A stretch of DNA of 64,000 bases from contig CACVAW010000061.1 in NCBI GenBank assembly GCA_902727925.1, forward strand, positions 713-64,712, written 5' to 3'. The notes under the pieces are model-generated. The model saw only the letters and a program-made list of their open reading frames with translations, was not told where the DNA came from and searched no databases. Each line of letters opens with the position of its first letter. Within the stretch, counting starts at the first letter, position 1. The position numbers and the translations under genes were made by a program. Shown in pieces: positions 1 through 64,000 of the stretch. Source of the DNA: an uncultured Campylobacterales bacterium (lineage in GTDB: Bacteria > Campylobacterota > Campylobacteria > Campylobacterales > CACVAW01).

Positions 1-347
1 TAAATACCAAGATTTTATCTGATATTAATATATTATGCTTTAATATCACATTATAACATATAAAATATGATAAATAATTTGAATAAAAGCAAATTATTTA
101 TAAAAAATAAGATATGATAGTGTATTTTAAAATTAATAAATGAAAGTAATATAATGCAAAATATACTATTATCACTTGTTATCTTTAAAATGAGATATGT
201 GTGCTATCAAAATATTGGCCACTTATAATAATCGTATTTTTAGCTATAATATTATTCGTGTAATGGATTTTTGTATATTCATATTCAGTCCAACTAATAA
301 ATGATGAATATAGGTGCGTCTCATCAATATGTAACTGTGAATATCAG

Positions 348-548
348 TTGGTAAATTCTTCGAGTAAAAAGCAAGTTGGGCAGGTTTTAGTTAAGACTTA
401 TAAACAAGGTGGCATAAAGACTAATGTTGAACTAGAAAGTGTAAATATACCTTATAAATTAGCACCTAAAAGTAAAATGTTATTTTCAGGCAGCGTAAAA
501 AGCTATGAAATTGTTGATAATCTTAAGTTTATTCATACCAGTAAATAA
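348..548 (+). CDS. hypothetical small protein (66 aa)
   Basis: ORF only, with a TTG start and no recognisable motif. It lies in a long AT-rich non-coding leader upstream of the PLD-like gene. Confidence 0.2.
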   Translation: MVNSSSKKQVGQVLVKTYKQGGIKTNVELESVNIPYKLAPKSKMLFSGSVKSYEIVDNLKFIHTSK

Positions 549-589
549 ATATAACAATACGCTCAAAATGACAGTTTTTCCGTCGCTTA

Positions 590-621
590 TTTTTTGTGGT
601 AAAAAACACTACCACAAAAAA
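590..621 (+). terminator. perfect 12-bp inverted repeat hairpin (TTTTTTGTGGTA / 8-nt loop / TACCACAAAAAA)
   Basis: Read directly: 590-601 pairs with 610-621. It sits between the small ORF and the PLD-like gene and could be a terminator or an operator. Confidence 0.35.
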
Positions 622-680
622 AGCTCCTCCAAAACTGCAATTTAGCTTAGCGTTATATTCTCAAAAACAATGGAGCATAA

Positions 681-1595
681 ATGGCAGTTCAAGCATATTT
701 TGAGGATATAGATTATGAAATAATCAGAATTTTGAAATCTTCAAAAGAGTCTGTGAGAATTTGTGTTGCTTGGATAAATGGTCAAATATACGCACCAATT
801 TTAAATGAATTGGCTCATAAGGGAGTCACTGTAGAACTGATATTTGACAATAACAAAACGAATTTAAATCATGGTGTTCCTGTATCCCCCTTATATAAAT
901 CATATCCAATTAAGACACGCTTATCTTCGTCATTTATGCATAACAAATTTTGCCTAGTTGATAATAGTATTCTTATAACTGGTAGCTTCAATTGGTCACA
1001 AAAAGCGAAGCATAGTTTTGAGAACATTATTGTTATAAGAAAAGAATTTAAAATTATCAAAGATTTTCTCCATGAATTTTATGACTTAATTGAGTATTAC
1101 AATGCATTCACTCTAAACAAGGTAAGAAAATGTTCATGTGGATCAAATCTATTTAATTTAGGGGTCTTAGGCTATGAATCAGGAAAATATGATGAGTCAA
1201 AAGTTGATATTTGGAGTGTATGTGTAAAAAATGGTCATGTTGTTCACCTTGGCGAAGAATATGAACAGTACCTTCATTCTCATTTAGGAATAAAAGACGA
1301 AATAGAAGTAGATGATGGTATCTACGATAAAGAGAGTATGATTTTAGAATTTCAACAAGAGCAATCAAAAATAAAGTCTCTGCAGCAGTATTTTAACAAT
1401 AGATCTGGTAATAAAATTCATGCAGTTGGTAGTGTTGTGATGGATAACTGGAATGAGCACATGGAATGGGGAGAGGAGCCAGAATATGTAGTGAATATTT
1501 TTTGGCGAGATATGTACTTCAGAAAAATCATACCTGATACTTTATATGATGATGGTTACGATGGAATCCATTCAATTATTGCAAAGCATGTATAA
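681..1595 (+). CDS. PLD-superfamily (single HKD motif) nuclease-like protein with an unknown C-terminal domain
   Basis: HKD motif FMHNKFCLVDN followed by ITGSFNWS within the first ~140 aa. The C-terminal ~160 aa (KCSCGSN...CVKNGHVVH...) is not recognisable. Confidence 0.7.
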   Translation: MAVQAYFEDIDYEIIRILKSSKESVRICVAWINGQIYAPILNELAHKGVTVELIFDNNKTNLNHGVPVSPLYKSYPIKTRLSSSFMHNKFCLVDNSILITGSFNWSQKAKHSFENIIVIRKEFKIIKDFLHEFYDLIEYYNAFTLNKVRKCSCGSNLFNLGVLGYESGKYDESKVDIWSVCVKNGHVVHLGEEYEQYLHSHLGIKDEIEVDDGIYDKESMILEFQQEQSKIKSLQQYFNNRSGNKIHAVGSVVMDNWNEHMEWGEEPEYVVNIFWRDMYFRKIIPDTLYDDGYDGIHSIIAKHV

Positions 1596-1798
1596 AAATA
1601 TAACAAGGCAAATGCACTCAGACAGCCAAAAGCTGCCGGTGATTTGTGACGTTAGACTAAAGTTGTTAAAACTATACTTTTCTGATTTCTTTGAAGTCTT
1701 TTGTGAAAGAATTGAGGAGTAAAGTAGTCCAAACTCGAGAGATATCGCCATAGGTTGAAGTATGGGAGTTACCAGAGGCAAAAAAATATTTTGTACAT

Positions 1799-3580
1799 TT
1801 AAAATGGCCAAATAAGAGGTGCTAAACAAATAGTAGTAATTGCTACAACAATATCAAGTGGTACACCAATTCTTAAATAATCACTAAACCTATATCCTCC
1901 TGGACCATAAATCATTAAGTTTGTTTGATATCCAATAGGTGTAATAAAACTCGCAGACGCAGAAACCATGATACACATCACAAAAGGTATAGGGTTAACT
2001 CCTAGCTGATCTACCATATTCATAACAAGAGGAAAGGTTAGGGCTGCTGCTGCATTATTTGTAATAATTTCTGTGAAAAATGAAGTGATAAAATATACTA
2101 GTATTAGAATAATCCATGGATTATTTCCTGCAAATTCAAGCACACCTGTTGATATTAAGCTTGCAATCCCAGTTTTTTCTAGTGCAAGACCAAGTCCTAG
2201 AGCTGAAGCAATTGTGACTAAGACTTTCCAGTCAATACTTTTGTATAAACTAGGGATGGAACAACATCCTGCAATAATCATTAGACTTGCTGCAATAAGA
2301 GCAGCTTTGAACATACTAAAAATACCAAAACCTGCAAGTGCAACCATCCCTAAAAGAATTCCAAGTGCGACTGGCGCTTTTTCTATACTTTCACGAGATA
2401 GTTCATTTTCCGATGAGTTGAGTATATAAAAATCTCTATTATATTTTTGTTTTAGAAGAAATTCTGAGTGGGCTTCAACTAGAATTGTATCTCCAGGATG
2501 TAGCATCATATATCTTCCACTTAAAACTGATTCTCCATCCTGAGCTGCTGAGAGTGCTCTAGCATTATATAGTCTTCTAAATTTTAATCTATCTATAAAC
2601 TTTCCAGCAAATGGGAATTTTTTGGAAATTACAACTTCTACGAGGATTCTATCTTGTCTTGGAAAATTTAATGTAGAAAATTTTGTAGTTGCTTTTCTTA
2701 ATCCTTTGTTAAGGGACAATATTTGTATATATCCGATATTCCCAGAAAAAATAAAATGATCGTCTTCTTTTATAGTATCATCTAAAGCTATTTCAAAAGA
2801 TTTTTCTGAGTTTCTTATTAACATTTCTAGTTTACCACCCTCGGCCAGATGAGTTAGTCCGCTCTCTTCAAATGTTTTTCCTATTAAGGAGCTTTTCTTG
2901 GGTACATACATTTCAAGTTGGTATACTCTTGAGCTTTTTTCTATCTTTTTAAAAGATGTTCTATTTGGCAATAAAAATGAGAGTAACAGTATAAATATTA
3001 TGCCAACAATAGCAACAGGTATACCTACTTTTGCAATTTCAAATATTTCAAACCCACTATTTCCATATCTATCTTGGTATAGTCCATTAACAACTAGGTT
3101 GGTACTTGTCCCTATTAATGTACAAAGACCACCTAGTATTGAAGCATAACTAAGAGGTATCAAAAGTTTTGATGGTTTTATATTAATACGGCTTGACCAT
3201 TTTTGTACTATAGGAATAAGAAGAGCTACAACAGGAGTATTATTTAAAAAGGCACTCAAAAAGCTTGTTGGTAACATAAGTCTTAGTTGAGCTCTAAAGT
3301 AGCTTTTAGGATTACCTAAAACATACTTTGTAAGCCATGATAACCCACCAGTTTGCTCAACTCCAGCCACAACAATATAAAGAAGTCCAACAGTTACAAC
3401 AGCAGAAGAGTTAAATCCTGAAAGAAATTCTGTAGTATTAAGAATGCCAGTAATAAATAAAAGAACAACGGAAGCTAGAAAAACTCTTGCAGGTGAAATT
3501 CTTGTAAAAAAGAGTGTTAAGAAAGTACAAATAAAAATTAGGAGGGTTAGTATTATCCTCCACTCACTAAATATATCCAC
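1799..3580 (-). CDS. SLC13/DASS-type anion permease with central TrkA-C domains
   Basis: 593 aa with polytopic N- and C-terminal halves (LNNTPVVALLIPIV, GTSTNLVV, ITPIGYQTNLMIYGPGGY) flanking a soluble central region typical of TrkA_C inserts. Confidence 0.8.
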   Translation of the reverse strand: MDIFSEWRIILTLLIFICTFLTLFFTRISPARVFLASVVLLFITGILNTTEFLSGFNSSAVVTVGLLYIVVAGVEQTGGLSWLTKYVLGNPKSYFRAQLRLMLPTSFLSAFLNNTPVVALLIPIVQKWSSRINIKPSKLLIPLSYASILGGLCTLIGTSTNLVVNGLYQDRYGNSGFEIFEIAKVGIPVAIVGIIFILLLSFLLPNRTSFKKIEKSSRVYQLEMYVPKKSSLIGKTFEESGLTHLAEGGKLEMLIRNSEKSFEIALDDTIKEDDHFIFSGNIGYIQILSLNKGLRKATTKFSTLNFPRQDRILVEVVISKKFPFAGKFIDRLKFRRLYNARALSAAQDGESVLSGRYMMLHPGDTILVEAHSEFLLKQKYNRDFYILNSSENELSRESIEKAPVALGILLGMVALAGFGIFSMFKAALIAASLMIIAGCCSIPSLYKSIDWKVLVTIASALGLGLALEKTGIASLISTGVLEFAGNNPWIILILVYFITSFFTEIITNNAAAALTFPLVMNMVDQLGVNPIPFVMCIMVSASASFITPIGYQTNLMIYGPGGYRFSDYLRIGVPLDIVVAITTICLAPLIWPF

Positions 3581-3631
3581 ATAAAACCTTAAATAAAATA
3601 TATAGCATTTTAGCTAATTTAGGCTTTATTG

Positions 3632-3653
3632 GTTAGGGGTTAAGCCCCCTAAC
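3632..3653 (-). terminator. GC-rich hairpin downstream of the OmpA-like gene
   Basis: GTTAGGGG (3632-3639) pairs with CCCCTAAC (3646-3653) around a 6-nt loop, 10 bp after the stop of the minus-strand gene. There is no clean U-tract. Confidence 0.4.
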
Positions 3654-3663
3654 TTAAGAATAT

Positions 3664-4383
3664 TTATTTAATACAAGGATTTATTATTGACTCAGAATTT
3701 GGGTATAAGTAAATTTCTACTCTTCTGTTTAGTGCCATATTACTACTTGTTGTATTAGGTGCTATTTCTTTTAAATATGAACAACCTTTTGTATAAACTG
3801 AATTTGATATTTGACTAGAGTTTATAGTGTTTCCTACTGATACAGCTCTTTTTTCAGATAAACCCTGATTATAGACAAGAGTTCCTTTACTATCAGTATG
3901 TCCTACAACTTGGACAATTGTATCTGGATAGTTCTTTAGTATAGGAGTTAATTTTGCTATTTTTGTACTAGCTGAATATGTTGGCGTAGCTGAATTTGTT
4001 GCAAACATCATATCATCTCTAAACATAATCTTTACATAAGAATCAGTATTCGATACTATTAAGTCTTCATTGATGTTTTGTTCTGCATCTGGATTGTTAT
4101 TAACTTCAGTTTCAAGACTTTTAGCTACTTCGTTAGCTTGTTTGTCTAGACTGTAACCAATAGCAGCTCCAATAGCAGCTCCTGCAGCGCCACTAATAGC
4201 AACTCTTTTGCCTTTTTTGTTACTAGTAGTTCCACCTAAAACAGCACCAATAACACCACCTATAAGAGCCCCAGTTGCAGTTTTGTTTGCTGGTGTGCTT
4301 GAACCTGTAGACGAGGCACATCCTGCAAACATTACAGCTACTACACAAGTTGCTATGATGGGTTTTAAAATATTACTTTTCAT
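3664..4383 (-). CDS. OmpA-family lipoprotein (glycine-zipper plus OmpA_C peptidoglycan-binding domain)
   Basis: Lipobox VMFAGC|AS, a Gly-rich zipper (GALIGGVIGAVLGG), and C-terminal VVGHTDSKG...LSEKRA...NRRVEI. Confidence 0.85.
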   Translation of the reverse strand: MKSNILKPIIATCVVAVMFAGCASSTGSSTPANKTATGALIGGVIGAVLGGTTSNKKGKRVAISGAAGAAIGAAIGYSLDKQANEVAKSLETEVNNNPDAEQNINEDLIVSNTDSYVKIMFRDDMMFATNSATPTYSASTKIAKLTPILKNYPDTIVQVVGHTDSKGTLVYNQGLSEKRAVSVGNTINSSQISNSVYTKGCSYLKEIAPNTTSSNMALNRRVEIYLYPNSESIINPCIK

Positions 4384-5576
4384 AAAATTTTCCTTTTATT
4401 AATTTTTGGGAGTATAACATAATAAGTTTTCACTTTTTTTTCTAAATATTTTATATCAATTGTTTTTAGATACTGGGAGTCTTTTATACTAGTAGGTTTA
4501 TTTTCATATAAAATATTTTTTCCTTTTTTTATTTCATAGAAACCAAGTCTTTTTTGTAATGATTTATTTGAAGAAGAAACTTCATAAATATTGTTTTGTT
4601 TGAGCTTAGTAGATAACTCTTTTACTATATAGTATTTATAGGCAAAGTGATTATTTGGATTTTCTAGAAGTAAAAATAGTGGTTTATTAAGAAATGTGAT
4701 TAAAAAACTTAAAATTGCTGATATGAGTATACCTTGACCGATAAGCTTGTACTTAAAACGCAATTCTTTTATGTGTGAATTAAAACTATGAAAAAATACT
4801 TTGACCATAATAGGAATAAAAATAACTAAAAAAACACCAAAGTCTTCAATATCTATTTTTTGTCTAAACGATAAAAGAAGAGCAATAACAAAAGTATAAA
4901 AAGAGATATGCCATATAATATTTTTGGATGTGGTTAATGATACTCTATACAAACTATAGCAAAAATACAAAAATACAAAAGGAGAAAAAATAGCTAAAAA
5001 CATTCCAAAGCTAGTTAGAAAATATCCTCTTGGTCTTCCTCCTATATCTATATCATATATACCAATAGAACTCATGATAAAAGCAAGTGATATGTATATA
5101 AAAGCATAATTTTTACGACTAATACCATAAATAAATAGAGAGATATAGAGATAAAAAAATGAATTATCAACAAACAGTGAACAAAATAAAATATAAAGAG
5201 CAATAATAAAATAGCGGTTGATAAATGTGATTAAAAACAAAAGAGTTATAAATATCACAATTGAAGACATATTTACAATCACGCCAAGAAGTGATACTGA
5301 TGGTAGTAATGCAAATAAAATTAGACTATAAAAAGCTTCTTTTTTAGTATTAAGAACTAGTAAAGATAACCTATACATTAAATATAAATTAACAATATGA
5401 AGCAATAAAAAAGAGTATTTAATATCAAACAGACTTATAAGTCTAATCCAAAACCCATTTAAATGTGAATCTTGTAAAAGCTCTATTTCATATATACTAA
5501 TAGACAAACTCTCAATATTGAAAACAAGTATAAAAATATATACAAAAATAAATAAAGTGTAATAAAGTTTATCCAT
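4380..5576 (-). CDS. polytopic integral membrane protein, function unknown
   Basis: 398 aa, about 10 hydrophobic segments and a soluble basic C-terminus. Start/stop overlap with both neighbours indicates an operon with pabA and the ompA-like gene. Confidence 0.6.
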   Translation of the reverse strand: MDKLYYTLFIFVYIFILVFNIESLSISIYEIELLQDSHLNGFWIRLISLFDIKYSFLLLHIVNLYLMYRLSLLVLNTKKEAFYSLILFALLPSVSLLGVIVNMSSIVIFITLLFLITFINRYFIIALYILFCSLFVDNSFFYLYISLFIYGISRKNYAFIYISLAFIMSSIGIYDIDIGGRPRGYFLTSFGMFLAIFSPFVFLYFCYSLYRVSLTTSKNIIWHISFYTFVIALLLSFRQKIDIEDFGVFLVIFIPIMVKVFFHSFNSHIKELRFKYKLIGQGILISAILSFLITFLNKPLFLLLENPNNHFAYKYYIVKELSTKLKQNNIYEVSSSNKSLQKRLGFYEIKKGKNILYENKPTSIKDSQYLKTIDIKYLEKKVKTYYVILPKINKRKIL

Positions 5577-6144
5577 CTATAAAATTCTTTAATATCTTAT
5601 GTCCATATTCACTTACAAATGATTCTGGGTGAAATTGTATCCCGTAAGTAGAGCTATTTTTTATTTTAAAAGACATAATTTGATTATCATCTTGTGATAT
5701 TGATGTTACTTCTATGTTTTTAGGTACAGTTGTCGGGTCAATTACTAATGAATGATACCTTGCTACTTTTATACTGTTTGGAATAGAATTAAATATAGCA
5801 TTATGAGATAAGATTTCTAAAATTGAGGTCTTTCCATGCATAGGAGAGTGCTTTATAACTTTAGCTCCATTACTCTCAGCTATTATTTGATGACCTAGAC
5901 AGATACCTAAGATTGGTATTTGTTTATGATATTTGTTAACAGCGTCTTTAGATATGCCTGAATTCGATGGGTTGCCAGGACCTGGCGATATTATAAGGTG
6001 GGTGAAGCTTAGCTTATCAATCTGAGATAGGCTTAATTCATCGTTTTTGATTACTTTTACATCTATATTCAAATCTCTTAGGTAATGAATAATGTTATAA
6101 GTAAAACTATCATAATTATCAATCATTAAAACCATTGTTACCAC
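5569..6144 (-). CDS. pabA: glutamine amidotransferase component II (aminodeoxychorismate/anthranilate synthase, PabA/TrpG)
   Basis: IDNYDSFTYN, catalytic GICLGHQ and FHPES triad motifs. An ATG at 6135 is an alternative start to the GTG at 6144. Confidence 0.85.
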   Translation of the reverse strand: MVTMVLMIDNYDSFTYNIIHYLRDLNIDVKVIKNDELSLSQIDKLSFTHLIISPGPGNPSNSGISKDAVNKYHKQIPILGICLGHQIIAESNGAKVIKHSPMHGKTSILEILSHNAIFNSIPNSIKVARYHSLVIDPTTVPKNIEVTSISQDDNQIMSFKIKNSSTYGIQFHPESFVSEYGHKILKNFIDG

Positions 6145-6193
6145 TTTTAGAACTATTTAGTAGAATTATAACAAAATTAATATTGGTAAATTT

Positions 6194-7390
6194 GTGAAAA
6201 TAATAAAAGCTGACTATATACTTACTTGTGATGATGACTTTAGTATCATAAAAAATGGTGCTATGGTATTTGATGAGGATGTTATAGAGGTTGGATTAGC
6301 TGATTATTTGACTCAAAAATATTCTGACTTAGAAATTATAGAGTGTGGTGAAAACTCTGTAGTAATGCCTGGACTTATAAATTCTCATACTCATCTTGAA
6401 TACTCAAAAAATAAAACACTTTTAAAGTATGGTGACTTTAACTCTTGGCTTAAAAGTGTATTTGAAAATAGAGAAGAACTCTCAAATATTAGTGATAAAG
6501 AAATACAAAATCAGCTAGAGATTATTAAGCAAACTGGAACTACTACGTTATCTGAAATAAGTAGTTTTGCTAAGAGTTTAAAGGAATGTGTAAAGAGTGA
6601 TTTAAGGATAGTATATTTTACAGAAATATTAGGAACAAATGAAAAATATATAGATTTCATAAAAGAGGATTTTAATAAAAAACTCGAAGTATCATTATCA
6701 TATAAAAGTGCTAAATTTATTCCAGCTATATCTATACACTCTACATACTCAGTTCATCCTATACTGATGGAATATGCTACTACAAAAGCTAAAGAACATA
6801 ATATGTTGATGAGTACTCATTACTTAGAAAGTATATATGAAAAACAGTGGCTTCAAAGAGCTACCTCAAAGCTAAAAGAAACTCTAAGTATCGTTAATCC
6901 TGATATAAAAGTATTTTTTAGTGAAGAAAAATTTGTAAAATGTTTTGATGATATTAGAACTTCTTTTGTTCATGCTTGTTATGACGAAAATATAGAAGAT
7001 AAATATATAGTACATTGTCCAGTATCAAACAGACTGCTTGGAAGTAAAAAGCTTGATATCAGTAAAGTAAAAACTAACTTGCTTTTAGGTACTGATGGAT
7101 TAAGTTCTAATATATCGCTTAGTTTGTGGGATGAGATGAGAATGGCACTTATGGTTCATAGTGAGTATGACTTGCAAGAGCTATCAAAGAAATTAATTTT
7201 GAGTGCAACAAAAAATGCAGGAGAATTTCTAAAACTTCCTATTGGTGTTTTAGAAAAAAAGTATAAATCAGATTTTATTGTACTTGATCTTGAAGATAAA
7301 TTAAATTTAAAAGAGAACTTAGATAAACTTATACTTAATACAAAAAAAGTAAAAAAAAGTTTTATTGCGGGCGAAGAGTTAAGTTTATAG
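6194..7390 (+). CDS. amidohydrolase-superfamily deaminase (possibly aminofutalosine deaminase type)
   Basis: HxH metal motif ([11 protein letters not shown]) and a later HC/DG motif (VHCP...GTDG). The specific substrate is an inference. Confidence 0.65.
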
Positions 7391-7418
7391 TTCGTATAAA
7401 AAAGTTCTCATAAAGAGG

Positions 7419-8540
7419 TTGATATTGAAAAAAATAGCATTAATAACAGGTATAACAGGGCAAGATGGTTCATATTTAGCTGAATTCTTATTGAAAAAAG
7501 GTTATGAAGTACACGGAATTAAAAGAAGGAGTAGTCTTTTTAATACAGATAGGATAGATCACCTTTATCAAGATCCACATATAGAAGATAGAAACTTGAT
7601 TCTTCACTTCGGGGATATGACTGATAGTATGAATCTTACTAAAATCATCGGGAAAGTTCAACCTGATGAGATATATAATCTTGCTGCTATGAGTCATGTT
7701 GCTGTTTCATTTGAAACGCCTGAATATGTTGCAAATGCTGATGGTACAGGAACTCTTAGAATATTAGAAGCTGTTAAATTGTTAGGTCTTGAAAAAAAGA
7801 CAAAAATATACCAAGCAAGTACATCTGAATTATACGGAAAAGTTCAAGAAACTCCACAAAGTGAAACAACACCATTTTATCCAAGAAGCCCATATGCGGT
7901 GGCAAAAATGTATGCATATTGGATAACTGTAAATTATAGAGAAGCTTACGATATGTTTGCTTGTAATGGAATACTTTTTAATCATGAAAGTCCTGTACGG
8001 GGAGAAACATTTGTTACAAGAAAAATTACAAGAGCTGTTAGTAAGATAGCTCTTGGATTACAAGATAAGCTTTATCTTGGTAATCTTGATGCAAAAAGAG
8101 ACTGGGGACATGCTAAAGATTATGTACGGATGATGTGGATGATACTTCAAGCAGATGAACCAGAGGATTGGGTTATAGCAACTGGTCAGACTACAACTGT
8201 AAGAGATTTTGTGAGAATGGCATTTGAATATGTAGGAGTTGAACTAGAGTTTGTAGGTCAAGGTGTAGACGAAAAAGCTATTATAAAAAAATGCAAAAAT
8301 GCAAAATATAGTTTTGAAATAGGACAAGAAGTTGTTAGTGTTGATCCAAAATATTTTAGACCAACAGAAGTTGATTTACTTTTAGGTGATCCTAGTAAGG
8401 CAGAACAAAAACTAGGGTGGGAAAGAGAGTATAAGCTTCAAGATTTAGTTTATGAAATGATGCAAAGCGATTTAAAGTTAATGACTAAAGATGTTTACTT
8501 ACAAGAGGGGGGATATAAAACAATGAGTTATTATGAATAA
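7419..8540 (+). CDS. gmd: GDP-mannose 4,6-dehydratase
   Basis: [17 protein letters not shown] Rossmann motif, [15 protein letters not shown] and [13 protein letters not shown] start, with a second TTG at 7425. Confidence 0.95.
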
Positions 8541-9321
8541 TCCATTAATTTCAATTATTACGGTAGTTTATAACGATAAAGTAGGAATTAAAAGAACTAT
8601 AAAAAGTGTTTTAAATCAAACTTATAAAAATATAGAGTATGTAATTGTAGATGGAAATTCTAATGACGGTACATTGGATATTATTAAAAAATATCAAGAC
8701 AGTATTGACTTTTGGATGAGTGAAAATGATGAAGGTATTTATGATGCTATGAATAAAGGTATACAAAGTGCTAAGGGTGATTTTATTCAGTTTTTAAATG
8801 CTGGAGATATTTTTTATGAAGATGATTCTTTATTAAAGTTAGTTTCGACGATAGATGAAAAAGAAAAAGTATATTTTGGTAGAGCTCATACTTATAATAA
8901 AGATGTTGCTTGGGTATTTCCTTCTGTAGAAAATACTAGTAGTTGGCTTAGTAGGGGAAATCTTCCAAATCATCAAGCGATGCTTTTTCCTAAAAATTTC
9001 TATGAAAATAATTTTTATAATTTATCTTATAAAATAAGTTCTGATAAGGATTATAAAATAAGAGCTTATAAGAAGGTGAAATTTTCTTTTTGTGATATAG
9101 TTTTTGTTAAGTTTGAACTTGATGGAGTATCAAATCAATATAGAAAAATAAAAAATGTAACGAAAATAATGAAAGAGAATTTTTTGATAAATAAATCACA
9201 TAAGCTGTATAAAAATATGATTTTAGACTCTGTAAAGCTTTTTATAAAAATGATTTTAGCTTTTTTAGTTCCAAATAAAACAAATAGTTTTATTAAGGCT
9301 ATCAAAGGTTACAAGAGTTGA
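8533..9321 (+). CDS. GT2-family glycosyltransferase
   Basis: [10 protein letters not shown]...[11 protein letters not shown] and a DxD-like NAGD. Overlaps the gmd stop. Confidence 0.8.
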
Positions 9322-10358
9322 ATAAGAAAAGTAAAATATATGTTGCAGGACATAGAGGTCTTGTGGGATCAGCAATATTAGAAAATTTAGAAAAAAGTGG
9401 ATATTCAAATTTAATTTATAAAACTCATAAAGAATTAGATTTAACCAATCAAATAGATGTTCAAAAGTTTTTTGAAGAGAAAAAACCAGAATTTGTGATA
9501 CTTGCAGCTGCAAAAGTTGGTGGGATAGAAGCAAACAATACTTACCGAGGGGATTTTATATATCAAAATTTGGCTATTCAAAATAATGTAATCCATCAAA
9601 GTTATTTGAATGGAGTTAAAAAACTTCTTTTTCTAGGTAGTACATGTATATATCCTAAAAATGCTACGCAACCTATGGTAGAAGATAGTTTACTAAGCGA
9701 TGAACTAGAATATACCAATGAATCATATGCCATAGCTAAAATAGCAGGTTTAAAAATGTGTGAGAGTTATAATATTCAATATGGAACAAATTACATATCA
9801 GCAATGCCAACAAATTTATATGGTATTAATGATAATTTTGATTTGCAAACATCTCATGTCTTGCCTGCATTACTTAGAAAAATTCATTTGGCAAAGCTTC
9901 TTGCTGAGCAAAAATATGATGAGGTAGTAAAAGATTTAAAATTAGCATCGATACAAGAAGCTAAAGATTATCTCCAAAAATTTGGTGTAAGTGAAAATAG
10001 TGTTGAAATATGGGGTTCTGGGAATCCTAGAAGAGAGTTCTTGTATAGTGAAGATTTGGCTAAAGCTTGTATCTTTTTAATAGAAAATATAGATTTTGAT
10101 GATGTCAAAAAAGGTAAGAAAGAAGTCAGAAATACTCATATAAATATAGGAACAGGAGTTGATGTTTCAATAAAAGAGTTAGCTTTTTTGATTAAAGATA
10201 TTGTAGGGTTTACAGGAAGTTTATACTTTAACGATACTAAACCTGATGGGACAATGATAAAGTTAACAGACCCTTCAAAAATAAATAGTCTTGGCTGGAA
10301 ATATGAAACCAACCTTAAAGAAGGTATTCAAAAGCTTTATGAGTGGTATAAAAAATAA
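9318..10358 (+). CDS. fcl: GDP-L-fucose synthase (GDP-4-keto-6-deoxymannose 3,5-epimerase/4-reductase)
   Basis: VAGHRGLVGSA, GSTCIYPK, YAIAKIAG and NLYG motifs; 346 aa. Confidence 0.92.
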   Translation: MNKKSKIYVAGHRGLVGSAILENLEKSGYSNLIYKTHKELDLTNQIDVQKFFEEKKPEFVILAAAKVGGIEANNTYRGDFIYQNLAIQNNVIHQSYLNGVKKLLFLGSTCIYPKNATQPMVEDSLLSDELEYTNESYAIAKIAGLKMCESYNIQYGTNYISAMPTNLYGINDNFDLQTSHVLPALLRKIHLAKLLAEQKYDEVVKDLKLASIQEAKDYLQKFGVSENSVEIWGSGNPRREFLYSEDLAKACIFLIENIDFDDVKKGKKEVRNTHINIGTGVDVSIKELAFLIKDIVGFTGSLYFNDTKPDGTMIKLTDPSKINSLGWKYETNLKEGIQKLYEWYKK

Positions 10359-10359
10359 T

Positions 10360-12351
10360 ATGAATATTTCAAAAATATTTTTACTGGGAATCGTATTAAA
10401 AGTATTTTTATTATCTATTTTTACCTCAGAATATAATGAGAGTTTATTTTATCCATTTGTTAGTAGTTTTATACAGGACTCATTAAACCCTTGGCAGTAC
10501 TATGTGGACAATGAACTAAACTTAGATGCCTTCCCCTATCACTCAGTTATGCTATATATTTTGTATCCTTTTTCTTTACTTGCTCAAATAGTGGGTACTT
10601 TTTCTTTTAAGCTTCCACTCCTTATTTCAGATTTGAGTATTTTAGTAGTTCTATTTAAGCTTTTCCCACAAAAAAAAGATAATATTTATTGGTTTTATTT
10701 TTTAAATCCTATTGTTATTTATTCTACTTATATACATGCTCAGTTAGATATTATACCTACTGCAATGCTTTTGTGGTGCATATACTTTCTCATATCAAAA
10801 AAATATGTTGTTTCCATGAGCATATTTGCTTTAGCTGTAGCTACAAAGTTTCATATTATTATAGCTTTACCTCTAGTTCTTTATTATATCTATAAAGTCA
10901 ATATTAAGTGGTCATTAATTTATTTTTTTGGTGTGCTAGTTATATTTTTATTACTTGATTTACCTTTTATTTTTAGTGATGGGTTTACTCAGATGGTATT
11001 GTTTAATTCAAAACAATCATTACTTTTTGATACATTTTACGATATGACAGAAGCAAAGATTTTTTTGCCAGTAGCTGGTATTTTAGCTGTTTATTTCCAC
11101 TTTTTTAATCAACAAAAAATTAATTATGACTTATTGTTTTTTTATTTTGGGCTTCTTTTTACTGTAACTATATTTTTTATTTATCCATCACCTGCTTGGT
11201 ATGTTTGGATAGTTCCCTTTTTATCTATTTATTTTATTCAAAATCAAAATAAAGTTGTTCTAATATATATAGTTTTTTCTATTGCTTATTTAGTGTTTTT
11301 TCTATTTTTTTATCAAAGTGACTATATTGATATTTTATTTTTAGGTATACCAATAGATTTAAAAATTCAAAATGAGAAGTTAATGAATTTGTCATTTACT
11401 TTTTTAGAAGTTTTACTTTTGGTTATTATTTATCTTTTTTATAAATATGGTATTAAAAGTAATTCTATCTATAAAAGAAAAACAAATTTAGTTTTGGGTA
11501 TAGGTGGAGATAGTGCTACAGGTAAAACTACGCTATTAGATACTTTAGAAAAGTTATTTGATAATAAGTTACTCAAGATAGAAGGTGATGGTGAACATAA
11601 ATGGGAAAGAGGAGATGAGAACTGGCAGCAATTTACTCATCTTGACCCTAAAGCAAATAATATTCACAAACAGGCTGATGGAATTTATGCATTAAAAAAT
11701 AACAAAGTATTTTATAGAAAAGAGTATGATCATAAAAGTGGTAAGTTTACTAAAATACTTAAAATTGAACCTAAAGAATTTATAGTTATAGCAGGACTTC
11801 ATCCTTTTTATTTACCAAGACTTAGAAAAAATGTAGATTTAAAAATTTATATTGATACAGATGAGGAACTTAGACGACATTGGAAAATAATAAGAGACAA
11901 AAAGAGTAGAGGATATGAAAAAGATAGTGTATTAAAGCAGATAATACATAGGGAAAATGATGCTACAAAATATATACATCCACAAAAAGATTTTGCAGAT
12001 ATTATTATTAAATATTTTCCTATATCAGAATTTGAACTTGGAGTTGAAAGTCCAAATTTAAAATTAGGTTTGAGAATTACTTTTGATGCAAATATACATT
12101 TTGAAGATGTATTGGAAAAACTTGATTGTGAGTTGCTTTGGGACTACAATGAAGACTTGAAGTCTCAATATATAGAGTTAGTTGTTGAACCTGATATTGA
12201 CTTTGAAGAAGTTGCACAAAGCAGTGTGGATAATATTTCAGAGATAGTTTCTCCTGAGGTCAATTATAAAAGTGGATATGAAGGTCTTATTCAGTTGATA
12301 CTTCTTATATTAGTAAGCAATAAATTAAAAGAAGAAAATAATGAAATATAA
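10360..12351 (+). CDS. fusion protein: polytopic GT-C-like membrane domain plus C-terminal phosphoribulokinase/uridine-kinase family P-loop domain
   Basis: ATG at 10360, 2 nt after the fcl stop; the track ORF from 10291 overlaps fcl. About 400 aa of TM helices. Then Walker A GIGGDSATGKTT, THLDPKANN, YDHKSGKF, IAGLHPFY and DLKIYIDTDEELRRHWKIIRD, as in PRK/UK kinases. Confidence 0.75.
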   Translation: MNISKIFLLGIVLKVFLLSIFTSEYNESLFYPFVSSFIQDSLNPWQYYVDNELNLDAFPYHSVMLYILYPFSLLAQIVGTFSFKLPLLISDLSILVVLFKLFPQKKDNIYWFYFLNPIVIYSTYIHAQLDIIPTAMLLWCIYFLISKKYVVSMSIFALAVATKFHIIIALPLVLYYIYKVNIKWSLIYFFGVLVIFLLLDLPFIFSDGFTQMVLFNSKQSLLFDTFYDMTEAKIFLPVAGILAVYFHFFNQQKINYDLLFFYFGLLFTVTIFFIYPSPAWYVWIVPFLSIYFIQNQNKVVLIYIVFSIAYLVFFLFFYQSDYIDILFLGIPIDLKIQNEKLMNLSFTFLEVLLLVIIYLFYKYGIKSNSIYKRKTNLVLGIGGDSATGKTTLLDTLEKLFDNKLLKIEGDGEHKWERGDENWQQFTHLDPKANNIHKQADGIYALKNNKVFYRKEYDHKSGKFTKILKIEPKEFIVIAGLHPFYLPRLRKNVDLKIYIDTDEELRRHWKIIRDKKSRGYEKDSVLKQIIHRENDATKYIHPQKDFADIIIKYFPISEFELGVESPNLKLGLRITFDANIHFEDVLEKLDCELLWDYNEDLKSQYIELVVEPDIDFEEVAQSSVDNISEIVSPEVNYKSGYEGLIQLILLILVSNKLKEENNEI

Positions 12352-13018
12352 AGCACTTTTATTAGATATTGATAATACTTTATATAGTTATGATTATGCA
12401 CATTTAGAGGCTAAAAGTAGAGTTTTTTTATTTTTTAAAACTAAATTTAACTTACAAGTAGATGTTTTGGATGAAGCTTATTCTAAAGCTAGAGCAAGTG
12501 TTCATATAGATTTGATTGGTAGTGGTGCTTCACATAATAGAATTTTGTATTTTCAAAAGATGTTAGAATTTTTAGAGTTAGATATTTTTACTTATACATT
12601 AGAAATTTATGAAATTTATTGGAGTACTTTTTTAGAGTATATGAAAAAATTCACAGGTGTAGATGAAGTTTTGACAAAATATCAAAATAAGATTTGTTTA
12701 GTTACAGATTTAACAGCTCATATACAACATAGAAAAGCAAATAAACTTGAACTTAACAAATATGTTAAAAAAATGGTTACAAGTGAAGAATCTGGACATG
12801 AAAAGCCACATTCATATATTTTTATATTAGCACTTCAAAAACTTGGATTAAATGAAAATGAAGTTTGTATGATTGGTGATAATTTTAAAAAAGATATTAT
12901 TGGAGCTAGTAATTTAGGTATTAATTCTATTTGGCTTAACTTAAATAATGAAAAACAAAAGTATAACAATCTGGTAAAAGAAGTAAATAAGTTTGAAGAT
13001 ATATTAGGATTAATATGA
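12341..13018 (+). CDS. HAD-superfamily phosphatase
   Basis: Motif I LLDIDNTLY, motif II VTDLT and motif IV GDNFKKDI. Confidence 0.8.
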   Translation: MKYKALLLDIDNTLYSYDYAHLEAKSRVFLFFKTKFNLQVDVLDEAYSKARASVHIDLIGSGASHNRILYFQKMLEFLELDIFTYTLEIYEIYWSTFLEYMKKFTGVDEVLTKYQNKICLVTDLTAHIQHRKANKLELNKYVKKMVTSEESGHEKPHSYIFILALQKLGLNENEVCMIGDNFKKDIIGASNLGINSIWLNLNNEKQKYNNLVKEVNKFEDILGLI

Positions 13019-14085
13019 ATGAAATAAAAGATTTAGTAGCAATATCAAGATATGCTGGAGAAAGATTTGATTTGGTTCAAGCTGGAGGTGGAAATAGCTC
13101 AGTCAAGTTTGAATCTGGTGAAATGGTAATAAAAGCTTCAGGTTTTTTATTAAGTGATGTTTGTGATGATACTGGGTACTCAAAAGTTTATACAAAACAA
13201 ATATCACAAATCGTAAAAAATAAAGAAGTTATAAATACTACAATTAAAAAACAAAGAGAAGAAATAACATCTAAATTAGTTCAAGATGCCACAATAGATA
13301 CGCTCAATAGACCTTCTATTGAAACACTTTTACACTCTTTTTTGTCAAAATATACTTTACATACTCATCCGGTGGTTGTCAACATGATAGTTATTCAAAA
13401 AGAATTTAAAACAATTTTGAAAAATATCTTTAAAGATGATAATATAGTTTTAGTGAATTATCAAACTCCTGGAATTGAACTGGCTCTTGCGTTAGATAAA
13501 GAGTTAGAAAAGTGTTCAAAAACACCGAATATAATATTCCTTCAAAATCATGGTCTTATAGTAACTTCGGATAAAGTAGAAGAGATAAAAACATTAACAG
13601 AATATGTAATATCAAAAATAGAAAACTATCTAAATATAGATATGAATAAATATAAACTCACAAATAATATTACTTCACTTTTGAACTCTGTAAAAATAAA
13701 TTCAAATATATCTTATCTAAATGATGATCAATTTTTAAATGAACAAATAATAAAAAATAGAAATCTTTTTTTCGATACTCCTTTTTGTCCTGATAGTTTG
13801 GTATATTGTGGTGTTAGTAGTTGTGAGGTTGATGATTTAAGTAGTTGTGAAAGTATAAGAGAATATAAAAATAAATATTTTGAACTACCAAAAGTAATAC
13901 TTTATAAAAACCATCTTTTTTTTAATGCAATAAATATAAAAAAAGCAAAAGAAATACAAGAGGTTTTTAAATTTCATATTATGGTTTTGTCGAGAAATAA
14001 AGATACTGAGAATAATTTTTTAAGTTTAAATGAACTAGCTTATCTTAGTAATTGGGAAGCTGAAAAATACAGACAAGGTATATAA
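13015..14085 (+). CDS. class II aldolase/adducin-family protein (aldolase/epimerase/dehydratase-like)
   Basis: QAGGGNSSVK, IKASGFLLSDV, RPSIETLLHSF, HTHP and LQNHGLIVTS resemble the aldolase half of rhamnulose-1-P aldolase/SDR fusions. Confidence 0.65.
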   Translation: MNEIKDLVAISRYAGERFDLVQAGGGNSSVKFESGEMVIKASGFLLSDVCDDTGYSKVYTKQISQIVKNKEVINTTIKKQREEITSKLVQDATIDTLNRPSIETLLHSFLSKYTLHTHPVVVNMIVIQKEFKTILKNIFKDDNIVLVNYQTPGIELALALDKELEKCSKTPNIIFLQNHGLIVTSDKVEEIKTLTEYVISKIENYLNIDMNKYKLTNNITSLLNSVKINSNISYLNDDQFLNEQIIKNRNLFFDTPFCPDSLVYCGVSSCEVDDLSSCESIREYKNKYFELPKVILYKNHLFFNAINIKKAKEIQEVFKFHIMVLSRNKDTENNFLSLNELAYLSNWEAEKYRQGI

Positions 14086-14110
14086 AATTGTGTATAGTGA
14101 AGTATAAATA

Positions 14111-15691
14111 ATGCCAAATAAAGAAGTTTCAAAGATAAATCTTACTTACTTATTAGTTTTATCTGGATATTCTCTTCTTGTTTTTCTTTTAAATGCTACA
14201 GCCTATGAATGGCCTGCAATTGATATGTTTTCATTTTTTGAGAGATATTACAATAGTGAATACTTAGAAAATGATTTTTTTACAAATGCAATTACTAGCG
14301 AACCAAATCCTAGGTGGATTTTTGGTTATTTAATAATATCAATAGCAAGTTTTTTTAATATACATTTTTATGTAGCTATTTTTTATTTAAAAGTAATTAT
14401 GGTAGTTACTTTTCCAGTAGTATGTTATTTTATGGTGTATTCTTTCGTGAAAAAATATATCATAAAAGATAGATTAAAATATGTTCAAATAATTATATTT
14501 TGTTCAGTTTTATTTGTAATGAACCCCAAAGTTTCAGGGATATTTTCTATAGCTTGGTGGATGCCATATTTTATACAAGTTACTGCACAAAATGTAAGTT
14601 TATATTTAGGATTTTTAGCGATAGTTATAAAAGAAGTAAGTTGGCATTCAAAAGAACTTAATTTTCTAGCTATAGTATTATTCTTATTATCGGTTTTTAT
14701 TCATCCAATAGTTGGGTTATTCGTGATTATATTTTTTTGTTTATTAAACTTTTCTCATATTATAAAAGAGTATAAGTATTTCATTTCGTTTTTATTTATT
14801 ACTTGTTTAATCCCTTTTACTATAGTCAAAACTTTATTTTCACCTGAGATAGTCTTGAGTACAAAAGAGTTTATAGACATATATGTTTATAAAAGTCATG
14901 CAAGCCATTACCATTTATCACAGTTTGGTTCACACATCAGTTTGAATTGGATTTATAGTTTTACTCTTATGTTAGTATTAATGCTTGTGCCATTAATATA
15001 TTTTTATATGAAAAAACAAAAAAAGATTATTCTTCTTAATCTATTATTAATATCCAGTTATCTATTTTCAGTTTTATTTCAATATATATTTATAGATATA
15101 TTTCCAAGTAAAAGTATTGCTATAATAGGGCCTGTAAGATTTACTCAGTTTGCTTATTGGATGATTGTAATATTATGGGTTATAATGTTTTCAAGAATTA
15201 AAATTATTGATAAATTAAACTTCAATTTAATAATTAGTAAAAGTTTATTTTTTCTAGTTTTTGTTATATATTTTTTACTTGGGACTATATTTTTAGATGA
15301 TTATAAAAAAGGCGTTCATGGAAAAAATATAGCTATACATAGATTTGTATCTACTACAGATGAAAAAAGTGTTTTTGCATCTTTTTTGGGAGATCTAACT
15401 AAAGATATTCCAAATATTTATGATAGAGCTATATTTATAGGTAATGGATTTCCTTTTAGTGAATCATTTTTTCAGGAATATGAAATGAGAAGAGAATTAT
15501 TATATGGAGATACAGGAAATGAATTTTATAGATCTATAAAACCAAAAGATTTTTTAAATATAGCTAAAAGATATAGGCTTGACTATATTATAATTGAATT
15601 GCAATACTCAAAGCAATTTGAAGGTAATACCCCTGTATTTGAAAATAAAAAAATAAAAATTTATAAAATAAATGATTTGAAGGTGAGATAA
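14111..15691 (+). CDS. polytopic membrane protein with soluble C-terminal domain (GT-C-like architecture)
   Basis: 526 aa, about 12 TM segments followed by a ~130 aa hydrophilic tail. No specific motif recognised. Confidence 0.55.
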   Translation: MPNKEVSKINLTYLLVLSGYSLLVFLLNATAYEWPAIDMFSFFERYYNSEYLENDFFTNAITSEPNPRWIFGYLIISIASFFNIHFYVAIFYLKVIMVVTFPVVCYFMVYSFVKKYIIKDRLKYVQIIIFCSVLFVMNPKVSGIFSIAWWMPYFIQVTAQNVSLYLGFLAIVIKEVSWHSKELNFLAIVLFLLSVFIHPIVGLFVIIFFCLLNFSHIIKEYKYFISFLFITCLIPFTIVKTLFSPEIVLSTKEFIDIYVYKSHASHYHLSQFGSHISLNWIYSFTLMLVLMLVPLIYFYMKKQKKIILLNLLLISSYLFSVLFQYIFIDIFPSKSIAIIGPVRFTQFAYWMIVILWVIMFSRIKIIDKLNFNLIISKSLFFLVFVIYFLLGTIFLDDYKKGVHGKNIAIHRFVSTTDEKSVFASFLGDLTKDIPNIYDRAIFIGNGFPFSESFFQEYEMRRELLYGDTGNEFYRSIKPKDFLNIAKRYRLDYIIIELQYSKQFEGNTPVFENKKIKIYKINDLKVR

Positions 15692-17337
15692 TGCATATAA
15701 TAGTACCAATGTCGGGAATAGGAAAAAGATTTATAGATGCTGGATATAAAGATCCAAAGCCTTTAATAATGGTTGACGAAAAACCTATAATAGAACATGT
15801 TTGTGAACTTTTTCCAGGTGAAGATAAGTTTACTTTTATTTGTAACTCTAAACATCTTGCTACAACGAATATGAGAGAAGTATTACTTAAAATAAAACCA
15901 AATGCAAATATAGTTGAAATTCCAAATCATAAAAAAGGTCCAGTTTACGCGGTATCTTTGATGAAAAATTTTATAAGTGATGATGAAGAGGTTATTGTTA
16001 ATTATTGTGACTTTGGTACTTATTGGGATTATGAAGATTTTTTAGCTCATACAAGAGGTAGAAATGCTGATGGTGCAATACCGGCATATAAGGGATTTCA
16101 TCCTCATATGTTAGGAACTACAAATTATGCATTTATGAGAGATGATAAGCAGTGGATGTTAGAAATAAAAGAAAAAGAGCCTTTTACAAATAACCGTATG
16201 AATGAGTATGCTTCTAATGGAACATATTACTTTAAAAAAGGTTCATACCTAAAAAAATATTTTGATGACCTTATCAAAAAAGATATTGACTTAAATGGTG
16301 AATATTACGTATCACTTGTCTATAATCTACTTGCCGAAGATGGACTTAAAGTTTCTATATATGATGTAGAACATATGCTTCAGTGGGGAACACCACAAGA
16401 CGTCGAAGAATATAAGACTTGGTCGAAATACTTTAGAAATGTGTGTGAAGATTTATCAAAGCTAAAGCCAAAAGAAAGTAGTGTTACATTGATTCCTTTA
16501 GCTGGAAGAGGTAGTAGGTTTGCAAATGAAGGATATAGTGATCCAAAACCTTTAATAGAAGTGAGTGCAAAACCTATGATAGTTCAAGCAGCGAATTCTT
16601 TGCCTAATTCAAAAGAACATATTTTTGTAACACTTAATGAACACTTAGATAATTACCCATTAGAAAATACTTTAAAAACTGAGTACCCAAATTCAAATAT
16701 CATCTGTATTGATGAAGTTACAAGTGGTCAAGCTATTACTTGTAGTCTTGGGTTAAAAGATGTTGATGAAGAGAAGTCTTTGCTTATAGCTGCTACAGAT
16801 AATGGTATGCTTTATGATAAACAAAAGTATGAAAAGCTAATTTTAGATGATAATGTTGATGCTGTTGTTTTTACTTTTAAAAATCATATCTCAAGTAAAA
16901 AAAATCCCGAAATGTATGGCTGGGTAAAAGTAGATAATGAAGATAATGTAAATGCAGTATCAGTGAAAGTTCCTATTTCAGATAATCCGTATGATGATAA
17001 TGCAATAGTTGGTACTTTTTATTTCAAAAAAGTTAAGTATTTTAACGAAGCTTTAAATAGTCTGTTACAGAACAATATTAGGGTTAATGGTGAGTATTAT
17101 GTAGATAGTATGATGGCAGAATTACTTAAACTAGGATATAACGTAAAAGCTTTTGAAGTTGATGATTATATTTGTTGGGGAACACCAAATGATTATGAGA
17201 CATTTGTGTATTGGCAAAGTTTTTTTCATAAGTGTGATTGGCATCCATATTCTTTAGAAAAAGACAAAAGCGTAAACCAAAGTAAGATCTCTGAGCTAGA
17301 TAAGAAATATAGATCTTTTGAACAAGAGTATAAATGA
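15691..17337 (+). CDS. tandem double sugar-phosphate nucleotidyltransferase-like protein
   Basis: Two homologous halves each start with a GxGxRF signature followed by DPKPLI: VPMSGIGKRFIDAGYKDPKPLI and IPLAGRGSRFANEGYSDPKPLI. Each half ends with NGEYYV...WGTP. Confidence 0.7.
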   Translation: MHIIVPMSGIGKRFIDAGYKDPKPLIMVDEKPIIEHVCELFPGEDKFTFICNSKHLATTNMREVLLKIKPNANIVEIPNHKKGPVYAVSLMKNFISDDEEVIVNYCDFGTYWDYEDFLAHTRGRNADGAIPAYKGFHPHMLGTTNYAFMRDDKQWMLEIKEKEPFTNNRMNEYASNGTYYFKKGSYLKKYFDDLIKKDIDLNGEYYVSLVYNLLAEDGLKVSIYDVEHMLQWGTPQDVEEYKTWSKYFRNVCEDLSKLKPKESSVTLIPLAGRGSRFANEGYSDPKPLIEVSAKPMIVQAANSLPNSKEHIFVTLNEHLDNYPLENTLKTEYPNSNIICIDEVTSGQAITCSLGLKDVDEEKSLLIAATDNGMLYDKQKYEKLILDDNVDAVVFTFKNHISSKKNPEMYGWVKVDNEDNVNAVSVKVPISDNPYDDNAIVGTFYFKKVKYFNEALNSLLQNNIRVNGEYYVDSMMAELLKLGYNVKAFEVDDYICWGTPNDYETFVYWQSFFHKCDWHPYSLEKDKSVNQSKISELDKKYRSFEQEYK

Positions 17338-17699
17338 GTCTAAAAAAAGAGCTAAGTAGATTTTTAGTTGCTGGTATTAGTGCTGTTGGTACAGATTTAA
17401 TTACTTATTATTTATTGTTGTTTATTTTAGAGCCAAGTATTTCAAAAGCTATATCTTTTATATTGGGAACAATAGTAGCTTTTACGATAAATAAATATTG
17501 GACTTTTGAAAAACATAAAAAATCATATAAAGAAATTTTTTCTTTTATGAGTTTGTATACAATAACCTTAGGGGTAAATGTATTTGTAAATGATATAGTA
17601 TTAGAGTATTCAGAGATAATCATTTTGGCTTTTTTTGTTGCTACTGGTTTTAGTACAGTACTTAACTTTATTGGTCAGAAGTGGTGGGTTTTTAGATGA
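17334..17699 (+). CDS. GtrA-family small membrane protein (polyprenyl-P-sugar translocation)
   Basis: 121 aa, 4 TM segments, FLVAGISAVGTDL...NKYWTF...QKWWVF. Confidence 0.8.
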   Translation: MSLKKELSRFLVAGISAVGTDLITYYLLLFILEPSISKAISFILGTIVAFTINKYWTFEKHKKSYKEIFSFMSLYTITLGVNVFVNDIVLEYSEIIILAFFVATGFSTVLNFIGQKWWVFR

Positions 17700-19363
17700 G
17701 TAAAATTAAATATATAAATATTTTTTTATTAATTGCTCTTTTAGGGTTACTTCTATTATCAGTTCTATTCAGGTACAATAGTTTAGATTCTCATTTCTCT
17801 CATGTAGATGATTTGATTGTTCCTAGGGTTTTTAATTCAATAAATAGCTCAAACGAGTTTATTCAAAAAGTCAATACAAAAGTAGAGTTAAACGAAGTAA
17901 GTCAAAATATAATCAAGGTTTTATATCCTGTATTAAAGCCTCTTTTATTTGCAGTTTCAGTTTCTGGTTCTTCTACTTATGCTCCTATACAGTTTGTTTT
18001 TTCATCATTTTTGTTAGATGAGCATTATAGTTACAAAGATACTCTATTTTGGTCTAGAATACCTTCTTTTATTGCTTTTATTATCTCTTTATTTTTATTT
18101 TTTTATGTAGTTAGGGGTATCAATAAAAAAGAGAGTAAAACTTCTATTTTATTTGGTATTACAATATTAGCGTCTTCATGGCAGTTTTGTATTTATAGTA
18201 TGCAATCACAAAGCTATGCTATTGGTGTTATGGCTGTATTTATATTGTTTATTACTTTTATTAGATTAATTAATGATGATAAGTTAAGTAACTTAAAAGC
18301 ATTTAACTATGGAATAATTTTATCTATTTTGATGTTTACTCAATATCAAATTTTGTTTTTTTTACCAGCTTTTTTTATTATTAGTGGTATTATAAAATTT
18401 GAGCAGTTAAAAAAAATATTGATAATCTTTTTTATTCAGGTTTTTTCTTTTATAGTTTTGTATACTTTATTTTTAAAGAACTTAGTTGGCAATGGGTTGA
18501 ACTGGAACGTAGGAGTAAATAAAGAATTTTTATTTGAATTACCAGATGGATTTTTAAATATAGTCAATTATTCTTTAGACTTTTTTATTAATAATAGTTA
18601 TATTACATTCAAATCACTTGTTATTTTTATGAATAGTAGTATTAATACAGTTGTTACTATTTTTTTTATTATACTATTTTTTATAGGATTATTTTCATTT
18701 GCAAAATCTAGTTTGGTTCTCAAAAAATCTTTTTTTTATTTTACAGTTATATCTTTTTTGACATGGATAAGTTTAATAATGATGCAAAAACTCACATTAA
18801 GCCCTACTAGACATTCTCTTATACTTATTGGGTTTATTGCTTTGTATGTCTTTTTTGGGTTTAATCATTTGTTAGGATATATAAGACAAATACAGCTCAA
18901 AAGATTTTTTATTTTGGCTTTGTCTGTATTTGTTAGTTTTAGTTTTAGTTTTAATTATCAAAAAGTTTTCACTCATAGAGTAGATAAGTTCGATGAAAAA
19001 GAGATTAAAAGTATCATCAATAAGCATAATATAAATACTATATATAACTATAATTGGACTTGGAATTTAGTATTTATGCCCTCAATAATGAAAGACTTTG
19101 AAATCGTAAATTCTAATAGAAATATATATCTGAAAAAGAAAGAAAATAAAGACGAAAAAAATATTATGATAATAACACATCGTAATAGACTCAATAAGGA
19201 ATCAATAAAGGATATTCTTCGTTCAATAGATATTAATAACTATAAAGATTATTTTATAAAGTATAAAAAAGAAGACTTTAGTGATACTCAGATAAGTATA
19301 TCTGACTTGACAAAAAATGGAACAAATTCCTTGGCTATATATATTTTGGGAGTAGATAAATGA
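17696..19363 (+). CDS. polytopic membrane protein, GT-C-like (candidate periplasmic glycosyltransferase)
   Basis: 555 aa. There is an acidic HVDD motif after TM1, many TM segments and a ~140 aa soluble C-terminus. It lies between gtrA and the GT2 gene. Confidence 0.55.
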   Translation: MSKIKYINIFLLIALLGLLLLSVLFRYNSLDSHFSHVDDLIVPRVFNSINSSNEFIQKVNTKVELNEVSQNIIKVLYPVLKPLLFAVSVSGSSTYAPIQFVFSSFLLDEHYSYKDTLFWSRIPSFIAFIISLFLFFYVVRGINKKESKTSILFGITILASSWQFCIYSMQSQSYAIGVMAVFILFITFIRLINDDKLSNLKAFNYGIILSILMFTQYQILFFLPAFFIISGIIKFEQLKKILIIFFIQVFSFIVLYTLFLKNLVGNGLNWNVGVNKEFLFELPDGFLNIVNYSLDFFINNSYITFKSLVIFMNSSINTVVTIFFIILFFIGLFSFAKSSLVLKKSFFYFTVISFLTWISLIMMQKLTLSPTRHSLILIGFIALYVFFGFNHLLGYIRQIQLKRFFILALSVFVSFSFSFNYQKVFTHRVDKFDEKEIKSIINKHNINTIYNYNWTWNLVFMPSIMKDFEIVNSNRNIYLKKKENKDEKNIMIITHRNRLNKESIKDILRSIDINNYKDYFIKYKKEDFSDTQISISDLTKNGTNSLAIYILGVDK

Positions 19364-20061
19364 AACTATCAATAGTTGTACCTTGTTATAATGAAGAAAA
19401 GAACATACCTTTAATCTTAGAAAAGTTTAATAGTATAATAAAAAGAGATGATATAGAAGTTGTTTTAGTAGATAATGGTTCAACTGATAATAGTAAAGCT
19501 GTAATATCAAAACAGTGTATAAAGTATTCTTTTGTAAAAGTAGTGTCTATAGAACAAAATCAAGGTTATGGGCATGGTATTGTAAGTGGTCTTGAAAACT
19601 CTTGTGGTGAGTTTATAGGATATACTCACGCAGATATGCAAACAGATCCAGCTGATATTATCAAAGCTCTTAATCTTATTGAAAATCAAACTAATCCTAA
19701 AAATTGTTATGTAAAAGGGAATAGAAAAGGTAGGCCTTTTTTTGATCAGTTTTTTACTATAGGAATGAGCTTGTTTGAGAGTATATATTTACGTACAAAA
19801 CTATGGGATATAAATGCTCAGCCCAATATCTTTCATAATAGTTTTTTTGATTTTGTAAAAGAGACTTGTCCAAAGGATTTTTCGCTTGATTTGTATTTGT
19901 TATATATGGCTCAAAAACGAGGTTTAGATGTAGTTAGGTTTGATGTAGTTTTTCCTCCTCGTATTCATGGTACATCGAGTTGGAATACAGGATTAGCTTC
20001 TAAATATAAATTCATAAAACGAACATTTGATTTTAGTTTTAAATTGAAAAAAAAGATTTAA
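19360..20061 (+). CDS. GT2 polyprenyl-phosphate glycosyltransferase (DPM1/GtrB/ArnC-like, no TM tail)
   Basis: LSIVVPCYNEEKNI, VLVDNGSTDNS, NQGYGHGI and HADMQTDP. Confidence 0.8.
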   Translation: MKLSIVVPCYNEEKNIPLILEKFNSIIKRDDIEVVLVDNGSTDNSKAVISKQCIKYSFVKVVSIEQNQGYGHGIVSGLENSCGEFIGYTHADMQTDPADIIKALNLIENQTNPKNCYVKGNRKGRPFFDQFFTIGMSLFESIYLRTKLWDINAQPNIFHNSFFDFVKETCPKDFSLDLYLLYMAQKRGLDVVRFDVVFPPRIHGTSSWNTGLASKYKFIKRTFDFSFKLKKKI

Positions 20062-20062
20062 T

Positions 20063-20653
20063 ATGGAATATATAGCACATAGAATAAATAAAATAGATGA
20101 ACTAAAACAAGTTCCTAAAGAATATGGTGTTGAATTAGATTTAAGAGATTATGGTGATAGATTGGTCTTAGAGCATGACCCATTTATTAGTGGAGAGGAT
20201 TTTGAAGAGTATTTAAAGCACTACGAGCATCAAACAATGATACTCAATATTAAAAGTGAGAGAATAGAGTATAAGGTTTTGGAATTACTTCAAAAATATA
20301 ATATTCAAAAATATTTTTTCTTAGATAGTTCTTTTCCTATGATATATCAACTATCTAAAAATAAAGAAAAAAATATTGCACTTAGATTTTCTGAGTTCGA
20401 GGGACTTGATACCATACTTAATATGAAAAATAGAGTTAAATGGGTATGGATAGATTGTTTTAACTCTTTACCAATTGATAAAAAAAACTACAAATTACTT
20501 AAAGAAAATGGTTTCAAAATTTGCTTAGTATCTCCTGAACTACAAGGACAAAATAAAAAACTAGAAATATATAAACAGTATTTAAAAGAAGAAAAAATTA
20601 TTTTTGATGCAATTTGTACAAAGACGTATAATATTAAAAAATGGAAAAGCTAA
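20063..20653 (+). CDS. GDPD/PI-PLC-like phosphodiesterase-fold protein
   Basis: IAHR...VELDLR...LEHDP pattern (HR...ExD...HD) typical of glycerophosphodiester phosphodiesterase TIM barrels. Confidence 0.55.
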   Translation: MEYIAHRINKIDELKQVPKEYGVELDLRDYGDRLVLEHDPFISGEDFEEYLKHYEHQTMILNIKSERIEYKVLELLQKYNIQKYFFLDSSFPMIYQLSKNKEKNIALRFSEFEGLDTILNMKNRVKWVWIDCFNSLPIDKKNYKLLKENGFKICLVSPELQGQNKKLEIYKQYLKEEKIIFDAICTKTYNIKKWKS

Positions 20654-21967
20654 TTGATAAGAAAACTACAAAACAATAAAGGCTTTATGAGATATTTTAA
20701 AAATACATCATGGTTGTTCTTTGAAAAGATTTTGCGTCTATTTGTAAATATCTTTGTAGGTATTTGGGTTGCTAGATATTTAGGACCTGAGAATTTTGGA
20801 TTGTTTTCATATGCTATTAGTTTTGTAGGACTCTTTATCGCTATTTCTACCTTAGGCCTTGATAGTATTGTGGTCAGAAATTTAGTTAACAATTCTACTA
20901 AAAAAAATGAAATATTAACGACAGCATTTTTATTAAGATGTATAGGTTCTATTCTAGTTTTTCTTGCATTAATAGTAGCTGTTAACTTCACTTCTAATGA
21001 TAAAGATACCAATATATTGATATTTATCATAGCTGGAACTACAATTTTTCAAAGTTTTAATGTTATTGATTTTTATTTTCAAAGTCAAGTAATGAGCAAA
21101 TATAGTGTATTTGCAAATATTATAAGTTTAAGTATTTCTAGTGTTATAAAAATAATATTGATTTTAAATGATGCTCCACTTGTAGCTTTTGCTTATGTTT
21201 TGTTGTTTGATAGTTTTATTTTGTCTTGTGGTTTGGTATATTTTTATTTTAAACAAACATCGGTAGTGAAATATTATAAGTTTAGTAAAAAAATTGCAAA
21301 ATCTTTACTTAGAGACTCTTGGCCGCTTATTTTAAGTGGTATGGTTATAGCTATTTATATGAAAATAGATCAAATCATGATTAAAGAAATATTAGGAAAT
21401 GAGTTTGTTGGGCAATATGCTGCAGCTGTTAAGCTCAGTGAAGCTTGGTATTTCATACCAATGGTTATAGCCACATCTCTTTTCCCAGCTATTGTAAATG
21501 CTAAAAAAATTAGTAATGAGCTATATTATACAAGATTACAAAAAATTTATGATTTGATGGTTTGGATGGCTATTGCTATAGCAATTCCGATGACATTTTT
21601 GAGTGATTGGCTAGTTAATATTCTTTATGGCGTAGAATATAATCAATCTGGAACAGTTCTAACTATTCATATTTGGACAGGAGTATTTGTATTTTTAGGA
21701 GTTGCTTTTGGTAAATATCTGAGTGCTGAAAATTTGACTAAAAAAGCTTTTTATAGGACTCTTTTAGGAGCAGTGTTAAATATTTCATTAAATTATGTAT
21801 TAATACCTAAATATGGGATAAATGGAGCTGCTGTTGCGACATTATTAGGTCAATTTAGTGCAAATTATTTGTATGATGTATTTGATAAAGACCTACATGG
21901 TCAATTAAAAATGAAAACAATGAGTTTTTTTCCTATACATATATTGAGAGGATATAATAAAAAATGA
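20654..21967 (+). CDS. wzx: Wzx-type oligosaccharide flippase (MOP superfamily), copy 1
   Basis: About 12 TM segments, KNTSWLFFEKILRL...ARYLGPENFG, and a central DQIMIKE...GQYAAA motif. An alternative ATG lies at 20687. Confidence 0.8.
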   Translation: MIRKLQNNKGFMRYFKNTSWLFFEKILRLFVNIFVGIWVARYLGPENFGLFSYAISFVGLFIAISTLGLDSIVVRNLVNNSTKKNEILTTAFLLRCIGSILVFLALIVAVNFTSNDKDTNILIFIIAGTTIFQSFNVIDFYFQSQVMSKYSVFANIISLSISSVIKIILILNDAPLVAFAYVLLFDSFILSCGLVYFYFKQTSVVKYYKFSKKIAKSLLRDSWPLILSGMVIAIYMKIDQIMIKEILGNEFVGQYAAAVKLSEAWYFIPMVIATSLFPAIVNAKKISNELYYTRLQKIYDLMVWMAIAIAIPMTFLSDWLVNILYGVEYNQSGTVLTIHIWTGVFVFLGVAFGKYLSAENLTKKAFYRTLLGAVLNISLNYVLIPKYGINGAAVATLLGQFSANYLYDVFDKDLHGQLKMKTMSFFPIHILRGYNKK

Positions 21968-22664
21968 AAAAAGATTTTAATTACAGGTTGAGCAGGTTTT
22001 GTAGGAAGTCATCTTTGTGAGAGGTTGTCAACAGATGATGAAGTTTATAGTTTAGATAATGTAACATATATTAATGGAAGTACGGCAGATATCAATAGAT
22101 TTTACTTCTGAAACAATAGATCACTTAGGTCATTATAGCAGGGGGGTGAACAAAGCTTTGATGATATTAAAAATTTTTTAGAGTATAATAAAATTGATAC
22201 ATTTGCTGTTTTGGAGTTTGTTAGAAAAACAAAAGCAAAATTAATATATACTGATACTAGTATAAAATTACGCTTCTTGATATGGTATATTCTACGCTAT
22301 TACATATTTTTATAATGTGTATGGTTCAATAGAAATTAGCTCAGGCAAATATGAGACTTTAATCTCACTTTTTAAAGAAAAAATGAAGAATAACGAAAAA
22401 CTTACAGTTGTAAGTTTTAGAACACAAAAGAGAAATTTTACCCATATTGATGACATAATAAATGAGTTAGTTCTTGTTGGTGAGGGAGATGGCTTTTGTA
22501 TTGGAAGTTCTGAATCCTATAGTATAATAGATATTGTAAAGATGTTTGGTGGTAATATAGAGATGCTAGATTCAAGGAAAGGCAACAGGATGTCAGTTGA
22601 AGTTATTATTGAAAAATTAGGTTGGGAAGTGAAGCATATATTAAAAGACTATATTAATGGATAA
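21964..22664 (+). pseudogene. decayed NAD-dependent sugar epimerase/dehydratase
   Basis: Shifted frame reads KKILITG*AGFVGSHLCERLSTDDEVYSLDN. Lesions are an extra A in the A-run after the ATG, GGA->TGA in the GxxGxxG motif, further stops, and a length about 200 bp too short. The track ORF 22317-22664 is its C-terminus (RNFTHIDDII...LGW). Confidence 0.8.
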
Positions 22665-23577
22665 CATTTTATCTCCCATAGTATTATTTGTATATAATAG
22701 GTTTGAACATACAGTAAAAACACTACAGTCACTACAAAAAAATGAGCTAGCAAATCAAAGTGAACTATTTATTTATAGTGATGCACCTAAGGATGAAACA
22801 GCTTTTGGTGAAGTATATAGAGTGAGAGAATATATAAAAACTATAGATGGATTTAAAAAAGTCACTATTATTCAAAGAGATAAAAACTGGGGATTAGCAA
22901 ACTCGATTATAGATGGCGTTACAAAAATTATAAATCAATATGGAAAAATAATAGTACTAGAAGATGATTTAGTGACAAGTCCATATTTTTTGAAGTTTAT
23001 GAACGAGGCTTTAGAATATTATGAAAACTCTCAAGATATTTGGCATATTAGTGGATGGAATTATCCTATACAAACCACTAATACTGAAAATGTGTTTTGT
23101 TGGAGACTGATGAATTGCTGGGGCTGGGCTACATGGGCAAAAAAATGGAACCATTACGAAAAAAATGTTTCTAAATTGATAAGTGAATTTAATAATGAAG
23201 ATATTCATAAATTTAATCTTGATGGAGTTGAGAACTTTTGGAATCAAGTCTTACAGAATAAAAATAATAAAATAAATACTTGGGCTATTTTTTGGTATGC
23301 TACAATTTTTAAAAAGGGTGGACTTTGCATCAACCCATCTCAAACTTTTGTTGAAAATATTGGTCATGATGGTAGTGGGGTTCATTGTGCAAAAAATGAC
23401 TCATTTTCTAGTCAATTATCAGTAAAAGGGAATATAAAATATCAGCCTCAAAGTAAAGAAAACTTAATAGTTGTAGATAAAATTAAGCACTTTTATAAAA
23501 TAAACAAAAGATCATTATTAACAAGAATATTAAATAAAGTTTCAAGAAAAATTATAGGAAAAAATTTAATAAAATGA
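22657..23577 (+). CDS. putative GT-A fold glycosyltransferase
   Basis: IVLFVYNRFEHTVKTLQSL, IVLEDDLV (DxD) and a Trp-rich catalytic half. Confidence 0.6.
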   Translation: MDNILSPIVLFVYNRFEHTVKTLQSLQKNELANQSELFIYSDAPKDETAFGEVYRVREYIKTIDGFKKVTIIQRDKNWGLANSIIDGVTKIINQYGKIIVLEDDLVTSPYFLKFMNEALEYYENSQDIWHISGWNYPIQTTNTENVFCWRLMNCWGWATWAKKWNHYEKNVSKLISEFNNEDIHKFNLDGVENFWNQVLQNKNNKINTWAIFWYATIFKKGGLCINPSQTFVENIGHDGSGVHCAKNDSFSSQLSVKGNIKYQPQSKENLIVVDKIKHFYKINKRSLLTRILNKVSRKIIGKNLIK

Positions 23578-24815
23578 AAATTTTACAAGTAAGTACCTCT
23601 GATATAAAAGGTGGAGCAGCAAGAGCAGCATATAGACTTCATAAAGCACTCTTATCTGAAAACATAGAAACTCAAATGCTAGTACAAAACAAAAGTAATG
23701 ATGATTATACAGTCTTAGGGCCAACTACAAAGTTTAAAAGATTGATAGGATTACTAAGACCTACGCTAGATACTATAAGTCTAAGAAAATATAAAAACCG
23801 TACAAAAACATTATTTAGTCTAGGAGGGTTAGGATTTAGTGGTGTTGTAGATAAAATCAATGATATAAATCCTGATATAGTACACCTTCATTGGGTAAAT
23901 GGTGGAATGATAAGAATAGAAGATATAAAAAAAATAAAAGCTCCTATTATATGGTCACTTCATGATAACTGGGTTTTTACGGGTGGTTGTCATATTATGT
24001 GGGATTGTGAAAAATATAAAAATAGTTGTGGAGCTTGTCCAAGACTAGGAAGTAGTAAAGAAAAAGATTTAAGTAGAAAAGTTTTTCTTCGTAAGAAAAA
24101 AGTATTTTCTTCTAAAAAAGATATTGTGATAGTGGGTTTGAGTAAATGGATTACTAAATGTTCAAAGAATAGTTCTTTGTTAAAGGATAAAAAACACATT
24201 ACTCTACCTAATCCTATAGATATAAATATTTTTAAGCCATTTGATAAAGAAAGATCAAGGGAATTATGGAATTTACCTAAAAAGAAAAAATTATTATTGT
24301 TTGGTGCTATGAACGCTACAAGTGATATTAATAAGGGATTTTTAGAACTTAGTGGAGCTATAAAGAAATTGAGAAGAGAGATGGAATTAGAGCTTGTGAT
24401 TTTTGGTAGTAGTAAACCAGAAAAGGAACCGGAATTAGGCTTTAAAGTCCATTATGTAGGAAACTTACATGATAATGTAAGTTTGGTTACTCTTTATAGT
24501 GCAATTGATGTTATGGTTGTTCCGAGTTTACAAGAATCATTTGGTCAAACTGCAAGTGAAGCTATGGCCTGTAAAACACCTGTTGTAGCTTTTAGGCATA
24601 CTGGATTACTAGATATTATTGACCACAAAATAAATGGATACCTAGCAAAACCTTTTGATGTGGCTGATTTGTCAAGAGGAATTGAATGGGTATTAAGTAC
24701 AAATAAATATCAAGAACTTTGCCAAAATGCAAGAGTTAAGGTCATAAAAGAGTTTGATAGTATAATAGTATCTAAAAAATATATTAATCTATACCAGAGT
24801 ATCTTAGATAGTTAA
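23574..24815 (+). CDS. GT4 (GT-B fold) glycosyltransferase
   Basis: Ex7E region VPSLQESFGQTASEAMACKTPVVAF; 413 aa. Confidence 0.85.
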   Translation: MKILQVSTSDIKGGAARAAYRLHKALLSENIETQMLVQNKSNDDYTVLGPTTKFKRLIGLLRPTLDTISLRKYKNRTKTLFSLGGLGFSGVVDKINDINPDIVHLHWVNGGMIRIEDIKKIKAPIIWSLHDNWVFTGGCHIMWDCEKYKNSCGACPRLGSSKEKDLSRKVFLRKKKVFSSKKDIVIVGLSKWITKCSKNSSLLKDKKHITLPNPIDINIFKPFDKERSRELWNLPKKKKLLLFGAMNATSDINKGFLELSGAIKKLRREMELELVIFGSSKPEKEPELGFKVHYVGNLHDNVSLVTLYSAIDVMVVPSLQESFGQTASEAMACKTPVVAFRHTGLLDIIDHKINGYLAKPFDVADLSRGIEWVLSTNKYQELCQNARVKVIKEFDSIIVSKKYINLYQSILDS

Positions 24816-24827
24816 TACAGGTAACAT

Positions 24828-25994
24828 ATGAAAATAGCAATAGTAGGTACAGGATACGTAGGTCTTTCAAATGGGATTTTGTTAGCTCAGAATAATGAAG
24901 TTGTAGCATTAGATGTAGTAGCAGAAAAAATAGACTTACTAAACAAAAAAATATCACCAATAGAAGATGTAGAAATCCAAAGTTTCTTATCTACGAAAAA
25001 GCTTAACTTTAAAGCCACTCTTGATAAAGATGAAGCTTATAAAAATGCTGATTTCATAATCATAGCAACTCCTACAGATTACGACGCAACAACAAACTAT
25101 TTTAATACAAAATCAATAGAAAGTGTAATAACTGATGTTCTAAGTATTAATAGAAATGCTACTATGGTTATAAAGTCAACAATACCTGTAGGCTATATCA
25201 AAGAAATAAAAAAGAAATTTAATCTCACTAATATAATGTTTTCTCCAGAATTTCTAAGAGAGGGTAAGGCTCTGTATGATAACTTATATCCAAGCCGTAT
25301 AATAGTAGGAGAACAAAGTGATCGGGCTAAGGTTTTTGCAAACCTATTAGTTCAGGGGGCGATTAAAAAAGATATTCCATTACTTTTTGTTGATTCAACT
25401 GAAGCAGAAGCAATAAAATTATTCTCAAATACATATTTGGCTATGAGGGTAGCTTATTTTAACGAACTTGATAGTTATGCTCAAACTCATGAGCTAGAGT
25501 CCAAACAAATTATTCAAGGTGTAGGACTAGATCCTCGTATCGGAAATCATTATAACAATCCATCTTTTGGGTATGGTGGGTATTGCTTACCAAAAGACAC
25601 AAAACAACTAAAAGCCAACTTCAAAGATGTCTCTCATAGTTTGATAAGTGCAATAGTTGAAGCTAATAGTGTCAGAAAAAAATTCGTAGCAAATAGTATA
25701 TTAAAAAAAGAGCCTAGAATAGTCGGTATATACAGACTCATAATGAAAGCAGGGAGTGACAACTTCAGGAATTCTGCTATACAAGATATTATAGATATAA
25801 TAGTTAGTAATAATATAGAAGTAGTGATATACGAACCTATAATAAATGAAAAAGAATATAATGACTTAAGAGTGATAAAAGACTTAAATGAATTTAAAAA
25901 CATCAGTGATATAGTAGTAGCAAATAGAATATCAGACGAAATAAAAGATATAAAATCAAAAATATACTCTAGAGACATATTTGGAAACGACTAA
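24828..25994 (+). CDS. ugd: UDP-glucose 6-dehydrogenase
   Basis: [13 protein letters not shown], catalytic-Cys motif [10 protein letters not shown]; 388 aa. Confidence 0.93.
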
Positions 25995-26002
25995 GGAATA
26001 AA

Positions 26003-27022
26003 ATGAATAATGTATTAGTGACAGGTGGAGCAGGATATATTGGTTCTCATGTAGTAAAGCAACTATTAGAACAAACAAATACTAAAGTAACTATATTAGA
26101 TAATCTTAGTACAGGAAGTAAAATAACACTTGATACTCTTAAAAACATTAGAGAGTATGAGTTTATTAAGCTTGATCTTAAAGAATTTGATGAAGTTGAA
26201 TTGGTTTTAAAAAATAATAGCTTTGATACTATAATTCATTTTGCAGCGTCTATAGTTGTTCCAGAATCAGTTGAAAATCCATTAAAATATTATATGAATA
26301 ATACAGTCAATACCACAAACCTAATAAACCAAGCAGTTAAATATAATGTGAGCAAGTTTATATTTAGTTCAACTGCAGCAACTTACGGCGAACCTATAAA
26401 TATACCTGAGAATGGTATAGACGAAGACTATAGTCAAAATCCTATTAATCCTTATGGTATGAGTAAGCTTATGAGTGAAAGAGTTTTGATAGATACAGCA
26501 AAAGTAAATGAAAGTTTTAAATATGTGATATTTAGATATTTTAATGTTGCAGGTGCTGATATAAATTATGAAAATAAGGAATTAGCTCCAAGAATAGGAC
26601 AAAGCTTTCCTAACGCAACACACCTGATAAAAATAGCTTCAGAGTGTGCTTGTAAAAAAAGAGAACAAATGGCAATCTTTGGAGATGACTATGATACCAG
26701 TGATGGGACAGGTGTAAGAGACTATATTCATATAGACGACCTTGCAGATGCACACATAAAAGCAATAGATTATTTAAAACATAATGATAGTGATATTTTT
26801 AATGCTGGGTATGGAAAAGGCTTTAGTGTAAAAGAAGTGATAGAATGTATGAAAGATAGTACGAAAAAAGATTTTAAGGTTAGTATTGAGCCTAGAAGAT
26901 TAGGTGATCCTGCAACTTTGATATCTAATAATAGTAAAATTAAATCTAAAATGGGTTGGACACCAAAATATGATGACCTATCACTTATTTGCCAAAGTGC
27001 TTATGCTTGGGAAAACAGATGA
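26003..27022 (+). CDS. galE: UDP-glucose/UDP-GlcNAc 4-epimerase
   Basis: VTGGAGYIGSH, SSTAATYG, YGMSKLMSE (YxxxK) and RDYIHIDDLA. Confidence 0.9.
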   Translation: MNNVLVTGGAGYIGSHVVKQLLEQTNTKVTILDNLSTGSKITLDTLKNIREYEFIKLDLKEFDEVELVLKNNSFDTIIHFAASIVVPESVENPLKYYMNNTVNTTNLINQAVKYNVSKFIFSSTAATYGEPINIPENGIDEDYSQNPINPYGMSKLMSERVLIDTAKVNESFKYVIFRYFNVAGADINYENKELAPRIGQSFPNATHLIKIASECACKKREQMAIFGDDYDTSDGTGVRDYIHIDDLADAHIKAIDYLKHNDSDIFNAGYGKGFSVKEVIECMKDSTKKDFKVSIEPRRLGDPATLISNNSKIKSKMGWTPKYDDLSLICQSAYAWENR

Positions 27023-28254
27023 AAACATTTATTATAGAAAATAAAAATAAAATAAATTATAATAAGGTGTACTTTTATAGTATTTTGCTTTTTGCTTTTT
27101 GTTTACCATTATCAAGAGCAGGAATTAGTTTCTTTAGCATTTTTTTGCCTCTGATTTGGTTTATAGAAGGAGATATTAAAGCAAAATTTAAACAAATATA
27201 TAAAGACAAAGTACTGTTTTCTTTGGTCTTATTAGTTGGTTATTATATTTTATCAATACTTTGGAGTGAAAATTATACTGAAGCCCTTGGCTCTATGAAA
27301 ATGTATTTTTATTTGTGTACTTTATTTGTTATAGCTACGTCATTAAAAAAAGAGAATATTTTTAAAGTTATTTCAGCTTTTTTACTGGGAATGTTTGTTA
27401 GTGAAGTTATTGCTTATGGTGTATTCTTTGAGTTCTGGGAATTTAAACATGCTACTCCAAAAAACCCTAGTCCTTTTATGGTACATATCGCTTATAGTGT
27501 ATTTATGGCCTTTACATCTCTATTGATATTAAATAAAATTATTTCTAATAAATATAAGATGAGTGCTAGATTTATATACATTATATTTTTTCTTACAATA
27601 ACTGGAAATTTATTTTTAGCAAATGGAAGAACTGGTCAAGTAGCATTTATAGTTGGGATTGTTGCTATCTTTATAGTTCATTACCGAGTTTCAATAAAAT
27701 CAATATTTTTTAGTTTGATTTTAATATCTACGCTACTTTTTTCATTTTATACTATTAGCAATACTTTTAAAGTTAGAGTTAATGAGGCAGTTGTAGATAT
27801 AAAAGATATGAAAGATATGAAATTTGATGGTTCATGGGGTGTTAGAGTAGCTTACTGGATTACTACCTTTAATGTTTTAAAAGAAAAACCTTTTGGTTCT
27901 GGTATAGGTGACTACAAAGTCGAAACAAAAAAAGAGTTATCGAAAGAAAAATATAACTTTTTGAATCAAGAAACAAAAAAGTTTATGTCAAAGCATCATC
28001 CTCATAATCAATATTTGTTATTATTGTTGCAAAATGGTGTTTTTGGCATAATGTTATTTCTGTATTTTTTGTTTAATTTTTTTACTCAAAAGATAAACAA
28101 TTCAGAATTAAAAGAGTTATCAATTATTTTTGGTGTTATATACTGTGTTGGGTTTATGGCTGAACCACTTTTAATAAAACAGTTTACAGTTGCATTATTT
28201 GCACTGTTTGTAGGGATATTTGCAGTATATAGGAAAAGTGATTATGATATCTAA
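27019..28254 (+). CDS. O-antigen ligase/polymerase family (Wzy_C) membrane protein
   Basis: ATG at 27019 overlaps the galE stop (ATGA). About 11 TM segments, GRTGQVAF, and a periplasmic loop ending in HPHNQYLLLLLQNG. Confidence 0.75.
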   Translation: MKTFIIENKNKINYNKVYFYSILLFAFCLPLSRAGISFFSIFLPLIWFIEGDIKAKFKQIYKDKVLFSLVLLVGYYILSILWSENYTEALGSMKMYFYLCTLFVIATSLKKENIFKVISAFLLGMFVSEVIAYGVFFEFWEFKHATPKNPSPFMVHIAYSVFMAFTSLLILNKIISNKYKMSARFIYIIFFLTITGNLFLANGRTGQVAFIVGIVAIFIVHYRVSIKSIFFSLILISTLLFSFYTISNTFKVRVNEAVVDIKDMKDMKFDGSWGVRVAYWITTFNVLKEKPFGSGIGDYKVETKKELSKEKYNFLNQETKKFMSKHHPHNQYLLLLLQNGVFGIMLFLYFLFNFFTQKINNSELKELSIIFGVIYCVGFMAEPLLIKQFTVALFALFVGIFAVYRKSDYDI

Positions 28255-28266
28255 AAAGGAGTTTAA

Positions 28267-29157
28267 ATGAAAGGTATAGTATTAGCAGGAGGAAGTGGAA
28301 CAAGATTGTATCCCATAACAAAAGGTGTAAGTAAACAACTTGTTCCTATATATGACAAGCCGATGATATATTATCCAATATCTGTATTGATGCTCTCAGG
28401 GATTAAAGAAGTACTTATTATCTCAACACCTACAGATTTGCCAAGATTTCAGGAACTTTTAGGTGATGGTAGTGATATTGGTATGAAGTTTGAATATGTA
28501 GTTCAGCCTAGTCCAGATGGTCTAGCTCAGGCGTTTATACTAGGTGAAGAGTTTATTGGGGATGATGATGTATGTTTAGTTCTTGGTGACAATATATTTT
28601 ATGGGGGAGGGTTAACTCACTTACTTCATAAGTCTGTAATTCAGGCCAAAGAAGAAAACAAAGCTACAGTATTTGGATACTATGTTAGTGATCCAGAGCG
28701 TTACGGGGTAGCTGAGTTTAATGATAGTGGTGATGTTATAAGTATAGAAGAAAAGCCAGAGGTAGCAAAGAGTAATTACGCGGTAGTAGGACTATATTTT
28801 TATCCAAATGATGTAGTAAAAAAAGCAAAACTTGTAAAACCTAGCCATAGAGGCGAACTTGAAATAACATCTCTTAATCAAGAGTATTTGAAAGAAAATA
28901 GACTCAAAGTCAAGCTTATGGGAAGAGGATATGCATGGCTTGATACAGGTACTCATGAGAGCTTGCTTGAAGCTAGCCAATTTATTCAAACTATAGAAAA
29001 TAGACAATCACTTAAAGTTGCTTGTCTTGAAGAGATAGCTTTTGAAATGGGATATATCTCAAAAGAAAAATTAATAAAATTAGCTCAACCATTGAAAAAA
29101 AATCAATATGGGCAGTATTTGATAAAAAGAGCTAATGAGGGAATAGTAGCAAGATGA
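28267..29157 (+). CDS. rfbA: glucose-1-phosphate thymidylyltransferase
   Basis: [33 protein letters not shown] and [12 protein letters not shown]. Confidence 0.95.
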
Positions 29158-29717
29158 ATTTCATAAGAACTAATATCCCTGATGTAGTAATATGTGAACC
29201 AGTAGTCCATGGAGATGATAGAGGCTATTTTATAGAGACTTTTAGACAAGATAAACTAGAAGAGTTTATAGGATATAGAATCAACTTCACTCAAGATAAT
29301 GAATCAAAAAGTTCACGAGGAGTTTTAAGAGGGTTACATTATCAGTTAGCACCTTATGCTCAAACCAAACTTGTTCGAGTAATAGCAGGAAGAGTTCTTG
29401 ATGTTGCTGTTGATATTAGAAAAGGAAGTCCTACCTTTGGTAAATATGTAGCAGTAGAATTAAGTGGGGAAAATAAAAGACAACTTTTAGTCCCTCGTGG
29501 ATTTGCTCATGGATTTGTTGTACTTGAAGACAATACTACATTTGCTTATAAAGTAGACAACTACTACAGTCCTGAGTGTGATAGAGGTATAGCTTATGAT
29601 AGTGTAGGTATTGATTGGCAGATCAAAGACCTCAAGCTCTCACCAAAAGATGAAGTTCAACCTACACTTCAAGATACAAAAGATTTATTTGATTATGGAA
29701 TTAATTACTATGAATAA
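29154..29717 (+). CDS. rfbC: dTDP-4-dehydrorhamnose 3,5-epimerase
   Basis: [16 protein letters not shown] and PRGFAHGF. Confidence 0.95.
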
Positions 29718-30579
29718 GATATTAGTAACTGGAGCAAATGGTCAGCTAGGTAGTGAAATAAAACAAGCTTCAAATAACTATTCTGAATATAAATTTTATT
29801 TTACTAGTAGAAAAGAACTTGATATTTCTAATCCTATAGACATAGAAAACTATATCAAAAATAATAATATAAGTATCATTATAAACTGTGCTGCATATAC
29901 AGCAGTAGACCTTGCTGAACAAGAAAAAGAGCAGGCCAACAGTATAAATAATATAGCAGTAAAAAATCTAGCAAATATATCAAAAAAATATAATATAAAG
30001 TTAGTTCACATCTCAACTGACTATGTATTTGATGGGACAAATCATAAGCCATATATAGAGACAGACGATACAAACCCTAAAAGTATATATGGACAAACAA
30101 AACTTGATGGAGAACAAGCAATATTAAGTATAAATCCATTAAATTCCATCATCATTAGAACATCATGGGTTTATAGCTGTTTTGGAAATAATTTTGTAAA
30201 AACAATGTTGAAACTTGGAAGTTCAAGAGATGAACTTGGTGTTATATCCGATCAAGTGGGAACTCCTACATATGCTAAAGATTTAGCTACAAGTATTTTG
30301 GATATACTGTCAAAAATAAAAAATAATAAAGTTGAGATTTATCATTATAGTAATGATGGTGTATGTAGTTGGTATGACTTTGCAAAAAATATTATGGATA
30401 TAGCTGATATTGATTGTAAGATTAATTCTATAGAAACAAAAGAATATCCAACACCAGCGTCAAGACCACATTATAGTATTCTGAACAAATCAAAGATTAA
30501 AAATGACTTTGAGATAAACATTCCTTATTGGAAAGATAGTTTGAGTGAATGTATAAAGAAAGTTTTGAATGATAAGTGA
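29710..30579 (+). CDS. rfbD: dTDP-4-dehydrorhamnose reductase
   Basis: ATG at 29710 gives [14 protein letters not shown]; the upstream extension in the track overlaps rfbC. Also STDYVFDG and YGQTKLDGE. Confidence 0.92.
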   Translation: MNKILVTGANGQLGSEIKQASNNYSEYKFYFTSRKELDISNPIDIENYIKNNNISIIINCAAYTAVDLAEQEKEQANSINNIAVKNLANISKKYNIKLVHISTDYVFDGTNHKPYIETDDTNPKSIYGQTKLDGEQAILSINPLNSIIIRTSWVYSCFGNNFVKTMLKLGSSRDELGVISDQVGTPTYAKDLATSILDILSKIKNNKVEIYHYSNDGVCSWYDFAKNIMDIADIDCKINSIETKEYPTPASRPHYSILNKSKIKNDFEINIPYWKDSLSECIKKVLNDK

Positions 30580-30582
30580 TGA

Positions 30583-30869
30583 ATGAAAAAATATAATTTT
30601 AGATAAGTCATTTCAAAACAATTACTTAGAAGTGGAACATCAATAGGTGCAAATATAAATGAAGCACAAGCAAGACAATCTAAAAAAGACTTTATATCTA
30701 AAATGAGTATAGCAAGTAAAGAGGCACGAGAAAGTAAGTACTAGAACTTCTCATAAGAACAGAGTACTTATCTCTTAAAGATAAGTATACAAGTAATTTA
30801 CTCAGCCAAGTAAATGAGACTATAAAAATAATAACAAGTATTGTGAAAACTTCAAAGGAAAATATCTAA
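30583..30869 (+). pseudogene. decayed four-helix-bundle (23S rRNA IVS / Avd-like) protein gene
   Basis: Reads MKKYNFR*VISKQLLRSGTSIGANINEAQARQSKKDFISKMSIASKEARESKY*. After a frameshift it continues (W)LELLIRTEYL...SIVKTSKENI*. The N-terminal helix is deleted. It is a paralogue of the intact gene at 52648-52998. Confidence 0.75.
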
Positions 30870-31909
30870 TGGAAAAATTCAAAATTCAAAATTCAAAATT
30901 CAAAACTATACTGGTCACTGGCTGTGCAGGTTTTATAGGGAGTAATTTTGTACCATATTTTTTGGATAAATATGAAGAATATAATTTAGTTAATTTAGAT
31001 TTACTAACTTATGCAGGAGATTTAAAAAACCTAAAAGAGTGTGAGAATAATTCTAGGTATAAGTTTATAAAAGGTGATATTTGTAATAGGGATTTAGTTG
31101 AATTTATATTTAATGAGTATGATATACAAGGTGTAATTCATTTTGCAGCTGAATCTCATGTTGATAACTCTATTAAAAATCCAGGAGTATTTATTGAGAC
31201 AAATGTGAATGGTACATTCACACTAATAGATGTTGCATATAAATACTGGATGAATAAACCATTTGAATACAAAGATAATTACAAAAACTCAAGATTTCAT
31301 CATATCTCAACAGATGAGGTATATGGTACACTCAATGAGGTAGATTTATTCACAGAGAGTACTCCATATGCACCAAACTCACCATACTCAGCATCTAAAG
31401 CATCAAGTGATATGATAGTTAGATCTTATCAAGAAACTTATGGAATGAATACAGTCATTACAAACTGTTCAAATAACTATGGACCAAAACAACACGACGA
31501 AAAATTGATTCCTACAATTATTAGAAAAGCATTATCAGGTGAATCAATACCTATTTATGGTGATGGTAAGAATATCAGAGATTGGTTATATGTACTTGAT
31601 CACTGCAAGGGAATCGACCTTGTATATCACAATGGAGCTGAGGGAAATGTATATAATATCGGAGGAAGAAATGAAAGAACAAATCTTCAAATAGTTGGTA
31701 GTATTTGTTCTATTCTAGATAAAAAAGTACCTCAAAAAGGATCATACAAAGAGCTAATAACTTTTGTAGATGATAGAGCAGGACACGATAGAAGATATGC
31801 AATAGATGCTACCAAACTAGAGAATGAACTGGGATGGAAAGCAGACGAAGATTTTGAAAGTGGCATAATAAAGACTATTGAATGGTATTTAGAGAAGTAT
31901 AATAAGTGA
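30869..31909 (+). CDS. rfbB: dTDP-glucose 4,6-dehydratase
   Basis: ILVTGCAGFIGSNF, HISTDEVYG and YSASKASSD. It carries an unusual 11-aa N-terminal extension encoded by a heptamer repeat. Confidence 0.93.
   Translation: MEKFKIQNSKFKTILVTGCAGFIGSNFVPYFLDKYEEYNLVNLDLLTYAGDLKNLKECENNSRYKFIKGDICNRDLVEFIFNEYDIQGVIHFAAESHVDNSIKNPGVFIETNVNGTFTLIDVAYKYWMNKPFEYKDNYKNSRFHHISTDEVYGTLNEVDLFTESTPYAPNSPYSASKASSDMIVRSYQETYGMNTVITNCSNNYGPKQHDEKLIPTIIRKALSGESIPIYGDGKNIRDWLYVLDHCKGIDLVYHNGAEGNVYNIGGRNERTNLQIVGSICSILDKKVPQKGSYKELITFVDDRAGHDRRYAIDATKLENELGWKADEDFESGIIKTIEWYLEKYNK
30874..30901 (+). repeat. 4 x AAAATTC heptanucleotide tandem repeat inside codons 2-11 of rfbB
   Basis: Read directly: units at 30874-80, 30881-87, 30888-94 and 30895-901, followed by a partial AAAAC. 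Confidence 0.9.
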
Positions 31910-31944
31910 AATATTTATGTTTTAGAAGTAGGTTTAAATAGTAT

Positions 31945-32580
31945 ATGCAACCAACAAATCCAAAGATTTATCATATTGTTCATATTGATAAACTTCAGTC
32001 TATTGTAGATAATTGTGGGCTTTTGAGTCATAGTGAAGTGATAGGATTAGCTCTTGGTGGCACAACTATTGGAATGGATAGTATTAAACAAAGAAGACTT
32101 AATAAACTTACCTTTAGTACTTATCCTGACCTTTTTGTAGGGCATTGTGTTCCATTTTATTTTTGCCCTAGATCTGTGATGCTTTATACGATTGACATGA
32201 ATAATAAGGATATTAGATATCAAGGTGGTCAAGATAATATTATCCATCTTGAAGCTGATTTGATGCAGTCTATTCATTGGGCTAATACAAATAGTAAAAG
32301 ATGGGCATTTACATATTCAAATGCAGGTTCGTATTATTTTGAAGATACAAATGATTTGAAAAATTTAACAAATTTAGATTGGAATGCAATAAATGCTATA
32401 AATTGGAAGGGAATGAAAGAAAATAAACAAGCAGAATTTTTATGTGAAAATAACTTTTCTTGGAATTTGGTTGAGAGAATTGGAGTTTCAAACCAAACTG
32501 TTTATCAACAAGTTTTAAATATAATACAAAGTTCATATCACAAACCATTTGTTGAAATAAAAAATGATTGGTACTATTAG
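31945..32580 (+). CDS. darT: DarT (DUF4433) ssDNA ADP-ribosyltransferase toxin
   Basis: IYHIVHIDKLQSI, VPFYFCPRSVMLY and KQAEFL (catalytic Glu context) match hallmark DarT motifs; 211 aa. Confidence 0.88.
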   Translation: MQPTNPKIYHIVHIDKLQSIVDNCGLLSHSEVIGLALGGTTIGMDSIKQRRLNKLTFSTYPDLFVGHCVPFYFCPRSVMLYTIDMNNKDIRYQGGQDNIIHLEADLMQSIHWANTNSKRWAFTYSNAGSYYFEDTNDLKNLTNLDWNAINAINWKGMKENKQAEFLCENNFSWNLVERIGVSNQTVYQQVLNIIQSSYHKPFVEIKNDWYY

Positions 32581-32591
32581 TGGAGAGAGTA

Positions 32592-33635
32592 ATGATTAAG
32601 TATAAAAATGGTGATATATTAAAAGAGGATACAGAAGCTATTGTTAATACTGTAAATTGTGCTGGTGTGATGGGTAGAGGTCTTGCTTTACAATATAAAA
32701 ATAAATTTCCACAAAACTTCAAAGCCTATGCTTATGCCTGTAAAAATAAAGAAGTACAACCTGGAAAAATGTTTGTATATCAAACTGGACAATTAGTTAG
32801 TCCAAAATATATTATCAACTTTCCAACAAAAAGACACTGGAAAGCACATAGTAAAATAGAAGATATCGAAAATGGCTTAGATGATTTAATACAGGTTATA
32901 CAAAAATTAAGTATAAAATCAATAGCCATTCCACCACTTGGAAGTGGTCTTGGTGGATTAGATTGGAAAGTAGTCAAGCAAAAAATAAAGAAAAAACTAT
33001 CATTTGTTGATTGTGAAGTTTTAGTCTATGAACCACTTGAACAAAGAATCCAAAAAATTCAAACACAAGAATTACCTAAGATGACAGCAGGTCGTGCGGC
33101 ACTTTTGGAACTTATGGATAGGTATATTAAAGGCTTTATGGATCCATTTATTAGTTTACTTGAAGTACATAAGCTTATGTATTTTATGCAAGAAGCAGGA
33201 GAACCTTTGAAGCTTAAGTACCAAAAAGCTCATTTTGGACCATATGCAGATAATCTTAGACATGTTATGAATACTATAGAGGGTCACTTTGTTAGTGGCT
33301 ATGAAGATGGAGGAGACTCACCTACAAAACAACTTAAACTTGTAAAAGAAGCAGTTAAAGATGCAAAAGATTTCTTAGCAAACAAAAAAGAAACCCAACG
33401 AAATTTTGAAAAAGTGGCTGAACTTGTAGATGGGTTCGAAACACCATTTGGACTTGAACTTTTGGCTACAGTGCATTGGGTGGTTAAGTATGAAAATGCA
33501 AAAAGTATTGATGAAGTAGTTAAAAAAGTGTATAGTTGGAATGAAAGAAAAAAGCAGTTTACCGAAAGACAGATAAATATAGCATTTGATACTTTAGTAA
33601 AAAATGATTGGATAGATTTGGGTGTAGATTATTAA
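32592..33635 (+). CDS. darG: DarG macrodomain antitoxin (ADP-ribosyl-DNA glycohydrolase plus C-terminal DarT-binding domain)
   Basis: ATG at 32592 preceded by GGAGAGAG. Macrodomain motifs GDILKEDTEAIVNTVNCAGVMGRGLA and IAIPPLGSGLGGLDW, plus a ~190 aa C-terminal domain. Confidence 0.88.
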   Translation: MIKYKNGDILKEDTEAIVNTVNCAGVMGRGLALQYKNKFPQNFKAYAYACKNKEVQPGKMFVYQTGQLVSPKYIINFPTKRHWKAHSKIEDIENGLDDLIQVIQKLSIKSIAIPPLGSGLGGLDWKVVKQKIKKKLSFVDCEVLVYEPLEQRIQKIQTQELPKMTAGRAALLELMDRYIKGFMDPFISLLEVHKLMYFMQEAGEPLKLKYQKAHFGPYADNLRHVMNTIEGHFVSGYEDGGDSPTKQLKLVKEAVKDAKDFLANKKETQRNFEKVAELVDGFETPFGLELLATVHWVVKYENAKSIDEVVKKVYSWNERKKQFTERQINIAFDTLVKNDWIDLGVDY

Positions 33636-33685
33636 TGATAGCGTTTAATAAATCACTATGTGTACTTAGATGTGCTAAAATGACA

Positions 33686-33790
33686 AATGCTACCAAACTA
33701 GAAAATAAGCTTGGATGGAAAGCAAATGAAAACTTTGATACTGGTATAATAAAGACTATTGAATGGTATTTAGGGAAGTATAATAAGTGA
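33686..33790 (+). pseudogene. detached copy of the rfbB 3' end (copy 2)
   Basis: Aligns to 31805-31909 over 105 nt with 13 mismatches by my count, only 1 of them in the last 45 nt. It encodes ...ATKLENKLGWKANENFDTGIIKTIEWYLGKYNK* with no upstream dehydratase body. Confidence 0.9.
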
Positions 33791-35139
33791 CAAAAAAAGA
33801 TATATCAAACCTTATTTCAAAAAGTGAAGGTCAATATATTGAGTTTAAAACCTCTTTTCAAAAAGAAGTTATAGTCTCAGTAGTAGCTTTCTCAAATACA
33901 AAAGGTGGAAATATACTTATAGGAATAGATGATAATGAAAATATCCTAGGTGTTAATATATCTAAAGAAACCATCCAAAACTATATTAATGAAATCAAGC
34001 AAAACACACAGCCTTCTATTATAGTTGATATAGATGAATTTGAAATACAATCTAAGAAAATATTGAATATAACTATCAAAGAGTATCCCCTAAAACCAGT
34101 TGCTTATAAAAATAGATATTACAAAAGAGTTAAAAACTCAAATCACCTTATGAGCTTGAGCGAAATTTCAAATGAACATATAAAAACTTTTAATACTTCT
34201 TGGGATTATCATATAGATACTAGGCATGATTTTGAAGATATATCACTTAAAAATGTAGAAAAATTCATTCAAAAAATTGAATCAAATCAAAATAAAACTT
34301 TTAAAGATGATGCATATACTATTTTGAAAAAATATGAACTCATAAAAGAAAATAAACTTACATTTGGAGCTTATCTACTTTTTACTTCAAACGAATCAGC
34401 ACTTACTTCATTTCAAATAGGAAGGTTCAAAACACAAACTCATATCATAGACAACATAGATATAAATACTAATCTATTTGATCAAATAGATTTAGTAATG
34501 AATGGGATAAAAAAACATTTGATGACAGAATTTGTCATCACAGGTGAACCACAAAGGAAAATCAAGTACGATTATCCACCTCAAGCTATAAGAGAGATAG
34601 TTGTAAATATGATAGTTCATAGAGATTATAGAGATAGTGGAAATTCGATCATTAAAGTTTACGATGATAGAATAGAGTTTTTTAATCCTGGAAAACTATA
34701 TGATGATATTACTATACAGAAGCTAAACTCAGGAAATTATTCTTCGAGAACAAGAAATAGAGCAATAGCTAGAGCATTTAAAGAAGCTGGTATTATAGAA
34801 AGATATGGTTCAGGTATATCAAGAATAAAAGATGAATGTAGTAGACACGGTCTTAAGCAACCAAAAATAGAAGAGTTTGTACATGGTTTTAGAGTTATAC
34901 TATTTAAGAACACAAATGTCGGAGTAAATGTCGGAGTAAATGTCGGAGTAAATGTCGGAGTAAACCAAGTATATGATTTTATCAAACAAAACCAACCCAT
35001 AAGAACAAATACAATAGCCGAAAATTTTCCTACCGTGACTCAACGAACTATAGAAAGATATATAAAAAAACTCAAAGATGAAAAGAAAATAGATTTTGTA
35101 GGTAGTTCAAAAATTGGGGGATATATAATTATATGGTGA
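33787..35139 (+). CDS. Schlafen/AlbA_2 domain - HATPase_c_4 - wHTH protein (COG2865-type), copy 1
   Basis: The GTG start overlaps the remnant rfbB stop. N-terminal ESQ/EGQYIEFK...AFSNTKGGNILIGIDD (AlbA_2), IREIVVNMIVHRDY...RNRAIARAF...ERYGSGI (HATPase_c_4) and a C-terminal HTH tail. Confidence 0.8.
   Translation: MTKKDISNLISKSEGQYIEFKTSFQKEVIVSVVAFSNTKGGNILIGIDDNENILGVNISKETIQNYINEIKQNTQPSIIVDIDEFEIQSKKILNITIKEYPLKPVAYKNRYYKRVKNSNHLMSLSEISNEHIKTFNTSWDYHIDTRHDFEDISLKNVEKFIQKIESNQNKTFKDDAYTILKKYELIKENKLTFGAYLLFTSNESALTSFQIGRFKTQTHIIDNIDINTNLFDQIDLVMNGIKKHLMTEFVITGEPQRKIKYDYPPQAIREIVVNMIVHRDYRDSGNSIIKVYDDRIEFFNPGKLYDDITIQKLNSGNYSSRTRNRAIARAFKEAGIIERYGSGISRIKDECSRHGLKQPKIEEFVHGFRVILFKNTNVGVNVGVNVGVNVGVNQVYDFIKQNQPIRTNTIAENFPTVTQRTIERYIKKLKDEKKIDFVGSSKIGGYIIIW
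34915..34962 (+). repeat. 4 x 12-bp perfect tandem repeat AATGTCGGAGTA (NVGV x4), in frame
   Basis: Read directly. It lies in the linker between the HATPase-like domain and the wHTH of the 33787 gene. Confidence 0.95.
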
Positions 35140-35147
35140 ATTTTGTA

Positions 35148-35240
35148 AAACTAGAAAATAAGCTTGGCTGGAAAGCAGATAAAGATTTTTTAGGTATTGT
35201 TAAAATAATTAATTGGAATTTAGGGAAATATAATGGGTAA
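35148..35240 (+). pseudogene. detached, more decayed copy of the rfbB 3' end (copy 3)
   Basis: Encodes [30 protein letters not shown]. It has a one-codon deletion and is about four fifths identical to copy 2. Its end overlaps the fdtA ATG. Confidence 0.8.
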
Positions 35241-35655
35241 TTATAAAGTAATTAACTTTAAAACTTTAGGTGATGATAGAGGTTCTTTAATAGCTATAGA
35301 GCAAGGATATAATGCTCCTTTTGATATTAGTAGAGTATATTATATATTTGACACTAAAAAAGATGTTGAAAGAGGTTTTCATGCGCATATCAATCTCAAA
35401 CAAATTGCTATATCTGTTAAAGGTAGTTGTACTTTTGTCCTAGATAATGGAGAGAAAAGAGAAGAGGTAAAAATTGACAATCCAAATCAAGGTCTTTTTA
35501 TAGAAGGTCTTATTTGGAGAGAGATGAAGGACTTTAGTGAAGATTGTGTTCTAGTTGTGCTTGCAAGTGAACATTACGATGAGAATGATTATATAAGAGA
35601 TTATGAAAAGTTTTTAGAAGAGGTAAAAAATGATTCATCACTTAGCAGACGTTAG
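35233..35655 (+). CDS. fdtA: dTDP-4-keto-6-deoxyglucose 3,4-ketoisomerase (FdtA/QdtA, WxcM-like cupin)
   Basis: [22 protein letters not shown] and RGFHAH; 140 aa. The galacto versus gluco product cannot be told from sequence. Confidence 0.85.
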
Positions 35656-36139
35656 TTCCAAAAATATTGGATTAAATACAAATATTTGGCAATTTTGTGT
35701 AGTGTTAGAAAACGCAAGAATTGGTAATAACTGTAATATTAACGCAAATGTTTTTATTGAAAATAATGTTGTTATAGGTGATAATGTAACTATAAAATCA
35801 GGAGTTCAAATTTGGGATGGGATAACTTTAGAAGATAATGTTTTTGTAGGTCCTAATGTGACTTTTAGCAATGATCTTACTCCTAGAAGTAAGCAATATC
35901 CTGATAAGTTTCTTGAGACATTAGTTAGAAATGGTTCATCTATAGGTGCAAATAGTACTATTATTGGTGGTGTTGTTATCGAAGAATATGCAATGATAGG
36001 AGCAGGGAGTATGGTTACAAAGTCTATTGGTAAACAAGAACTTTGGTATGGTAATCCTGCTAAATTTCATAGCTATATATGCAAGTGTGGCAACAAATGT
36101 GATGATAAATTAATTTGTGATAACTGTAAAGGAAAGTAA
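35630..36139 (+). CDS. left-handed beta-helix N-acetyltransferase (FdtC/QdtC-like)
   Basis: Hexapeptide repeats ([34 protein letters not shown]) and FSNDLTPRS. It has a Cys-rich C-terminal tail. Confidence 0.8.
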
Positions 36140-36141
36140 AG

Positions 36142-37248
36142 ATGATTCCATTTTTAGATTTAAAAGGCATAAATGCACAATATAGAAATGAGCTTATCGA
36201 AGCATGTACAAAAGTAATAGATAGTGGTTGGTATATTCAAGGAAATGAATGTAAGGCTTTTGAAAAAGAGTTTGCTTCATTTTGTGGTACAAGGTATGCA
36301 ATAGGTGTTGCTAATGGTCTAGATGCTTTATCTTTAATACTTAGAGCTTATAAAGAACTAGATATTATAAAAGATGGAGACGAAGTGATTGTCCCTTCAA
36401 ATACTTATATCGCTTCTATATTGGCAATTTCTGAAAATAATTTGGTTCCTGTTTTGGTTGAGCCCAATATTGATACTTATTTAATAGACCCAGAAAGAAT
36501 AGAAGAAAAAATAACATCAAAAACTAAAGCTATTATGAGTGTTCATCTCTATGGACAAACATGTGAAATGGATAAAATAAATAAGATAGCCAAAAAATAT
36601 AATCTAAAAGTTATAGAAGATTCAGCTCAATCACATGGTGCATACTTTAAAGATAAAAAATGTGGGAATTTAGGTGATGCTAGTGGATTTAGTTTTTATC
36701 CAGGTAAAAATCTCGGAGCATTAGGTGATGGTGGCATAGTAACAACAAATAATGAAGAATTAGCTGATACAATCAAAGCGTTAGGTAATTATGGGAGTCA
36801 TACAAAATATGAAAATATTTATCAAGGGACAAATAGTCGGTTAGATGAAATGCAAGCAGCAATGTTACGAGTAAAACTTAGGTTTCTTGATAGTGAGATA
36901 AAAGTAAGAAGAGAAACTGCAGATTATTATATTGAAAATATTAAGAATGAAAATATTACTTTGCCTACCTTAAGAACAAACAATAATCATGTTTGGCATC
37001 TCTTTACAATACGAACAAATAAAAGAACGGAGTTACAAAAATATCTTTTAGATAATGGTATTCAAACTTTGATACATTATCCATTACCTCCACATAAACA
37101 AGAAGCTTATAGAAAATGGAATAATGAAAGTTTTGTGATAAGTGAAACAATACATGACGAGATTTTGAGCTTGCCTATTAGTGGTATTCAAAAAATAGAA
37201 GATACAAAAGAAATAACAAGATTAATTAATAAATGGAGAGAAAAATGA
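36142..37248 (+). CDS. DegT/DnrJ/EryC1-family PLP sugar aminotransferase (FdtB/QdtB-like)
   Basis: [17 protein letters not shown] and [15 protein letters not shown]; 368 aa. Confidence 0.88.
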
Positions 37249-38537
37249 ATAAAACAGTATATATAGGAATGAGCGCAGATTTAGTACATCCTGGACATAT
37301 GAATATACTTCAAGTAGGGGCTGAACTCGGAGAAGTTGTTGTAGGACTTTTGACGGATAAGGCAATTGCAAGTTATAAAAGACTTCCATATATGACTTAT
37401 GAACAAAGAAAGTTAGTAATCGAAAATATAAAAGGAGTTAAAGAAGTAATTCCTCAAGATACCCTTGACTATAGACCTAACTTGGAATTGATTAAACCTG
37501 ACATTGTGGTTCATGGAGATGATTGGAAAGAAGGTGTTCAAAGTAAAACTAGACAACAAGTACTCGATACTTTAAGTCAGTGGGGTGGTGAGCTAGTTGA
37601 ACCAAATTATACATCTGGTATTTCATCTACACAATTAAATAATTCATTAAAAGAACTAGGTACTACTCCAGATATTAGAAGAAGTAGACTAAGAAGATTA
37701 ATAGACTCAAAAGAAGTAGTTAGAATTTTAGAATCTCATAATGCTCTAAGTGGTCTTATTGTAGAAAATATAAAATCTGATGATGGTGTAGAGTATGATG
37801 GAATGTGGTCAAGTTCTTTAACTGATTCTACTTCAAAAGGTAAGCCAGATATTGAAGCTGTTGATGTTAGTACAAGAATATCTACAATAAATGAAATATT
37901 TGAAGTTACAACAAAGCCGATGATTTATGACGCAGATACAGGTGGAATTGCAGAACATTTTGCATTTACAGTTAGGACTTTAGAACGAACAGGAATTAGT
38001 GCTGTAATAATAGAAGATAAGACAGGTTTAAAAAAGAATTCTTTATTTGGTAATGATGTAGCTCAAACACAAGATACTATAGAAAATTTTTGTGAAAAAA
38101 TTAAAGCTGGTAAAAAAGCACAAATAACAGATGACTTTATGATTATCTCTAGAATTGAAAGTTTAATTTTAGAAAAAGGTATGGATGACGCAGTATTAAG
38201 AGCAAAAGAATATATAAAAGCTGGTACAGATGGTGTTATGATACATTCAAGACTTAAAGAACCAAATGAAATTATAGAATTTTGTCAAATAATAAGAAAA
38301 TATGATGAGAATATTCCAATTATTGTTGTTCCTACAAGTTATAATCAAATTACAGCAAAAGAGTTAAGTAAAGTTGGTATAAATGTAGTTATTTATGCAA
38401 ATCATATGTTAAGAGCAGCTTACCCTGGAATGAAAAATGTAGCTAAATCTATACTTCAAAATGACAGAAGTTTAGAAGCAGAAGAAAATCTTTTATCAAT
38501 TAAAGAAATACTAGACTTGATACCAGGAACTAAATAA
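37245..38537 (+). CDS. pepM: bifunctional HxGH cytidylyltransferase-like domain / phosphoenolpyruvate phosphomutase
   Basis: ATG at 37245 overlaps the upstream stop, with RBS GGAGAG. N-terminal [15 protein letters not shown]...HGDDW. PEP mutase/ICL-fold motifs DADTGG and [12 protein letters not shown]. Confidence 0.85.
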
Positions 38538-39610
38538 TGGCGTTAGACACAAAGAAGTTTATAGAAAGTTTAATAGAAGAAAAATACACTCATTTGTGTG
38601 TTGTCCCTTGTAGTTTTGTAAAATATGTAATTAATGAAGCTATTAATAATCCAAATATAGAGTATGTCCCATGTGCTAGTGAAGCTGTAGCTTGTTCTGT
38701 TGCAGCTGGCCTTAAAATGTCGGGTAGTAGTCCGATGGTTATTGTTCAATCTTCAGGTGTGACAAATATGGGAAGTTGTATTACAAGTCTACTTAAGCCT
38801 TATGATGTAACTTTTCCAATTCTTACAAGTTGGAGAACTTATAAAAGTGGCGATAGTGAGATACAACATGAACATTTAGCTACAGAACTTCCTAAACTGA
38901 TTAAGGCTTATGGGTATGAATATACTATCTTAGATAATGAAAACTTAGAAAATACAATATCTCAAATAAATACTTGTGATGAGACAAATACAGTAGCAAT
39001 TATAAAAAAAGATAGTTTTACAAAAATAGAATTAGATGATAAACATAAATTAAATTTATTGGAATACACTCCACGAAGTGAATTTTTAACAAAATTAAAT
39101 GAAGACTTTAAAAGTACAGATGTTATTTTTATAGGTACAACTGGAAATACTGCTAGAGAAATGTATAGTTTCATGCCAGATACTAATAACTTCTATATGG
39201 CGGGTAATATGGGAGGAGCTTTAAGTCTAGGATTAGGCTTTGCAATGTCAGGGAAAAAAGTAATTGTTTGTGGTGGAGACGCTGAATTTGTTATGCATAT
39301 GGGCGGGCTTACAACAGCAGGAAGATACAGAGATAAAATAGATTTGACTTATATATTATTTGATAATGAATCTAATAAGTCTACTGGTGGACAAAATACT
39401 TATCAACAACATATTGACTATGTAAATATAGCTAAAAGTTGTAACTTTGATTTATTTGATAATGGTAAAGTAAACAAATTAGATAAATTTGAAGAGTTTA
39501 CTCAAACGCTAAAAAACAAATCTGGACTTAATTTTGTGTGTGTTAAGTGCGGTGTTGATGATGAAACTCCTAGACCACCTTTAGAAGTGGTTAAAGTAAA
39601 TAGAGTTTAG
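38537..39610 (+). CDS. ppd: phosphonopyruvate decarboxylase (ThDP-dependent)
   Basis: ThDP-binding motif GGDAEFVMHMGG...FDNESNKSTGGQ. It sits immediately after pepM. Confidence 0.85.
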   Translation: MALDTKKFIESLIEEKYTHLCVVPCSFVKYVINEAINNPNIEYVPCASEAVACSVAAGLKMSGSSPMVIVQSSGVTNMGSCITSLLKPYDVTFPILTSWRTYKSGDSEIQHEHLATELPKLIKAYGYEYTILDNENLENTISQINTCDETNTVAIIKKDSFTKIELDDKHKLNLLEYTPRSEFLTKLNEDFKSTDVIFIGTTGNTAREMYSFMPDTNNFYMAGNMGGALSLGLGFAMSGKKVIVCGGDAEFVMHMGGLTTAGRYRDKIDLTYILFDNESNKSTGGQNTYQQHIDYVNIAKSCNFDLFDNGKVNKLDKFEEFTQTLKNKSGLNFVCVKCGVDDETPRPPLEVVKVNRV

Positions 39611-40684
39611 ATGGAAAAAGATTTTACTTATTATATGCCAACAAAGATTGTATATGGACAGGATAAACTTGATGAATTAGACAAATATATAAATGGTAGA
39701 AAAGCTCTACTTATTACTTCTACAGGCTTTATCAAAAGAGGTTTGGTGGATAGGATTAAGAGTCTAACATCTAGTATTGTATATGTAATAAGTAATATAA
39801 AAACTCATCCAGAGTTTATAGACTTAGAAACTATATATAATAGTGTAAAAGATATTGACTTTGAAATTATATTAGCAGTTGGTGGGGGTAGTGTACTTGA
39901 CGCCTCAAAATTTATTTCAGTTCAGAATGATTTGAGAGAGTATCAATTTGTTGAAGATATTGTAAAAGGTAAAATACAAAAAAAAGACTATAACTTAATA
40001 CCTATTATTTCTATACCTACAACAGCTGGAACTGGAAGTGAAATAACTCCTTGGGCTACAATATGGGATATGATAGAAAAAAAGAAATATTCTCTTCATT
40101 TACCTGAATTATTTAGTGAAACTGCGATTTATGATCCATTATTAACACTAAGTGTACCTAAAGAAATAACTATTCAAACAGGCCTAGATACTCTTTCTCA
40201 TGCCTTAGAGTCTATTTGGAACAAAAATGCAAATGAAATTACTATAAATTATGCCGTGAAATCTGCAAGATTAATTATTCAAAACTTAGTTAAGTTATCA
40301 ACTAATCTAGATAATATAGAATATAGAGATAATATAATGAAAGCTTGTATGTACGCGGGACTTGCCTTTTCTAATACTCAAACAGCCATAGCTCATGGTA
40401 TGAGTTACTATATAACAGCGAATAAAGGGATTCCTCATGGAATTGCATGTAGTTTTACACTCCCTTTATTAATAGATAGTGTTATAGGAAAATATCATTT
40501 TATAGATGACGCTTTAACAAATATTTTTGGAGAGTTGTCTTCTAACAAATTAAGAAGCATATTAAAAGAATTAAGTATTTCTACTGAATTTAAAGATTAT
40601 GGAATAAGTGATTTTGAACTTAAAAACCTTAACTTATCACTTCAAAATAACCAGCGAGCTGGAAATAGTTTGGTTGTGATTTAA
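39611..40684 (+). CDS. iron-containing (group III) alcohol dehydrogenase, candidate phosphonoacetaldehyde reductase
   Basis: GGGSVLDASKF, TTAGTGSE and the metal-ligand His regions LSHALES and IAHGMSY. The position after ppd suggests the substrate; that is an inference. Confidence 0.75.
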   Translation: MEKDFTYYMPTKIVYGQDKLDELDKYINGRKALLITSTGFIKRGLVDRIKSLTSSIVYVISNIKTHPEFIDLETIYNSVKDIDFEIILAVGGGSVLDASKFISVQNDLREYQFVEDIVKGKIQKKDYNLIPIISIPTTAGTGSEITPWATIWDMIEKKKYSLHLPELFSETAIYDPLLTLSVPKEITIQTGLDTLSHALESIWNKNANEITINYAVKSARLIIQNLVKLSTNLDNIEYRDNIMKACMYAGLAFSNTQTAIAHGMSYYITANKGIPHGIACSFTLPLLIDSVIGKYHFIDDALTNIFGELSSNKLRSILKELSISTEFKDYGISDFELKNLNLSLQNNQRAGNSLVVI

Positions 40685-41637
40685 TGAAAAACTTACAAAT
40701 TATAAATGTTTTAGGATATGGGTATACAGGTTCAGGTGCAATAATTGATTTATTAAAAGAAATTGAAACTTGTAAAGTGGTGGAAGGTGAATTTGATCTT
40801 ATTCGGGGTCCCTATGGACTTATAGATCTTAAAAACAATGTTATTAATTCATCTTCAACTATAAGAGCTAATCATTATATTAGAAAATTTATACAATATG
40901 CTTGTGTTTTTAAAAGAAAGAACATAAAAGGGATACAGTATGGTTATAATTATGGAGAATCTTTTCAAATAGAATTAGAAATTTTTTTATCTAAAATTAT
41001 TGATATAAAGTTTAAAGGAACATGGCATTTTCATTATATAGAGCATAATTTTTTTACACAATTATTAAGTAAAGTATATGAAAAAATAGGAATAGATAAA
41101 AATATTATATATATGACAGATCTATCAAATGATAAGTTTCAAGAATATGTCCGCACTTTTTTATATGATTTATTAAAGAGTAAAGACAATAAATATAGCA
41201 ATATTGTATTAGACCAATCAATAGATGTTATTAATCCTAAGCAGGCAAATTACTTTTTTAATAATTATAAAAATATTATTGTTGACCGTGATCCAAGAGA
41301 TGTTTATATAGATGCACTTAGACATAAGTGGATTCCTACTGATGATATTAATTTGTTTTGTAGATGGTATGAAATTAATAGAGAAAAAGAAAAAGTTAAT
41401 GACTCGAATAATATTTATATTAAATTTGAAGATATTGTTTTAGATTATGATAATACGTTAAATGAATTATATGATTTTTTGAATGTTAAAAATAATGAAC
41501 ATTTAAGAAAAAAACATTTTTTTCAACCAGAAAAATCTGCTAAAAATATTGGAAAATGGAAGAATATAAAGAATATGGATAAAATTAAAATTATAGAAAA
41601 AAAATTAAACTCATTTTTATATATTGAAAAGGTATAA
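40684..41637 (+). CDS. sulfotransferase-fold protein
   Basis: P-loop-like GYGYTGSGA (5'-PSB position), VDRDPRDVYIDAL (3'-PB-like RDPRD) and C-terminal SAKNIGKWK. Confidence 0.55.
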   Translation: MKNLQIINVLGYGYTGSGAIIDLLKEIETCKVVEGEFDLIRGPYGLIDLKNNVINSSSTIRANHYIRKFIQYACVFKRKNIKGIQYGYNYGESFQIELEIFLSKIIDIKFKGTWHFHYIEHNFFTQLLSKVYEKIGIDKNIIYMTDLSNDKFQEYVRTFLYDLLKSKDNKYSNIVLDQSIDVINPKQANYFFNNYKNIIVDRDPRDVYIDALRHKWIPTDDINLFCRWYEINREKEKVNDSNNIYIKFEDIVLDYDNTLNELYDFLNVKNNEHLRKKHFFQPEKSAKNIGKWKNIKNMDKIKIIEKKLNSFLYIEKV

Positions 41638-41640
41638 AGT

Positions 41641-42858
41641 ATGAATTTTATCAAGAGTTCTTTATTTTCATCTCTTACAATTTTTATTAAAATTCTTTCA
41701 GGTATTATAATTAATAAAGTTGTTTCAGTACTTTTTGGTCCATCGGGGTCAGCTGTACTTGGTCAATTTGAAACTTTTGTCACAATTATTAATAAATTAT
41801 CTAATCTTGGCTTTGATAATGGGATAGTAACTTTGTGTGCTAAATATAATAAGTATAAAGTCTTATTAGTCTCAATATTATGGACAAGTATATTAGGTGT
41901 AATAACTTCTTTAAGTTTAATTATTAATAGTGAATATCTATCTAAAATAATTTTAATGGATGATAGCAAAAGTAGTGTTTTTGTCCACTTAGCTATATCA
42001 GTAATTTTTATTGGAATATATAGGAATGTGTTGCACTATTTTACTTCAAATAAAGCTAAATACTTTATTCTAAATATTATTACAAGTTTATTAATACTGA
42101 TTTTTTCATTGTTATTTATTAATATGTATGGTATGTACTCAGTTTATTATAGTTATTTTATTACTCCTATTATAGTATTAATTATTAGTATACTTTTTTT
42201 TAGGAATGTGGAACTACGTCAATTTAGAATAAATAAGTTAGGGTTTAAACTTATTTCAATGAAGTTATTCTCATATTCAACTATGGCTTTGGTCTCAGCT
42301 TTATCCACCCCTATTGCTTTAATTTTAGTCAGGATAGAGATTGAATCAAAATTAGGAATTGAAAATTTAGGTTATTGGCAAGGTTTATGGCGAATTTCTG
42401 AAGGTTACTTATTATTAATAATGACTATTCTAACTATATATTTTTTGCCATTAATTTCTAAAATAAAGGTTAAGAAAAAGTTAGACATTGAAGTAATATC
42501 TTTTCTTAAAAAAATATTACTAATATCGTTTATAATGTTATTAATAATTTTTATATTAAGAGAATTTATTACGAGTTTACTCTATACAAATGACTTTATA
42601 ATTATTAATCAGTTTTATATTTATCAAATGATTTCTGACTTTTTTAAAACAATAGCATTAGTATATGGTTTTGTATTAATTTCACTAAAAAAAACAAAAA
42701 TATTTATTATACTTCAAGTTATATATTCATTATCATTTTATCTTATATATAAGACGTATGAGTTTAGTAGTCTTCTTGATGTATATAAAATATATTTGAT
42801 TTTTTCATGTATATATTTAATAATAATTTTTTTGACTTACAAAATTAAGGTGAAATAA
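41641..42858 (+). CDS. wzx: Wzx-type flippase (MOP superfamily), copy 2
   Basis: 405 aa, about 12 TM segments, with a central GYWQGLWRISEGY motif typical of polysaccharide biosynthesis proteins. Confidence 0.7.
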   Translation: MNFIKSSLFSSLTIFIKILSGIIINKVVSVLFGPSGSAVLGQFETFVTIINKLSNLGFDNGIVTLCAKYNKYKVLLVSILWTSILGVITSLSLIINSEYLSKIILMDDSKSSVFVHLAISVIFIGIYRNVLHYFTSNKAKYFILNIITSLLILIFSLLFINMYGMYSVYYSYFITPIIVLIISILFFRNVELRQFRINKLGFKLISMKLFSYSTMALVSALSTPIALILVRIEIESKLGIENLGYWQGLWRISEGYLLLIMTILTIYFLPLISKIKVKKKLDIEVISFLKKILLISFIMLLIIFILREFITSLLYTNDFIIINQFYIYQMISDFFKTIALVYGFVLISLKKTKIFIILQVIYSLSFYLIYKTYEFSSLLDVYKIYLIFSCIYLIIIFLTYKIKVK

Positions 42859-43643
42859 TGCAAGATTTAGTTTCAGTACTAGTACCTTCTTATAATCATA
42901 GTAAATATATAATAGAAACTTTAGAAAGTATTAAAAAATCTTCTTATAAATCTATAGAGATTTGTATTATTGATGATGGTTCATCAGATGATTCTATTTT
43001 GATAATTCAAAAATGGATAGATAATAGTCTAATGAATATAAAATTTAAACATAGAAAAAATAGAGGCTTGACTAAAACATTAAATGAACTTTTAGAAATG
43101 GCTTCTGGACGTTATATTGTGTTATTGGGTAGTGATGATGTATTAACAGAAGATAGTATATTGCAAAGAGTTGTATTTTTGAAATCTAATCCTCATAAGA
43201 AGGCAGTTTTTACAGATGCTTATATAATAAATAGTATTGGTGAAAAGATATTTAATAGTGCTTTATTTGAATATAAAAATACAAACAAAAATAAATTATT
43301 AGATAGTGAATTAATAAAAGAAGAACTTATTTTAAATTGGAACGTTCCTGGACCAGTTTTATTATTTGAAAAATCAGTTATAGAAATGATTGGTAATTAT
43401 AATGAAAATTTAATTGTAGAAGATTGGGATTTTTACTTAAGGTTAGTTTCAAATGATTTATTAATATATCAAGATAAAGCATTATCCGGTTATCGGTTAC
43501 ATAATTCAAATACAATAAATAATTCCGAGTTACATTTTAAAATTAAAATAGATAGATTAAAAACAGTGTTTTTAAATTTTTTTAAATTTGATTTTAAATA
43601 TAAAATTTTATTTTTAAAGCTTATTTTTTCTAAGATAAGATGA
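42858..43643 (+). CDS. GT2-family glycosyltransferase
   Basis: VSVLVPSYNHSKYI, ICIIDDGSSDDS and LGSDD. Confidence 0.8.
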   Translation: MQDLVSVLVPSYNHSKYIIETLESIKKSSYKSIEICIIDDGSSDDSILIIQKWIDNSLMNIKFKHRKNRGLTKTLNELLEMASGRYIVLLGSDDVLTEDSILQRVVFLKSNPHKKAVFTDAYIINSIGEKIFNSALFEYKNTNKNKLLDSELIKEELILNWNVPGPVLLFEKSVIEMIGNYNENLIVEDWDFYLRLVSNDLLIYQDKALSGYRLHNSNTINNSELHFKIKIDRLKTVFLNFFKFDFKYKILFLKLIFSKIR

Positions 43644-44752
43644 AGTTTGTTTTTCTATTATTACCTTTTATGGTAATAAATTCTTTTAATATAGGGACAC
43701 TTAATATTCCTATTACATATATAATAATATTTATTTTATATGTTAAGTCTTTTAGTTATAAATTACCTAAAAGTACGTTTTATTTTTTTATAATATTCTT
43801 TATGATACTTAGTTTACAATTTGTACTCAATGAAACAATTGTAATTAATAATTATATAAAACTTTTAAGTATAATACTTACATATACTGTATTATATAGA
43901 TATCGAAAAACATTAATACAAAACTTAAAATATTTTAAAATAGCTATATATATTACATTAGTTTATGCTTTATACCAGTACTTAATAATATTACTTCAGC
44001 TTGATATTCGCTCATTTTATGCAATTATACCAGTTTGGGAATGGAATAATAATTTATGGCACTTGATTATGACTACTCCAAATATAAGAGTTTCTGGTTT
44101 TACATTGGAACCAGCTTTTTTATCTATCTTTATTGCTTTTGGATTCATTATAAATCATTTGTTCTATAGAGAAAGAACTTTTTTCATAATATTATTTATG
44201 TTATCTTTTTTGTCATTATCAAGAAACCTACTTATTTTTTTAGTCGTATTCTTCTTCCTTTTGTTTTTACATAAATTTATCAAAACAAGATTAGTTTATA
44301 TTTTCATTTTTATATTAACTTTTTTATTACCTCCAGTATTACTTTATTTAATAATTGGCAATTTTTCTAACTATGATGTTTCAGTTTTTATGAGAACGAT
44401 ACCATTTGTAGTGTTTTTTACAGAAACTAATTTTGGTGAAATTTTAATTGGTACAGATTATAGTATGATAATAAAAAATTCAACTTATGAGAGCTTACTT
44501 TATTCATTATTTCCCAGTAGTTCTGAAAATTTGGCAAAAGACCCTAAAAGTTTTCTTGCTTCTTTATTATTTTCTTACGGAATTATTGGTCTAGTAAGTT
44601 ATATTATTTATGGTATTAGTATTTCTAAGAAAAATACAATAAACTTGATTTATTTAAGTTCATTTAATTTAGTAATATTTAATGTTAGCATTTTATATTG
44701 GCCGATACTATGGATATTTTTTCTCATAATATATGAGAATAAAGAACACTAA
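43640..44752 (+). CDS. polytopic membrane protein, candidate Wzy-type O-unit polymerase
   Basis: 370 aa, about 10 TM segments and no soluble domain. The position between GT genes and a flippase is the main argument. Confidence 0.5.
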   Translation: MKFVFLLLPFMVINSFNIGTLNIPITYIIIFILYVKSFSYKLPKSTFYFFIIFFMILSLQFVLNETIVINNYIKLLSIILTYTVLYRYRKTLIQNLKYFKIAIYITLVYALYQYLIILLQLDIRSFYAIIPVWEWNNNLWHLIMTTPNIRVSGFTLEPAFLSIFIAFGFIINHLFYRERTFFIILFMLSFLSLSRNLLIFLVVFFFLLFLHKFIKTRLVYIFIFILTFLLPPVLLYLIIGNFSNYDVSVFMRTIPFVVFFTETNFGEILIGTDYSMIIKNSTYESLLYSLFPSSSENLAKDPKSFLASLLFSYGIIGLVSYIIYGISISKKNTINLIYLSSFNLVIFNVSILYWPILWIFFLIIYENKEH

Positions 44753-44766
44753 ACTAGGAGAAAAAA

Positions 44767-44883
44767 TTGTATAAAATTTCAATAATAATACCAACATATA
44801 ACGCACAAGAGTATTTACCAAAGTTATTAAATAGTCTTAAAATCTGTATAGTTCAAAAGCTAAGAGGTAGAAATAAATCTTGA
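44767..44883 (+). pseudogene. truncated duplicate of the 5' end of the GT2 gene at 45747
   Basis: 44773-44808 is identical to 45771-45806 (KISIIIPTYNAQ). Similarity continues for about 35 more nt and is then lost. The reading frame stops after 38 codons. Confidence 0.8.
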
Positions 44884-44950
44884 CTAAATCTTAGCTTGAT
44901 TTTCAGGACATTATCTTATTTGGATATTATTACAAATAAAAGGAGCTTAC

Positions 44951-45763
44951 ATGATATATGATAGAGAATATTTTTCTAAAATAATTGCAGATAAAATTTT
45001 AAAAAATGAGAATGAAATTTATGAACAGTTCAATTCAGGTAATAAAATTTCATCTTTTATAATAGATGAACTACTTCCAGTAGAGGAGGCTACAAAAATC
45101 TATAATAGTTTTCCTAAACCTGAAGATATGAAAGTAAAAAAAAGTTTAAGAGAATACAAATTTATAGATGCTCAATTGAATAAACATAATAAAATACTTG
45201 AAGAAATAACTTATGCCTTTCACGAAAAAATAGTAATTGATGCTATTAGTAAAACGATTAAAATTAATGGACTTATTGCAGACGAACAGTTATATGCTGG
45301 AGGGTTAAGTCGAATGGAAAAAGGACAATATTTAAATCCTCATTTAGATAATTCACATAATAAAGATAGGTCTTTATACCGAGTATTAAATCTTTTATAT
45401 TATGTTTCTCCTAATAGAAAAATTGAAGATGGTGGTAATTTAGAACTATGGGATGAAGGACCTAAAAAAGAGCAAAGAACTATATATTCAAAATTCAATA
45501 GACTTGTTGTTATGATTACAAATAGAGATTCATGGCACTCCGTTAGTAAGTTAGAAAAAGGTGCTAGATGTTGTATTTCAAATTATTACTTTTCAGAAAA
45601 ACCTTTAACTAAAGAAGACTATTTTCATATTACTTCTTTTAGAGGTTTTCCTAATCAATATATACGCGATAAAGTTTTGTTATTGGATATAAAATTGAGA
45701 ATGGGACTTAGAAAAATATTTAAAAAAGGTATAGTAGATAACTCTCATGTATATAAAAAATGA
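44951..45763 (+). CDS. 2-oxoglutarate/Fe(II)-dependent oxygenase
   Basis: HxD...H facial triad context: NPHLDNSHN...GGNLELWD...DSWHSV. RBS AAAGGAG lies upstream. Confidence 0.7.
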   Translation: MIYDREYFSKIIADKILKNENEIYEQFNSGNKISSFIIDELLPVEEATKIYNSFPKPEDMKVKKSLREYKFIDAQLNKHNKILEEITYAFHEKIVIDAISKTIKINGLIADEQLYAGGLSRMEKGQYLNPHLDNSHNKDRSLYRVLNLLYYVSPNRKIEDGGNLELWDEGPKKEQRTIYSKFNRLVVMITNRDSWHSVSKLEKGARCCISNYYFSEKPLTKEDYFHITSFRGFPNQYIRDKVLLLDIKLRMGLRKIFKKGIVDNSHVYKK

Positions 45764-46697
45764 TATAAATAAAATTTCAATAATAATACCAACATATAAC
45801 GCACAAAGATATTTACCAAAGTTATTAGATAGTATTAAAACTCAATCTATAAAAAATTATGAACTACTAATAATAGATTCAAGTTCATCTGACAAAACAG
45901 TTGAAATTGCTAAAGAATATACTGAAAATGTGATAGTAATACCTCAAAGTGAATTTGATCATGGTGGTACGAGAGCTAAAGCTGCACAAATAGCTTCAGG
46001 GGAGATTCTTGTATATCTTACTCAAGATGCACTTCCTTGTGATGATTATACAATAGAGAGTATCATAAAAGTATTTGAAGATGAAAAAATAGGTGCTGCT
46101 TATGGTAGGCAGTTAAGCTATGATGATACTAATCTTTTTGGTAAGCATCTACGAGAGTTTAATTATAGTAAAAATTCATATATAAGAGATAAAAGTGACA
46201 TTAAACAATTTGGTTTGAAAACAGCTTTTTTATCTGATAGTTTTGCTGCTTATCGTAAGAGTGCTTTACAAGATATAGGATTGTTTAAAAGTGATTTGAT
46301 ACTAGGTGAAGATACTTATGCAGGTGCAAAAATGATATTAGATGGATATAGTCTTGCTTATGTTAGTGAAGCACAAGTATATCATTCCCATAGTTATACC
46401 GTGTGGCAAGAATTTAAAAGATATTTTGATATAGGTGTATTTCATAAATATGAAGACTGGATACTGGAGCGTTTTGGTAAGGCTGAGGGTGAAGGGAAGA
46501 GATATATCAAATCTGAAGTTAAGTATCTACTTAAGAATAAATCTTGGTATCTATTGCCTGAATGGTTTGTACGCAATGGTATGAAATATTTGGGGTATAA
46601 ATTAGGTCAAAAATATGAAAAACTACCAAAATGGATGATAAAAAGAATGAGTATGCATCATAGATGGTGGGACAAAAAAATAGACTCTAAAAAATAA
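45747..46697 (+). CDS. GT2-family glycosyltransferase (rhamnosyltransferase-like)
   Basis: ISIIIPTYNAQRYL, LLIIDSSSSDKT, FDHGGTR and TQDA. Confidence 0.8.
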   Translation: MYIKNDINKISIIIPTYNAQRYLPKLLDSIKTQSIKNYELLIIDSSSSDKTVEIAKEYTENVIVIPQSEFDHGGTRAKAAQIASGEILVYLTQDALPCDDYTIESIIKVFEDEKIGAAYGRQLSYDDTNLFGKHLREFNYSKNSYIRDKSDIKQFGLKTAFLSDSFAAYRKSALQDIGLFKSDLILGEDTYAGAKMILDGYSLAYVSEAQVYHSHSYTVWQEFKRYFDIGVFHKYEDWILERFGKAEGEGKRYIKSEVKYLLKNKSWYLLPEWFVRNGMKYLGYKLGQKYEKLPKWMIKRMSMHHRWWDKKIDSKK

Positions 46698-48055
46698 TGC
46701 AAAAACTAAACCTCAAAGAATCACAAACTATAGAATTCAAAGAAGTATGGAAAGACGAGTACTTAAAAACTATATGTGCATTTGCTAATAGTGATGGTGG
46801 GGTGATATATATTGGTATTGATGATAGCTCAAACATAGTAGGTTTAAAAGATACAAAAAATATCATAGAAGTTTTGCCAAATAAGGTAAATAATAGACTT
46901 GGTCTTATAGTGGATATTAATTTAAGATATAAAAGTAGCTTAGAGTATATCGAGATGATAATCCAAAAAACATATGCACCAATATCATATAATGGAAAGT
47001 TTTATAAAAGAAGTGGTAGCAATACAATTGAATTAAATGGAGTTAATCTTACAAACTTTTTACTTAAGAAGTATGGCAAGACTTGGGATGATGTTTCTGA
47101 AGAAAAATTTGGGCTTGATGAGATAGATTTGAGTACTATTGAGAAGTTTAAAAAGCTCTCAAGAGATAGGATACCAGATATACAAAGTCAAACGAATTTA
47201 GAAGAACTATTAAGAAAACTTAATCTATATGATGGTGAATATCTTAAAAGAGCTGCGATTTTGTTATTTGGTAAGAATCCACAAATGTATTATGTGCAGT
47301 CTCATTCTAAGATAGGTAGATTTTTAAGTGAGACTGATATTCAAAGTAGTGATATCATAGAGGGTAACCTCATAGATCAAGTAGATAAGATTATGGATGT
47401 GTTAAGGCTGAAGTATCTTAAAGCTTATATCTCGTATGAGGGAATGCATAGAAGAGAAAAGCTTGAATATCCATATGAAGCTCTTCGTGAGGCTGTAATA
47501 AATGCACTCATACATAGAGACTATACAAATACTTCAAATCTTCAAATAAAAGTATATGATGACAAGCTTGTCATGTATAATGGAGCTACACTAAGTAGTG
47601 AAGTACCTATAGATAGGTTTGATAAGCCTCATCAATCAAAGCCATTTAATCCTACTATGGCAAATGTATTTTATAAGTGTGGGTTTATAGAGAACTGGGG
47701 AAGAGGTACACTTAATATCATAGATGATTGTGTAGAGTACGGACTACCTAAACCTTTGTTTGAATATGAGTGGACTGCTGTAAGGACTACATTTTTTAAA
47801 ACCACCCAAGAAACCACCCAAGAAACCACCCAAGAAACCACCCAAGAAACCACCCAAGAAACCACAAAGAGCAAAATAGTAAAACTACTAAAAGAGAATC
47901 CCAAATACACAAAACAAGATATGATGAACATACTAAATAAAGGTGACTCAACAATAAAAGAGCATCTTGCAAACCTCAAAAGAGAAGGTATAATAACAAG
48001 AGTAGGAAGCACAAAATCAGGATATTGGAAAATACTAAAAGGAGATAATGAATGA
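46697..48055 (+). CDS. Schlafen/AlbA_2 domain - HATPase_c_4 - wHTH protein (COG2865-type), copy 2
   Basis: ESQTIEFKEVW...AFANSDGGVIYIGIDD, LREAVINALIHRDY, NWGRGT and a C-terminal wHTH. Its start overlaps the GT2 stop (TAATG) and its stop overlaps the manC start. Confidence 0.8.
   Translation: MQKLNLKESQTIEFKEVWKDEYLKTICAFANSDGGVIYIGIDDSSNIVGLKDTKNIIEVLPNKVNNRLGLIVDINLRYKSSLEYIEMIIQKTYAPISYNGKFYKRSGSNTIELNGVNLTNFLLKKYGKTWDDVSEEKFGLDEIDLSTIEKFKKLSRDRIPDIQSQTNLEELLRKLNLYDGEYLKRAAILLFGKNPQMYYVQSHSKIGRFLSETDIQSSDIIEGNLIDQVDKIMDVLRLKYLKAYISYEGMHRREKLEYPYEALREAVINALIHRDYTNTSNLQIKVYDDKLVMYNGATLSSEVPIDRFDKPHQSKPFNPTMANVFYKCGFIENWGRGTLNIIDDCVEYGLPKPLFEYEWTAVRTTFFKTTQETTQETTQETTQETTQETTKSKIVKLLKENPKYTKQDMMNILNKGDSTIKEHLANLKREGIITRVGSTKSGYWKILKGDNE
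47801..47860 (+). repeat. 5 x 12-bp perfect tandem repeat ACCACCCAAGAA (TTQE x5), in frame
   Basis: Read directly. It is followed by a partial unit ACCACA and occupies the same linker position as the NVGV repeat in copy 1. Confidence 0.95.
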
Positions 48056-49437
48056 TAAATATAATACTTTGTGGTGGCAGTGGTACAAGGCTTTGGCCAA
48101 TAAGTAGGTCTCTTATGCCTAAGCAGTTTGTGAAGCTTTTTGGAAGTGAAAAAAATGAAAAAAATAAGTCATTATTTCAGCTTACAGTACAGAGGAATTC
48201 AAAAGTATGTGATAGCCAGTTGATAGTATCTAATCAAGATCAGTATTTCTTAGCTCTTGATCAGCTTGAAGAAATAGGTAAGAGTAAAAATAAGTATCTA
48301 CTTGAGCCAGTAGGTAGAAACACAGCACCTGCAATTGCACTTGCTTGTATGGCACTTGATCCTGAAGAAGTAGTACTTGTGACTCCAAGTGATCATCTTA
48401 TAAAAGATGAGGATGAGTATAAAAAAGTACTAGATAAGGCACTAGACTTAGCAAAGCAGGACAACCTAGTGACTTTTGGGATAACTCCTACATTTGCTGA
48501 AACTGGATTTGGGTATATTGAGTCTGATGGTACTAGTGTGAAGGCTTTTCATGAAAAGCCTGATATAAATACAGCCAAAAGTTATCTTGAAGCTGGGAAT
48601 TACTATTGGAATTCTGGGATGTTTTGTTTTAAGGCTGGGGTGTTCTTGGGAGAGCTTAAGAAGTACTCTCCTAGTATATATGAAGCTTGTACAAATGCGT
48701 ATAGTCCAAGTGACACGAATATGACTAGAATATCTATAGATGATATGAAGCTTATTCCTGAGGATAGTATAGACTACGCAGTGATGGAAAAAAGTGATAT
48801 TGTGAAGGTGATAGCATCTGATATTGGGTGGAGTGATGTGGGGAGCTTTGATGCTCTTTATGAGGAACTTCCAAAAGATGAGGATTCAAATACTCTTAAC
48901 CCTAATCATATATCAATAGATAGCAAGAACAATCTGATATACGGGGATACTAAAAAAATTGCTACTATTGATGTAGATAACCTCATAGTAGTAGATACAG
49001 GTGATGCACTTCTTATATCAAAAAAGGGAAGTTCTCAAAAAGTAAAAAAAGTAGTCAAAGAGTTGAAAAACTCAAACTCAGAACTTCATAATATTCACCT
49101 CACAGGATATAGACCATGGGGGTCATATACGGTACTTGAAGATAGTCCAGGATATAAGATAAAACGAATAGAAGTAAAACCAGGTACAAGACTATCTCTT
49201 CAAAAGCATTATCATAGAAATGAACACTGGATAGTAGTATCAGGTACAGCTACTGTTACTATTGATGATGAGATAAAGATTGTTAGACCAAATGAGAGTA
49301 CTTATATTAAAATGGGTCAACTTCATAGATTAGAAAACAAAGGGAAAATTCCTGTTGTGATTATAGAAGCTCAAGTTGGTGAGTATACTGGAGAAGATGA
49401 TATTGTGAGAATTGAAGATGATTTTGAGCGTGTTTAA
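48052..49437 (+). CDS. manC: mannose-1-phosphate guanylyltransferase / mannose-6-phosphate isomerase (type II PMI)
   Basis: ILCGGSGTRLWPISR, GRNTAPA, and C-terminal cupin RPWGSY...HRNEHWIVV. Confidence 0.93.
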   Translation: MINIILCGGSGTRLWPISRSLMPKQFVKLFGSEKNEKNKSLFQLTVQRNSKVCDSQLIVSNQDQYFLALDQLEEIGKSKNKYLLEPVGRNTAPAIALACMALDPEEVVLVTPSDHLIKDEDEYKKVLDKALDLAKQDNLVTFGITPTFAETGFGYIESDGTSVKAFHEKPDINTAKSYLEAGNYYWNSGMFCFKAGVFLGELKKYSPSIYEACTNAYSPSDTNMTRISIDDMKLIPEDSIDYAVMEKSDIVKVIASDIGWSDVGSFDALYEELPKDEDSNTLNPNHISIDSKNNLIYGDTKKIATIDVDNLIVVDTGDALLISKKGSSQKVKKVVKELKNSNSELHNIHLTGYRPWGSYTVLEDSPGYKIKRIEVKPGTRLSLQKHYHRNEHWIVVSGTATVTIDDEIKIVRPNESTYIKMGQLHRLENKGKIPVVIIEAQVGEYTGEDDIVRIEDDFERV

Positions 49438-49447
49438 CGCTCAAAAT
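49421..49447. terminator. 10-bp stem hairpin between convergent genes
   Basis: ATTTTGAGCG (49421-30) pairs with CGCTCAAAAT (49438-47). The 7-nt loop contains the manC stop codon. Confidence 0.5.
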
Positions 49448-49485
49448 TTATATATGATTTATTGTGCTATATATAGTTAACAGTC

Positions 49486-50823
49486 TCATTTAAAATCTTT
49501 TTCATTAAATTTAGCAATGATCTTATTTATTTTTAACATGTCATTATGTGAATACATGTTAGATATGAGGTTTTTTCTATTTATTAATGACTTGAACTCT
49601 GAAATTTCATACCTTAAACCATCACCTTCAAACTCATAATTAAAATTATATTCTTTATGAATATCTTCAAATTTTATTTTAAATTCTCTTGTTAACCACC
49701 ATGGAGCAGGTATAACTATATACCCCTTGGTTCCTGAAATAACAGCTTCTCCTTCTGATTTCATACCGATACCAACGGTAGAAATAGAAACTTTATTATC
49801 TTTATGTTTACAAATAATTGTATTAGACAAATCAACATTATTATCTTTTTGAGTATAAAATACTATATCTTCTACATCACCTAGAAGTTTTGTAGCTAAT
49901 AATAGTGGATAAGTCGATAGTTCATTTGTAGCACCGCCAAATGGACTTTGCCATTCTCTTAATGTTCTATCTTCAATAAGCTTGGTAAAGGTAGCTTTGA
50001 CTTCTATAACATCTCCAATAATTCCACTTTTAATCTCATCTAATAGTTTATTAAATGCGGGCAAGAAGGCTGTTTTAACAGCTTCTAATAGAATTAAATT
50101 ATTTTCTAACGCTAATTCCACCAATTCTTCTACTTCTTTGACTTTAAGAGTAATTGGTTTTTCACATAATAAATGTTTTTTATTATGTAAAACTTTTTTA
50201 CTCTGTTCATAATGATTCTCATGTGGTGAAGCTATATAAACAGCATCAATATCAGACTTCAGAAAAGAGTCTAAGTTATCAAATCCATATAAAATATCAT
50301 GATTTTGAATAAAAGATTTAACATTTTTCATGTCTCTTGAATATACACTATGTACTTCTATTCCCTCAACAAATGAACATTCAGTGGCAAATCTATGAGC
50401 TATTCTACCTGTACCTATTATACCTAACTTGATACTATCAATACTCTTTCGAAGTTGCGTACTAGAGATATCTTTAGTTCTGGGTAGATATATTACTTCA
50501 CAAAAGTCTTTTAAATAATCAAATTTTCCAATCCAATCATCACCTATGACAAATCTATCTACTTTATAGTGTTTAATGTCTTCAATTTTTTGATTTTTAT
50601 GTGTTTCCACAATTACTTTATCAACAAAATCTAATTTTTTAATTGCATTTAATCTTGTTTCTAAATCCTGAACAACATTTAGTTTTCCTCTAGATCTATC
50701 ATATATTTCAGAGGTAACACCTACTATTAAGTGATCACCAAATTCTTTTGCTCTTTTTAAAATATTTAAATGCCCTATATGAAATAAATCAAATGTACCA
50801 TATGTAATTACTATTTTTGCCAT
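49486..50823 (-). CDS. fusion: TagD-like HxGH cytidylyltransferase plus Gfo/Idh/MocA NAD(P) oxidoreductase
   Basis: N-terminal TYGTFDLFHIGHLNIL...GDDW...RTKDISST. Then IGTGRIAHRF...LCEKP (Rossmann plus EKP motif). RBS AGGAG lies upstream. Confidence 0.8.
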   Translation of the reverse strand: MAKIVITYGTFDLFHIGHLNILKRAKEFGDHLIVGVTSEIYDRSRGKLNVVQDLETRLNAIKKLDFVDKVIVETHKNQKIEDIKHYKVDRFVIGDDWIGKFDYLKDFCEVIYLPRTKDISSTQLRKSIDSIKLGIIGTGRIAHRFATECSFVEGIEVHSVYSRDMKNVKSFIQNHDILYGFDNLDSFLKSDIDAVYIASPHENHYEQSKKVLHNKKHLLCEKPITLKVKEVEELVELALENNLILLEAVKTAFLPAFNKLLDEIKSGIIGDVIEVKATFTKLIEDRTLREWQSPFGGATNELSTYPLLLATKLLGDVEDIVFYTQKDNNVDLSNTIICKHKDNKVSISTVGIGMKSEGEAVISGTKGYIVIPAPWWLTREFKIKFEDIHKEYNFNYEFEGDGLRYEISEFKSLINRKNLISNMYSHNDMLKINKIIAKFNEKDFK

Positions 50824-50962
50824 AATGAGTTTCTCCTAATCCAAAAAAATCTACTACTCAAAACATAAATAACACTCATACTTCTAAAGTATAGAAAGGT
50901 AGAAAGTTTGATAAAAGTTTTTTTATTTTCTGTATTTGTTGAACTTATAAAATTACTTTATT

Positions 50963-52210
50963 TTACATATATTTTTTTAGTACTTCAGGTATTTCTATGC
51001 TTCCATCTGCTTTTTGGAAGTTTTCCATTATGGCTATCATAGTTCTTCCTACGGCTAGACTTGATCCATTTAGAGTGTGTAGGAATTTATTTTTACCATC
51101 TGTGTCTTTATATCTTATTTTGGCTCGTCTTGATTGAAATTCTTGTGTATTTGAGATAGAACTTATTTCTCTATAGCAATTTTGCGCGGGAAACCATACT
51201 TCAAGATCAGTGGTACTTGAGGCACTAAATCCTAGGTCTCCAGTACATAGGTTCATATGTCTGTGAGCGAGTCCAAGTGAGCTTAGTAAGTCACTCGCAC
51301 ACTTTACCATCTCATCAAATATCTTAGCACTATCATCAGGATGAGATAGTACTACAAGTTCTACTTTGTCAAATTGATGTTGTCTTATCATACCTCTTGT
51401 ATCTCTTCCAGCACTTCCAGCTTCTTTTCTAAAGCACGGTGTATAAGCTGTAAGTTTTACAGGTAGGTCATCTTTTGCAACTATTTCATCATTATATATA
51501 TTGGTGAGGGGTACTTCAGCTGTTGGGATTAGAAATAGGTCTTCACCTTCTATTTTGAATAGGTCATTTTCGAATTTTGGGAGTTGTCCAGTTCCTGTCA
51601 TTGTAGGTCTATTTACTATGAGGGGTACACATACCTCTTCATATCCTCTCTCACGGTTGAAGTCGATCATATAGTTGATCAAGGCTCTTTCTAGTCTGGC
51701 TCCATCACCTCTTAGAAGTGAGAATCTACTTTTTGCTAGTTTTACACCTCTTTTGAAGTCTATCCAGCCATTTTGTTCTGCTAGGTCTGAGTGTTCTAGT
51801 ACAGGAAAGTCAAATGTAGGGATGTCTAGGACTTTTTTAATCTCTATATTTTCGCTTTCATCTACGCCTATTGGTACTGTATCAGCAGGTATATTAGGGA
51901 TGATAAGAGCTTTTTGTTGTAGGGTTTCTTCTATTTCTCTAACTTCTTCTTGAAGAGTTGCCATATTCTTTTTATTTTCTGCTAATTTTGCTTGAAGTTC
52001 TTTTATATCTTTGTTTTCTTTTTTGTATACACCAAAAAGTTTACTTTGTTTATTTTGATCAGCTTGTAGTACTTCTAGAGCTGTTCTTTTCTCTTTTAGT
52101 TTTTGAAAAGATGTTTTTATTTCATTTAGTGACTCTGTTGAAACACCTTTTTTGAGTAACTTCTCGCCTACTTCATCAAAGTTGTTTTGTAAGTTTTTTA
52201 AATCTATCAT
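50963..52210 (-). CDS. serS: seryl-tRNA synthetase
   Basis: N-terminal coiled coil. Class II motifs [21 protein letters not shown] and GSSLAVGRT. Confidence 0.95.
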
Positions 52211-52225
52211 TATTATATGCCTTGC

Positions 52226-52564
52226 TTATATGTCATCATTGTTTTTTGTAGATTCTATTATAACAAATACAACAGAAACTAGGTTAGCTACCAATGCTCC
52301 AACGCTAAGAGCAACTGCTGTAGTAGTACTATCAAATATAACCATAGCCAAAAATGCTGGAATAAGGTGCAAGTCTGATACTAGTGAGCTTGCTAGCATT
52401 TGAGCTGAAAGAGCATTTTTTATACCTATTTTAAGAAATGTTGACATTAGGTTGAACCCAGCTGCTATGAAAAGTATCACAGCGTCATTAAGATATACAA
52501 ATCCTGCAACTGTAGTCAAACTCATAAGAGTAAAAAATGTGTATGTAATTCTTTCCCAATTCAT
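52226..52564 (-). CDS. small integral membrane protein, unknown function
   Basis: 112 aa, 3-4 TM segments, 15 bp upstream of serS on the same strand. Confidence 0.55.
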   Translation of the reverse strand: MNWERITYTFFTLMSLTTVAGFVYLNDAVILFIAAGFNLMSTFLKIGIKNALSAQMLASSLVSDLHLIPAFLAMVIFDSTTTAVALSVGALVANLVSVVFVIIESTKNNDDI

Positions 52565-52577
52565 GTATATCCTTGTT

Positions 52578-52648
52578 AATTGTAAATTATGAATGATGAG
52601 TTATGAATTAGTAGGTATACTAAAATTCATCATTTATAATTTACAATT
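52578..52648. repeat. 22-bp inverted repeat (1 mismatch) with 27-nt spacer abutting the stop of the four-helix-bundle gene
   Basis: AATTGTAAATTATGAATGATGA (52578-99) versus the reverse complement of TCATCATTTATAATTTACAATT (52627-48). Confidence 0.8.
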
Positions 52649-52998
52649 TAATTTCTAGCCTTAGTCGTTATGATTATTGAAGAAATTATTTTTTTAATTT
52701 CTTCAATTTTTAGTTTCATATCAGAAAAAGTATTATCATTAATATAATCAGACTTGAATAAAAGTTCTAACCAATACTCAGTCTCATTAGCTTCTTTTTG
52801 AGCTATAGCCATTTTATGAATAAAGTCTGCTTTGCTTTCAGCATGTTGAGATTCTCTTATCATAGCTCCTATAGATGTTCCACTTCTTAATATCTGTTTA
52901 GATAGAACAAACTCGTTTTTAGATTGAAGAAATTTAAAAATTTTTATAATTTCTAAAGCAAATTCAAAAGACTTATTTTTAATTACATTTTTTTTCAT
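52648..52998 (-). CDS. four-helix-bundle protein (23S rRNA intervening-sequence protein / DGR Avd-like family)
   Basis: 116 aa, LRSGTSIGAMIRES...KADFIHKMAIAQKEANETEYWLELL signature. Confidence 0.85.
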   Translation of the reverse strand: MKKNVIKNKSFEFALEIIKIFKFLQSKNEFVLSKQILRSGTSIGAMIRESQHAESKADFIHKMAIAQKEANETEYWLELLFKSDYINDNTFSDMKLKIEEIKKIISSIIITTKARN

Positions 52999-53021
52999 AA
53001 AAAATAAATCCTTAATTCATC

Positions 53022-53038
53022 ATTCATCATTTATAATT
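53022..53038. repeat. 17-bp direct repeat ATTCATCATTTATAATT (partner at 52625-52641) flanking the four-helix-bundle gene
   Basis: Read directly on both sides of the CDS. The right flank also carries ATAATTC ATAATTC heptamers. Confidence 0.8.
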
Positions 53039-53054
53039 CATAATTCATAATTTT

Positions 53055-54029
53055 TTACAGCGTCCCACCACTTTCATACATTGCTCTTTGCTTTGCTTTT
53101 TCTATCTCTTTTTTCTTTTTTAATGCTAAGCTTTCTCTAAATTTAAAGAGATCAAACCTTAAGTACTGAAGCATATTTGAAGCTATGAAAACAGAACTGT
53201 ATGTTCCTACTATTACACCAACAAGAAGTGTGAAACTAAATCCTTTTATTATTTCTCCACCAAATAGGTATAGAGTCAGTACTACAAAAAATGTTGTTAA
53301 TGATGTAAGTATAGTACGTGATAATGTTTGCGATACGGAACTATTTATTAGGTCAAAAAGTTTTTTTATTCTAGTTACTATTATGTTTTCTCGTATTCTA
53401 TCAAATACTATTATAGTATCATTTAGTGAGTACCCAAGTATTGTTAGGAGTGCTGCAAGGATATCTAGATTGATATCTATTTGAAATAGTACTAAGAATC
53501 CTAGACAGATTGTTATATCATGGAATAAAGCTATGATTGAAGATATAGCAAATCTAAATTCAAACCTAATAGCAACATAAACAAGAATAACTAACATCGA
53601 AAGAGCCATTGCAAGTAGGCCTTTTGTTTTTAGCTCATCTCCGATTTTTGGTCCTACTATATCTTCTCTTCTTATCTCAAAGTTTCCAGTGTCTTTTAGT
53701 AAGACACTTATTTCTTCACTTAGGTTTGTAGATATATCGTTGTTTGAACTTCCTATTCTTATGATAATTTCATCAGGCGAACCAAATTCTGTGATACTTG
53801 CACTTTTGAATTTTTTTTCAACAGACAGAGTGTTTCTTATCTCTTGTAGTGGTGCTGGTTTGTCATATTTGATTTGTACTAGTGTCCCACCTGTAAAGTC
53901 AAGTCCATAGTTAAGACCTTTTGTCATTATAAGACCAAGTGAAGTTACTACTAATATTATTGATATTATAAGAGCTAGTTTTGATTTTCCCATAAAGTCA
54001 TAAGTTTTATTTTTAGAAAAAATTTGCAT
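53055..54029 (-). CDS. secF: protein translocase subunit SecF
   Basis: GLDFTGGT, and LGYSLNDTIVVFDRIRE-like LGYSLNDTIIVFDRIRE; 324 aa. Confidence 0.95.
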   Translation of the reverse strand: MQIFSKNKTYDFMGKSKLALIISIILVVTSLGLIMTKGLNYGLDFTGGTLVQIKYDKPAPLQEIRNTLSVEKKFKSASITEFGSPDEIIIRIGSSNNDISTNLSEEISVLLKDTGNFEIRREDIVGPKIGDELKTKGLLAMALSMLVILVYVAIRFEFRFAISSIIALFHDITICLGFLVLFQIDINLDILAALLTILGYSLNDTIIVFDRIRENIIVTRIKKLFDLINSSVSQTLSRTILTSLTTFFVVLTLYLFGGEIIKGFSFTLLVGVIVGTYSSVFIASNMLQYLRFDLFKFRESLALKKKKEIEKAKQRAMYESGGTL

Positions 54030-55579
54030 TACTTAACCACCTTTATGCCAAACCATAAGTTACTGTTTTTAATTCTTTTTTCAAAAAGTTGATAAATACC
54101 TCTTGTACCAACAATCGCTGTAAGCATTGAAGCAAGTATTCCTATACTAATAGTGATGGCAAATCCTTTTATAGGACCAGTTCCGTATCCATAAAGTATA
54201 ATAGCAACAAGTAAAGTAGTTATATTTGCATCAAATATTGCAGAAAATGCATTTTCATAACCTTCTTTGATAGATTGCTTGATACTTTTACCTTCTCTTA
54301 AAAATTCTCGTATTCTTTCGTTTATGATTACATTTGCGTCCACTGCCATACCGACAGTAAGTACAATTCCTGCCATTCCAGGTAGAGTAAGAGTAGCTCC
54401 AAAGAATGCCATGACAGCAAGTATTATAAATAGATTTGATATTAGTGCAAGGTTTGATATTAGTCCACTTGTTTTGTAATAAACAAGCATAAAGATAATA
54501 ACCATCAAAAACCCAATAAGCAAAGATATCATACCAGCATTTATACTATCTGATCCAAGTGATGGTCCAACACTTCTTTTTTCAAGTAGTACTATAGGAG
54601 CAAGTAAAGCTCCACTTCTTAGAGCTACTGCTACATCTCTAGCTTCTTCTAAGCTAAATTGCCCTGTGATTTGTCCAGATCCTGCAATTCTTGCTTGTAC
54701 AGTTGGTGCTGAGTAGACTTTATTATCAAGCACAACTGCAAGTCTATTTCCTATATTATTTTCAGTAAAGTTTGCAAATATTTTTGCACCAATACTATTT
54801 AAGCTAAAGCCTATCATTGGTCTGTTTTGTTGATCAAATTCCACTCTAGCATCTGTGAGCATGTCACCCTCAACTATAGGAAGTTCTTTTACAAGGTACT
54901 TTAGGTTTTCATCTGAGATATCAGGAAGTATTATATTGTTAAATTCACTTAGTTTTTTTTCACTTATATCATATACTTGATCAGCTCTTGGTTCATCAAC
55001 AGCCATAAGTTGCAGGTGTGAAGGAGCTGCTATTAGTTCTCTTATTCTTTTTTCTTCAGCAGGAGTTTTTACACCAGCGATTTCGACTAGTATTTTATCT
55101 TTGCCTTGACGAGCAACTACAGGTTCACTAAGACCAAACTGATTTAGTCTATTTCTTATAGTGTCAATTGCTTGGTTAAGTGCAAACTCTTTGATATCTA
55201 ATTTTTCTTGCTCAGTAAATTTTATTTTATATATATTATTGTCTTGGGATATCAAAACGCCTTTATATTCACCAAGAAGTTTATCTAAGTTTGCTTTTTC
55301 ATCATTATCAAGAAGTTCAAAAGATATTATAGAGTCATTTACTCTTAAGTCATCTATATATATCTCTTCATCTTGGCAAGAATACTTTATACCTGTAGCT
55401 ACAGATTTGAGCTTTGATTTTATAGCTTCTTCATCTTTGATTCCCAGAAGCATATTTATTCCACCTTGAAGATCAAGGCCTAAGTTTATTTTTTTACCTT
55501 CCATATTTGTTAAAGACGGTAAAGAAAATACTATTCCAAATATAAAGGTAATAGCAAATAAAACAATTCTAAAATTCAT
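54029..55579 (-). CDS. secD: protein translocase subunit SecD
   Basis: LGLDLQGG, GPSLG, and TLPGMAGIVLTVGMAVDANVIINERIRE. Confidence 0.95.
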   Translation of the reverse strand: MNFRIVLFAITFIFGIVFSLPSLTNMEGKKINLGLDLQGGINMLLGIKDEEAIKSKLKSVATGIKYSCQDEEIYIDDLRVNDSIISFELLDNDEKANLDKLLGEYKGVLISQDNNIYKIKFTEQEKLDIKEFALNQAIDTIRNRLNQFGLSEPVVARQGKDKILVEIAGVKTPAEEKRIRELIAAPSHLQLMAVDEPRADQVYDISEKKLSEFNNIILPDISDENLKYLVKELPIVEGDMLTDARVEFDQQNRPMIGFSLNSIGAKIFANFTENNIGNRLAVVLDNKVYSAPTVQARIAGSGQITGQFSLEEARDVAVALRSGALLAPIVLLEKRSVGPSLGSDSINAGMISLLIGFLMVIIFMLVYYKTSGLISNLALISNLFIILAVMAFFGATLTLPGMAGIVLTVGMAVDANVIINERIREFLREGKSIKQSIKEGYENAFSAIFDANITTLLVAIILYGYGTGPIKGFAITISIGILASMLTAIVGTRGIYQLFEKRIKNSNLWFGIKVVK

Positions 55580-55582
55580 TAA

Positions 55583-55855
55583 TTAATCTTCTTTCTTTTT
55601 AGATATAAATTCTTTGTCTATTTTTACTTCGATACCAGCGTCTAGTTCTGCTTTTATAAAAGTAGCTTCATTTTTAAGAACTTTTACGATTAGTCCACCG
55701 TTAGTTACTATAGTATCACCTCTTTTTAGAGACTCTAACATCTCTTTGTGTGATTTTTGAGATTTTTGTTGAGGACGAATTACCAGAAAGTAAAATATAG
55801 CGAAAAAGAAAACGAAAGGTAGAAGTAAATCTACAAAAGAAGCTGAGTTTGACAT
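55583..55855 (-). CDS. yajC: preprotein translocase subunit YajC
   Basis: 90 aa, single TM, then RPQQK...L..GD.IVT.GG. Confidence 0.9.
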   Translation of the reverse strand: MSNSASFVDLLLPFVFFFAIFYFLVIRPQQKSQKSHKEMLESLKRGDTIVTNGGLIVKVLKNEATFIKAELDAGIEVKIDKEFISKKKED

Positions 55856-55956
55856 TTGTGTGTATCCTTGAGTGTTTTTAAGTCTATTTTAATTGCGTGA
55901 TTATATCAATAGTAGTTATATATTAGCTTATTGTTTACTTTTCTAGGATAAAGAAC

Positions 55957-56430
55957 TTAAGCGACATTTCCAAATGTTTTTTTAGGTCTTGGATAGCCAA
56001 CAGGATGATTAACCCAGTTCCAACCTATTTGGTTTGTGTTACCTCCATATATTGGATCACAAAAGGTAGATTCTATTGTATAATAGAGCATTAAAGATAC
56101 CCACTGGCTTCCCAAACCACTTTGTGAGAAGTTATTTAGTAGTTTTTCTTTTTTTGATTTTGGAAGAACATTGAAATTTTTTTCATAGAGATATTTTACA
56201 CCTTGTTTTAATACTCTTATATCTCTTGAGTCAAATGAGCTATGTATAGAGACATTTTTAAGATATTTTGTAGATTGTAATTCTTTTGCACTTGGTCCGA
56301 ACTTACTTTTAGGCATTAATATGTTTTGAGCATTTTCTATGGTTGTCCAAAAGTAGTTGTTTGTTTTTGCACAGCTAGTTATTGTTAAAGCTAAGATAGC
56401 ACTTGATTTTATAAAGTTTCTTCTTTGCAT
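55957..56430 (-). CDS. Tat-signal protein, gluconate 2-dehydrogenase subunit 3 family-like
   Basis: ATG at 56430 preceded by AAGAGGA. Twin-arginine MQRRNFIKSSA and C-terminal DPIYGGN...GW motif. Confidence 0.6.
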   Translation of the reverse strand: MQRRNFIKSSAILALTITSCAKTNNYFWTTIENAQNILMPKSKFGPSAKELQSTKYLKNVSIHSSFDSRDIRVLKQGVKYLYEKNFNVLPKSKKEKLLNNFSQSGLGSQWVSLMLYYTIESTFCDPIYGGNTNQIGWNWVNHPVGYPRPKKTFGNVA

Positions 56431-56517
56431 TTTTATTTTCCTCTTCACAAATATACTATTATTTAATATGTTAAAGTTTATAATACTTAAAAAAACAAAG
56501 AGTGATCAATATAATTT

Positions 56518-57129
56518 ATGAAACTTATTAACAATAATTCTGAAAATATAACAAAAGAACTAATTAATTCAAAAGAACTATTAGTTTTGAATAAGCCTAA
56601 AGGTTATGTGGTCACACGGTCTGATGAACGCCGCAGGAAAACAGTTTATGATCTTTTGCCTGATTGGGTTTTTGATGATGGATGGATGCCTATAGGAAGA
56701 TTGGATTTAGAATCTAAAGGGCTTTTACTGTTTACTACTAACGGAAGACTTGGTAATGCATTAACTAAGCCAGGAAATTGTATTAAAACATATCAGATTT
56801 GGGTTAGAGGTCATGTAACAGATGAGCATATCGTACAGGCTATAAGAGGGGTGGAAAGTAAAGATGAATTACTCAAAGCTCTAAGTGTGAAAAAAATAGG
56901 TACAGGTGGAGCAAAAACAAAACTTATAGTACAAATAGATGAAGGAAAAAACAGACATATACGCCGTCTTTTTGGAGAGCTAAAAGACCTTAAGTTCGGA
57001 ACATCTTTAAAGGTGCTAAGCCTAAATAGAATTAGTATAGGTAATTTTAATCTTGATGTTGAGATTGGTAAGTGGCGTTATCTTTTGTTAGACGAAGAAA
57101 AAAGACTAACTAAGGGTATATTTCCATAG
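56518..57129 (+). CDS. RsuA/RluE-type rRNA pseudouridine synthase (no S4 domain)
   Basis: LVLNKPKGYV and the catalytic-Asp motif GRLDLESKGLLLFTTNG, plus GKNRHIRRLF. Confidence 0.85.
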   Translation: MKLINNNSENITKELINSKELLVLNKPKGYVVTRSDERRRKTVYDLLPDWVFDDGWMPIGRLDLESKGLLLFTTNGRLGNALTKPGNCIKTYQIWVRGHVTDEHIVQAIRGVESKDELLKALSVKKIGTGGAKTKLIVQIDEGKNRHIRRLFGELKDLKFGTSLKVLSLNRISIGNFNLDVEIGKWRYLLLDEEKRLTKGIFP

Positions 57130-57177
57130 ACAAAGAATTTTTCTATAAAATCACGCTTTTAGTATTAAGGATTTTAT

Positions 57178-59196
57178 TTGTATAAAGAGTTGTTAATTGA
57201 AATTGGAGTAGAAGAACTTCCAGCCATACCGTTTTTAAAAGAGTATAAAAATATTAAACAAAAATGGCAAAGTATATTGTCAAAATATAATTTAAATAGT
57301 GAATTTGAATTTAATTACACTCCTAGAAGACTAGTATTAATACATAATGAATTTCCTTTAAAACAATCAGACGTCAAAAATGAAATATATGGAGCTCCTA
57401 CTTCTATAGCATATAAAGATGGCGTTCCAACAAATGCGTTGAATGGATTTTTGAAGAAAAATAATATCGAATTAAAAGACGTTAGTACTGCTACAAAAAA
57501 TGGTAAAGAAGTACTTTTTTATGAAGAAAATATTGAGGGCAAGAAAAGTTCTGAACTTATTGGATCTATGATAGAAGAGTTTTTGTTTAGTCTTAATTTT
57601 GGTAAATCTATGAGATGGGGAAAAGAAAAGAAAAGCTTTATTAGACCTATAAGATGGGTGAATGTTGTGTTTGAAGATAACATTGATTTTGAACTTTTTG
57701 GAGTTAAAATTTCAAATCACTCATATCCTCATAGAGACATCTCTTATGAATCCCAAGATATTAGTTCAAAAGAAGATTATTTTCTTTTCTTGGAAAACAA
57801 CGGCGTTATATTAGATGAAAATATCAGAAAAGAAAAAATATTAAAAGAATTTAAAAGTATTGAAGAACAAAATAGTATTGACATAGAAATAGATAATGAA
57901 CTACTAGATGAGGTTGTGGCTATTACGGAATATCCAACAGCATTACTTGGTGAGTTTGATGAGAAGTTTTTACAAATGCCAAGTGAGATTATCATCATAT
58001 CTATGAAAGAACATCAAAGATATTTCCCAGTATTTAAAGACGCAAAGCTTACAAATAAGTTTATTGTAGTTTCAAACTCTTTGAGTTCTGATAAATCTCT
58101 AATTGTAAAAGGAAATGAAAAAGTTCTTTTAGCAAGACTTGATGATGGACTGTTTTTTTATGAAAATGATAAGAAATCATTACTTCAGCCTGAGTTATTA
58201 AAAAATGTACTTTTCATGAAAGGTCTTGGAAGTGTTTATGACAAACAATTAAGAGAACAAAAGATAGCAAAAGCACTTTTTGATCAGTATAAAGATAGCT
58301 CAAACTTAGATGAAAAGCTACTTAGTAGAGCTGTGGAACTGAGTAAGGCTGATCTTAATACTGAAGTTGTATGTGAATTTGATAAGCTTCAAGGTCTTAT
58401 TGGCTCGTATTATGCAGAATTTATGAATGAAGAGAAGAAAGTAGTACTTGCTATAAAAGAGCAGTATTTACCTATTGGTCAAAACTCAGAACTACCATCA
58501 ACACTTTTTAGTGCGATAGTTGCATTATCTATTAAAATAGACACTCTTTTTTCTATGTTTAGTATAGGTAAAGTTCCTACAGGTTCATCTGATCCGTTTG
58601 CTCTTAGAAGAGCTGTGATTGGTATTATTAAGACAGTATTAGAGTATAACTTGTCATTTGATTTTAGGAGTGTGTATAATGCCGTATCAGGCACTTACGA
58701 GACCTTTGATTTTGATAAGCTAGATGCCTTTGTAGAAGAGAGAATATATCAGTATTTTGATACTAATAACTCTATCATCGCGTCAGTACTAAAGACAAAC
58801 GAAAAAGATATATACAAAATTGCCAAAAAAATAGAAGCAATAGAAAACATATCTAAACAAAAATCTTTTAAAGAGAATTTTTCTACATTCAAAAGAGTCT
58901 CAAATATAATAAAAGATTTGAATTTAAATGATATTAGTGTAGATATCTCATTATTAAAACAAAAAGAAGAGACAATCTTGTATAATGAAACAATCAAAGT
59001 ATCAAATAAAAAATATGATTCATATCAAGAAAAAGCACAAGAGTTATTTGGATTAAAACCTTATATTGATGACTTTTTTGAAAATATTATGGTTAATGCA
59101 GAAGATGAAAAACTAAAAACGAATAGACAAAGCATATTGGGTCTCATATATAAAGAGTTTTTAGAAATTGCAGATATAAAAGAGATAAGTATATAA
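57178..59196 (+). CDS. glyS: glycine--tRNA ligase beta subunit
   Basis: ELLIEIGVEELPA N-terminus, MRWG, and a C-terminal anticodon-binding region; 672 aa. TTG start. Confidence 0.93.
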   Translation: MYKELLIEIGVEELPAIPFLKEYKNIKQKWQSILSKYNLNSEFEFNYTPRRLVLIHNEFPLKQSDVKNEIYGAPTSIAYKDGVPTNALNGFLKKNNIELKDVSTATKNGKEVLFYEENIEGKKSSELIGSMIEEFLFSLNFGKSMRWGKEKKSFIRPIRWVNVVFEDNIDFELFGVKISNHSYPHRDISYESQDISSKEDYFLFLENNGVILDENIRKEKILKEFKSIEEQNSIDIEIDNELLDEVVAITEYPTALLGEFDEKFLQMPSEIIIISMKEHQRYFPVFKDAKLTNKFIVVSNSLSSDKSLIVKGNEKVLLARLDDGLFFYENDKKSLLQPELLKNVLFMKGLGSVYDKQLREQKIAKALFDQYKDSSNLDEKLLSRAVELSKADLNTEVVCEFDKLQGLIGSYYAEFMNEEKKVVLAIKEQYLPIGQNSELPSTLFSAIVALSIKIDTLFSMFSIGKVPTGSSDPFALRRAVIGIIKTVLEYNLSFDFRSVYNAVSGTYETFDFDKLDAFVEERIYQYFDTNNSIIASVLKTNEKDIYKIAKKIEAIENISKQKSFKENFSTFKRVSNIIKDLNLNDISVDISLLKQKEETILYNETIKVSNKKYDSYQEKAQELFGLKPYIDDFFENIMVNAEDEKLKTNRQSILGLIYKEFLEIADIKEISI

Positions 59197-59225
59197 TAAC
59201 GCAGAAGTAAACTAGGAGAAAGACA

Positions 59226-60917
59226 ATGAAAATCAGTGGTTCACAAATGGTAGTAGAAGCTTTAAAGGCTGAGGGTGTAAAAGTAATATACGGATACCCT
59301 GGTGGAGCTATCATGAATATATATGATGAAGTTTTTAAGCAAGACTACTTTGAACATATACTTGTACGTCATGAACAAGCTGCTATTCACGCAGCAGAAG
59401 GACATGCAAAGTCGACTGGCAAGACAGGTGTAGCATTTGTGACAAGTGGACCTGGTTTTACTAATGCCGTTACAGGACTAGCTGATGCTTATATGGACTC
59501 TGTTCCTATAGTTGTTATTAGTGGTCAAGTTCCTCTTCCTCTCATTGGTACTGATGCGTTTCAAGAGATTGATGCTGTAGGAATTAGTAGACCTTGTACT
59601 AAACATAACTACTTGGTAAAAGATATTGAAGAGTTACCACGAATATTAAAAGAAGCTTTTTATATAGCAAACTCTGGACGTCCAGGACCAGTTCATGTTG
59701 ATATTCCAAAAGATATAACAGCACAACTAGGAGACTTCGAGTATCCCAAAAATATCACAATAGACACATATAAACCGACATATAAACCAAATATAAAACA
59801 GATAGAAAAAGCTGCAATTGCAATTAAAAAGGCAAAAAAACCTGTACTTTACATAGGTGGTGGTGTAATTCACTCAAATGCGACTAAAGAAGTAAGAGAA
59901 CTTGCAACAACTACAAGTATACCAGCACTTACAACTCTAAAAGCAACTGGTGTAATATCATGTGATGATCCTAATTTTTTAGGTATGGTAGGAATGCACG
60001 GAACATATGCCGCAAATAAGTCCATGAGTGATACTGACCTTATGGTATGTATTGGTGCTAGATTTGATGATAGAGTTACTGGTAAGTTAGAAGTTTTTGG
60101 AGTGGATGCTGAGATCATTCATATTGATATCGATCCAGCTAGTATTGGCAAACTTGTTGAGGTTGACTATCCTATAGTTGGTGATGTAAAACTAGCTTTA
60201 GAGAAGCTAATCCCATTAGTTAAAGATATCGATAAAACTAACTATGCTGAGTGGGTAAAAACTCTTGAAGCATATAAAAAAGAAAAACCTACAGACTATC
60301 AAGATGCTGACTTCCCAATTAAACCACAGTGGGTAATCCAGACGGTAGGAAAATATTTAGAAAACAAAAAACATATAATAGCAACAGATGTTGGACAACA
60401 TCAAATGTGGACAGCACAGTTTTATCCTTTTAAAGAGCCTAGAGAGTTTCTTACAAGTGGTGGACTTGGTACTATGGGATTTGGACTTCCTGCTGCAATG
60501 GGAGCAAAGAGAATAAATCCAGATCATGTATGCATAAACTTTACAGGTGATGGCTCAATTCTTATGAATATACAAGAGCTTATGACATGTACAGCAAGTG
60601 ACATACCTGTAATAAATATCATATTAAACAATAATCACTTAGGTATGGTAAGACAGTGGCAAACATTCTTTTATGAAAATAGATTTTCATCAACTCCAAA
60701 TAAAACACAACCAGACTTTGTGAAGTTAACTGAAAGTTTTGGTGGAGTTGGATATCAAGTAAATACAAAAGAAGAGTTCCATAAAGCATTAAAAGATGCA
60801 ATTGACTCTGGAAAAGTTGCAATGATAAATGTAGCAGTAGATGAGATGGAAAATGTACTTCCTATGGTTCCAGCAAATGCAGGGCTAGATGAAATGATGC
60901 TTAGATTTGAAGACTAG
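59226..60917 (+). CDS. ilvB: acetolactate synthase large (catalytic) subunit
   Basis: GYPGGAIM, GPGFTNAVTGLADA, and the ThDP motif GGLGTMGFGLPAAMGA...GDGS...NNN. Confidence 0.93.
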   Translation: MKISGSQMVVEALKAEGVKVIYGYPGGAIMNIYDEVFKQDYFEHILVRHEQAAIHAAEGHAKSTGKTGVAFVTSGPGFTNAVTGLADAYMDSVPIVVISGQVPLPLIGTDAFQEIDAVGISRPCTKHNYLVKDIEELPRILKEAFYIANSGRPGPVHVDIPKDITAQLGDFEYPKNITIDTYKPTYKPNIKQIEKAAIAIKKAKKPVLYIGGGVIHSNATKEVRELATTTSIPALTTLKATGVISCDDPNFLGMVGMHGTYAANKSMSDTDLMVCIGARFDDRVTGKLEVFGVDAEIIHIDIDPASIGKLVEVDYPIVGDVKLALEKLIPLVKDIDKTNYAEWVKTLEAYKKEKPTDYQDADFPIKPQWVIQTVGKYLENKKHIIATDVGQHQMWTAQFYPFKEPREFLTSGGLGTMGFGLPAAMGAKRINPDHVCINFTGDGSILMNIQELMTCTASDIPVINIILNNNHLGMVRQWQTFFYENRFSSTPNKTQPDFVKLTESFGGVGYQVNTKEEFHKALKDAIDSGKVAMINVAVDEMENVLPMVPANAGLDEMMLRFED

Positions 60918-61003
60918 AAGAGAAAATTTTAGAAGAGAGGATAGAAAAGTTACTTAACTTTAGGGTATTGATAGATATTATTTCATATTTTCAAAGGAAA
61001 AAT

Positions 61004-61897
61004 ATGAAAGACAAATCAAGACTATACCGAATCCTCTCTATCATCTCAGAATTAGAGCTAGGCAAAAAACTAAGCACAAAAGAACTCTCAAACAAATATA
61101 AAATAGATATAAGAACAATACAAAGAGACTTCAAAGAATACATACTAGAACTTCGTCCAGAGATACAAAAACAAAACAACAAATACTTCCTCAACTCCAA
61201 AACAAAATCAAGCAAAGAAAATATCATAATATCGATATTTCAGAATATAGCTGACAATATAGGTGGCGAATTCTCAAAAAATGCAAATGAACTATTCTCA
61301 AAGCTAAAAGATGATGAAAATATACTATACACACAAATAAATATAGAAAATATATCAGACAAACTAGACATCACAAAAGAGATACAAAATGCAATCAAAA
61401 ATAAAACCACAATAAAGTGCGAATACTCCATAAACAACTCATCATATAAAGCTACTATAAACCCACTAAAACTAGCTAACTACTCAGGATACTGGTACCT
61501 AATAGCCATAGACAACAAAGACAAAGTCCTAAAAAAATACTACTTCAACGAAATACAAAAAGTAAGTCTCACAAATAAAATTTTCACATATGAAAAAAAT
61601 CTAGACAAAATATTAGCAAATGCTATATCAATATGGTTTGAACCAAAAGAACCTTATGAAGTACAACTTCTAGTATCTGCCACTATCTCTAAATACTTCC
61701 AAAGACAAGCCCTATCTCCTACACAAAGAATAATGAAAGAGTACAAAGACAAAAGCATAGAGATATCCATAGACATAACAAACGATATGGAGATAATCCC
61801 CATCATCAAGTCATACATACCACATATAAAAGTGATAGTTCCTCAAAGAATAAAAGACAAAATCCAAAAAGATATAGAGAAATATATGAGTAATTAA
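61004..61897 (+). CDS. HTH-WYL domain transcriptional regulator
   Basis: ATG at 61004 with RBS AAAGGAAAA. N-terminal wHTH (LSTKELSNKYKIDIRTIQRDF) and WYL core GYWYLIAID. Confidence 0.75.
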   Translation: MKDKSRLYRILSIISELELGKKLSTKELSNKYKIDIRTIQRDFKEYILELRPEIQKQNNKYFLNSKTKSSKENIIISIFQNIADNIGGEFSKNANELFSKLKDDENILYTQINIENISDKLDITKEIQNAIKNKTTIKCEYSINNSSYKATINPLKLANYSGYWYLIAIDNKDKVLKKYYFNEIQKVSLTNKIFTYEKNLDKILANAISIWFEPKEPYEVQLLVSATISKYFQRQALSPTQRIMKEYKDKSIEISIDITNDMEIIPIIKSYIPHIKVIVPQRIKDKIQKDIEKYMSN

Positions 61898-61948
61898 ACT
61901 ATGCCATAGTATAATAATATATATTTTTAGAATATATGGGAGTTTAAA

Positions 61949-63112
61949 ATGCAAGATATATTATATAGATCTAATCCATGGTGGGAAGAAAACTATTCGT
62001 TTGAGGGTATTACTAGAAATATTTATTTAAACGAAATGAAACTTGTATTTGAGAATCCTGATATTGTTTTTTTGACAGGGCTTAGAAGGGTAGGTAAAAC
62101 TACACTTATGAAAAGCTTTATTTCTCATTTGATAAATCATAAAAAAATAGAACCACAACAGATATTTTATATTAGTCTTGATTTGTTAGCTTTGTCAGAT
62201 TTGAGTATTCAAGATATTCTAAAAGAGTATAGAACATTACTCAAGTTGAGTAATAGTACTAAAACATATTTGTTTTTTGATGAAGTCACTGCAAAAAAGG
62301 ATTATCATCAAGAGTTAAAAAATCTCTATGACTTAGAAAGTGTAAAAATATATGCTTCAAGTTCTAGTGCCTCATTACTCAAAGACAAAAATGCATATCT
62401 CACAGGGAGACAAAGAGTACTAGAAATAATGCCTTTAAGTTTTGAAGAATATTTGAACTTCAAAAAAATCAAAATCAAAAAATCAGAATCATATTTACTT
62501 AAAAGCTACTTTGAGGATTATATGCAAAGTGGAGGTATGCCAGAATTTGTAAAAACAAAAGATATAAGCTATCTACAAAATCTAATAGACAATATAATAT
62601 ACAAAGACATAATCGCCCATAACAATATAAAAAATGAACAGACTATAAGAGACTTTTATAAGCTTTTAATGGAACGAAGTGGCAAACAACTAAGTCTAAA
62701 TAAAATAGCAAATATATTAGATATAGGAGCAGATAGTGCTAGGAGGTATCTTAGCTATTTTGAAGAGACTTATCTCATATATACAGTAAAAAAATATGGC
62801 AAACTTAATGAAAGAATCAAAAACCCCAAAAAAATATACTCAGCAGATATAGGACTCAAAAATGTAGTAACTGGATTTAGAGATTTAGGTGCTGTATTTG
62901 AGAATATGGTCTATCTCAAAATCAAATCTCAAAACCCAAGGTATGTATATGAAAATGGTATAGAACTAGACTTCATGACCGAAAACAAAACTCTAATAGA
63001 AGTTAAATATAACTCCAAATTAAACAAAAATCAAGAAAAATTATACGAAAAAATCGAAGCAAACAAAAAAATAAGAATCCAAAATATAGAAGATTTTTTG
63101 AAGTTCCTATAA
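61949..63112 (+). CDS. AAA ATPase with C-terminal DUF4143-like domain
   Basis: Walker A GLRRVGKTT and Walker B YLFFDEV. The C-terminal half (ENGIELDF...EVKY) resembles the restriction-endonuclease-like DUF4143. Confidence 0.75.
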   Translation: MQDILYRSNPWWEENYSFEGITRNIYLNEMKLVFENPDIVFLTGLRRVGKTTLMKSFISHLINHKKIEPQQIFYISLDLLALSDLSIQDILKEYRTLLKLSNSTKTYLFFDEVTAKKDYHQELKNLYDLESVKIYASSSSASLLKDKNAYLTGRQRVLEIMPLSFEEYLNFKKIKIKKSESYLLKSYFEDYMQSGGMPEFVKTKDISYLQNLIDNIIYKDIIAHNNIKNEQTIRDFYKLLMERSGKQLSLNKIANILDIGADSARRYLSYFEETYLIYTVKKYGKLNERIKNPKKIYSADIGLKNVVTGFRDLGAVFENMVYLKIKSQNPRYVYENGIELDFMTENKTLIEVKYNSKLNKNQEKLYEKIEANKKIRIQNIEDFLKFL

Positions 63113-63317
63113 ACGACAGTATAAGTCGCTAATTTTTGATAGAATGTTGAGATTGAAAAGTATCATAAGAGAAGGAAATTTATGAAAAATGTAGAGATAT
63201 TAAAAGATATCTTATAAACGACAGTATAAGTCGCTAAAGTTTGATAGAATGTTGCAAATGAAAAGTATGATAAGAGAAGGAAGTTTATGGAAAATGTAGA
63301 GATATTAAAAGATATCT
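63108..63317 (+). repeat. 2 x 105-bp tandem direct repeat duplicating the 5' UTR, RBS and first 11 codons of the downstream gene
   Basis: Copy 1 at 63108-63212 versus copy 2 at 63213-63317, 8 mismatches by my count. Copy 1 encodes only MKNVEILKDIL*. Confidence 0.9.
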
Positions 63318-64000
63318 TAATAAAGTTAAAAAGTTATGATGAGTATTTAAAAGAAAAAAAATCAGAAGGATATAACAATTATAACCCTTTAACAGTACTT
63401 AGAAAAAGCTATGATGAAGTTGGGTTGCATTCTGCTTTTATATATTCTTTAATCAACCCAAAAGGTAATCATTACCGAGATGATACATTTACTAAATTAT
63501 TTTTAAAAATAGTTTTAAAATTAGAAAATTATGGGAAAATCTATGATGTGAGAAGAGAGTATATTATCGAAAATCAAAGAAGAATAGATTTTTATATAAA
63601 TACTGAAAAGTACAAAATAGCTATAGAGATGAAAATATATGCAGGTGATCAAAAAAATCAAATATCTGACTACTATAAAGCTGTAAGAAAAATAGCAAGT
63701 GAAGATAGCAGTAAAGAAAAAGTATACTATCTATCTCTGTATGAGAGAGATGCTACAAAATCAAGTGCTAAAGATCGTACATATACAAAAATATCTTTTA
63801 AAGATCATATTTTAAATTGGTTAAAAGAGTGTATTAAAGCTATTAAAAATGAAGACAAAAATGAATTATCAAACATAATACAATCTATAGAGTTCTATAA
63901 AGAAATAATACAAATACTTACAAAGCAAAAGCAAAAGGAAAAGAAAATAATGGATATAGTCGATTATGTAAAAGAGAAAAAAGTAAATTTAGAAGATATA
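63287..64000 (+). CDS. PD-(D/E)XK nuclease-family protein (partial, runs off the window)
   Basis: Not in the ORF track because it has no stop. It is open for 238 codons from the ATG at 63287 with RBS AGAGAAGGAAG. Motifs: NPLTVLRK...EVGLHSAFIYSLINPKG, RIDFYI...IAIEMKIYAGDQ (D...ExK). Confidence 0.7.
   Translation, partial: MENVEILKDILIKLKSYDEYLKEKKSEGYNNYNPLTVLRKSYDEVGLHSAFIYSLINPKGNHYRDDTFTKLFLKIVLKLENYGKIYDVRREYIIENQRRIDFYINTEKYKIAIEMKIYAGDQKNQISDYYKAVRKIASEDSSKEKVYYLSLYERDATKSSAKDRTYTKISFKDHILNWLKECIKAIKNEDKNELSNIIQSIEFYKEIIQILTKQKQKEKKIMDIVDYVKEKKVNLEDI

Follow-up and report, generated by a model that had tools for sequence, protein, structure and literature searches.

How did three copies of the 3′ end of rfbB come to lie one behind another in a surface-glycan operon, with a DarTG pair and a Schlafen-like gene between them? 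Analysis of the window, the whole 64-kb stretch of DNA in which the locus lies, suggests that the two extra rfbB tails are likely to be the scars of two serial one-ended recombinations at the rfbB 3′ border, which forms the divide between the conserved rml block and the variable part of this large operon. In keeping with this, a preliminary description had seen the tails as scars of successive insertions at that border, and the event order fits the decay, tail 3 being more decayed than tail 2. The features concerned are as follows.

30869-31909, + strand: intact rfbB/rmlB, dTDP-glucose 4,6-dehydratase family, 346 aa (Pfam GDP_Man_Dehyd, E=1.4e-89, full length)
31805-31909, + strand: tail 1, the last 105 nt of the intact rfbB
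31910-31944, + strand: 35-nt spacer from the rfbB stop to the darT start, holding the left joint of the DarTG block
31945-32580, + strand: darT, ssDNA thymidine ADP-ribosyltransferase toxin, 211 aa (Pfam DarT, E=7e-58; PADLOC DarT, E=4e-62; full length)
32568-33635, + strand: darG, macrodomain antitoxin (PADLOC DarG, E=8e-141, profile positions 1-327 of 329; Pfam Macro, E=1.7e-26)
33635-33657, + strand: 5′ head remnant of degT (DegT-family aminotransferase), ATGATAGCGTTTAATAAATCAC, MIAFNKS (BLASTN HSP with L089/L090)
33635-33790, + strand: chimeric ORF of 51 codons that runs in frame from the degT head into rfbB tail 2, translation MIAFNKSLCVLRCAKMTNATKLENKLGWKANENFDTGIIKTIEWYLGKYNK, then stop
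33686-33790, + strand: rfbB tail 2, mosaic remnant, 5′ 60 nt 80% and 3′ 45 nt 98% identical to tail 1
33787-35139, + strand: AlbA_2 (Schlafen-like)/HATPase_c_4/HTH gene, 450 aa (Pfam domain matches)
35136-35240, + strand: open frame of 34 codons containing tail 3, its GTG overlapping the AlbA_2 stop (GTGA) and its TAA the fdtA ATG
35148-35240, + strand: rfbB tail 3, most decayed and presumably oldest remnant, L009-like and one codon shorter
35233-35655, + strand: fdtA (WxcM-like isomerase), leading an fdtA/fdtC/fdtB module (Pfam FdtA, E=3.9e-48)

The product of the intact rfbB is an extended-SDR dehydratase (PF16363, E=1.4e-89, residues 15-334 of 346) sharing 73-89% amino acid identity with RfbB from 80 Campylobacterota loci, and the gene forms an rmlA-rmlC-rmlD-rfbB block with rmlA, rmlC and rmlD at 28267-30579. 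Tail 2 differs from tail 1 at 13 of 105 positions, one of them within the last 45 nt, with the TGA stop common to both. When the rfbB end was compared with the window by BLASTN, tail 2 scored 134 bits (E=2e-34) and tail 3 53.6 bits (E=6e-10), while the top score from 30 shuffled windows was 32.8 bits. Matches to the full rfbB were limited, besides the gene itself, to 33687-33790 and 35148-35234, and no rfbB homology was found in the 64-kb window upstream of tails 2 and 3, where the frames hold stops. The three-tail layout proposed in the preliminary description was reproduced, its coordinates right to within 1 nt and its mismatch counts and shared stop exact, with self-BLAST in agreement; neither the window BLAST nor the loci of relatives showed the tails to be parts of intact rfbB paralogues. 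The intact gene is thereby followed by an ordered string of orphan rfbB 3′ ends without 5′ parts, the arrangement expected of a 3′-end displacement array.

Identity between tails 1 and 2 is unevenly distributed, with 48/60 positions matching in the 5′ part and 44/45 in the 3′ part (Fisher p=0.006). None of 1,498 natural rfbB allele pairs with comparable 5′ identity reached 97% in the 3′ segment, the maximum being 92%, and because of this a homologous exchange inside tail 2 is indicated; on its pattern of identity tail 2 is a mosaic generated by homologous exchange within the tail. The 45-nt identity of tails 1 and 2 could itself reflect a later intrachromosomal conversion unrelated to insertion. 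Decay is greater in tail 3, which has a codon deletion and substitutions at residues that do not vary among 76 natural alleles, with tail 2 being nearly intact.

The DarT domain (PF14487, E=7.1e-58) covers residues 9-211 and profile positions 1-201 of 201, with a PADLOC DarT match of E=4.3e-62, and darG, read from the same strand, shares 13 nt with darT; its product corresponds to a DarG with an N-terminal macrodomain and a C-terminal DarT-binding region and is 100% identical to P0121 of an uncultured Campylobacterales MAG. By their domains the two genes are consistent with a predicted type II toxin-antitoxin/anti-phage (abortive-infection) system. The Aliarcobacter-type DarTG loci L089/L090 are homologous at the DNA level from 31940-31942 onwards, a point within the spacer, and the block is 78-80% identical to these loci from 31940 to 33652-33659, taking in the start of degT. 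The L089/L090 BLASTN HSP extends 17-24 nt beyond the darG stop into the degT start (MIPFNKPPF), 19/22 nt matching L089, and the TAATG stop/start overlap of darG and the degT head is retained. The order darG-degT is that of the Aliarcobacter glycan loci holding homologues of the DarTG block, and the DarTG clade is habitually found in Campylobacterota glycan operons, as is the AlbA_2 family. The degT start kept in an L089/L090-like block points to an illegitimate right joint and to a glycan operon as the source, suggesting that DarTG was lifted from another glycan operon and did not arrive as a free-standing cassette. No donor with rfbB directly before darT was found among the loci compared, L089 having 3 kb between rfbB and darT. 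The chimeric degT::rfbB ORF bridges darG (TAATG overlap) and the AlbA_2 gene (GTGA overlap), and in L088 it was called as a 51-aa gene.

The GTG of the AlbA_2 gene (33787) overlaps the tail 2 TGA, its stop abuts tail 3, and the tail 3 TAA overlaps the fdtA ATG (ATGGGTAA), such that both overlaps claimed in the preliminary description were seen. With the genes running in one direction and their starts and stops overlapping or abutting, the passengers are probably co-transcribed with the operon. That the tail 3 frame is still open is not statistically unusual, with 15-20% of simulated neutral decays remaining open.

Comparison with relatives identified native counterparts for these junctions. 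In L009, L037 and L067 rfbB lies directly before fdtA with no cassette, and at other rfbB|fdtA junctions there are PemK/MazF-like plus NTase/HEPN modules (L034), a glycosyltransferase (L052) or wzm/wzt (L032). These species-level relatives bear out the prediction that cassette content varies at the junction, showing both no-cassette and other-cassette states. Neither strain-level variation nor an intermediate lacking DarTG (rfbB-AlbA_2-tail-fdtA) was found among the other contigs of the lineage, which are identical. An AlbA_2 homologue comes straight after a full rfbB in L021. The allele nearest to tail 3 is that of L009, and the two share K8, G30 and GIVK; L009 is the sole allele among 76 natural ones with both K8 and G30 and natively abuts fdtA, its fdtA lying directly after full rfbB and having 84% nucleotide identity to the fdtA of the window. 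Each orphan tail keeps a native downstream partner, tail 3|fdtA as in the L009 type and rfbB|AlbA_2 as in L021, and the suggestion that different alleles lie behind the tails agrees with the affinity of tail 3 to L009.

The sequence of events, its intermediates and the pathway of recombination are inferred as follows. An L009-like rfbB directly abutting fdtA, the native state in relatives, would have been the starting point. DNA with an rfbB 3′ end natively before AlbA_2 would then have recombined with the resident rfbB, restoring a full rfbB, placing AlbA_2 after it and displacing the resident last ~93 nt (tail 3) and fdtA downstream. In a subsequent step a fragment made up of an rfbB end, darT, darG and the first ~23 nt of degT, cut from another glycan operon, would have been inserted likewise, with tail 2 left behind as an in-frame extension of the degT head. 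Either insertion may have occurred by Campbell-type integration, in which a circularised fragment with ~100 nt of rfbB enters through a single crossover and the homologous segment is duplicated, or by a crossover between homologous sequences within or upstream of rfbB combined with an illegitimate joint ~100 nt before the recipient stop, a replacement like that of homology-facilitated illegitimate recombination (HFIR). After insertion, a crossover or gene-conversion tract in the tail would have brought tails 1 and 2 to near identity over their last 45 nt. At degT head::tail 2 and at AlbA_2 stop|tail 3 the cassette ends are without homology to the recipient sequence, as one-ended homology predicts, and judged from these joints the right-hand junctions are illegitimate, not homologous. 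As such, the earlier proposal of homologous exchange anchored in the tail stands for the breakpoint within the mosaic tail 2 and fails for the right joints, at the degT head (33635 to ~33657) and the AlbA_2 stop.

Similar scars occur elsewhere in this locus and in other genomes. Two further features of the same glycan locus are relevant.

44771-44842, + strand: 5′ head remnant of a GT2 gene, a mirror-image second scar, 93% identical to 45769-45840
46697-48055, + strand: second AlbA_2/HATPase_c_4/HTH paralogue, 29% identical to the first

The ORF at 44767-44883, which holds the GT2 head remnant, has an RBS and a TTG start of its own, and a 2OG-Fe(II) oxygenase gene (44951-45763) is located between the remnant and the intact GT2 (45747-46697). 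Likewise, in L175 an asnB head remnant of 129 nt (88% identity) located upstream of DarTG brackets it. Alongside these cassette-bracketing remnants (the GT2 head with the 2OG oxygenase and the L175 asnB head with DarTG) there are simple ones, namely a degT tail before AlbA_2 in L083, an rmlD fragment after AlbA_2 in L084/85 and an rfbB tail in L049. Scarring is not specific to rfbB, and the notion that it might be is contradicted by the GT2 and asnB heads.

These other scars bear on whether the ~100-nt rfbB tail serves as the attachment site (attC/attI or phage att) of a site-specific system that moves circular cassettes with a recombinase encoded elsewhere. Such a system would account for the tidy cassettes, whose gene ends abut the tails, and for two remnants that begin at almost the same codon, their 5′ starts lying 3-12 nt apart (P ~0.02 under random breakpoints in the 1041-nt gene), a closeness that counts against serial one-ended recombination, with no conservation boundary found at the shared start position; two remnants in one locus are also unusual when rfbB tail remnants are rare, with one found in 1/75 species-level rfbB loci of relatives (L049). 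Even so it is very improbable, since analogous remnants derive from unrelated genes and from either end (GT2 head, asnB head, degT tail, rmlD tail), a degT fragment in the DarTG block would not be expected of a defined cassette, and homologues of both passengers have idiosyncratic flanks. Pfam scans of the 64 kb identified no integrase or transposase gene among window ORFs of at least 100 aa, in agreement with the transposase-free route first suggested, and no tyrosine or serine recombinase or Xer-type gene was found in the window. No attC-like fold was found for the three tails on either strand, ssDNA folding being no stronger than that of shuffles (z -0.78 to +0.68). A metagenome-assembly chimera, in which contigs from different strains were joined via the shared rfbB tail, deserves mention with the window coming from a MAG and repeats being classic misjoin sites, and the AlbA_2-tail3-fdtA joint rests on a single MAG assembly without independent confirmation. 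This is scarcely credible given that the Logan assembly L088 (ERR3801603, another run) is 100% identical across darG-tail2-AlbA_2 and L001 (ERR3801542) reproduces rfbB-darT-darG, so that two other runs and a different assembler together cover rfbB-darT-darG-tail2-AlbA_2 at 100% identity. The longest exact runs between tails (at most 28 nt for tails 1 and 2 and at most 20 nt for tails 2 and 3) are below the usual final k-mers, and a misassembled AlbA_2-tail3-fdtA joint is unlikely to arise because its longest exact match to another tail, 20 nt, is too short; nor would a misjoin be expected to yield the in-frame degT::rfbB fusion.

The native-looking junction of each tail with its downstream gene might instead reflect three rfbB-led modules (rfbB-darTG-degT..., rfbB-AlbA_2 and rfbB-fdtA...) once in tandem after locus fusion or duplication, with deletions sparing ~100 nt, and some glycan loci do have several SDR dehydratase genes. 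This is improbable: no tandem pair of close rfbB copies occurs in any of the 80 relatives, whose further matches are paralogues of 22-32% identity, and two independent deletions would be needed with ends ~10 nt apart and starts exactly at the AlbA_2 stop and at ~+23 of degT, leaving the 45-nt identity tract unpredicted. More weight, if still doubtful, can be given to the strict form of the preliminary description, in which purely homologous double exchanges use remnant tails as portable homology arms, a donor remnant pairing with the recipient full tail. The homologous breakpoint in tail 2 favours it, K8 and G30 are common to tails 2 and 3, and it would explain the similar, inherited left boundaries and the arrival of a second remnant where one was already present. 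An initial illegitimate event is nevertheless required for each cassette|tail joint, no other genome was found to carry these passengers flanked by rfbB tails, and tails 2 and 3 are just 83% identical in their 5′ parts, on par with unrelated alleles. Serial one-ended recombination is the reading preferred here.

In O-antigen and capsule loci, which are mosaic, blocks are exchanged through recombination within rml genes or conserved flanking genes, leaving truncated gene remnants at the joints. The present locus differs in that stacked duplicates of one gene end bracket TA/defence-type passengers. Integration of phages or islands in a gene 3′ end (e14 or phage 21 in icd) keeps the target intact by means of an element-borne 3′ end. 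The original 3′ end likewise ends up beyond the element as a displaced pseudo-copy, but those elements encode an integrase and carry a defined att core, neither of which was found here.

The architecture resembles the C-terminal displacement arrays of rhs and T6SS loci. For rhs/CDI arrays homologous recombination with circular intermediates has been proposed (Jackson et al., 2009; PMC2935791); there, as here, a conserved 5′ body stays intact and new 3′ ends push older ones downstream as orphan tips with their own next gene, without a dedicated recombinase. In the present locus a housekeeping sugar dehydratase takes the place of the polymorphic toxin, the tips are short (93-105 nt), non-functional and near-identical in meaning, and the gain is unrelated passengers (a TA pair and a Schlafen-like gene), not a new tip. 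Sequential displacement with HFIR has been proposed for Vibrio cholerae T6SS effector-immunity modules, arrays noted as integron-like in look without an integrase (Kirchberger et al., 2017; PMC5361080). They share the stacking of insertions beside a conserved upstream anchor, the oldest farthest downstream, with effector 3′ ends as remnants; by comparison the present case lies in a glycan operon, the genes kept downstream have biosynthetic or passenger roles and are not orphan immunity genes, and the repeated segment itself gives direct evidence of a homologous breakpoint. In E. coli, substrates with one-sided homology gave mostly 109-950-bp duplications of the homologous end, recircularised DNA having integrated through a single crossover (Amarir-Bouhram et al., 2011; PMC3240628), HFIR being attributed to de Vries and Wackernagel (2002) and Prudhomme et al. 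(2002) as cited in PMC3240628 and PMC5361080. These share with the window an intact gene, a foreign insert and a duplicate of the homologous end, the other end being joined illegitimately, but they were engineered laboratory substrates, whereas here the event is natural and occurred twice at one site, with an end product that is the same for both routes. No description of stacked duplicate gene ends around TA/defence passengers with an in-frame degT::rfbB bridging ORF was found in the searched literature. Passenger genes recombined into a surface-polysaccharide operon without a transposase would represent a tidy recombination scar of a kind that has precedent.

The nature of the AlbA_2 gene product is indicated by PF04326 (SLFN_AlbA_2, 1.9e-24), PF13749 (HATPase_c_4, 1.9e-24) and a C-terminal HTH (PF08279, HTH_11, 1.5e-5), a Schlafen-like architecture. 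There are 1,106 homologues at E<=1e-20, those at 65-72% identity being located in glycan operons. The label of immunity gene given to it earlier is unproven because PADLOC gave partial pAgo-associated matches alone (E=1e-17, residues 148-350 against profile positions 322-538 of 876) and no full-length defence-component match. The linker of the gene, at 34914-34964, is a perfect 12-nt repeat (x4.2, NVGV), and the second AlbA_2 paralogue has a 12-nt x5.6 repeat linker at 47799-47865.

The 3' end of rfbB is present three times in the window, on either side of darTG and of a Schlafen-like AlbA_2 gene, in a segment with the following genes.

Genes around the repeated rfbB ends (window coordinates)
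28267-29157, rmlA
29154-29717, rmlC
29611-30579, rmlD
30600-30868, 23S_rRNA_IVP-type pseudogene, decayed
30869-31909, rfbB
31945-32580, darT
32568-33635, darG
33787-35139, AlbA_2/HATPase_c_4/HTH gene
35233-35655, fdtA
35630-36139, hexapeptide acyltransferase
36142-37248, DegT-type aminotransferase

The final 105 nt of the intact gene (tail 1, 31805-31909) are found again at 33686-33790 (tail 2), differing at 13 positions, of which a single one falls within the final 45 nt, and ending in an identical TGA, and once more at 35148-35240 (tail 3) in a copy one codon shorter, the TAA of which overlaps the fdtA ATG. The coordinates, the mismatch count, the shared TGA and the shorter third copy all hold as counted in the preliminary description. 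In a BLASTN search of the rfbB end against the window, tail 2 scored 134 bits (E=2e-34) and tail 3 53.6 bits (E=6e-10), the top score in 30 shuffled windows being 32.8 bits, and no further rfbB-like sequence was found in the 64 kb beyond rfbB and the two remnants. The frames 5' of tails 2 and 3 are interrupted by stops.

The right sides of both remnants look native and the left sides of both are illegitimate joints. In three relatives (L009, L037, and L067) a complete rfbB directly abuts fdtA, and tail 3 is 87% identical in its 3' part to the L009 allele, with K8, G30, and GIVK of the translated tail common to both; K8 and G30 occur together in L009 only, among 76 natural alleles, and the window fdtA shares 84% DNA identity with that of L009. 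In another relative (L021) a complete rfbB is followed directly by an AlbA_2 homologue (68% identical). To the left of tail 2, the block made up of darT, darG and the degT head is 78-80% identical in DNA to the DarTG loci of L089 and L090 from 31940-31942 to 33652-33659, the homology continuing for 17-24 nt past the darG stop, where both loci have the beginning of a degT gene downstream of darG. The degT head in the window, ATGATAGCGTTTAATAAATCAC (MIAFNKS), corresponds to MIPFNKPPF in both L089 and L090 with a TAATG overlap common to all, and is in frame with tail 2, generating a 51-codon chimeric ORF (33635-33790). Tail 3 starts at most 9 nt after the AlbA_2 stop (35137-35139), and a GTG overlapping that stop begins a 34-codon frame (35136-35240) ending on the fdtA ATG. 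The left boundaries of tails 2 and 3 nearly coincide (P of about 0.02). A coincidence of the tail boundary with a boundary of rfbB conservation was rejected, conservation being about 0.8 on either side with the most conserved block 15-45 nt upstream, and additional rfbB homology 5' of tail 2 (33658-33685) was not significant, with 945 of 2000 shuffles scoring equally.

The scar architecture, an intact gene followed by an insert and then by a short duplicate of the gene end, can be compared with known systems. With DNA of one-sided homology, 109-950-bp duplications arose via single crossover of a recircularised fragment and deletions from true homology-facilitated illegitimate recombination (HFIR; Amarir-Bouhram et al., PMC3240628). 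Displacement of rhs C-termini has been proposed to occur via homologous recombination with circular intermediates (Jackson et al., PMC2935791), and HFIR has been proposed for stacked T6SS effector-immunity arrays (Kirchberger et al., PMC5361080). The rfbB array has the same architecture as the single-crossover product of Amarir-Bouhram et al., and this architecture together with the experimental and proposed precedents argues for two rounds of displacement of the rfbB 3' end, which would place the array with the known displacement arrays as a variant of them. In each round passenger DNA lifted out of another glycan operon would have been inserted, either by single crossover of a recircularised fragment with one-sided homology or, in an HFIR-like replacement, by homologous crossover within rfbB or upstream of it together with illegitimate joining some 100 nt ahead of the recipient stop codon. 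The earlier proposal of stacked, transposase-free scars is upheld in so far as it concerns stacking without a transposase; its further element, exchange by homology alone with the tail as anchor, is contradicted by the illegitimate left joints.

Identity between tails 1 and 2 is uneven (Fisher p=0.006), with 48/60 positions matching over the 5' segment but 44/45 over the 3' segment. Of 2,850 natural species-level allele pairs, 1,498 have comparable 5' identity (75-85%); in these the 3' identity averages 72% and peaks at 92%, so that none attains 97%. That the contrast lies beyond natural pairs indicates a homologous crossover or conversion tract inside the rfbB tail, ending near nt 60. The sole 3' difference between tails 1 and 2 is A/G at nt 89, converting AGAGAA to a Shine-Dalgarno-like AGGGAA 5' of the AlbA_2 GTG, and tail 3 also has that G, 5' of the fdtA ATG. 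Tail 3 carries E15K, T24I, and Y28N at sites invariant in the 76 alleles in addition to its codon deletion, while D1N is the only change of tail 2 at an invariant site; the heavier decay of tail 3 suggests that the right-most remnant is the oldest, matching the prediction of sequential displacement. The bridging ORFs at 33635-33790 and 35136-35240 may preserve translational coupling, their retention being without statistical support; selection holding the frame of tail 3 open was not significant, with 15-20% of simulated neutral decays remaining open. In annotation, small chimeric ORFs such as 33635-33790 are best treated as scars, not genes.

The window matches a deposited MAG contig of an uncultured Campylobacterales bacterium, in which DarG (P0121) is 100% identical. 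Over darG, tail 2 and the AlbA_2 gene the window is also matched at 100% identity by a Logan contig assembled from another run (L088), and a further locus (L001) reproduces rfbB-darT-darG, indicating that the array is not an artefact of one assembler. For the joint of AlbA_2, tail 3 and fdtA the MAG is the sole witness. Exact-protein look-up returned no record for FdtA and, for RfbB and DarT, only identical short contigs of the same project, with no population variants or intermediates.

The content of the rfbB-fdtA junction differs among relatives.

Genes between rfbB and fdtA in relatives
L009, L037, L067: nothing
L034: PemK/MazF-like toxin, NTase+HEPN pair, second NTase module
L052: one glycosyltransferase
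L032: wzm/wzt

Locus L034 is probably binning contamination, because its RfbB (84%) and FdtA (86%) are Campylobacterota-like though the MAG is labelled Candidatus Paceibacteria; two small ORFs right after its next gene resemble a DUF4160/DUF2442 pair by sequence alone. These toxin, NTase and small-ORF features of L034 lie at 11279-13162 and 14169-14729. When 75 species-level loci were each searched against themselves, a single rfbB tail remnant came to light, in L049, where 57 nt (11166-11222) lie 3' of a complete rfbB without a cassette; in other genomes, no rfbB tails were found beside homologues of DarTG or AlbA_2. In L089, a 50-nt stretch upstream of rmlA (5-53), at the edge of the sequence covered, is 82% identical to the locus's own rfbB tail (2062-2111) and may be either a remnant or the end of a further complete rfbB.

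The array lies in a single large glycan-biosynthesis region (about 7.4-50.8 kb), co-directional as far as manC (49.4 kb), with genes for GDP-mannose dehydratase, glycosyltransferases, wzx, ugd, a Wzy_C/ligase-like protein, rml, fdt, a PEP-mutase phosphonate module and manC. A mirror-image scar is present in the same region: an intact GT2 (45747-46697) shares 72 nt of its head, at 93% identity, with a 5' head remnant of a GT2 gene at 44771-44842. The remnant sits in an ORF (44767-44883) equipped with a separate RBS and a TTG start, and a 2OG-Fe(II) oxygenase gene (44951-45763) separates it from the intact copy. Likewise, an unrelated metagenome contig (L175) carries a 129-nt asnB 5' head upstream of darT and an intact asnB downstream of darG (5224-5352 and 7055-7183, 88% identical). 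With these other gene-end scars, the view of the phenomenon as specific to rfbB was not borne out. No integrase or transposase genes were found among window ORFs of at least 100 aa. The tails showed neither an attC-like fold nor any other structure, promoter- and terminator-like sites in or around them were no more frequent than expected from shuffles, and the + strand had no terminator at 30.5-35.7 kb. GC and GC3 gave no signal of foreignness for the cassettes, all genes being 26-35% GC.

DarT and DarG have the sequence-level features of the DarTG family. Five distinct contexts of the closest DarG homologues (74-77% aa identity) were inspected (L089, L090/91, L092-94, L175, and L176/177), and each is a co-oriented glycan operon. 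An Aliarcobacter butzleri polysaccharide locus (L090, 2130-7029) has two DarTG copies that are 77% identical in DNA and have degT and a Cys-rich ORF of 112 aa between them, and small conserved ORFs (84-85 aa, 70 aa, and 111-112 aa) without a Pfam match lie 5' of darT in several loci. A metagenome scan with the single AlbA_2 protein gave no close relative and was rerun with an alignment as query; AlbA_2 homologues (49-72%) were found in 86 loci. Their immediate neighbours by Pfam (n=125) include 13 DegT, seven SDR dehydratases, four Wzx, four Ugd, four PseB-like, four to five ABC/Wzm-like, three WecB, about nine glycosyltransferases and three 23S_rRNA_IVP. A duplicated DegT tail (LMNPYLSDEEIEYISKAL and stop) lies between a complete degT and AlbA_2 in L083 (14-332), and an RmlD C-terminal fragment lies just 3' of AlbA_2 in L084/85 (L084 1610-2023; aa 178-315, 72%). 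The DarTG clade and the AlbA_2 family are therefore habitual co-oriented residents of Campylobacterota glycan operons, a link that we did not find described; the literature searched held nothing relevant on DarTG or AlbA_2 in O-antigen or capsule loci. The AlbA_2 gene is not among catalogued defence genes, and its regular occurrence inside glycan operons suggests that its role is connected with them, as a regulator or in a guardian/addiction function.

The principal determinants of phage receptors are surface-glycan loci, which also rank among the most often exchanged regions of bacterial genomes. Down to the nucleotide, the array illustrates how a glycan operon can gain accessory genes in the absence of mobile-element machinery: a DarTG pair, whose family is known for abortive infection, was stacked there together with a Schlafen-like gene, and the displaced gene ends form an ordered, readable record. 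It is conceivable, though we consider it unlikely, that Campylobacterota glycan operons constitute a recombinase-free integration niche for TA/defence-type passengers. Short fragments carrying about 70-130 nt of a conserved sugar gene end (rfbB, asnB, GT2, degT) would form circles that enter the operon through RecA-dependent single crossover, restoring the sugar gene and stacking passengers in operon orientation, with remnant tails as reusable homology arms and translational-coupling bridges. Abortive-infection genes would in this way spread with, and perhaps stabilise, phage-receptor (surface-glycan) variants. If the residence of this DarTG clade and AlbA_2 family in glycan operons is general, it would tie receptor switching to intracellular defence or locus addiction and would extend the C-terminal displacement model, so far applied to polymorphic-toxin loci, to ordinary biosynthetic operons.

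Several other features of the window were recorded. A further AlbA_2/HATPase_c_4/HTH gene (46697-48055), a paralogue with 29% identity to the first, is wedged between a GT2 and manC through start and stop codons that overlap. In both paralogues the linker joining HATPase_c_4 to HTH contains, at the same position, a perfect 12-nt tandem repeat that stays in frame (x4.2, NVGV, 34914-34964 in the first; x5.6, TQET, 47799-47865 in the second), and the linkers could vary in length via slippage. The first 12 codons of rfbB contain a perfect heptanucleotide repeat, AAAATTC x4.6 (30874-30905), in which adding or losing a single unit would cause a frameshift, making it a candidate phase-variation switch; a related repeat, TAATTCA x5.7, lies at 53013-53052. 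The pseudogene between rmlD and rfbB is a 5'-truncated, frameshifted 23S_rRNA_IVP (four-helix bundle, bAvd-like) with an intact paralogue at 52648-52998 (-). The phosphonate module inside the glycan operon (37233-40684) encodes a CTP-transferase-fused PEP mutase, a phosphonopyruvate-decarboxylase-like TPP enzyme and an Fe-ADH, suggesting a surface glycan decorated with phosphonate. Just 3' of an AAA_14/DUF4143 gene, a 105-nt tandem repeat (63108-63324; x2.1, 91%) duplicates an RBS and ATG start region.

Follow-up and report, generated by a model that had tools for sequence, protein, structure and literature searches.

A Schlatpase-HTH gene with a repeat-encoded linker in an O-antigen-type operon of an uncultured Campylobacterales bacterium

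The gene and its predicted product

The window, by which we mean the whole stretch of 64,000 nucleotides analysed here, belongs to contig CACVAW010000061.1 of an uncultured Campylobacterales bacterium. On its forward strand, at positions 33787–35139, lies an open reading frame of 450 amino acids that starts with GTG and is intact over its full length. It encodes a Schlafen RNase domain, a GHKL ATPase, a repeat tether and a winged helix-turn-helix (wHTH), a composition known as Schlatpase-HTH that a 2026 catalogue ranks first in number among prokaryotic Schlafen architectures, at tens of thousands of proteins. A reading made from the letters alone (the sequence-only reading) had named an AlbA_2/Schlafen domain, a HATPase_c_4 region, a linker and a wHTH in this order, and Pfam agrees with all of it. 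The SLFN_AlbA_2 domain (PF04326) spans residues 14–122 (33826–34152) with an E-value of 1.9e-24 and 86.9 bits against a gathering cut-off of 25.3, and the HATPase_c_4 match (PF13749; residues 289–372, 34651–34902, E 1.9e-24) covers the C-terminal part of the GHKL/Bergerat ATPase fold. The C-terminal wHTH (residues 392–450, 34960–35136) is of the 'class A' type (RTIERYIKKLK...KIDFVGSSKIGGY) and is hit by HTH_11 at residues 393–436 with an E-value of 1.5e-5 and 25.3 bits, barely over the gathering score of 25. The motifs HRDY, RNRAIARAF and ERYGSG, which had also been pointed out before, are all found in the translation. A search of NCBIfam with the protein gave no match.

The residues expected for both catalytic centres are in place. 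The Ex4ExK motif of the Schlafen domain (E14-GQYI-E19-F-K21) is encoded at 33826–33849 and is followed by a SAFAN-like box, VAFSN (residues 33–37), within the glycine-rich core VAFSNTKGG (residues 33–41). Across 103 homologues no variation is seen at E19, K21, V33, F35, N37, G40 and G41, while at least 90% of the sequences keep E14. Just upstream of the HATPase_c_4 match, at 34594–34608, the GHKL N-box provides E270 and N274, the counterparts of the Mg/ATP residues E314 and N318 of RzAgo. In the same 103 homologues E270, N274 and Y340 are invariant, and G341–G343 of the YGSG loop are kept in at least 90%. The SLFN-pAgo and Aga models of PADLOC match residues 25–376.

An AlphaFold2 model of the protein has a mean pLDDT of 89 and only one disordered segment, residues 377–389, which is the repeat; the wHTH is modelled as three helices and a beta hairpin within residues 392–448. 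Foldseek searches with this predicted model matched the N-terminal domain to SLFN11 (7zep, E 5e-5), SLFN13 (5yd0), SLFN5 (7cux) and SLFN14 and the middle domain to the CA domain of histidine kinases and to PDK folds. The only solved structure matching over the full length is DIP2311 from Corynebacterium diphtheriae (3LMM, a structural genomics entry; Foldseek E 1.8e-22), which is also the sole match of a sequence search against the PDB (E 2.3e-5). DIP2311 is only 14–16% identical and longer (about 580 residues); being uncharacterised, it has no bearing on function. Taken from its domains, motifs and predicted fold, the gene apparently encodes an intact stand-alone Schlatpase-HTH enzyme, whose N-terminal RNase domain would be of the metal-dependent Schlafen kind.

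A second such gene lies in the window at 46697–48055 of the forward strand, between a GT2 gene and manC. Its product of 452 amino acids is 29% identical to the first and ends in a class-B wHTH. Scans of the 64-kb window with Rfam and for tRNA genes returned nothing.

Insertion into the rmlB–fdtA junction

The gene is part of a region in which the 3' end of rfbB (rmlB, 30869–31909) is present three times on the forward strand. The genuine tail (T1, 31806–31909) is followed by a DarT–DarG toxin–antitoxin cassette at 31945–33635 (DarT 31945–32580, DarG 32568–33635, both over the NCBIfam equivalog cut-offs), which is bounded by T1 and the first duplicated tail and represents an independent insertion. 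This duplicated tail (T2, 33687–33790) is 88% identical to T1 and its mini-ORF is still open, running from an ATG at 33680 to a TGA at 33790 that overlaps the GTG start of the Schlafen gene (GTGA), with an SD-like AGGGAAG 8 nt ahead of this GTG. The third tail (T3, 35136–35247, the tail proper from about 35148) is more decayed (71–88% identity); its mini-ORF at 35136–35240 overlaps both the stop of the Schlafen gene (GTGA) and the start of fdtA (ATGGGTAA), and an SD-like AGGGAAA is found 4 nt ahead of the ATG of fdtA. T2 and T3, the two copies flanking the Schlafen gene, reach z-scores of 21–27 against shuffled sequences, which bears out the earlier proposal of a cassette bounded by rfbB tails.

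Beyond the insertion site lies fdtA (35233–35655), which encodes a WxcM-like isomerase and is the gene that normally adjoins rmlB. Of 65 related loci, 32 have the two as direct neighbours, at a distance of –8 to +4 nt. Neither a homologue of the Schlafen gene nor DarTG was present in any of 80 related fdtA loci. The gene had been proposed to be accessory and not a glycan enzyme, and these counts agree with that: the sequence shows it to be outside the sugar pathway, a promoterless accessory cassette in the normally contiguous rmlB–fdtA junction of an O-antigen-type operon. Two inserts at the same junction in other loci (L130 and L163) were considered as further accessory cassettes and rejected, as they are ordinary glycan genes.

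Judged from the sequence, each of the two insertions, DarTG and the Schlafen gene, brings along a duplicate of the 3' end of rmlB, and this tail gives the next gene its SD-like sequence and its stop/start overlap. No terminator-like site was found on the forward strand between rfbB and fdtA, and promoter-like sites are at the background level for this AT-rich DNA. The lack of a terminator on this strand suggests co-transcription with the operon, and from the layout of the tails we infer that the cassette may ride on operon transcription without polar damage. Direct repeats also flank the gene at 22 of 76 homologue loci, and the boundaries consist of host-gene 3' ends in duplicate, from rfbB here and from DegT or UDP-glucose dehydrogenase genes elsewhere. 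Gene cassettes of the integron type were rejected as an explanation, since the boundaries have no attC-like inverted repeats; no integrase is found among the annotated ORFs of the 64-kb window. Duplicated gene tails as boundaries would offer foreign genes a route into an operon with translational coupling that spares it polar effects.

The repeat linker and the exchange of C-terminal modules

Between ATPase and wHTH the gene carries a perfect tandem array of a 12-bp unit (AAATGTCGGAGT), which encodes (NVGV)4 and the predicted disordered tether. Tandem Repeats Finder placed it at 34914–34964 with a period of 12, 4.2 copies, 100% matches and a score of 102, so that the perfect four-unit repeat noticed in the linker by the sequence-only reading is real. 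At a minimum score of 60 only two arrays of period 12 occur in the 64 kb, and the second, also perfect, lies in the linker of the paralogue (47799–47865, 5.6 copies, encoding (TTQE)5), which shows that the repeat in the first gene is not due to chance. It is also not peculiar to this gene: of 84 family genes 79 have a linker array with a unit of 12 or 24 bp, and the sequence of the unit differs between lineages. Going by these sequences, the in-linker array is a family-wide hallmark of the Schlatpase-HTH homologues examined.

The hinge had been predicted to vary in length, and near-identical alleles of homologues do differ by just 2 or 3 repeat units. Over a 141-nt aligned stretch at the array the homologues of loci L028 and L032 are identical except for an indel of 24 nt or 2 units, and the alleles P0025 and P0031 are set apart by an indel of 3 units, so copy-number polymorphism of a coding tandem repeat is present in the family. 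Logan contigs of three biofilm-metagenome runs that contain the sequence end exactly at the array, at 34914–34955. With a unit of 12 bp every copy change stays in frame; on/off phase variation by frameshifting was therefore rejected, and the array varies the length. We also considered the unit as an operator or iteron and rejected this: when up to 2 mismatches are allowed it occurs 8 times in the 64-kb window compared to 3.3 expected, and 4 of the 8 are inside the array itself (34912–34959).

A similar arrangement is found in HsdS of the restriction systems EcoR124I and EcoR124II, in which the tetrapeptide TAEL, encoded by a 12-bp repeat present two or three times, respectively, forms a helical spacer that sets the spacing of the recognition site. 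Both cases have an in-frame 12-bp repeat, a spacer built of 4-residue steps between modules and slippage that resets the distance, but the HsdS repeat joins two DNA-reading domains, whereas the repeat described here is predicted to be disordered and lies between the enzymatic part of the protein and its wHTH.

The linker also marks the point at which homologues part company. Across homologue pairs N-terminal and C-terminal identity are uncorrelated (r = 0.12), and of 577 pairs whose N-terminal parts are 75% or more identical, 187 show no more than 30% C-terminal identity. The loci L001 and L088 are 100% identical over 10.2 kb beginning inside the repeat linker, at residue 386 of the L001 gene and residue 374 of the L088 gene, and have no detectable similarity upstream of it. 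Between L079 and L085 an identity of 94.6% is confined to the ORF. Orphan wHTH cassettes were found beside full genes, at least 5 of them downstream of the full gene in L043, and among the matches listed for a profile of the C-terminal module, run to look for other effectors with this module, almost all are ORFs of 53–104 amino acids, either orphans or fragments at contig ends. Four homologues carry Pfam PF21247, which we take to be a Fic-like C-terminal domain. From these comparisons the linker appears to act as a recombination joint at which C-terminal wHTH modules are swapped and near which orphan cassettes gather. Within the protein it is the wHTH that diversifies and can be swapped, which points to a specificity or sensor element.

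Polymorphic-toxin loci of the CdiA-CT and Rhs-CT type are built in a comparable way, with a conserved body, exchangeable C-terminal modules and orphan cassettes downstream. The likeness lies in the exchangeable C-termini and in the displaced cassettes downstream of the full gene; the differences are that the variable module of Schlatpase-HTH is a small domain of a DNA-binding type and not a toxin, that immunity genes are missing and that the protein is cytoplasmic.

Neighbourhoods and likely function

Close homologues from many phyla are co-oriented and tightly packed inside glycan operons. A glycan gene is found within 4 genes in at least 55 of 79 loci, and the top neighbour families according to Pfam are DegT, UDP-glucose dehydrogenase, Rml and epimerase genes, glycosyltransferases and Wzx. 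All six annotated homologue contexts are glycan loci, and the locus types are mixed, with flagellin glycosylation, pgl, capsule and O-antigen loci among them. The same loci also house DarTG (in the window only), HEPN/MNT-like pairs, Uma2, RhuM and 23S_rRNA_IVP, the last being present as a decayed pseudogene in the operon of the window. A conserved DarTG–Schlafen partnership was rejected, as DarT and DarG are absent from 89 other loci. Thus the adjacency to DarTG, used before as a functional clue, is real but unique to the window and says little about function. No conserved partner gene or antitoxin was found when 384 neighbours were clustered; the clusters are glycan families and paralogues, besides small accessory genes that occur here and there.

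We also looked for enrichment near defence genes, as had been proposed, and found that the usual neighbours of this subfamily are glycan genes. For 119 immediate neighbours from about 75 loci, the 25 PADLOC families with the most matches are those of the paralogues themselves (pAgo/Aga models), PDC candidates of the unvalidated kind and CARF; in these raw counts few validated defence systems are seen. Distant homologues do occur in a defence context: an Aliarcobacter plasmid has one within a type I R-M operon, and phage satellites carry others. As the immediate neighbours are mostly glycan enzymes, guilt by association with a defence island is not applicable to the subfamily. This contrasts with prokaryotic Schlafens (pSlfns) as a whole, 69.6% of which are located near known defence genes (Perez Taboada et al., Nat Microbiol 2026, PMC13056530).

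The same study assigned 19.2% of 5,930 pSlfns to a 'HisKinase-HTH' composition and described bacterial Schlafen domains as anti-phage tRNases whose cleavage needs the Ex4(E/D)xK motif. Its RorSlfn5, EcoSlfn7 and HisKinase-HTH class share the nuclease domain and the catalytic motif with the protein described here, and the general plan is alike, with an effector that stays constant and a sensor, fused to it, that varies. The proven defenders, however, have Ig-like or DUF262 partners and not GHKL-HTH: the constructs included Schlafen-HisKinase fusions, and only the DUF262 and Ig-like fusions protected (PMC13056530). The closest known system is RzAgo, the SLFN-pAgo of Runella zeae (Kuzmenko et al., bioRxiv 10.64898/2026.05.29.728809), which has the same PF04326 + PF13749 module in the same order, the Ex4(D/E)xK motif, a SAFAN-like box and the E...N pair of GHKL proteins. 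In this SLFN+GHKL or Schlatpase module ATP causes oligomerisation into a tetramer in which paired Schlafen domains make an active cleft. The Argonaute core with its guide-RNA sensor is absent from the protein described here, which instead has a wHTH of roughly 60 residues on a repeat tether. Most Schlatpase proteins are small and HTH-terminated (bioRxiv 10.64898/2026.05.29.728809). The statement that the family has no established function is hence outdated for the Schlafen domain and the SLFN+GHKL module and holds for the stand-alone -HTH form.

By homology to RzAgo and RorSlfn5 the protein is most likely an RNase that needs ATP and a trigger to become active, and its action is probably of the abortive-infection type. 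Following these precedents, the Schlafen domains would pair to form an active RNA-binding cleft, and the tethered wHTH would sense a trigger and license the cleavage of tRNA or another RNA, which would shut off translation in the manner of abortive infection or growth arrest. The 12-bp array might then serve as a slippage-prone in-frame ruler that shifts the tether length in 4-residue steps, and also as the junction where recombination exchanges alternative wHTH modules. This reading as a whole, an intact Schlatpase-HTH RNase-ATPase in a promoterless operon cassette with the array as tether ruler and wHTH-exchange junction, has in our estimate a probability of roughly 55%.

The explanation that survives best beside it is that the gene is a selfish or locus-stabilising passenger, which spreads with exchanged glycan loci or penalises their loss like the toxin–antitoxin cassettes of superintegrons and has no dedicated anti-phage role. 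The addiction-type or selfish small genes in the same loci would fit this, as would the transfer of the gene alone between L079 and L085, the common flanking duplications, the C-terminal remnants left behind by serial displacement and the cassette turnover implied by the decayed 23S_rRNA_IVP of the same operon. Yet without a conserved antitoxin-like neighbour classic addiction is not evident, and two catalytic centres that are under strong purifying selection in different phyla, combined with a diversified putative sensor, form the pattern of a host-beneficial conflict system; moreover, related Schlafen proteins defend against phage (PMC13056530). We regard the passenger explanation on its own as unlikely, and it is compatible with the RNase-ATPase reading and not an alternative to it.

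Less probable still, and in our opinion rather improbable, is a DNA-binding regulator of the host polysaccharide operon, with the wHTH on operators and the ATPase and Schlafen domains as a ligand or nucleotide sensor without nuclease activity. The sequence-only reading had named a dedicated transcription factor of polysaccharide loci as the finding that would refute it, and the residence in glycan loci comes superficially close to this. The tie to such loci is strong across phyla, the gene is co-oriented and closely packed with its neighbours, a C-terminal HTH is present and public annotation frequently labels such proteins as regulators. Nevertheless, position in the operon and flanking genes vary between loci of mixed type, with neither a fixed position nor a fixed partner, and the gene is missing from all 80 related rmlB–fdtA loci. 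Insertion scars are seen on both flanks and two divergent paralogues share one operon. The wHTH, which should read the DNA, shows the lowest conservation in the protein and is exchanged for modules of unrelated classes, the catalytic residues of nuclease and ATPase are conserved, and outside the array the window shows no enrichment of the 12-bp unit of the kind expected for an operator. The varied position, the insertion scars, the swapped DNA-binding modules and the conserved catalytic residues all speak against a dedicated transcription factor of glycan loci.

That the gene is a decaying or non-functional insertion with the repeat as a neutral slippage product, for which one could cite the GTG start and the decay of the nearby T3 and 23S_rRNA_IVP pseudogene, is hardly credible given a full-length frame with all family-conserved residues, a confident fold prediction, an SD-like sequence ahead of the start, preserved stop/start overlaps and an in-frame array at the canonical site, where 79 of 84 relatives also have theirs.

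In summary, the glycan-operon residence, the in-linker array with its copy-number variation, the swapping of the wHTH and the second paralogue are new here; a term search in the text of bioRxiv 10.64898/2026.05.29.728809 did not find the first three. Coming back to the RNase-ATPase reading, we tentatively extend it to the stand-alone Schlatpase-HTH proteins in general, which might be a cassette-switching conflict system made of a constant RNase-ATPase body, interchangeable wHTH modules for specificity, the slippage-prone array as joint and as setter of the tether length, and a reservoir of orphans, with a large clade of promoterless cassettes in glycan operons that would link phage-receptor type to abortive infection. 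A near-universal tether that varies by 4-residue steps between near-identical alleles offers an experimental handle through its copy number. The presence of this clade in O-antigen, capsule and flagellin-glycan operons beside cassettes of the toxin–antitoxin type suggests that glycan loci are an unannotated hotspot for accessory or defence genes, and such hotspots could explain some of the 30% of prokaryotic Schlafens without a known defence neighbour (Perez Taboada et al., PMC13056530). If the proteins do form such a conflict system, the phage-receptor type of a cell would be physically linked to an abortive-infection effector, a form of 'receptor-linked immunity'.

A Schlatpase-HTH gene inserted between rmlB and fdtA

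The Schlafen gene (33787–35139, + strand) encodes a Schlatpase-HTH, a Schlafen–GHKL pair ending in an HTH, with conserved catalytic residues, and was inserted between rmlB and fdtA with duplication of the rmlB tail. It starts with GTG and encodes 450 residues, in which Pfam recognised SLFN_AlbA_2 (aa 14–122, E 1.9e-24), HATPase_c_4 (aa 289–372, E 1.9e-24) and, barely exceeding the cut-off, HTH_11 (aa 393–436, E 1.5e-5). An AlphaFold2 model using an alignment of 103 homologues (mean pLDDT 89, pTM 0.73) shows a single disordered stretch, residues 377–389, corresponding to the repeat, and ends in three helices and a beta hairpin forming a winged HTH (wHTH). Using Foldseek against the PDB, the uncharacterised DIP2311 (3LMM) was found as full-length match (E 1.8e-22), the N-terminus resembled the nuclease domains of SLFN11, 13, 5, 14 and 12 from human and other mammals, and the centre resembled histidine-kinase catalytic domains and pyruvate dehydrogenase kinases, so that the central domain is predicted to adopt a GHKL/Bergerat ATPase fold. 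The nuclease motif Ex4ExK is present as E14...E19-F-K21, the SAFAN-like box as VAFSN and the GHKL pair as E270/N274, equivalent to E314/N318 of the Schlafen-Argonaute protein RzAgo, together with a YGSG loop. E19, K21, V33, F35, N37, E270, N274 and Y340 are invariant in the 103 sequences, while E14 and G341–G343 are kept in at least 90% of them, and the Schlafen-Argonaute models of PADLOC cover aa 25–376. Judged from this alignment, the residues that define active Schlafen/GHKL enzymes are present and conserved.

Directly upstream of the gene are located DarT (31945–32580) and DarG (32568–33635), which both pass the NCBIfam equivalog threshold, and three copies of the rfbB (rmlB) 3' tail separate the cassettes in the order T1–DarTG–T2–Schlafen gene–T3. 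T1 (31806–31909) is the genuine rfbB 3' end, T2 (33687–33790) is 88% identical to T1 and T3 (about 35148–35247) is more decayed; the likeness of the flanking copies far exceeds that of shuffled controls (z = 21–45). Everything described by the sequence-only reading, namely the ORF, its three domains, the perfect 12-bp array, the upstream DarTG and the rfbB-tail boundaries, was found. For comparison we compiled 80 metagenomic loci with close FdtA relatives, 65 of them with an fdtA upstream region of 200 nt or more. In 32 of these 65 rmlB ends between −8 and +4 nt from the fdtA start, and none of the 80 carries a Schlafen or DarTG gene, which argues that the 3.3 kb from rfbB to fdtA in the window represent two insertions and bears out the earlier proposal of an accessory gene rather than a glycan enzyme. 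Locus L110 (rmlA-rmlC-rmlD-rmlB-fdtA) shows the gene order of the window minus the inserts, and L104 agrees with it from rmlC onward. In two of the 65 loci, L099 and L100, all that precedes fdtA is a remnant of the rmlB tail (aa 311–343; L099 1819–1917, L100 545–643) with no full rmlB, which suggests that the tail moves together with fdtA, like T3 in the window.

The copies T2 and T3 look functional from their sequence. T2 retains an open mini-ORF, whose stop overlaps the Schlafen start (GTGA), and an SD-like AGGGAAG 8 nt ahead of this GTG, and T3 offers a reading frame from a GTG overlapping the Schlafen stop (GTGA) to a TAA overlapping the fdtA ATG, with AGGGAAA 4 nt ahead of the latter. A scan for terminator-like sites on the + strand between rfbB and fdtA found none. 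The duplicated tail would leave any gene that follows with an intact translation-initiation region, so that a promoterless cassette could be tolerated in the operon without polar effects, and the Schlafen gene would be co-transcribed and translationally coupled.

Short contigs from an aquaculture metagenome (run X4) match most of the Schlafen gene (within 33734–35189 of the window), including the T2–gene junction, with a few differences per hundred bases and leave DarTG almost uncovered, so that some relative may carry the Schlafen cassette alone. Just past the ATG of rmlB lies a perfect heptanucleotide repeat (AAAATTC x4.6, 30874–30905) encoding an N-terminal extension (MEKFKIQNSKFK) that the aligned homologues do not have. 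Slippage by one 7-bp unit would cause a frameshift, so the repeat could act as a translational switch that makes rmlB phase-variable and might, via coupling, also affect the downstream cassettes. The 290-nt rmlD–rmlB gap (30583–30866) contains a 23S_rRNA_IVP (four-helix-bundle) gene decayed by stops and a frameshift (conceptual read-through 75 bits against PF05635), a further accessory cassette relic in the rml operon; an intact member of this family is found two genes upstream of the Schlafen homologue in locus L003.

A repeat linker and exchanged wHTH modules

The linker of the Schlafen gene is encoded by a perfect 12-bp array (34914–34964, 4.2 copies, score 102 in Tandem Repeats Finder) giving (NVGV)4, and such a length-polymorphic repeat linker is near-universal in the family: of 84 family genes, 79 have as their strongest tandem repeat a period-12 (or 24) array at this linker, with 2.2–9.5 copies, usually about 4, and 89–100% identity between units. 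The unit is lineage-specific (VNVG, VNEG, VNGG, VSGG, LNEP, TTQE, TAQE, VTKD, VTDK, VGKD, VPKD, TVGK and others), and since it differs between lineages, the sequences imply continual turnover of the repeat rather than common descent of one array. Even plasmid homologues with 28% identity possess period-4 linkers (TRVK, EMSEK). The homologue loci L028 and L032 are 98.5% identical across 2.7 kb, and in the 141-nt aligned stretch around the array they differ solely by a 24-nt, two-unit indel; the alleles P0025 and P0031 (91% identical) differ by three units. Copy number in homologues thus shifts on short time scales, in line with the length-variable hinge postulated before. Contigs from the window's own population end at the array.

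A second Schlatpase-HTH paralogue (46697–48055, 452 aa, 29% identical to the first) is flanked by a GT2 gene and manC within the same glycan operon and has stop/start overlaps with these neighbours. It carries a perfect 12-bp array (47799–47865, x5.6) encoding (TTQE)5 and an ArsR-like wHTH; no flanking duplication was detected around it (z = 2.2). These two arrays, one per Schlatpase-HTH gene, are the only period-12 arrays in the 64 kb.

The wHTH modules are swapped between bodies. Identities of the body (aa 10–372) and the wHTH (aa 394–446) show almost no correlation (r = 0.12, 5,253 protein pairs), and among 577 pairs with a body identity of at least 75% the wHTH identity is 30% or less in 187. 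At least three C-terminal classes exist, A (RTIERWIKQLK...KIEF.G..KTGGY), B (...AIKQHL..LK..LKRVGS.K.GYWEV), to which the second paralogue belongs, and C with a ...KPLIEK.LL.LTIPDKP.SPKQKY tail (PF21247, which we take to be a Fic-like C-terminal domain); by inspection, class and repeat type tend to go together. Orphan pieces made up of the last GHKL strand, repeat and wHTH adjoin full genes in L028, L032, L043, L067 and L072, and extra C-terminal-like regions occur in 24 of 79 loci. In L043 (700–4950) at least five orphan cassettes in a row, with units including LNGR, VNEG, LNGE and SSEK, surround a single full-length Schlafen gene immediately ahead of glycan genes, and may be either the outcome of serial displacement or a silent-cassette reservoir. 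A profile of the class A module retrieved hundreds of ORFs of 53–104 aa, some on long contigs and many possibly contig-end fragments. Specificity modules are shuffled in conflict systems such as HsdS and the orphan CdiA/Rhs C-terminal cassettes, and the Schlatpase-HTH family, with its constant enzymatic body, diversifying small domain and displaced cassettes, appears to resemble them.

In 22 of 76 loci, direct repeats with z ≥ 8 flank the homologue; several of them are copies of the 3' end of the glycan gene upstream (e.g. DegT in L050, UDP-glucose dehydrogenase in L059 and L003). Between L079 and L085 the 94.6% identity is confined to the ORF, and L001 and L088 share 10.2 kb with 100% identity beginning in the repeat linker (aa 386 and aa 374 of the respective genes) and no detectable similarity upstream of it.

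Residence in glycan operons

A protein search yielded over 1,100 homologues with up to 70% identity, and matches of about 50% identity come from distant phyla. Precomputed Pfam annotation was available for six contexts, and each of them is a glycan locus; the types comprise flagellin glycosylation (legionaminic/pseudaminic-type, with Maf genes), capsule or O-antigen, and pgl with PglB. We collected 80 loci from one-genome-per-species contigs (Campylobacterota, Gammaproteobacteria, Bacteroidota, Planctomycetota, Desulfobacterota and one archaeal MAG) plus two from earlier look-ups, and the 79 in which a full-length gene could be called entered the neighbour analyses. In a BLAST against 51 reference glycan enzymes, kept insensitive on purpose, 55 of the 79 loci have one or more glycan genes within four genes and 40 have two or more, an enrichment gauged by how rare such genes generally are rather than against matched random genes. 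These counts are lower bounds, as L014 scored zero despite neighbours matching Wzm/Wzt-type ABC-transporter families (ABC2_membrane, ABC_tran). The commonest Pfam families among 119 immediate neighbours are DegT aminotransferase (13), UDP-glucose dehydrogenase (7) and Polysacc_synt_2, RmlD and epimerases (6 each), besides glycosyltransferases, Bac_transf, Wzx and Schlatpase paralogues, and the neighbour has the same orientation in 63 of 71 cases upstream and 64 of 71 downstream. The subfamily thus resides in glycan operons. The suggested enrichment near defence genes was not borne out: the immediate neighbours are mostly glycan families, and the commonest families listed by PADLOC among them are the paralogues themselves, unvalidated PDC candidates and CARF.

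Besides glycan genes, small accessory genes recur as neighbours in these loci (Uma2, 23S_rRNA_IVP, HEPN/MNT-like pairs, RhuM, PaaX-like HTH). Putative nuclease genes of the Uma2 family (PADLOC candidate PDC-S03) are present as inserts in the flagellin-glycosylation locus of L001 (9454–9999, 19297–19836) and L088 (9861–10400), one directly upstream of the Schlafen homologue. Distant homologues (25–29% identical), by contrast, do occupy settings typical of mobile or defence genes, among them streptococcal phage satellites and plasmids, with one homologue inside a type I R-M operon of an Aliarcobacter cryaerophilus plasmid. In the window itself, phosphonate-biosynthesis genes downstream of fdtABC (37233–40684; a PEP mutase-cytidylyltransferase fusion, a TPP-dependent decarboxylase and ORF 39611–40684, presumably Fe-alcohol-dehydrogenase-like) suggest a phosphonate (AEP-type) decoration of the glycan. 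A 105-bp tandem repeat (63108–63324, 2.1 copies, 91% identity) is found just past an ORF ending at 63112.

Proposed function and relation to known Schlafen proteins

Prokaryotic Schlafen domains are phage-activated tRNases; "HisKinase-HTH" fusions make up 19.2% of 5,930 of them, and although HisKinase fusions were among the constructs tested, the two protecting E. coli had DUF262 or Ig-like partners (Perez Taboada et al. 2026, PMC13056530). The name Schlatpase comes from Kuzmenko et al. (2026, bioRxiv 10.64898/2026.05.29.728809), who reported that ATP binding tetramerises RzAgo, that Schlafen domains, when paired, recreate the two-lobed nuclease of mammals and that most Schlatpase proteins are small with a terminal HTH. 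The architecture is therefore known and common, and the stand-alone form is without demonstrated function in the literature.

We propose that a trigger would lead to ATP-driven oligomerisation and cleavage of RNA, probably tRNA, with the wHTH or the tether as sensing or specificity element and an abortive-infection role. We are highly confident of the molecular identity and cassette nature of the gene, and give the combined statement, a Schlatpase-HTH cassette in a glycan operon acting as an ATP-driven triggered RNase with a putative abortive-infection role, a probability of roughly 0.55; phage defence specifically is a tentative assignment. The earlier interpretation is partly supported. Its immunity-related part fits the tRNase activity of Schlafen relatives, and the DarTG adjacency is hardly informative about function, as DarTG was found at none of the other 89 homologue loci searched. 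It was right about a cassette; the gene belongs to a known, abundant class, and the repeat is a family hallmark, not a peculiarity of this gene.

A selfish or stabilising passenger, as which an inserted cassette might also be read, is unlikely. A glycan-locus regulator, as a wHTH protein in a glycan operon might suggest, is improbable, as a constant body with a swapped small domain is not the pattern expected of a housekeeping regulator. That the gene is dead is very unlikely with its catalytic residues conserved. All three overlap in part with the triggered RNase favoured here.

Searched by term, neither of the two papers mentions polysaccharide, no use of linker in Kuzmenko et al. refers to a repeat tether, and the other literature searched held no description of the repeat linker, wHTH exchange or glycan-operon residence. 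Relative to the accessible literature it is surprising that a repeat ruler/junction, the exchange of wHTH cassettes and a glycan-operon lifestyle are properties of the family, and all three are open to direct test.
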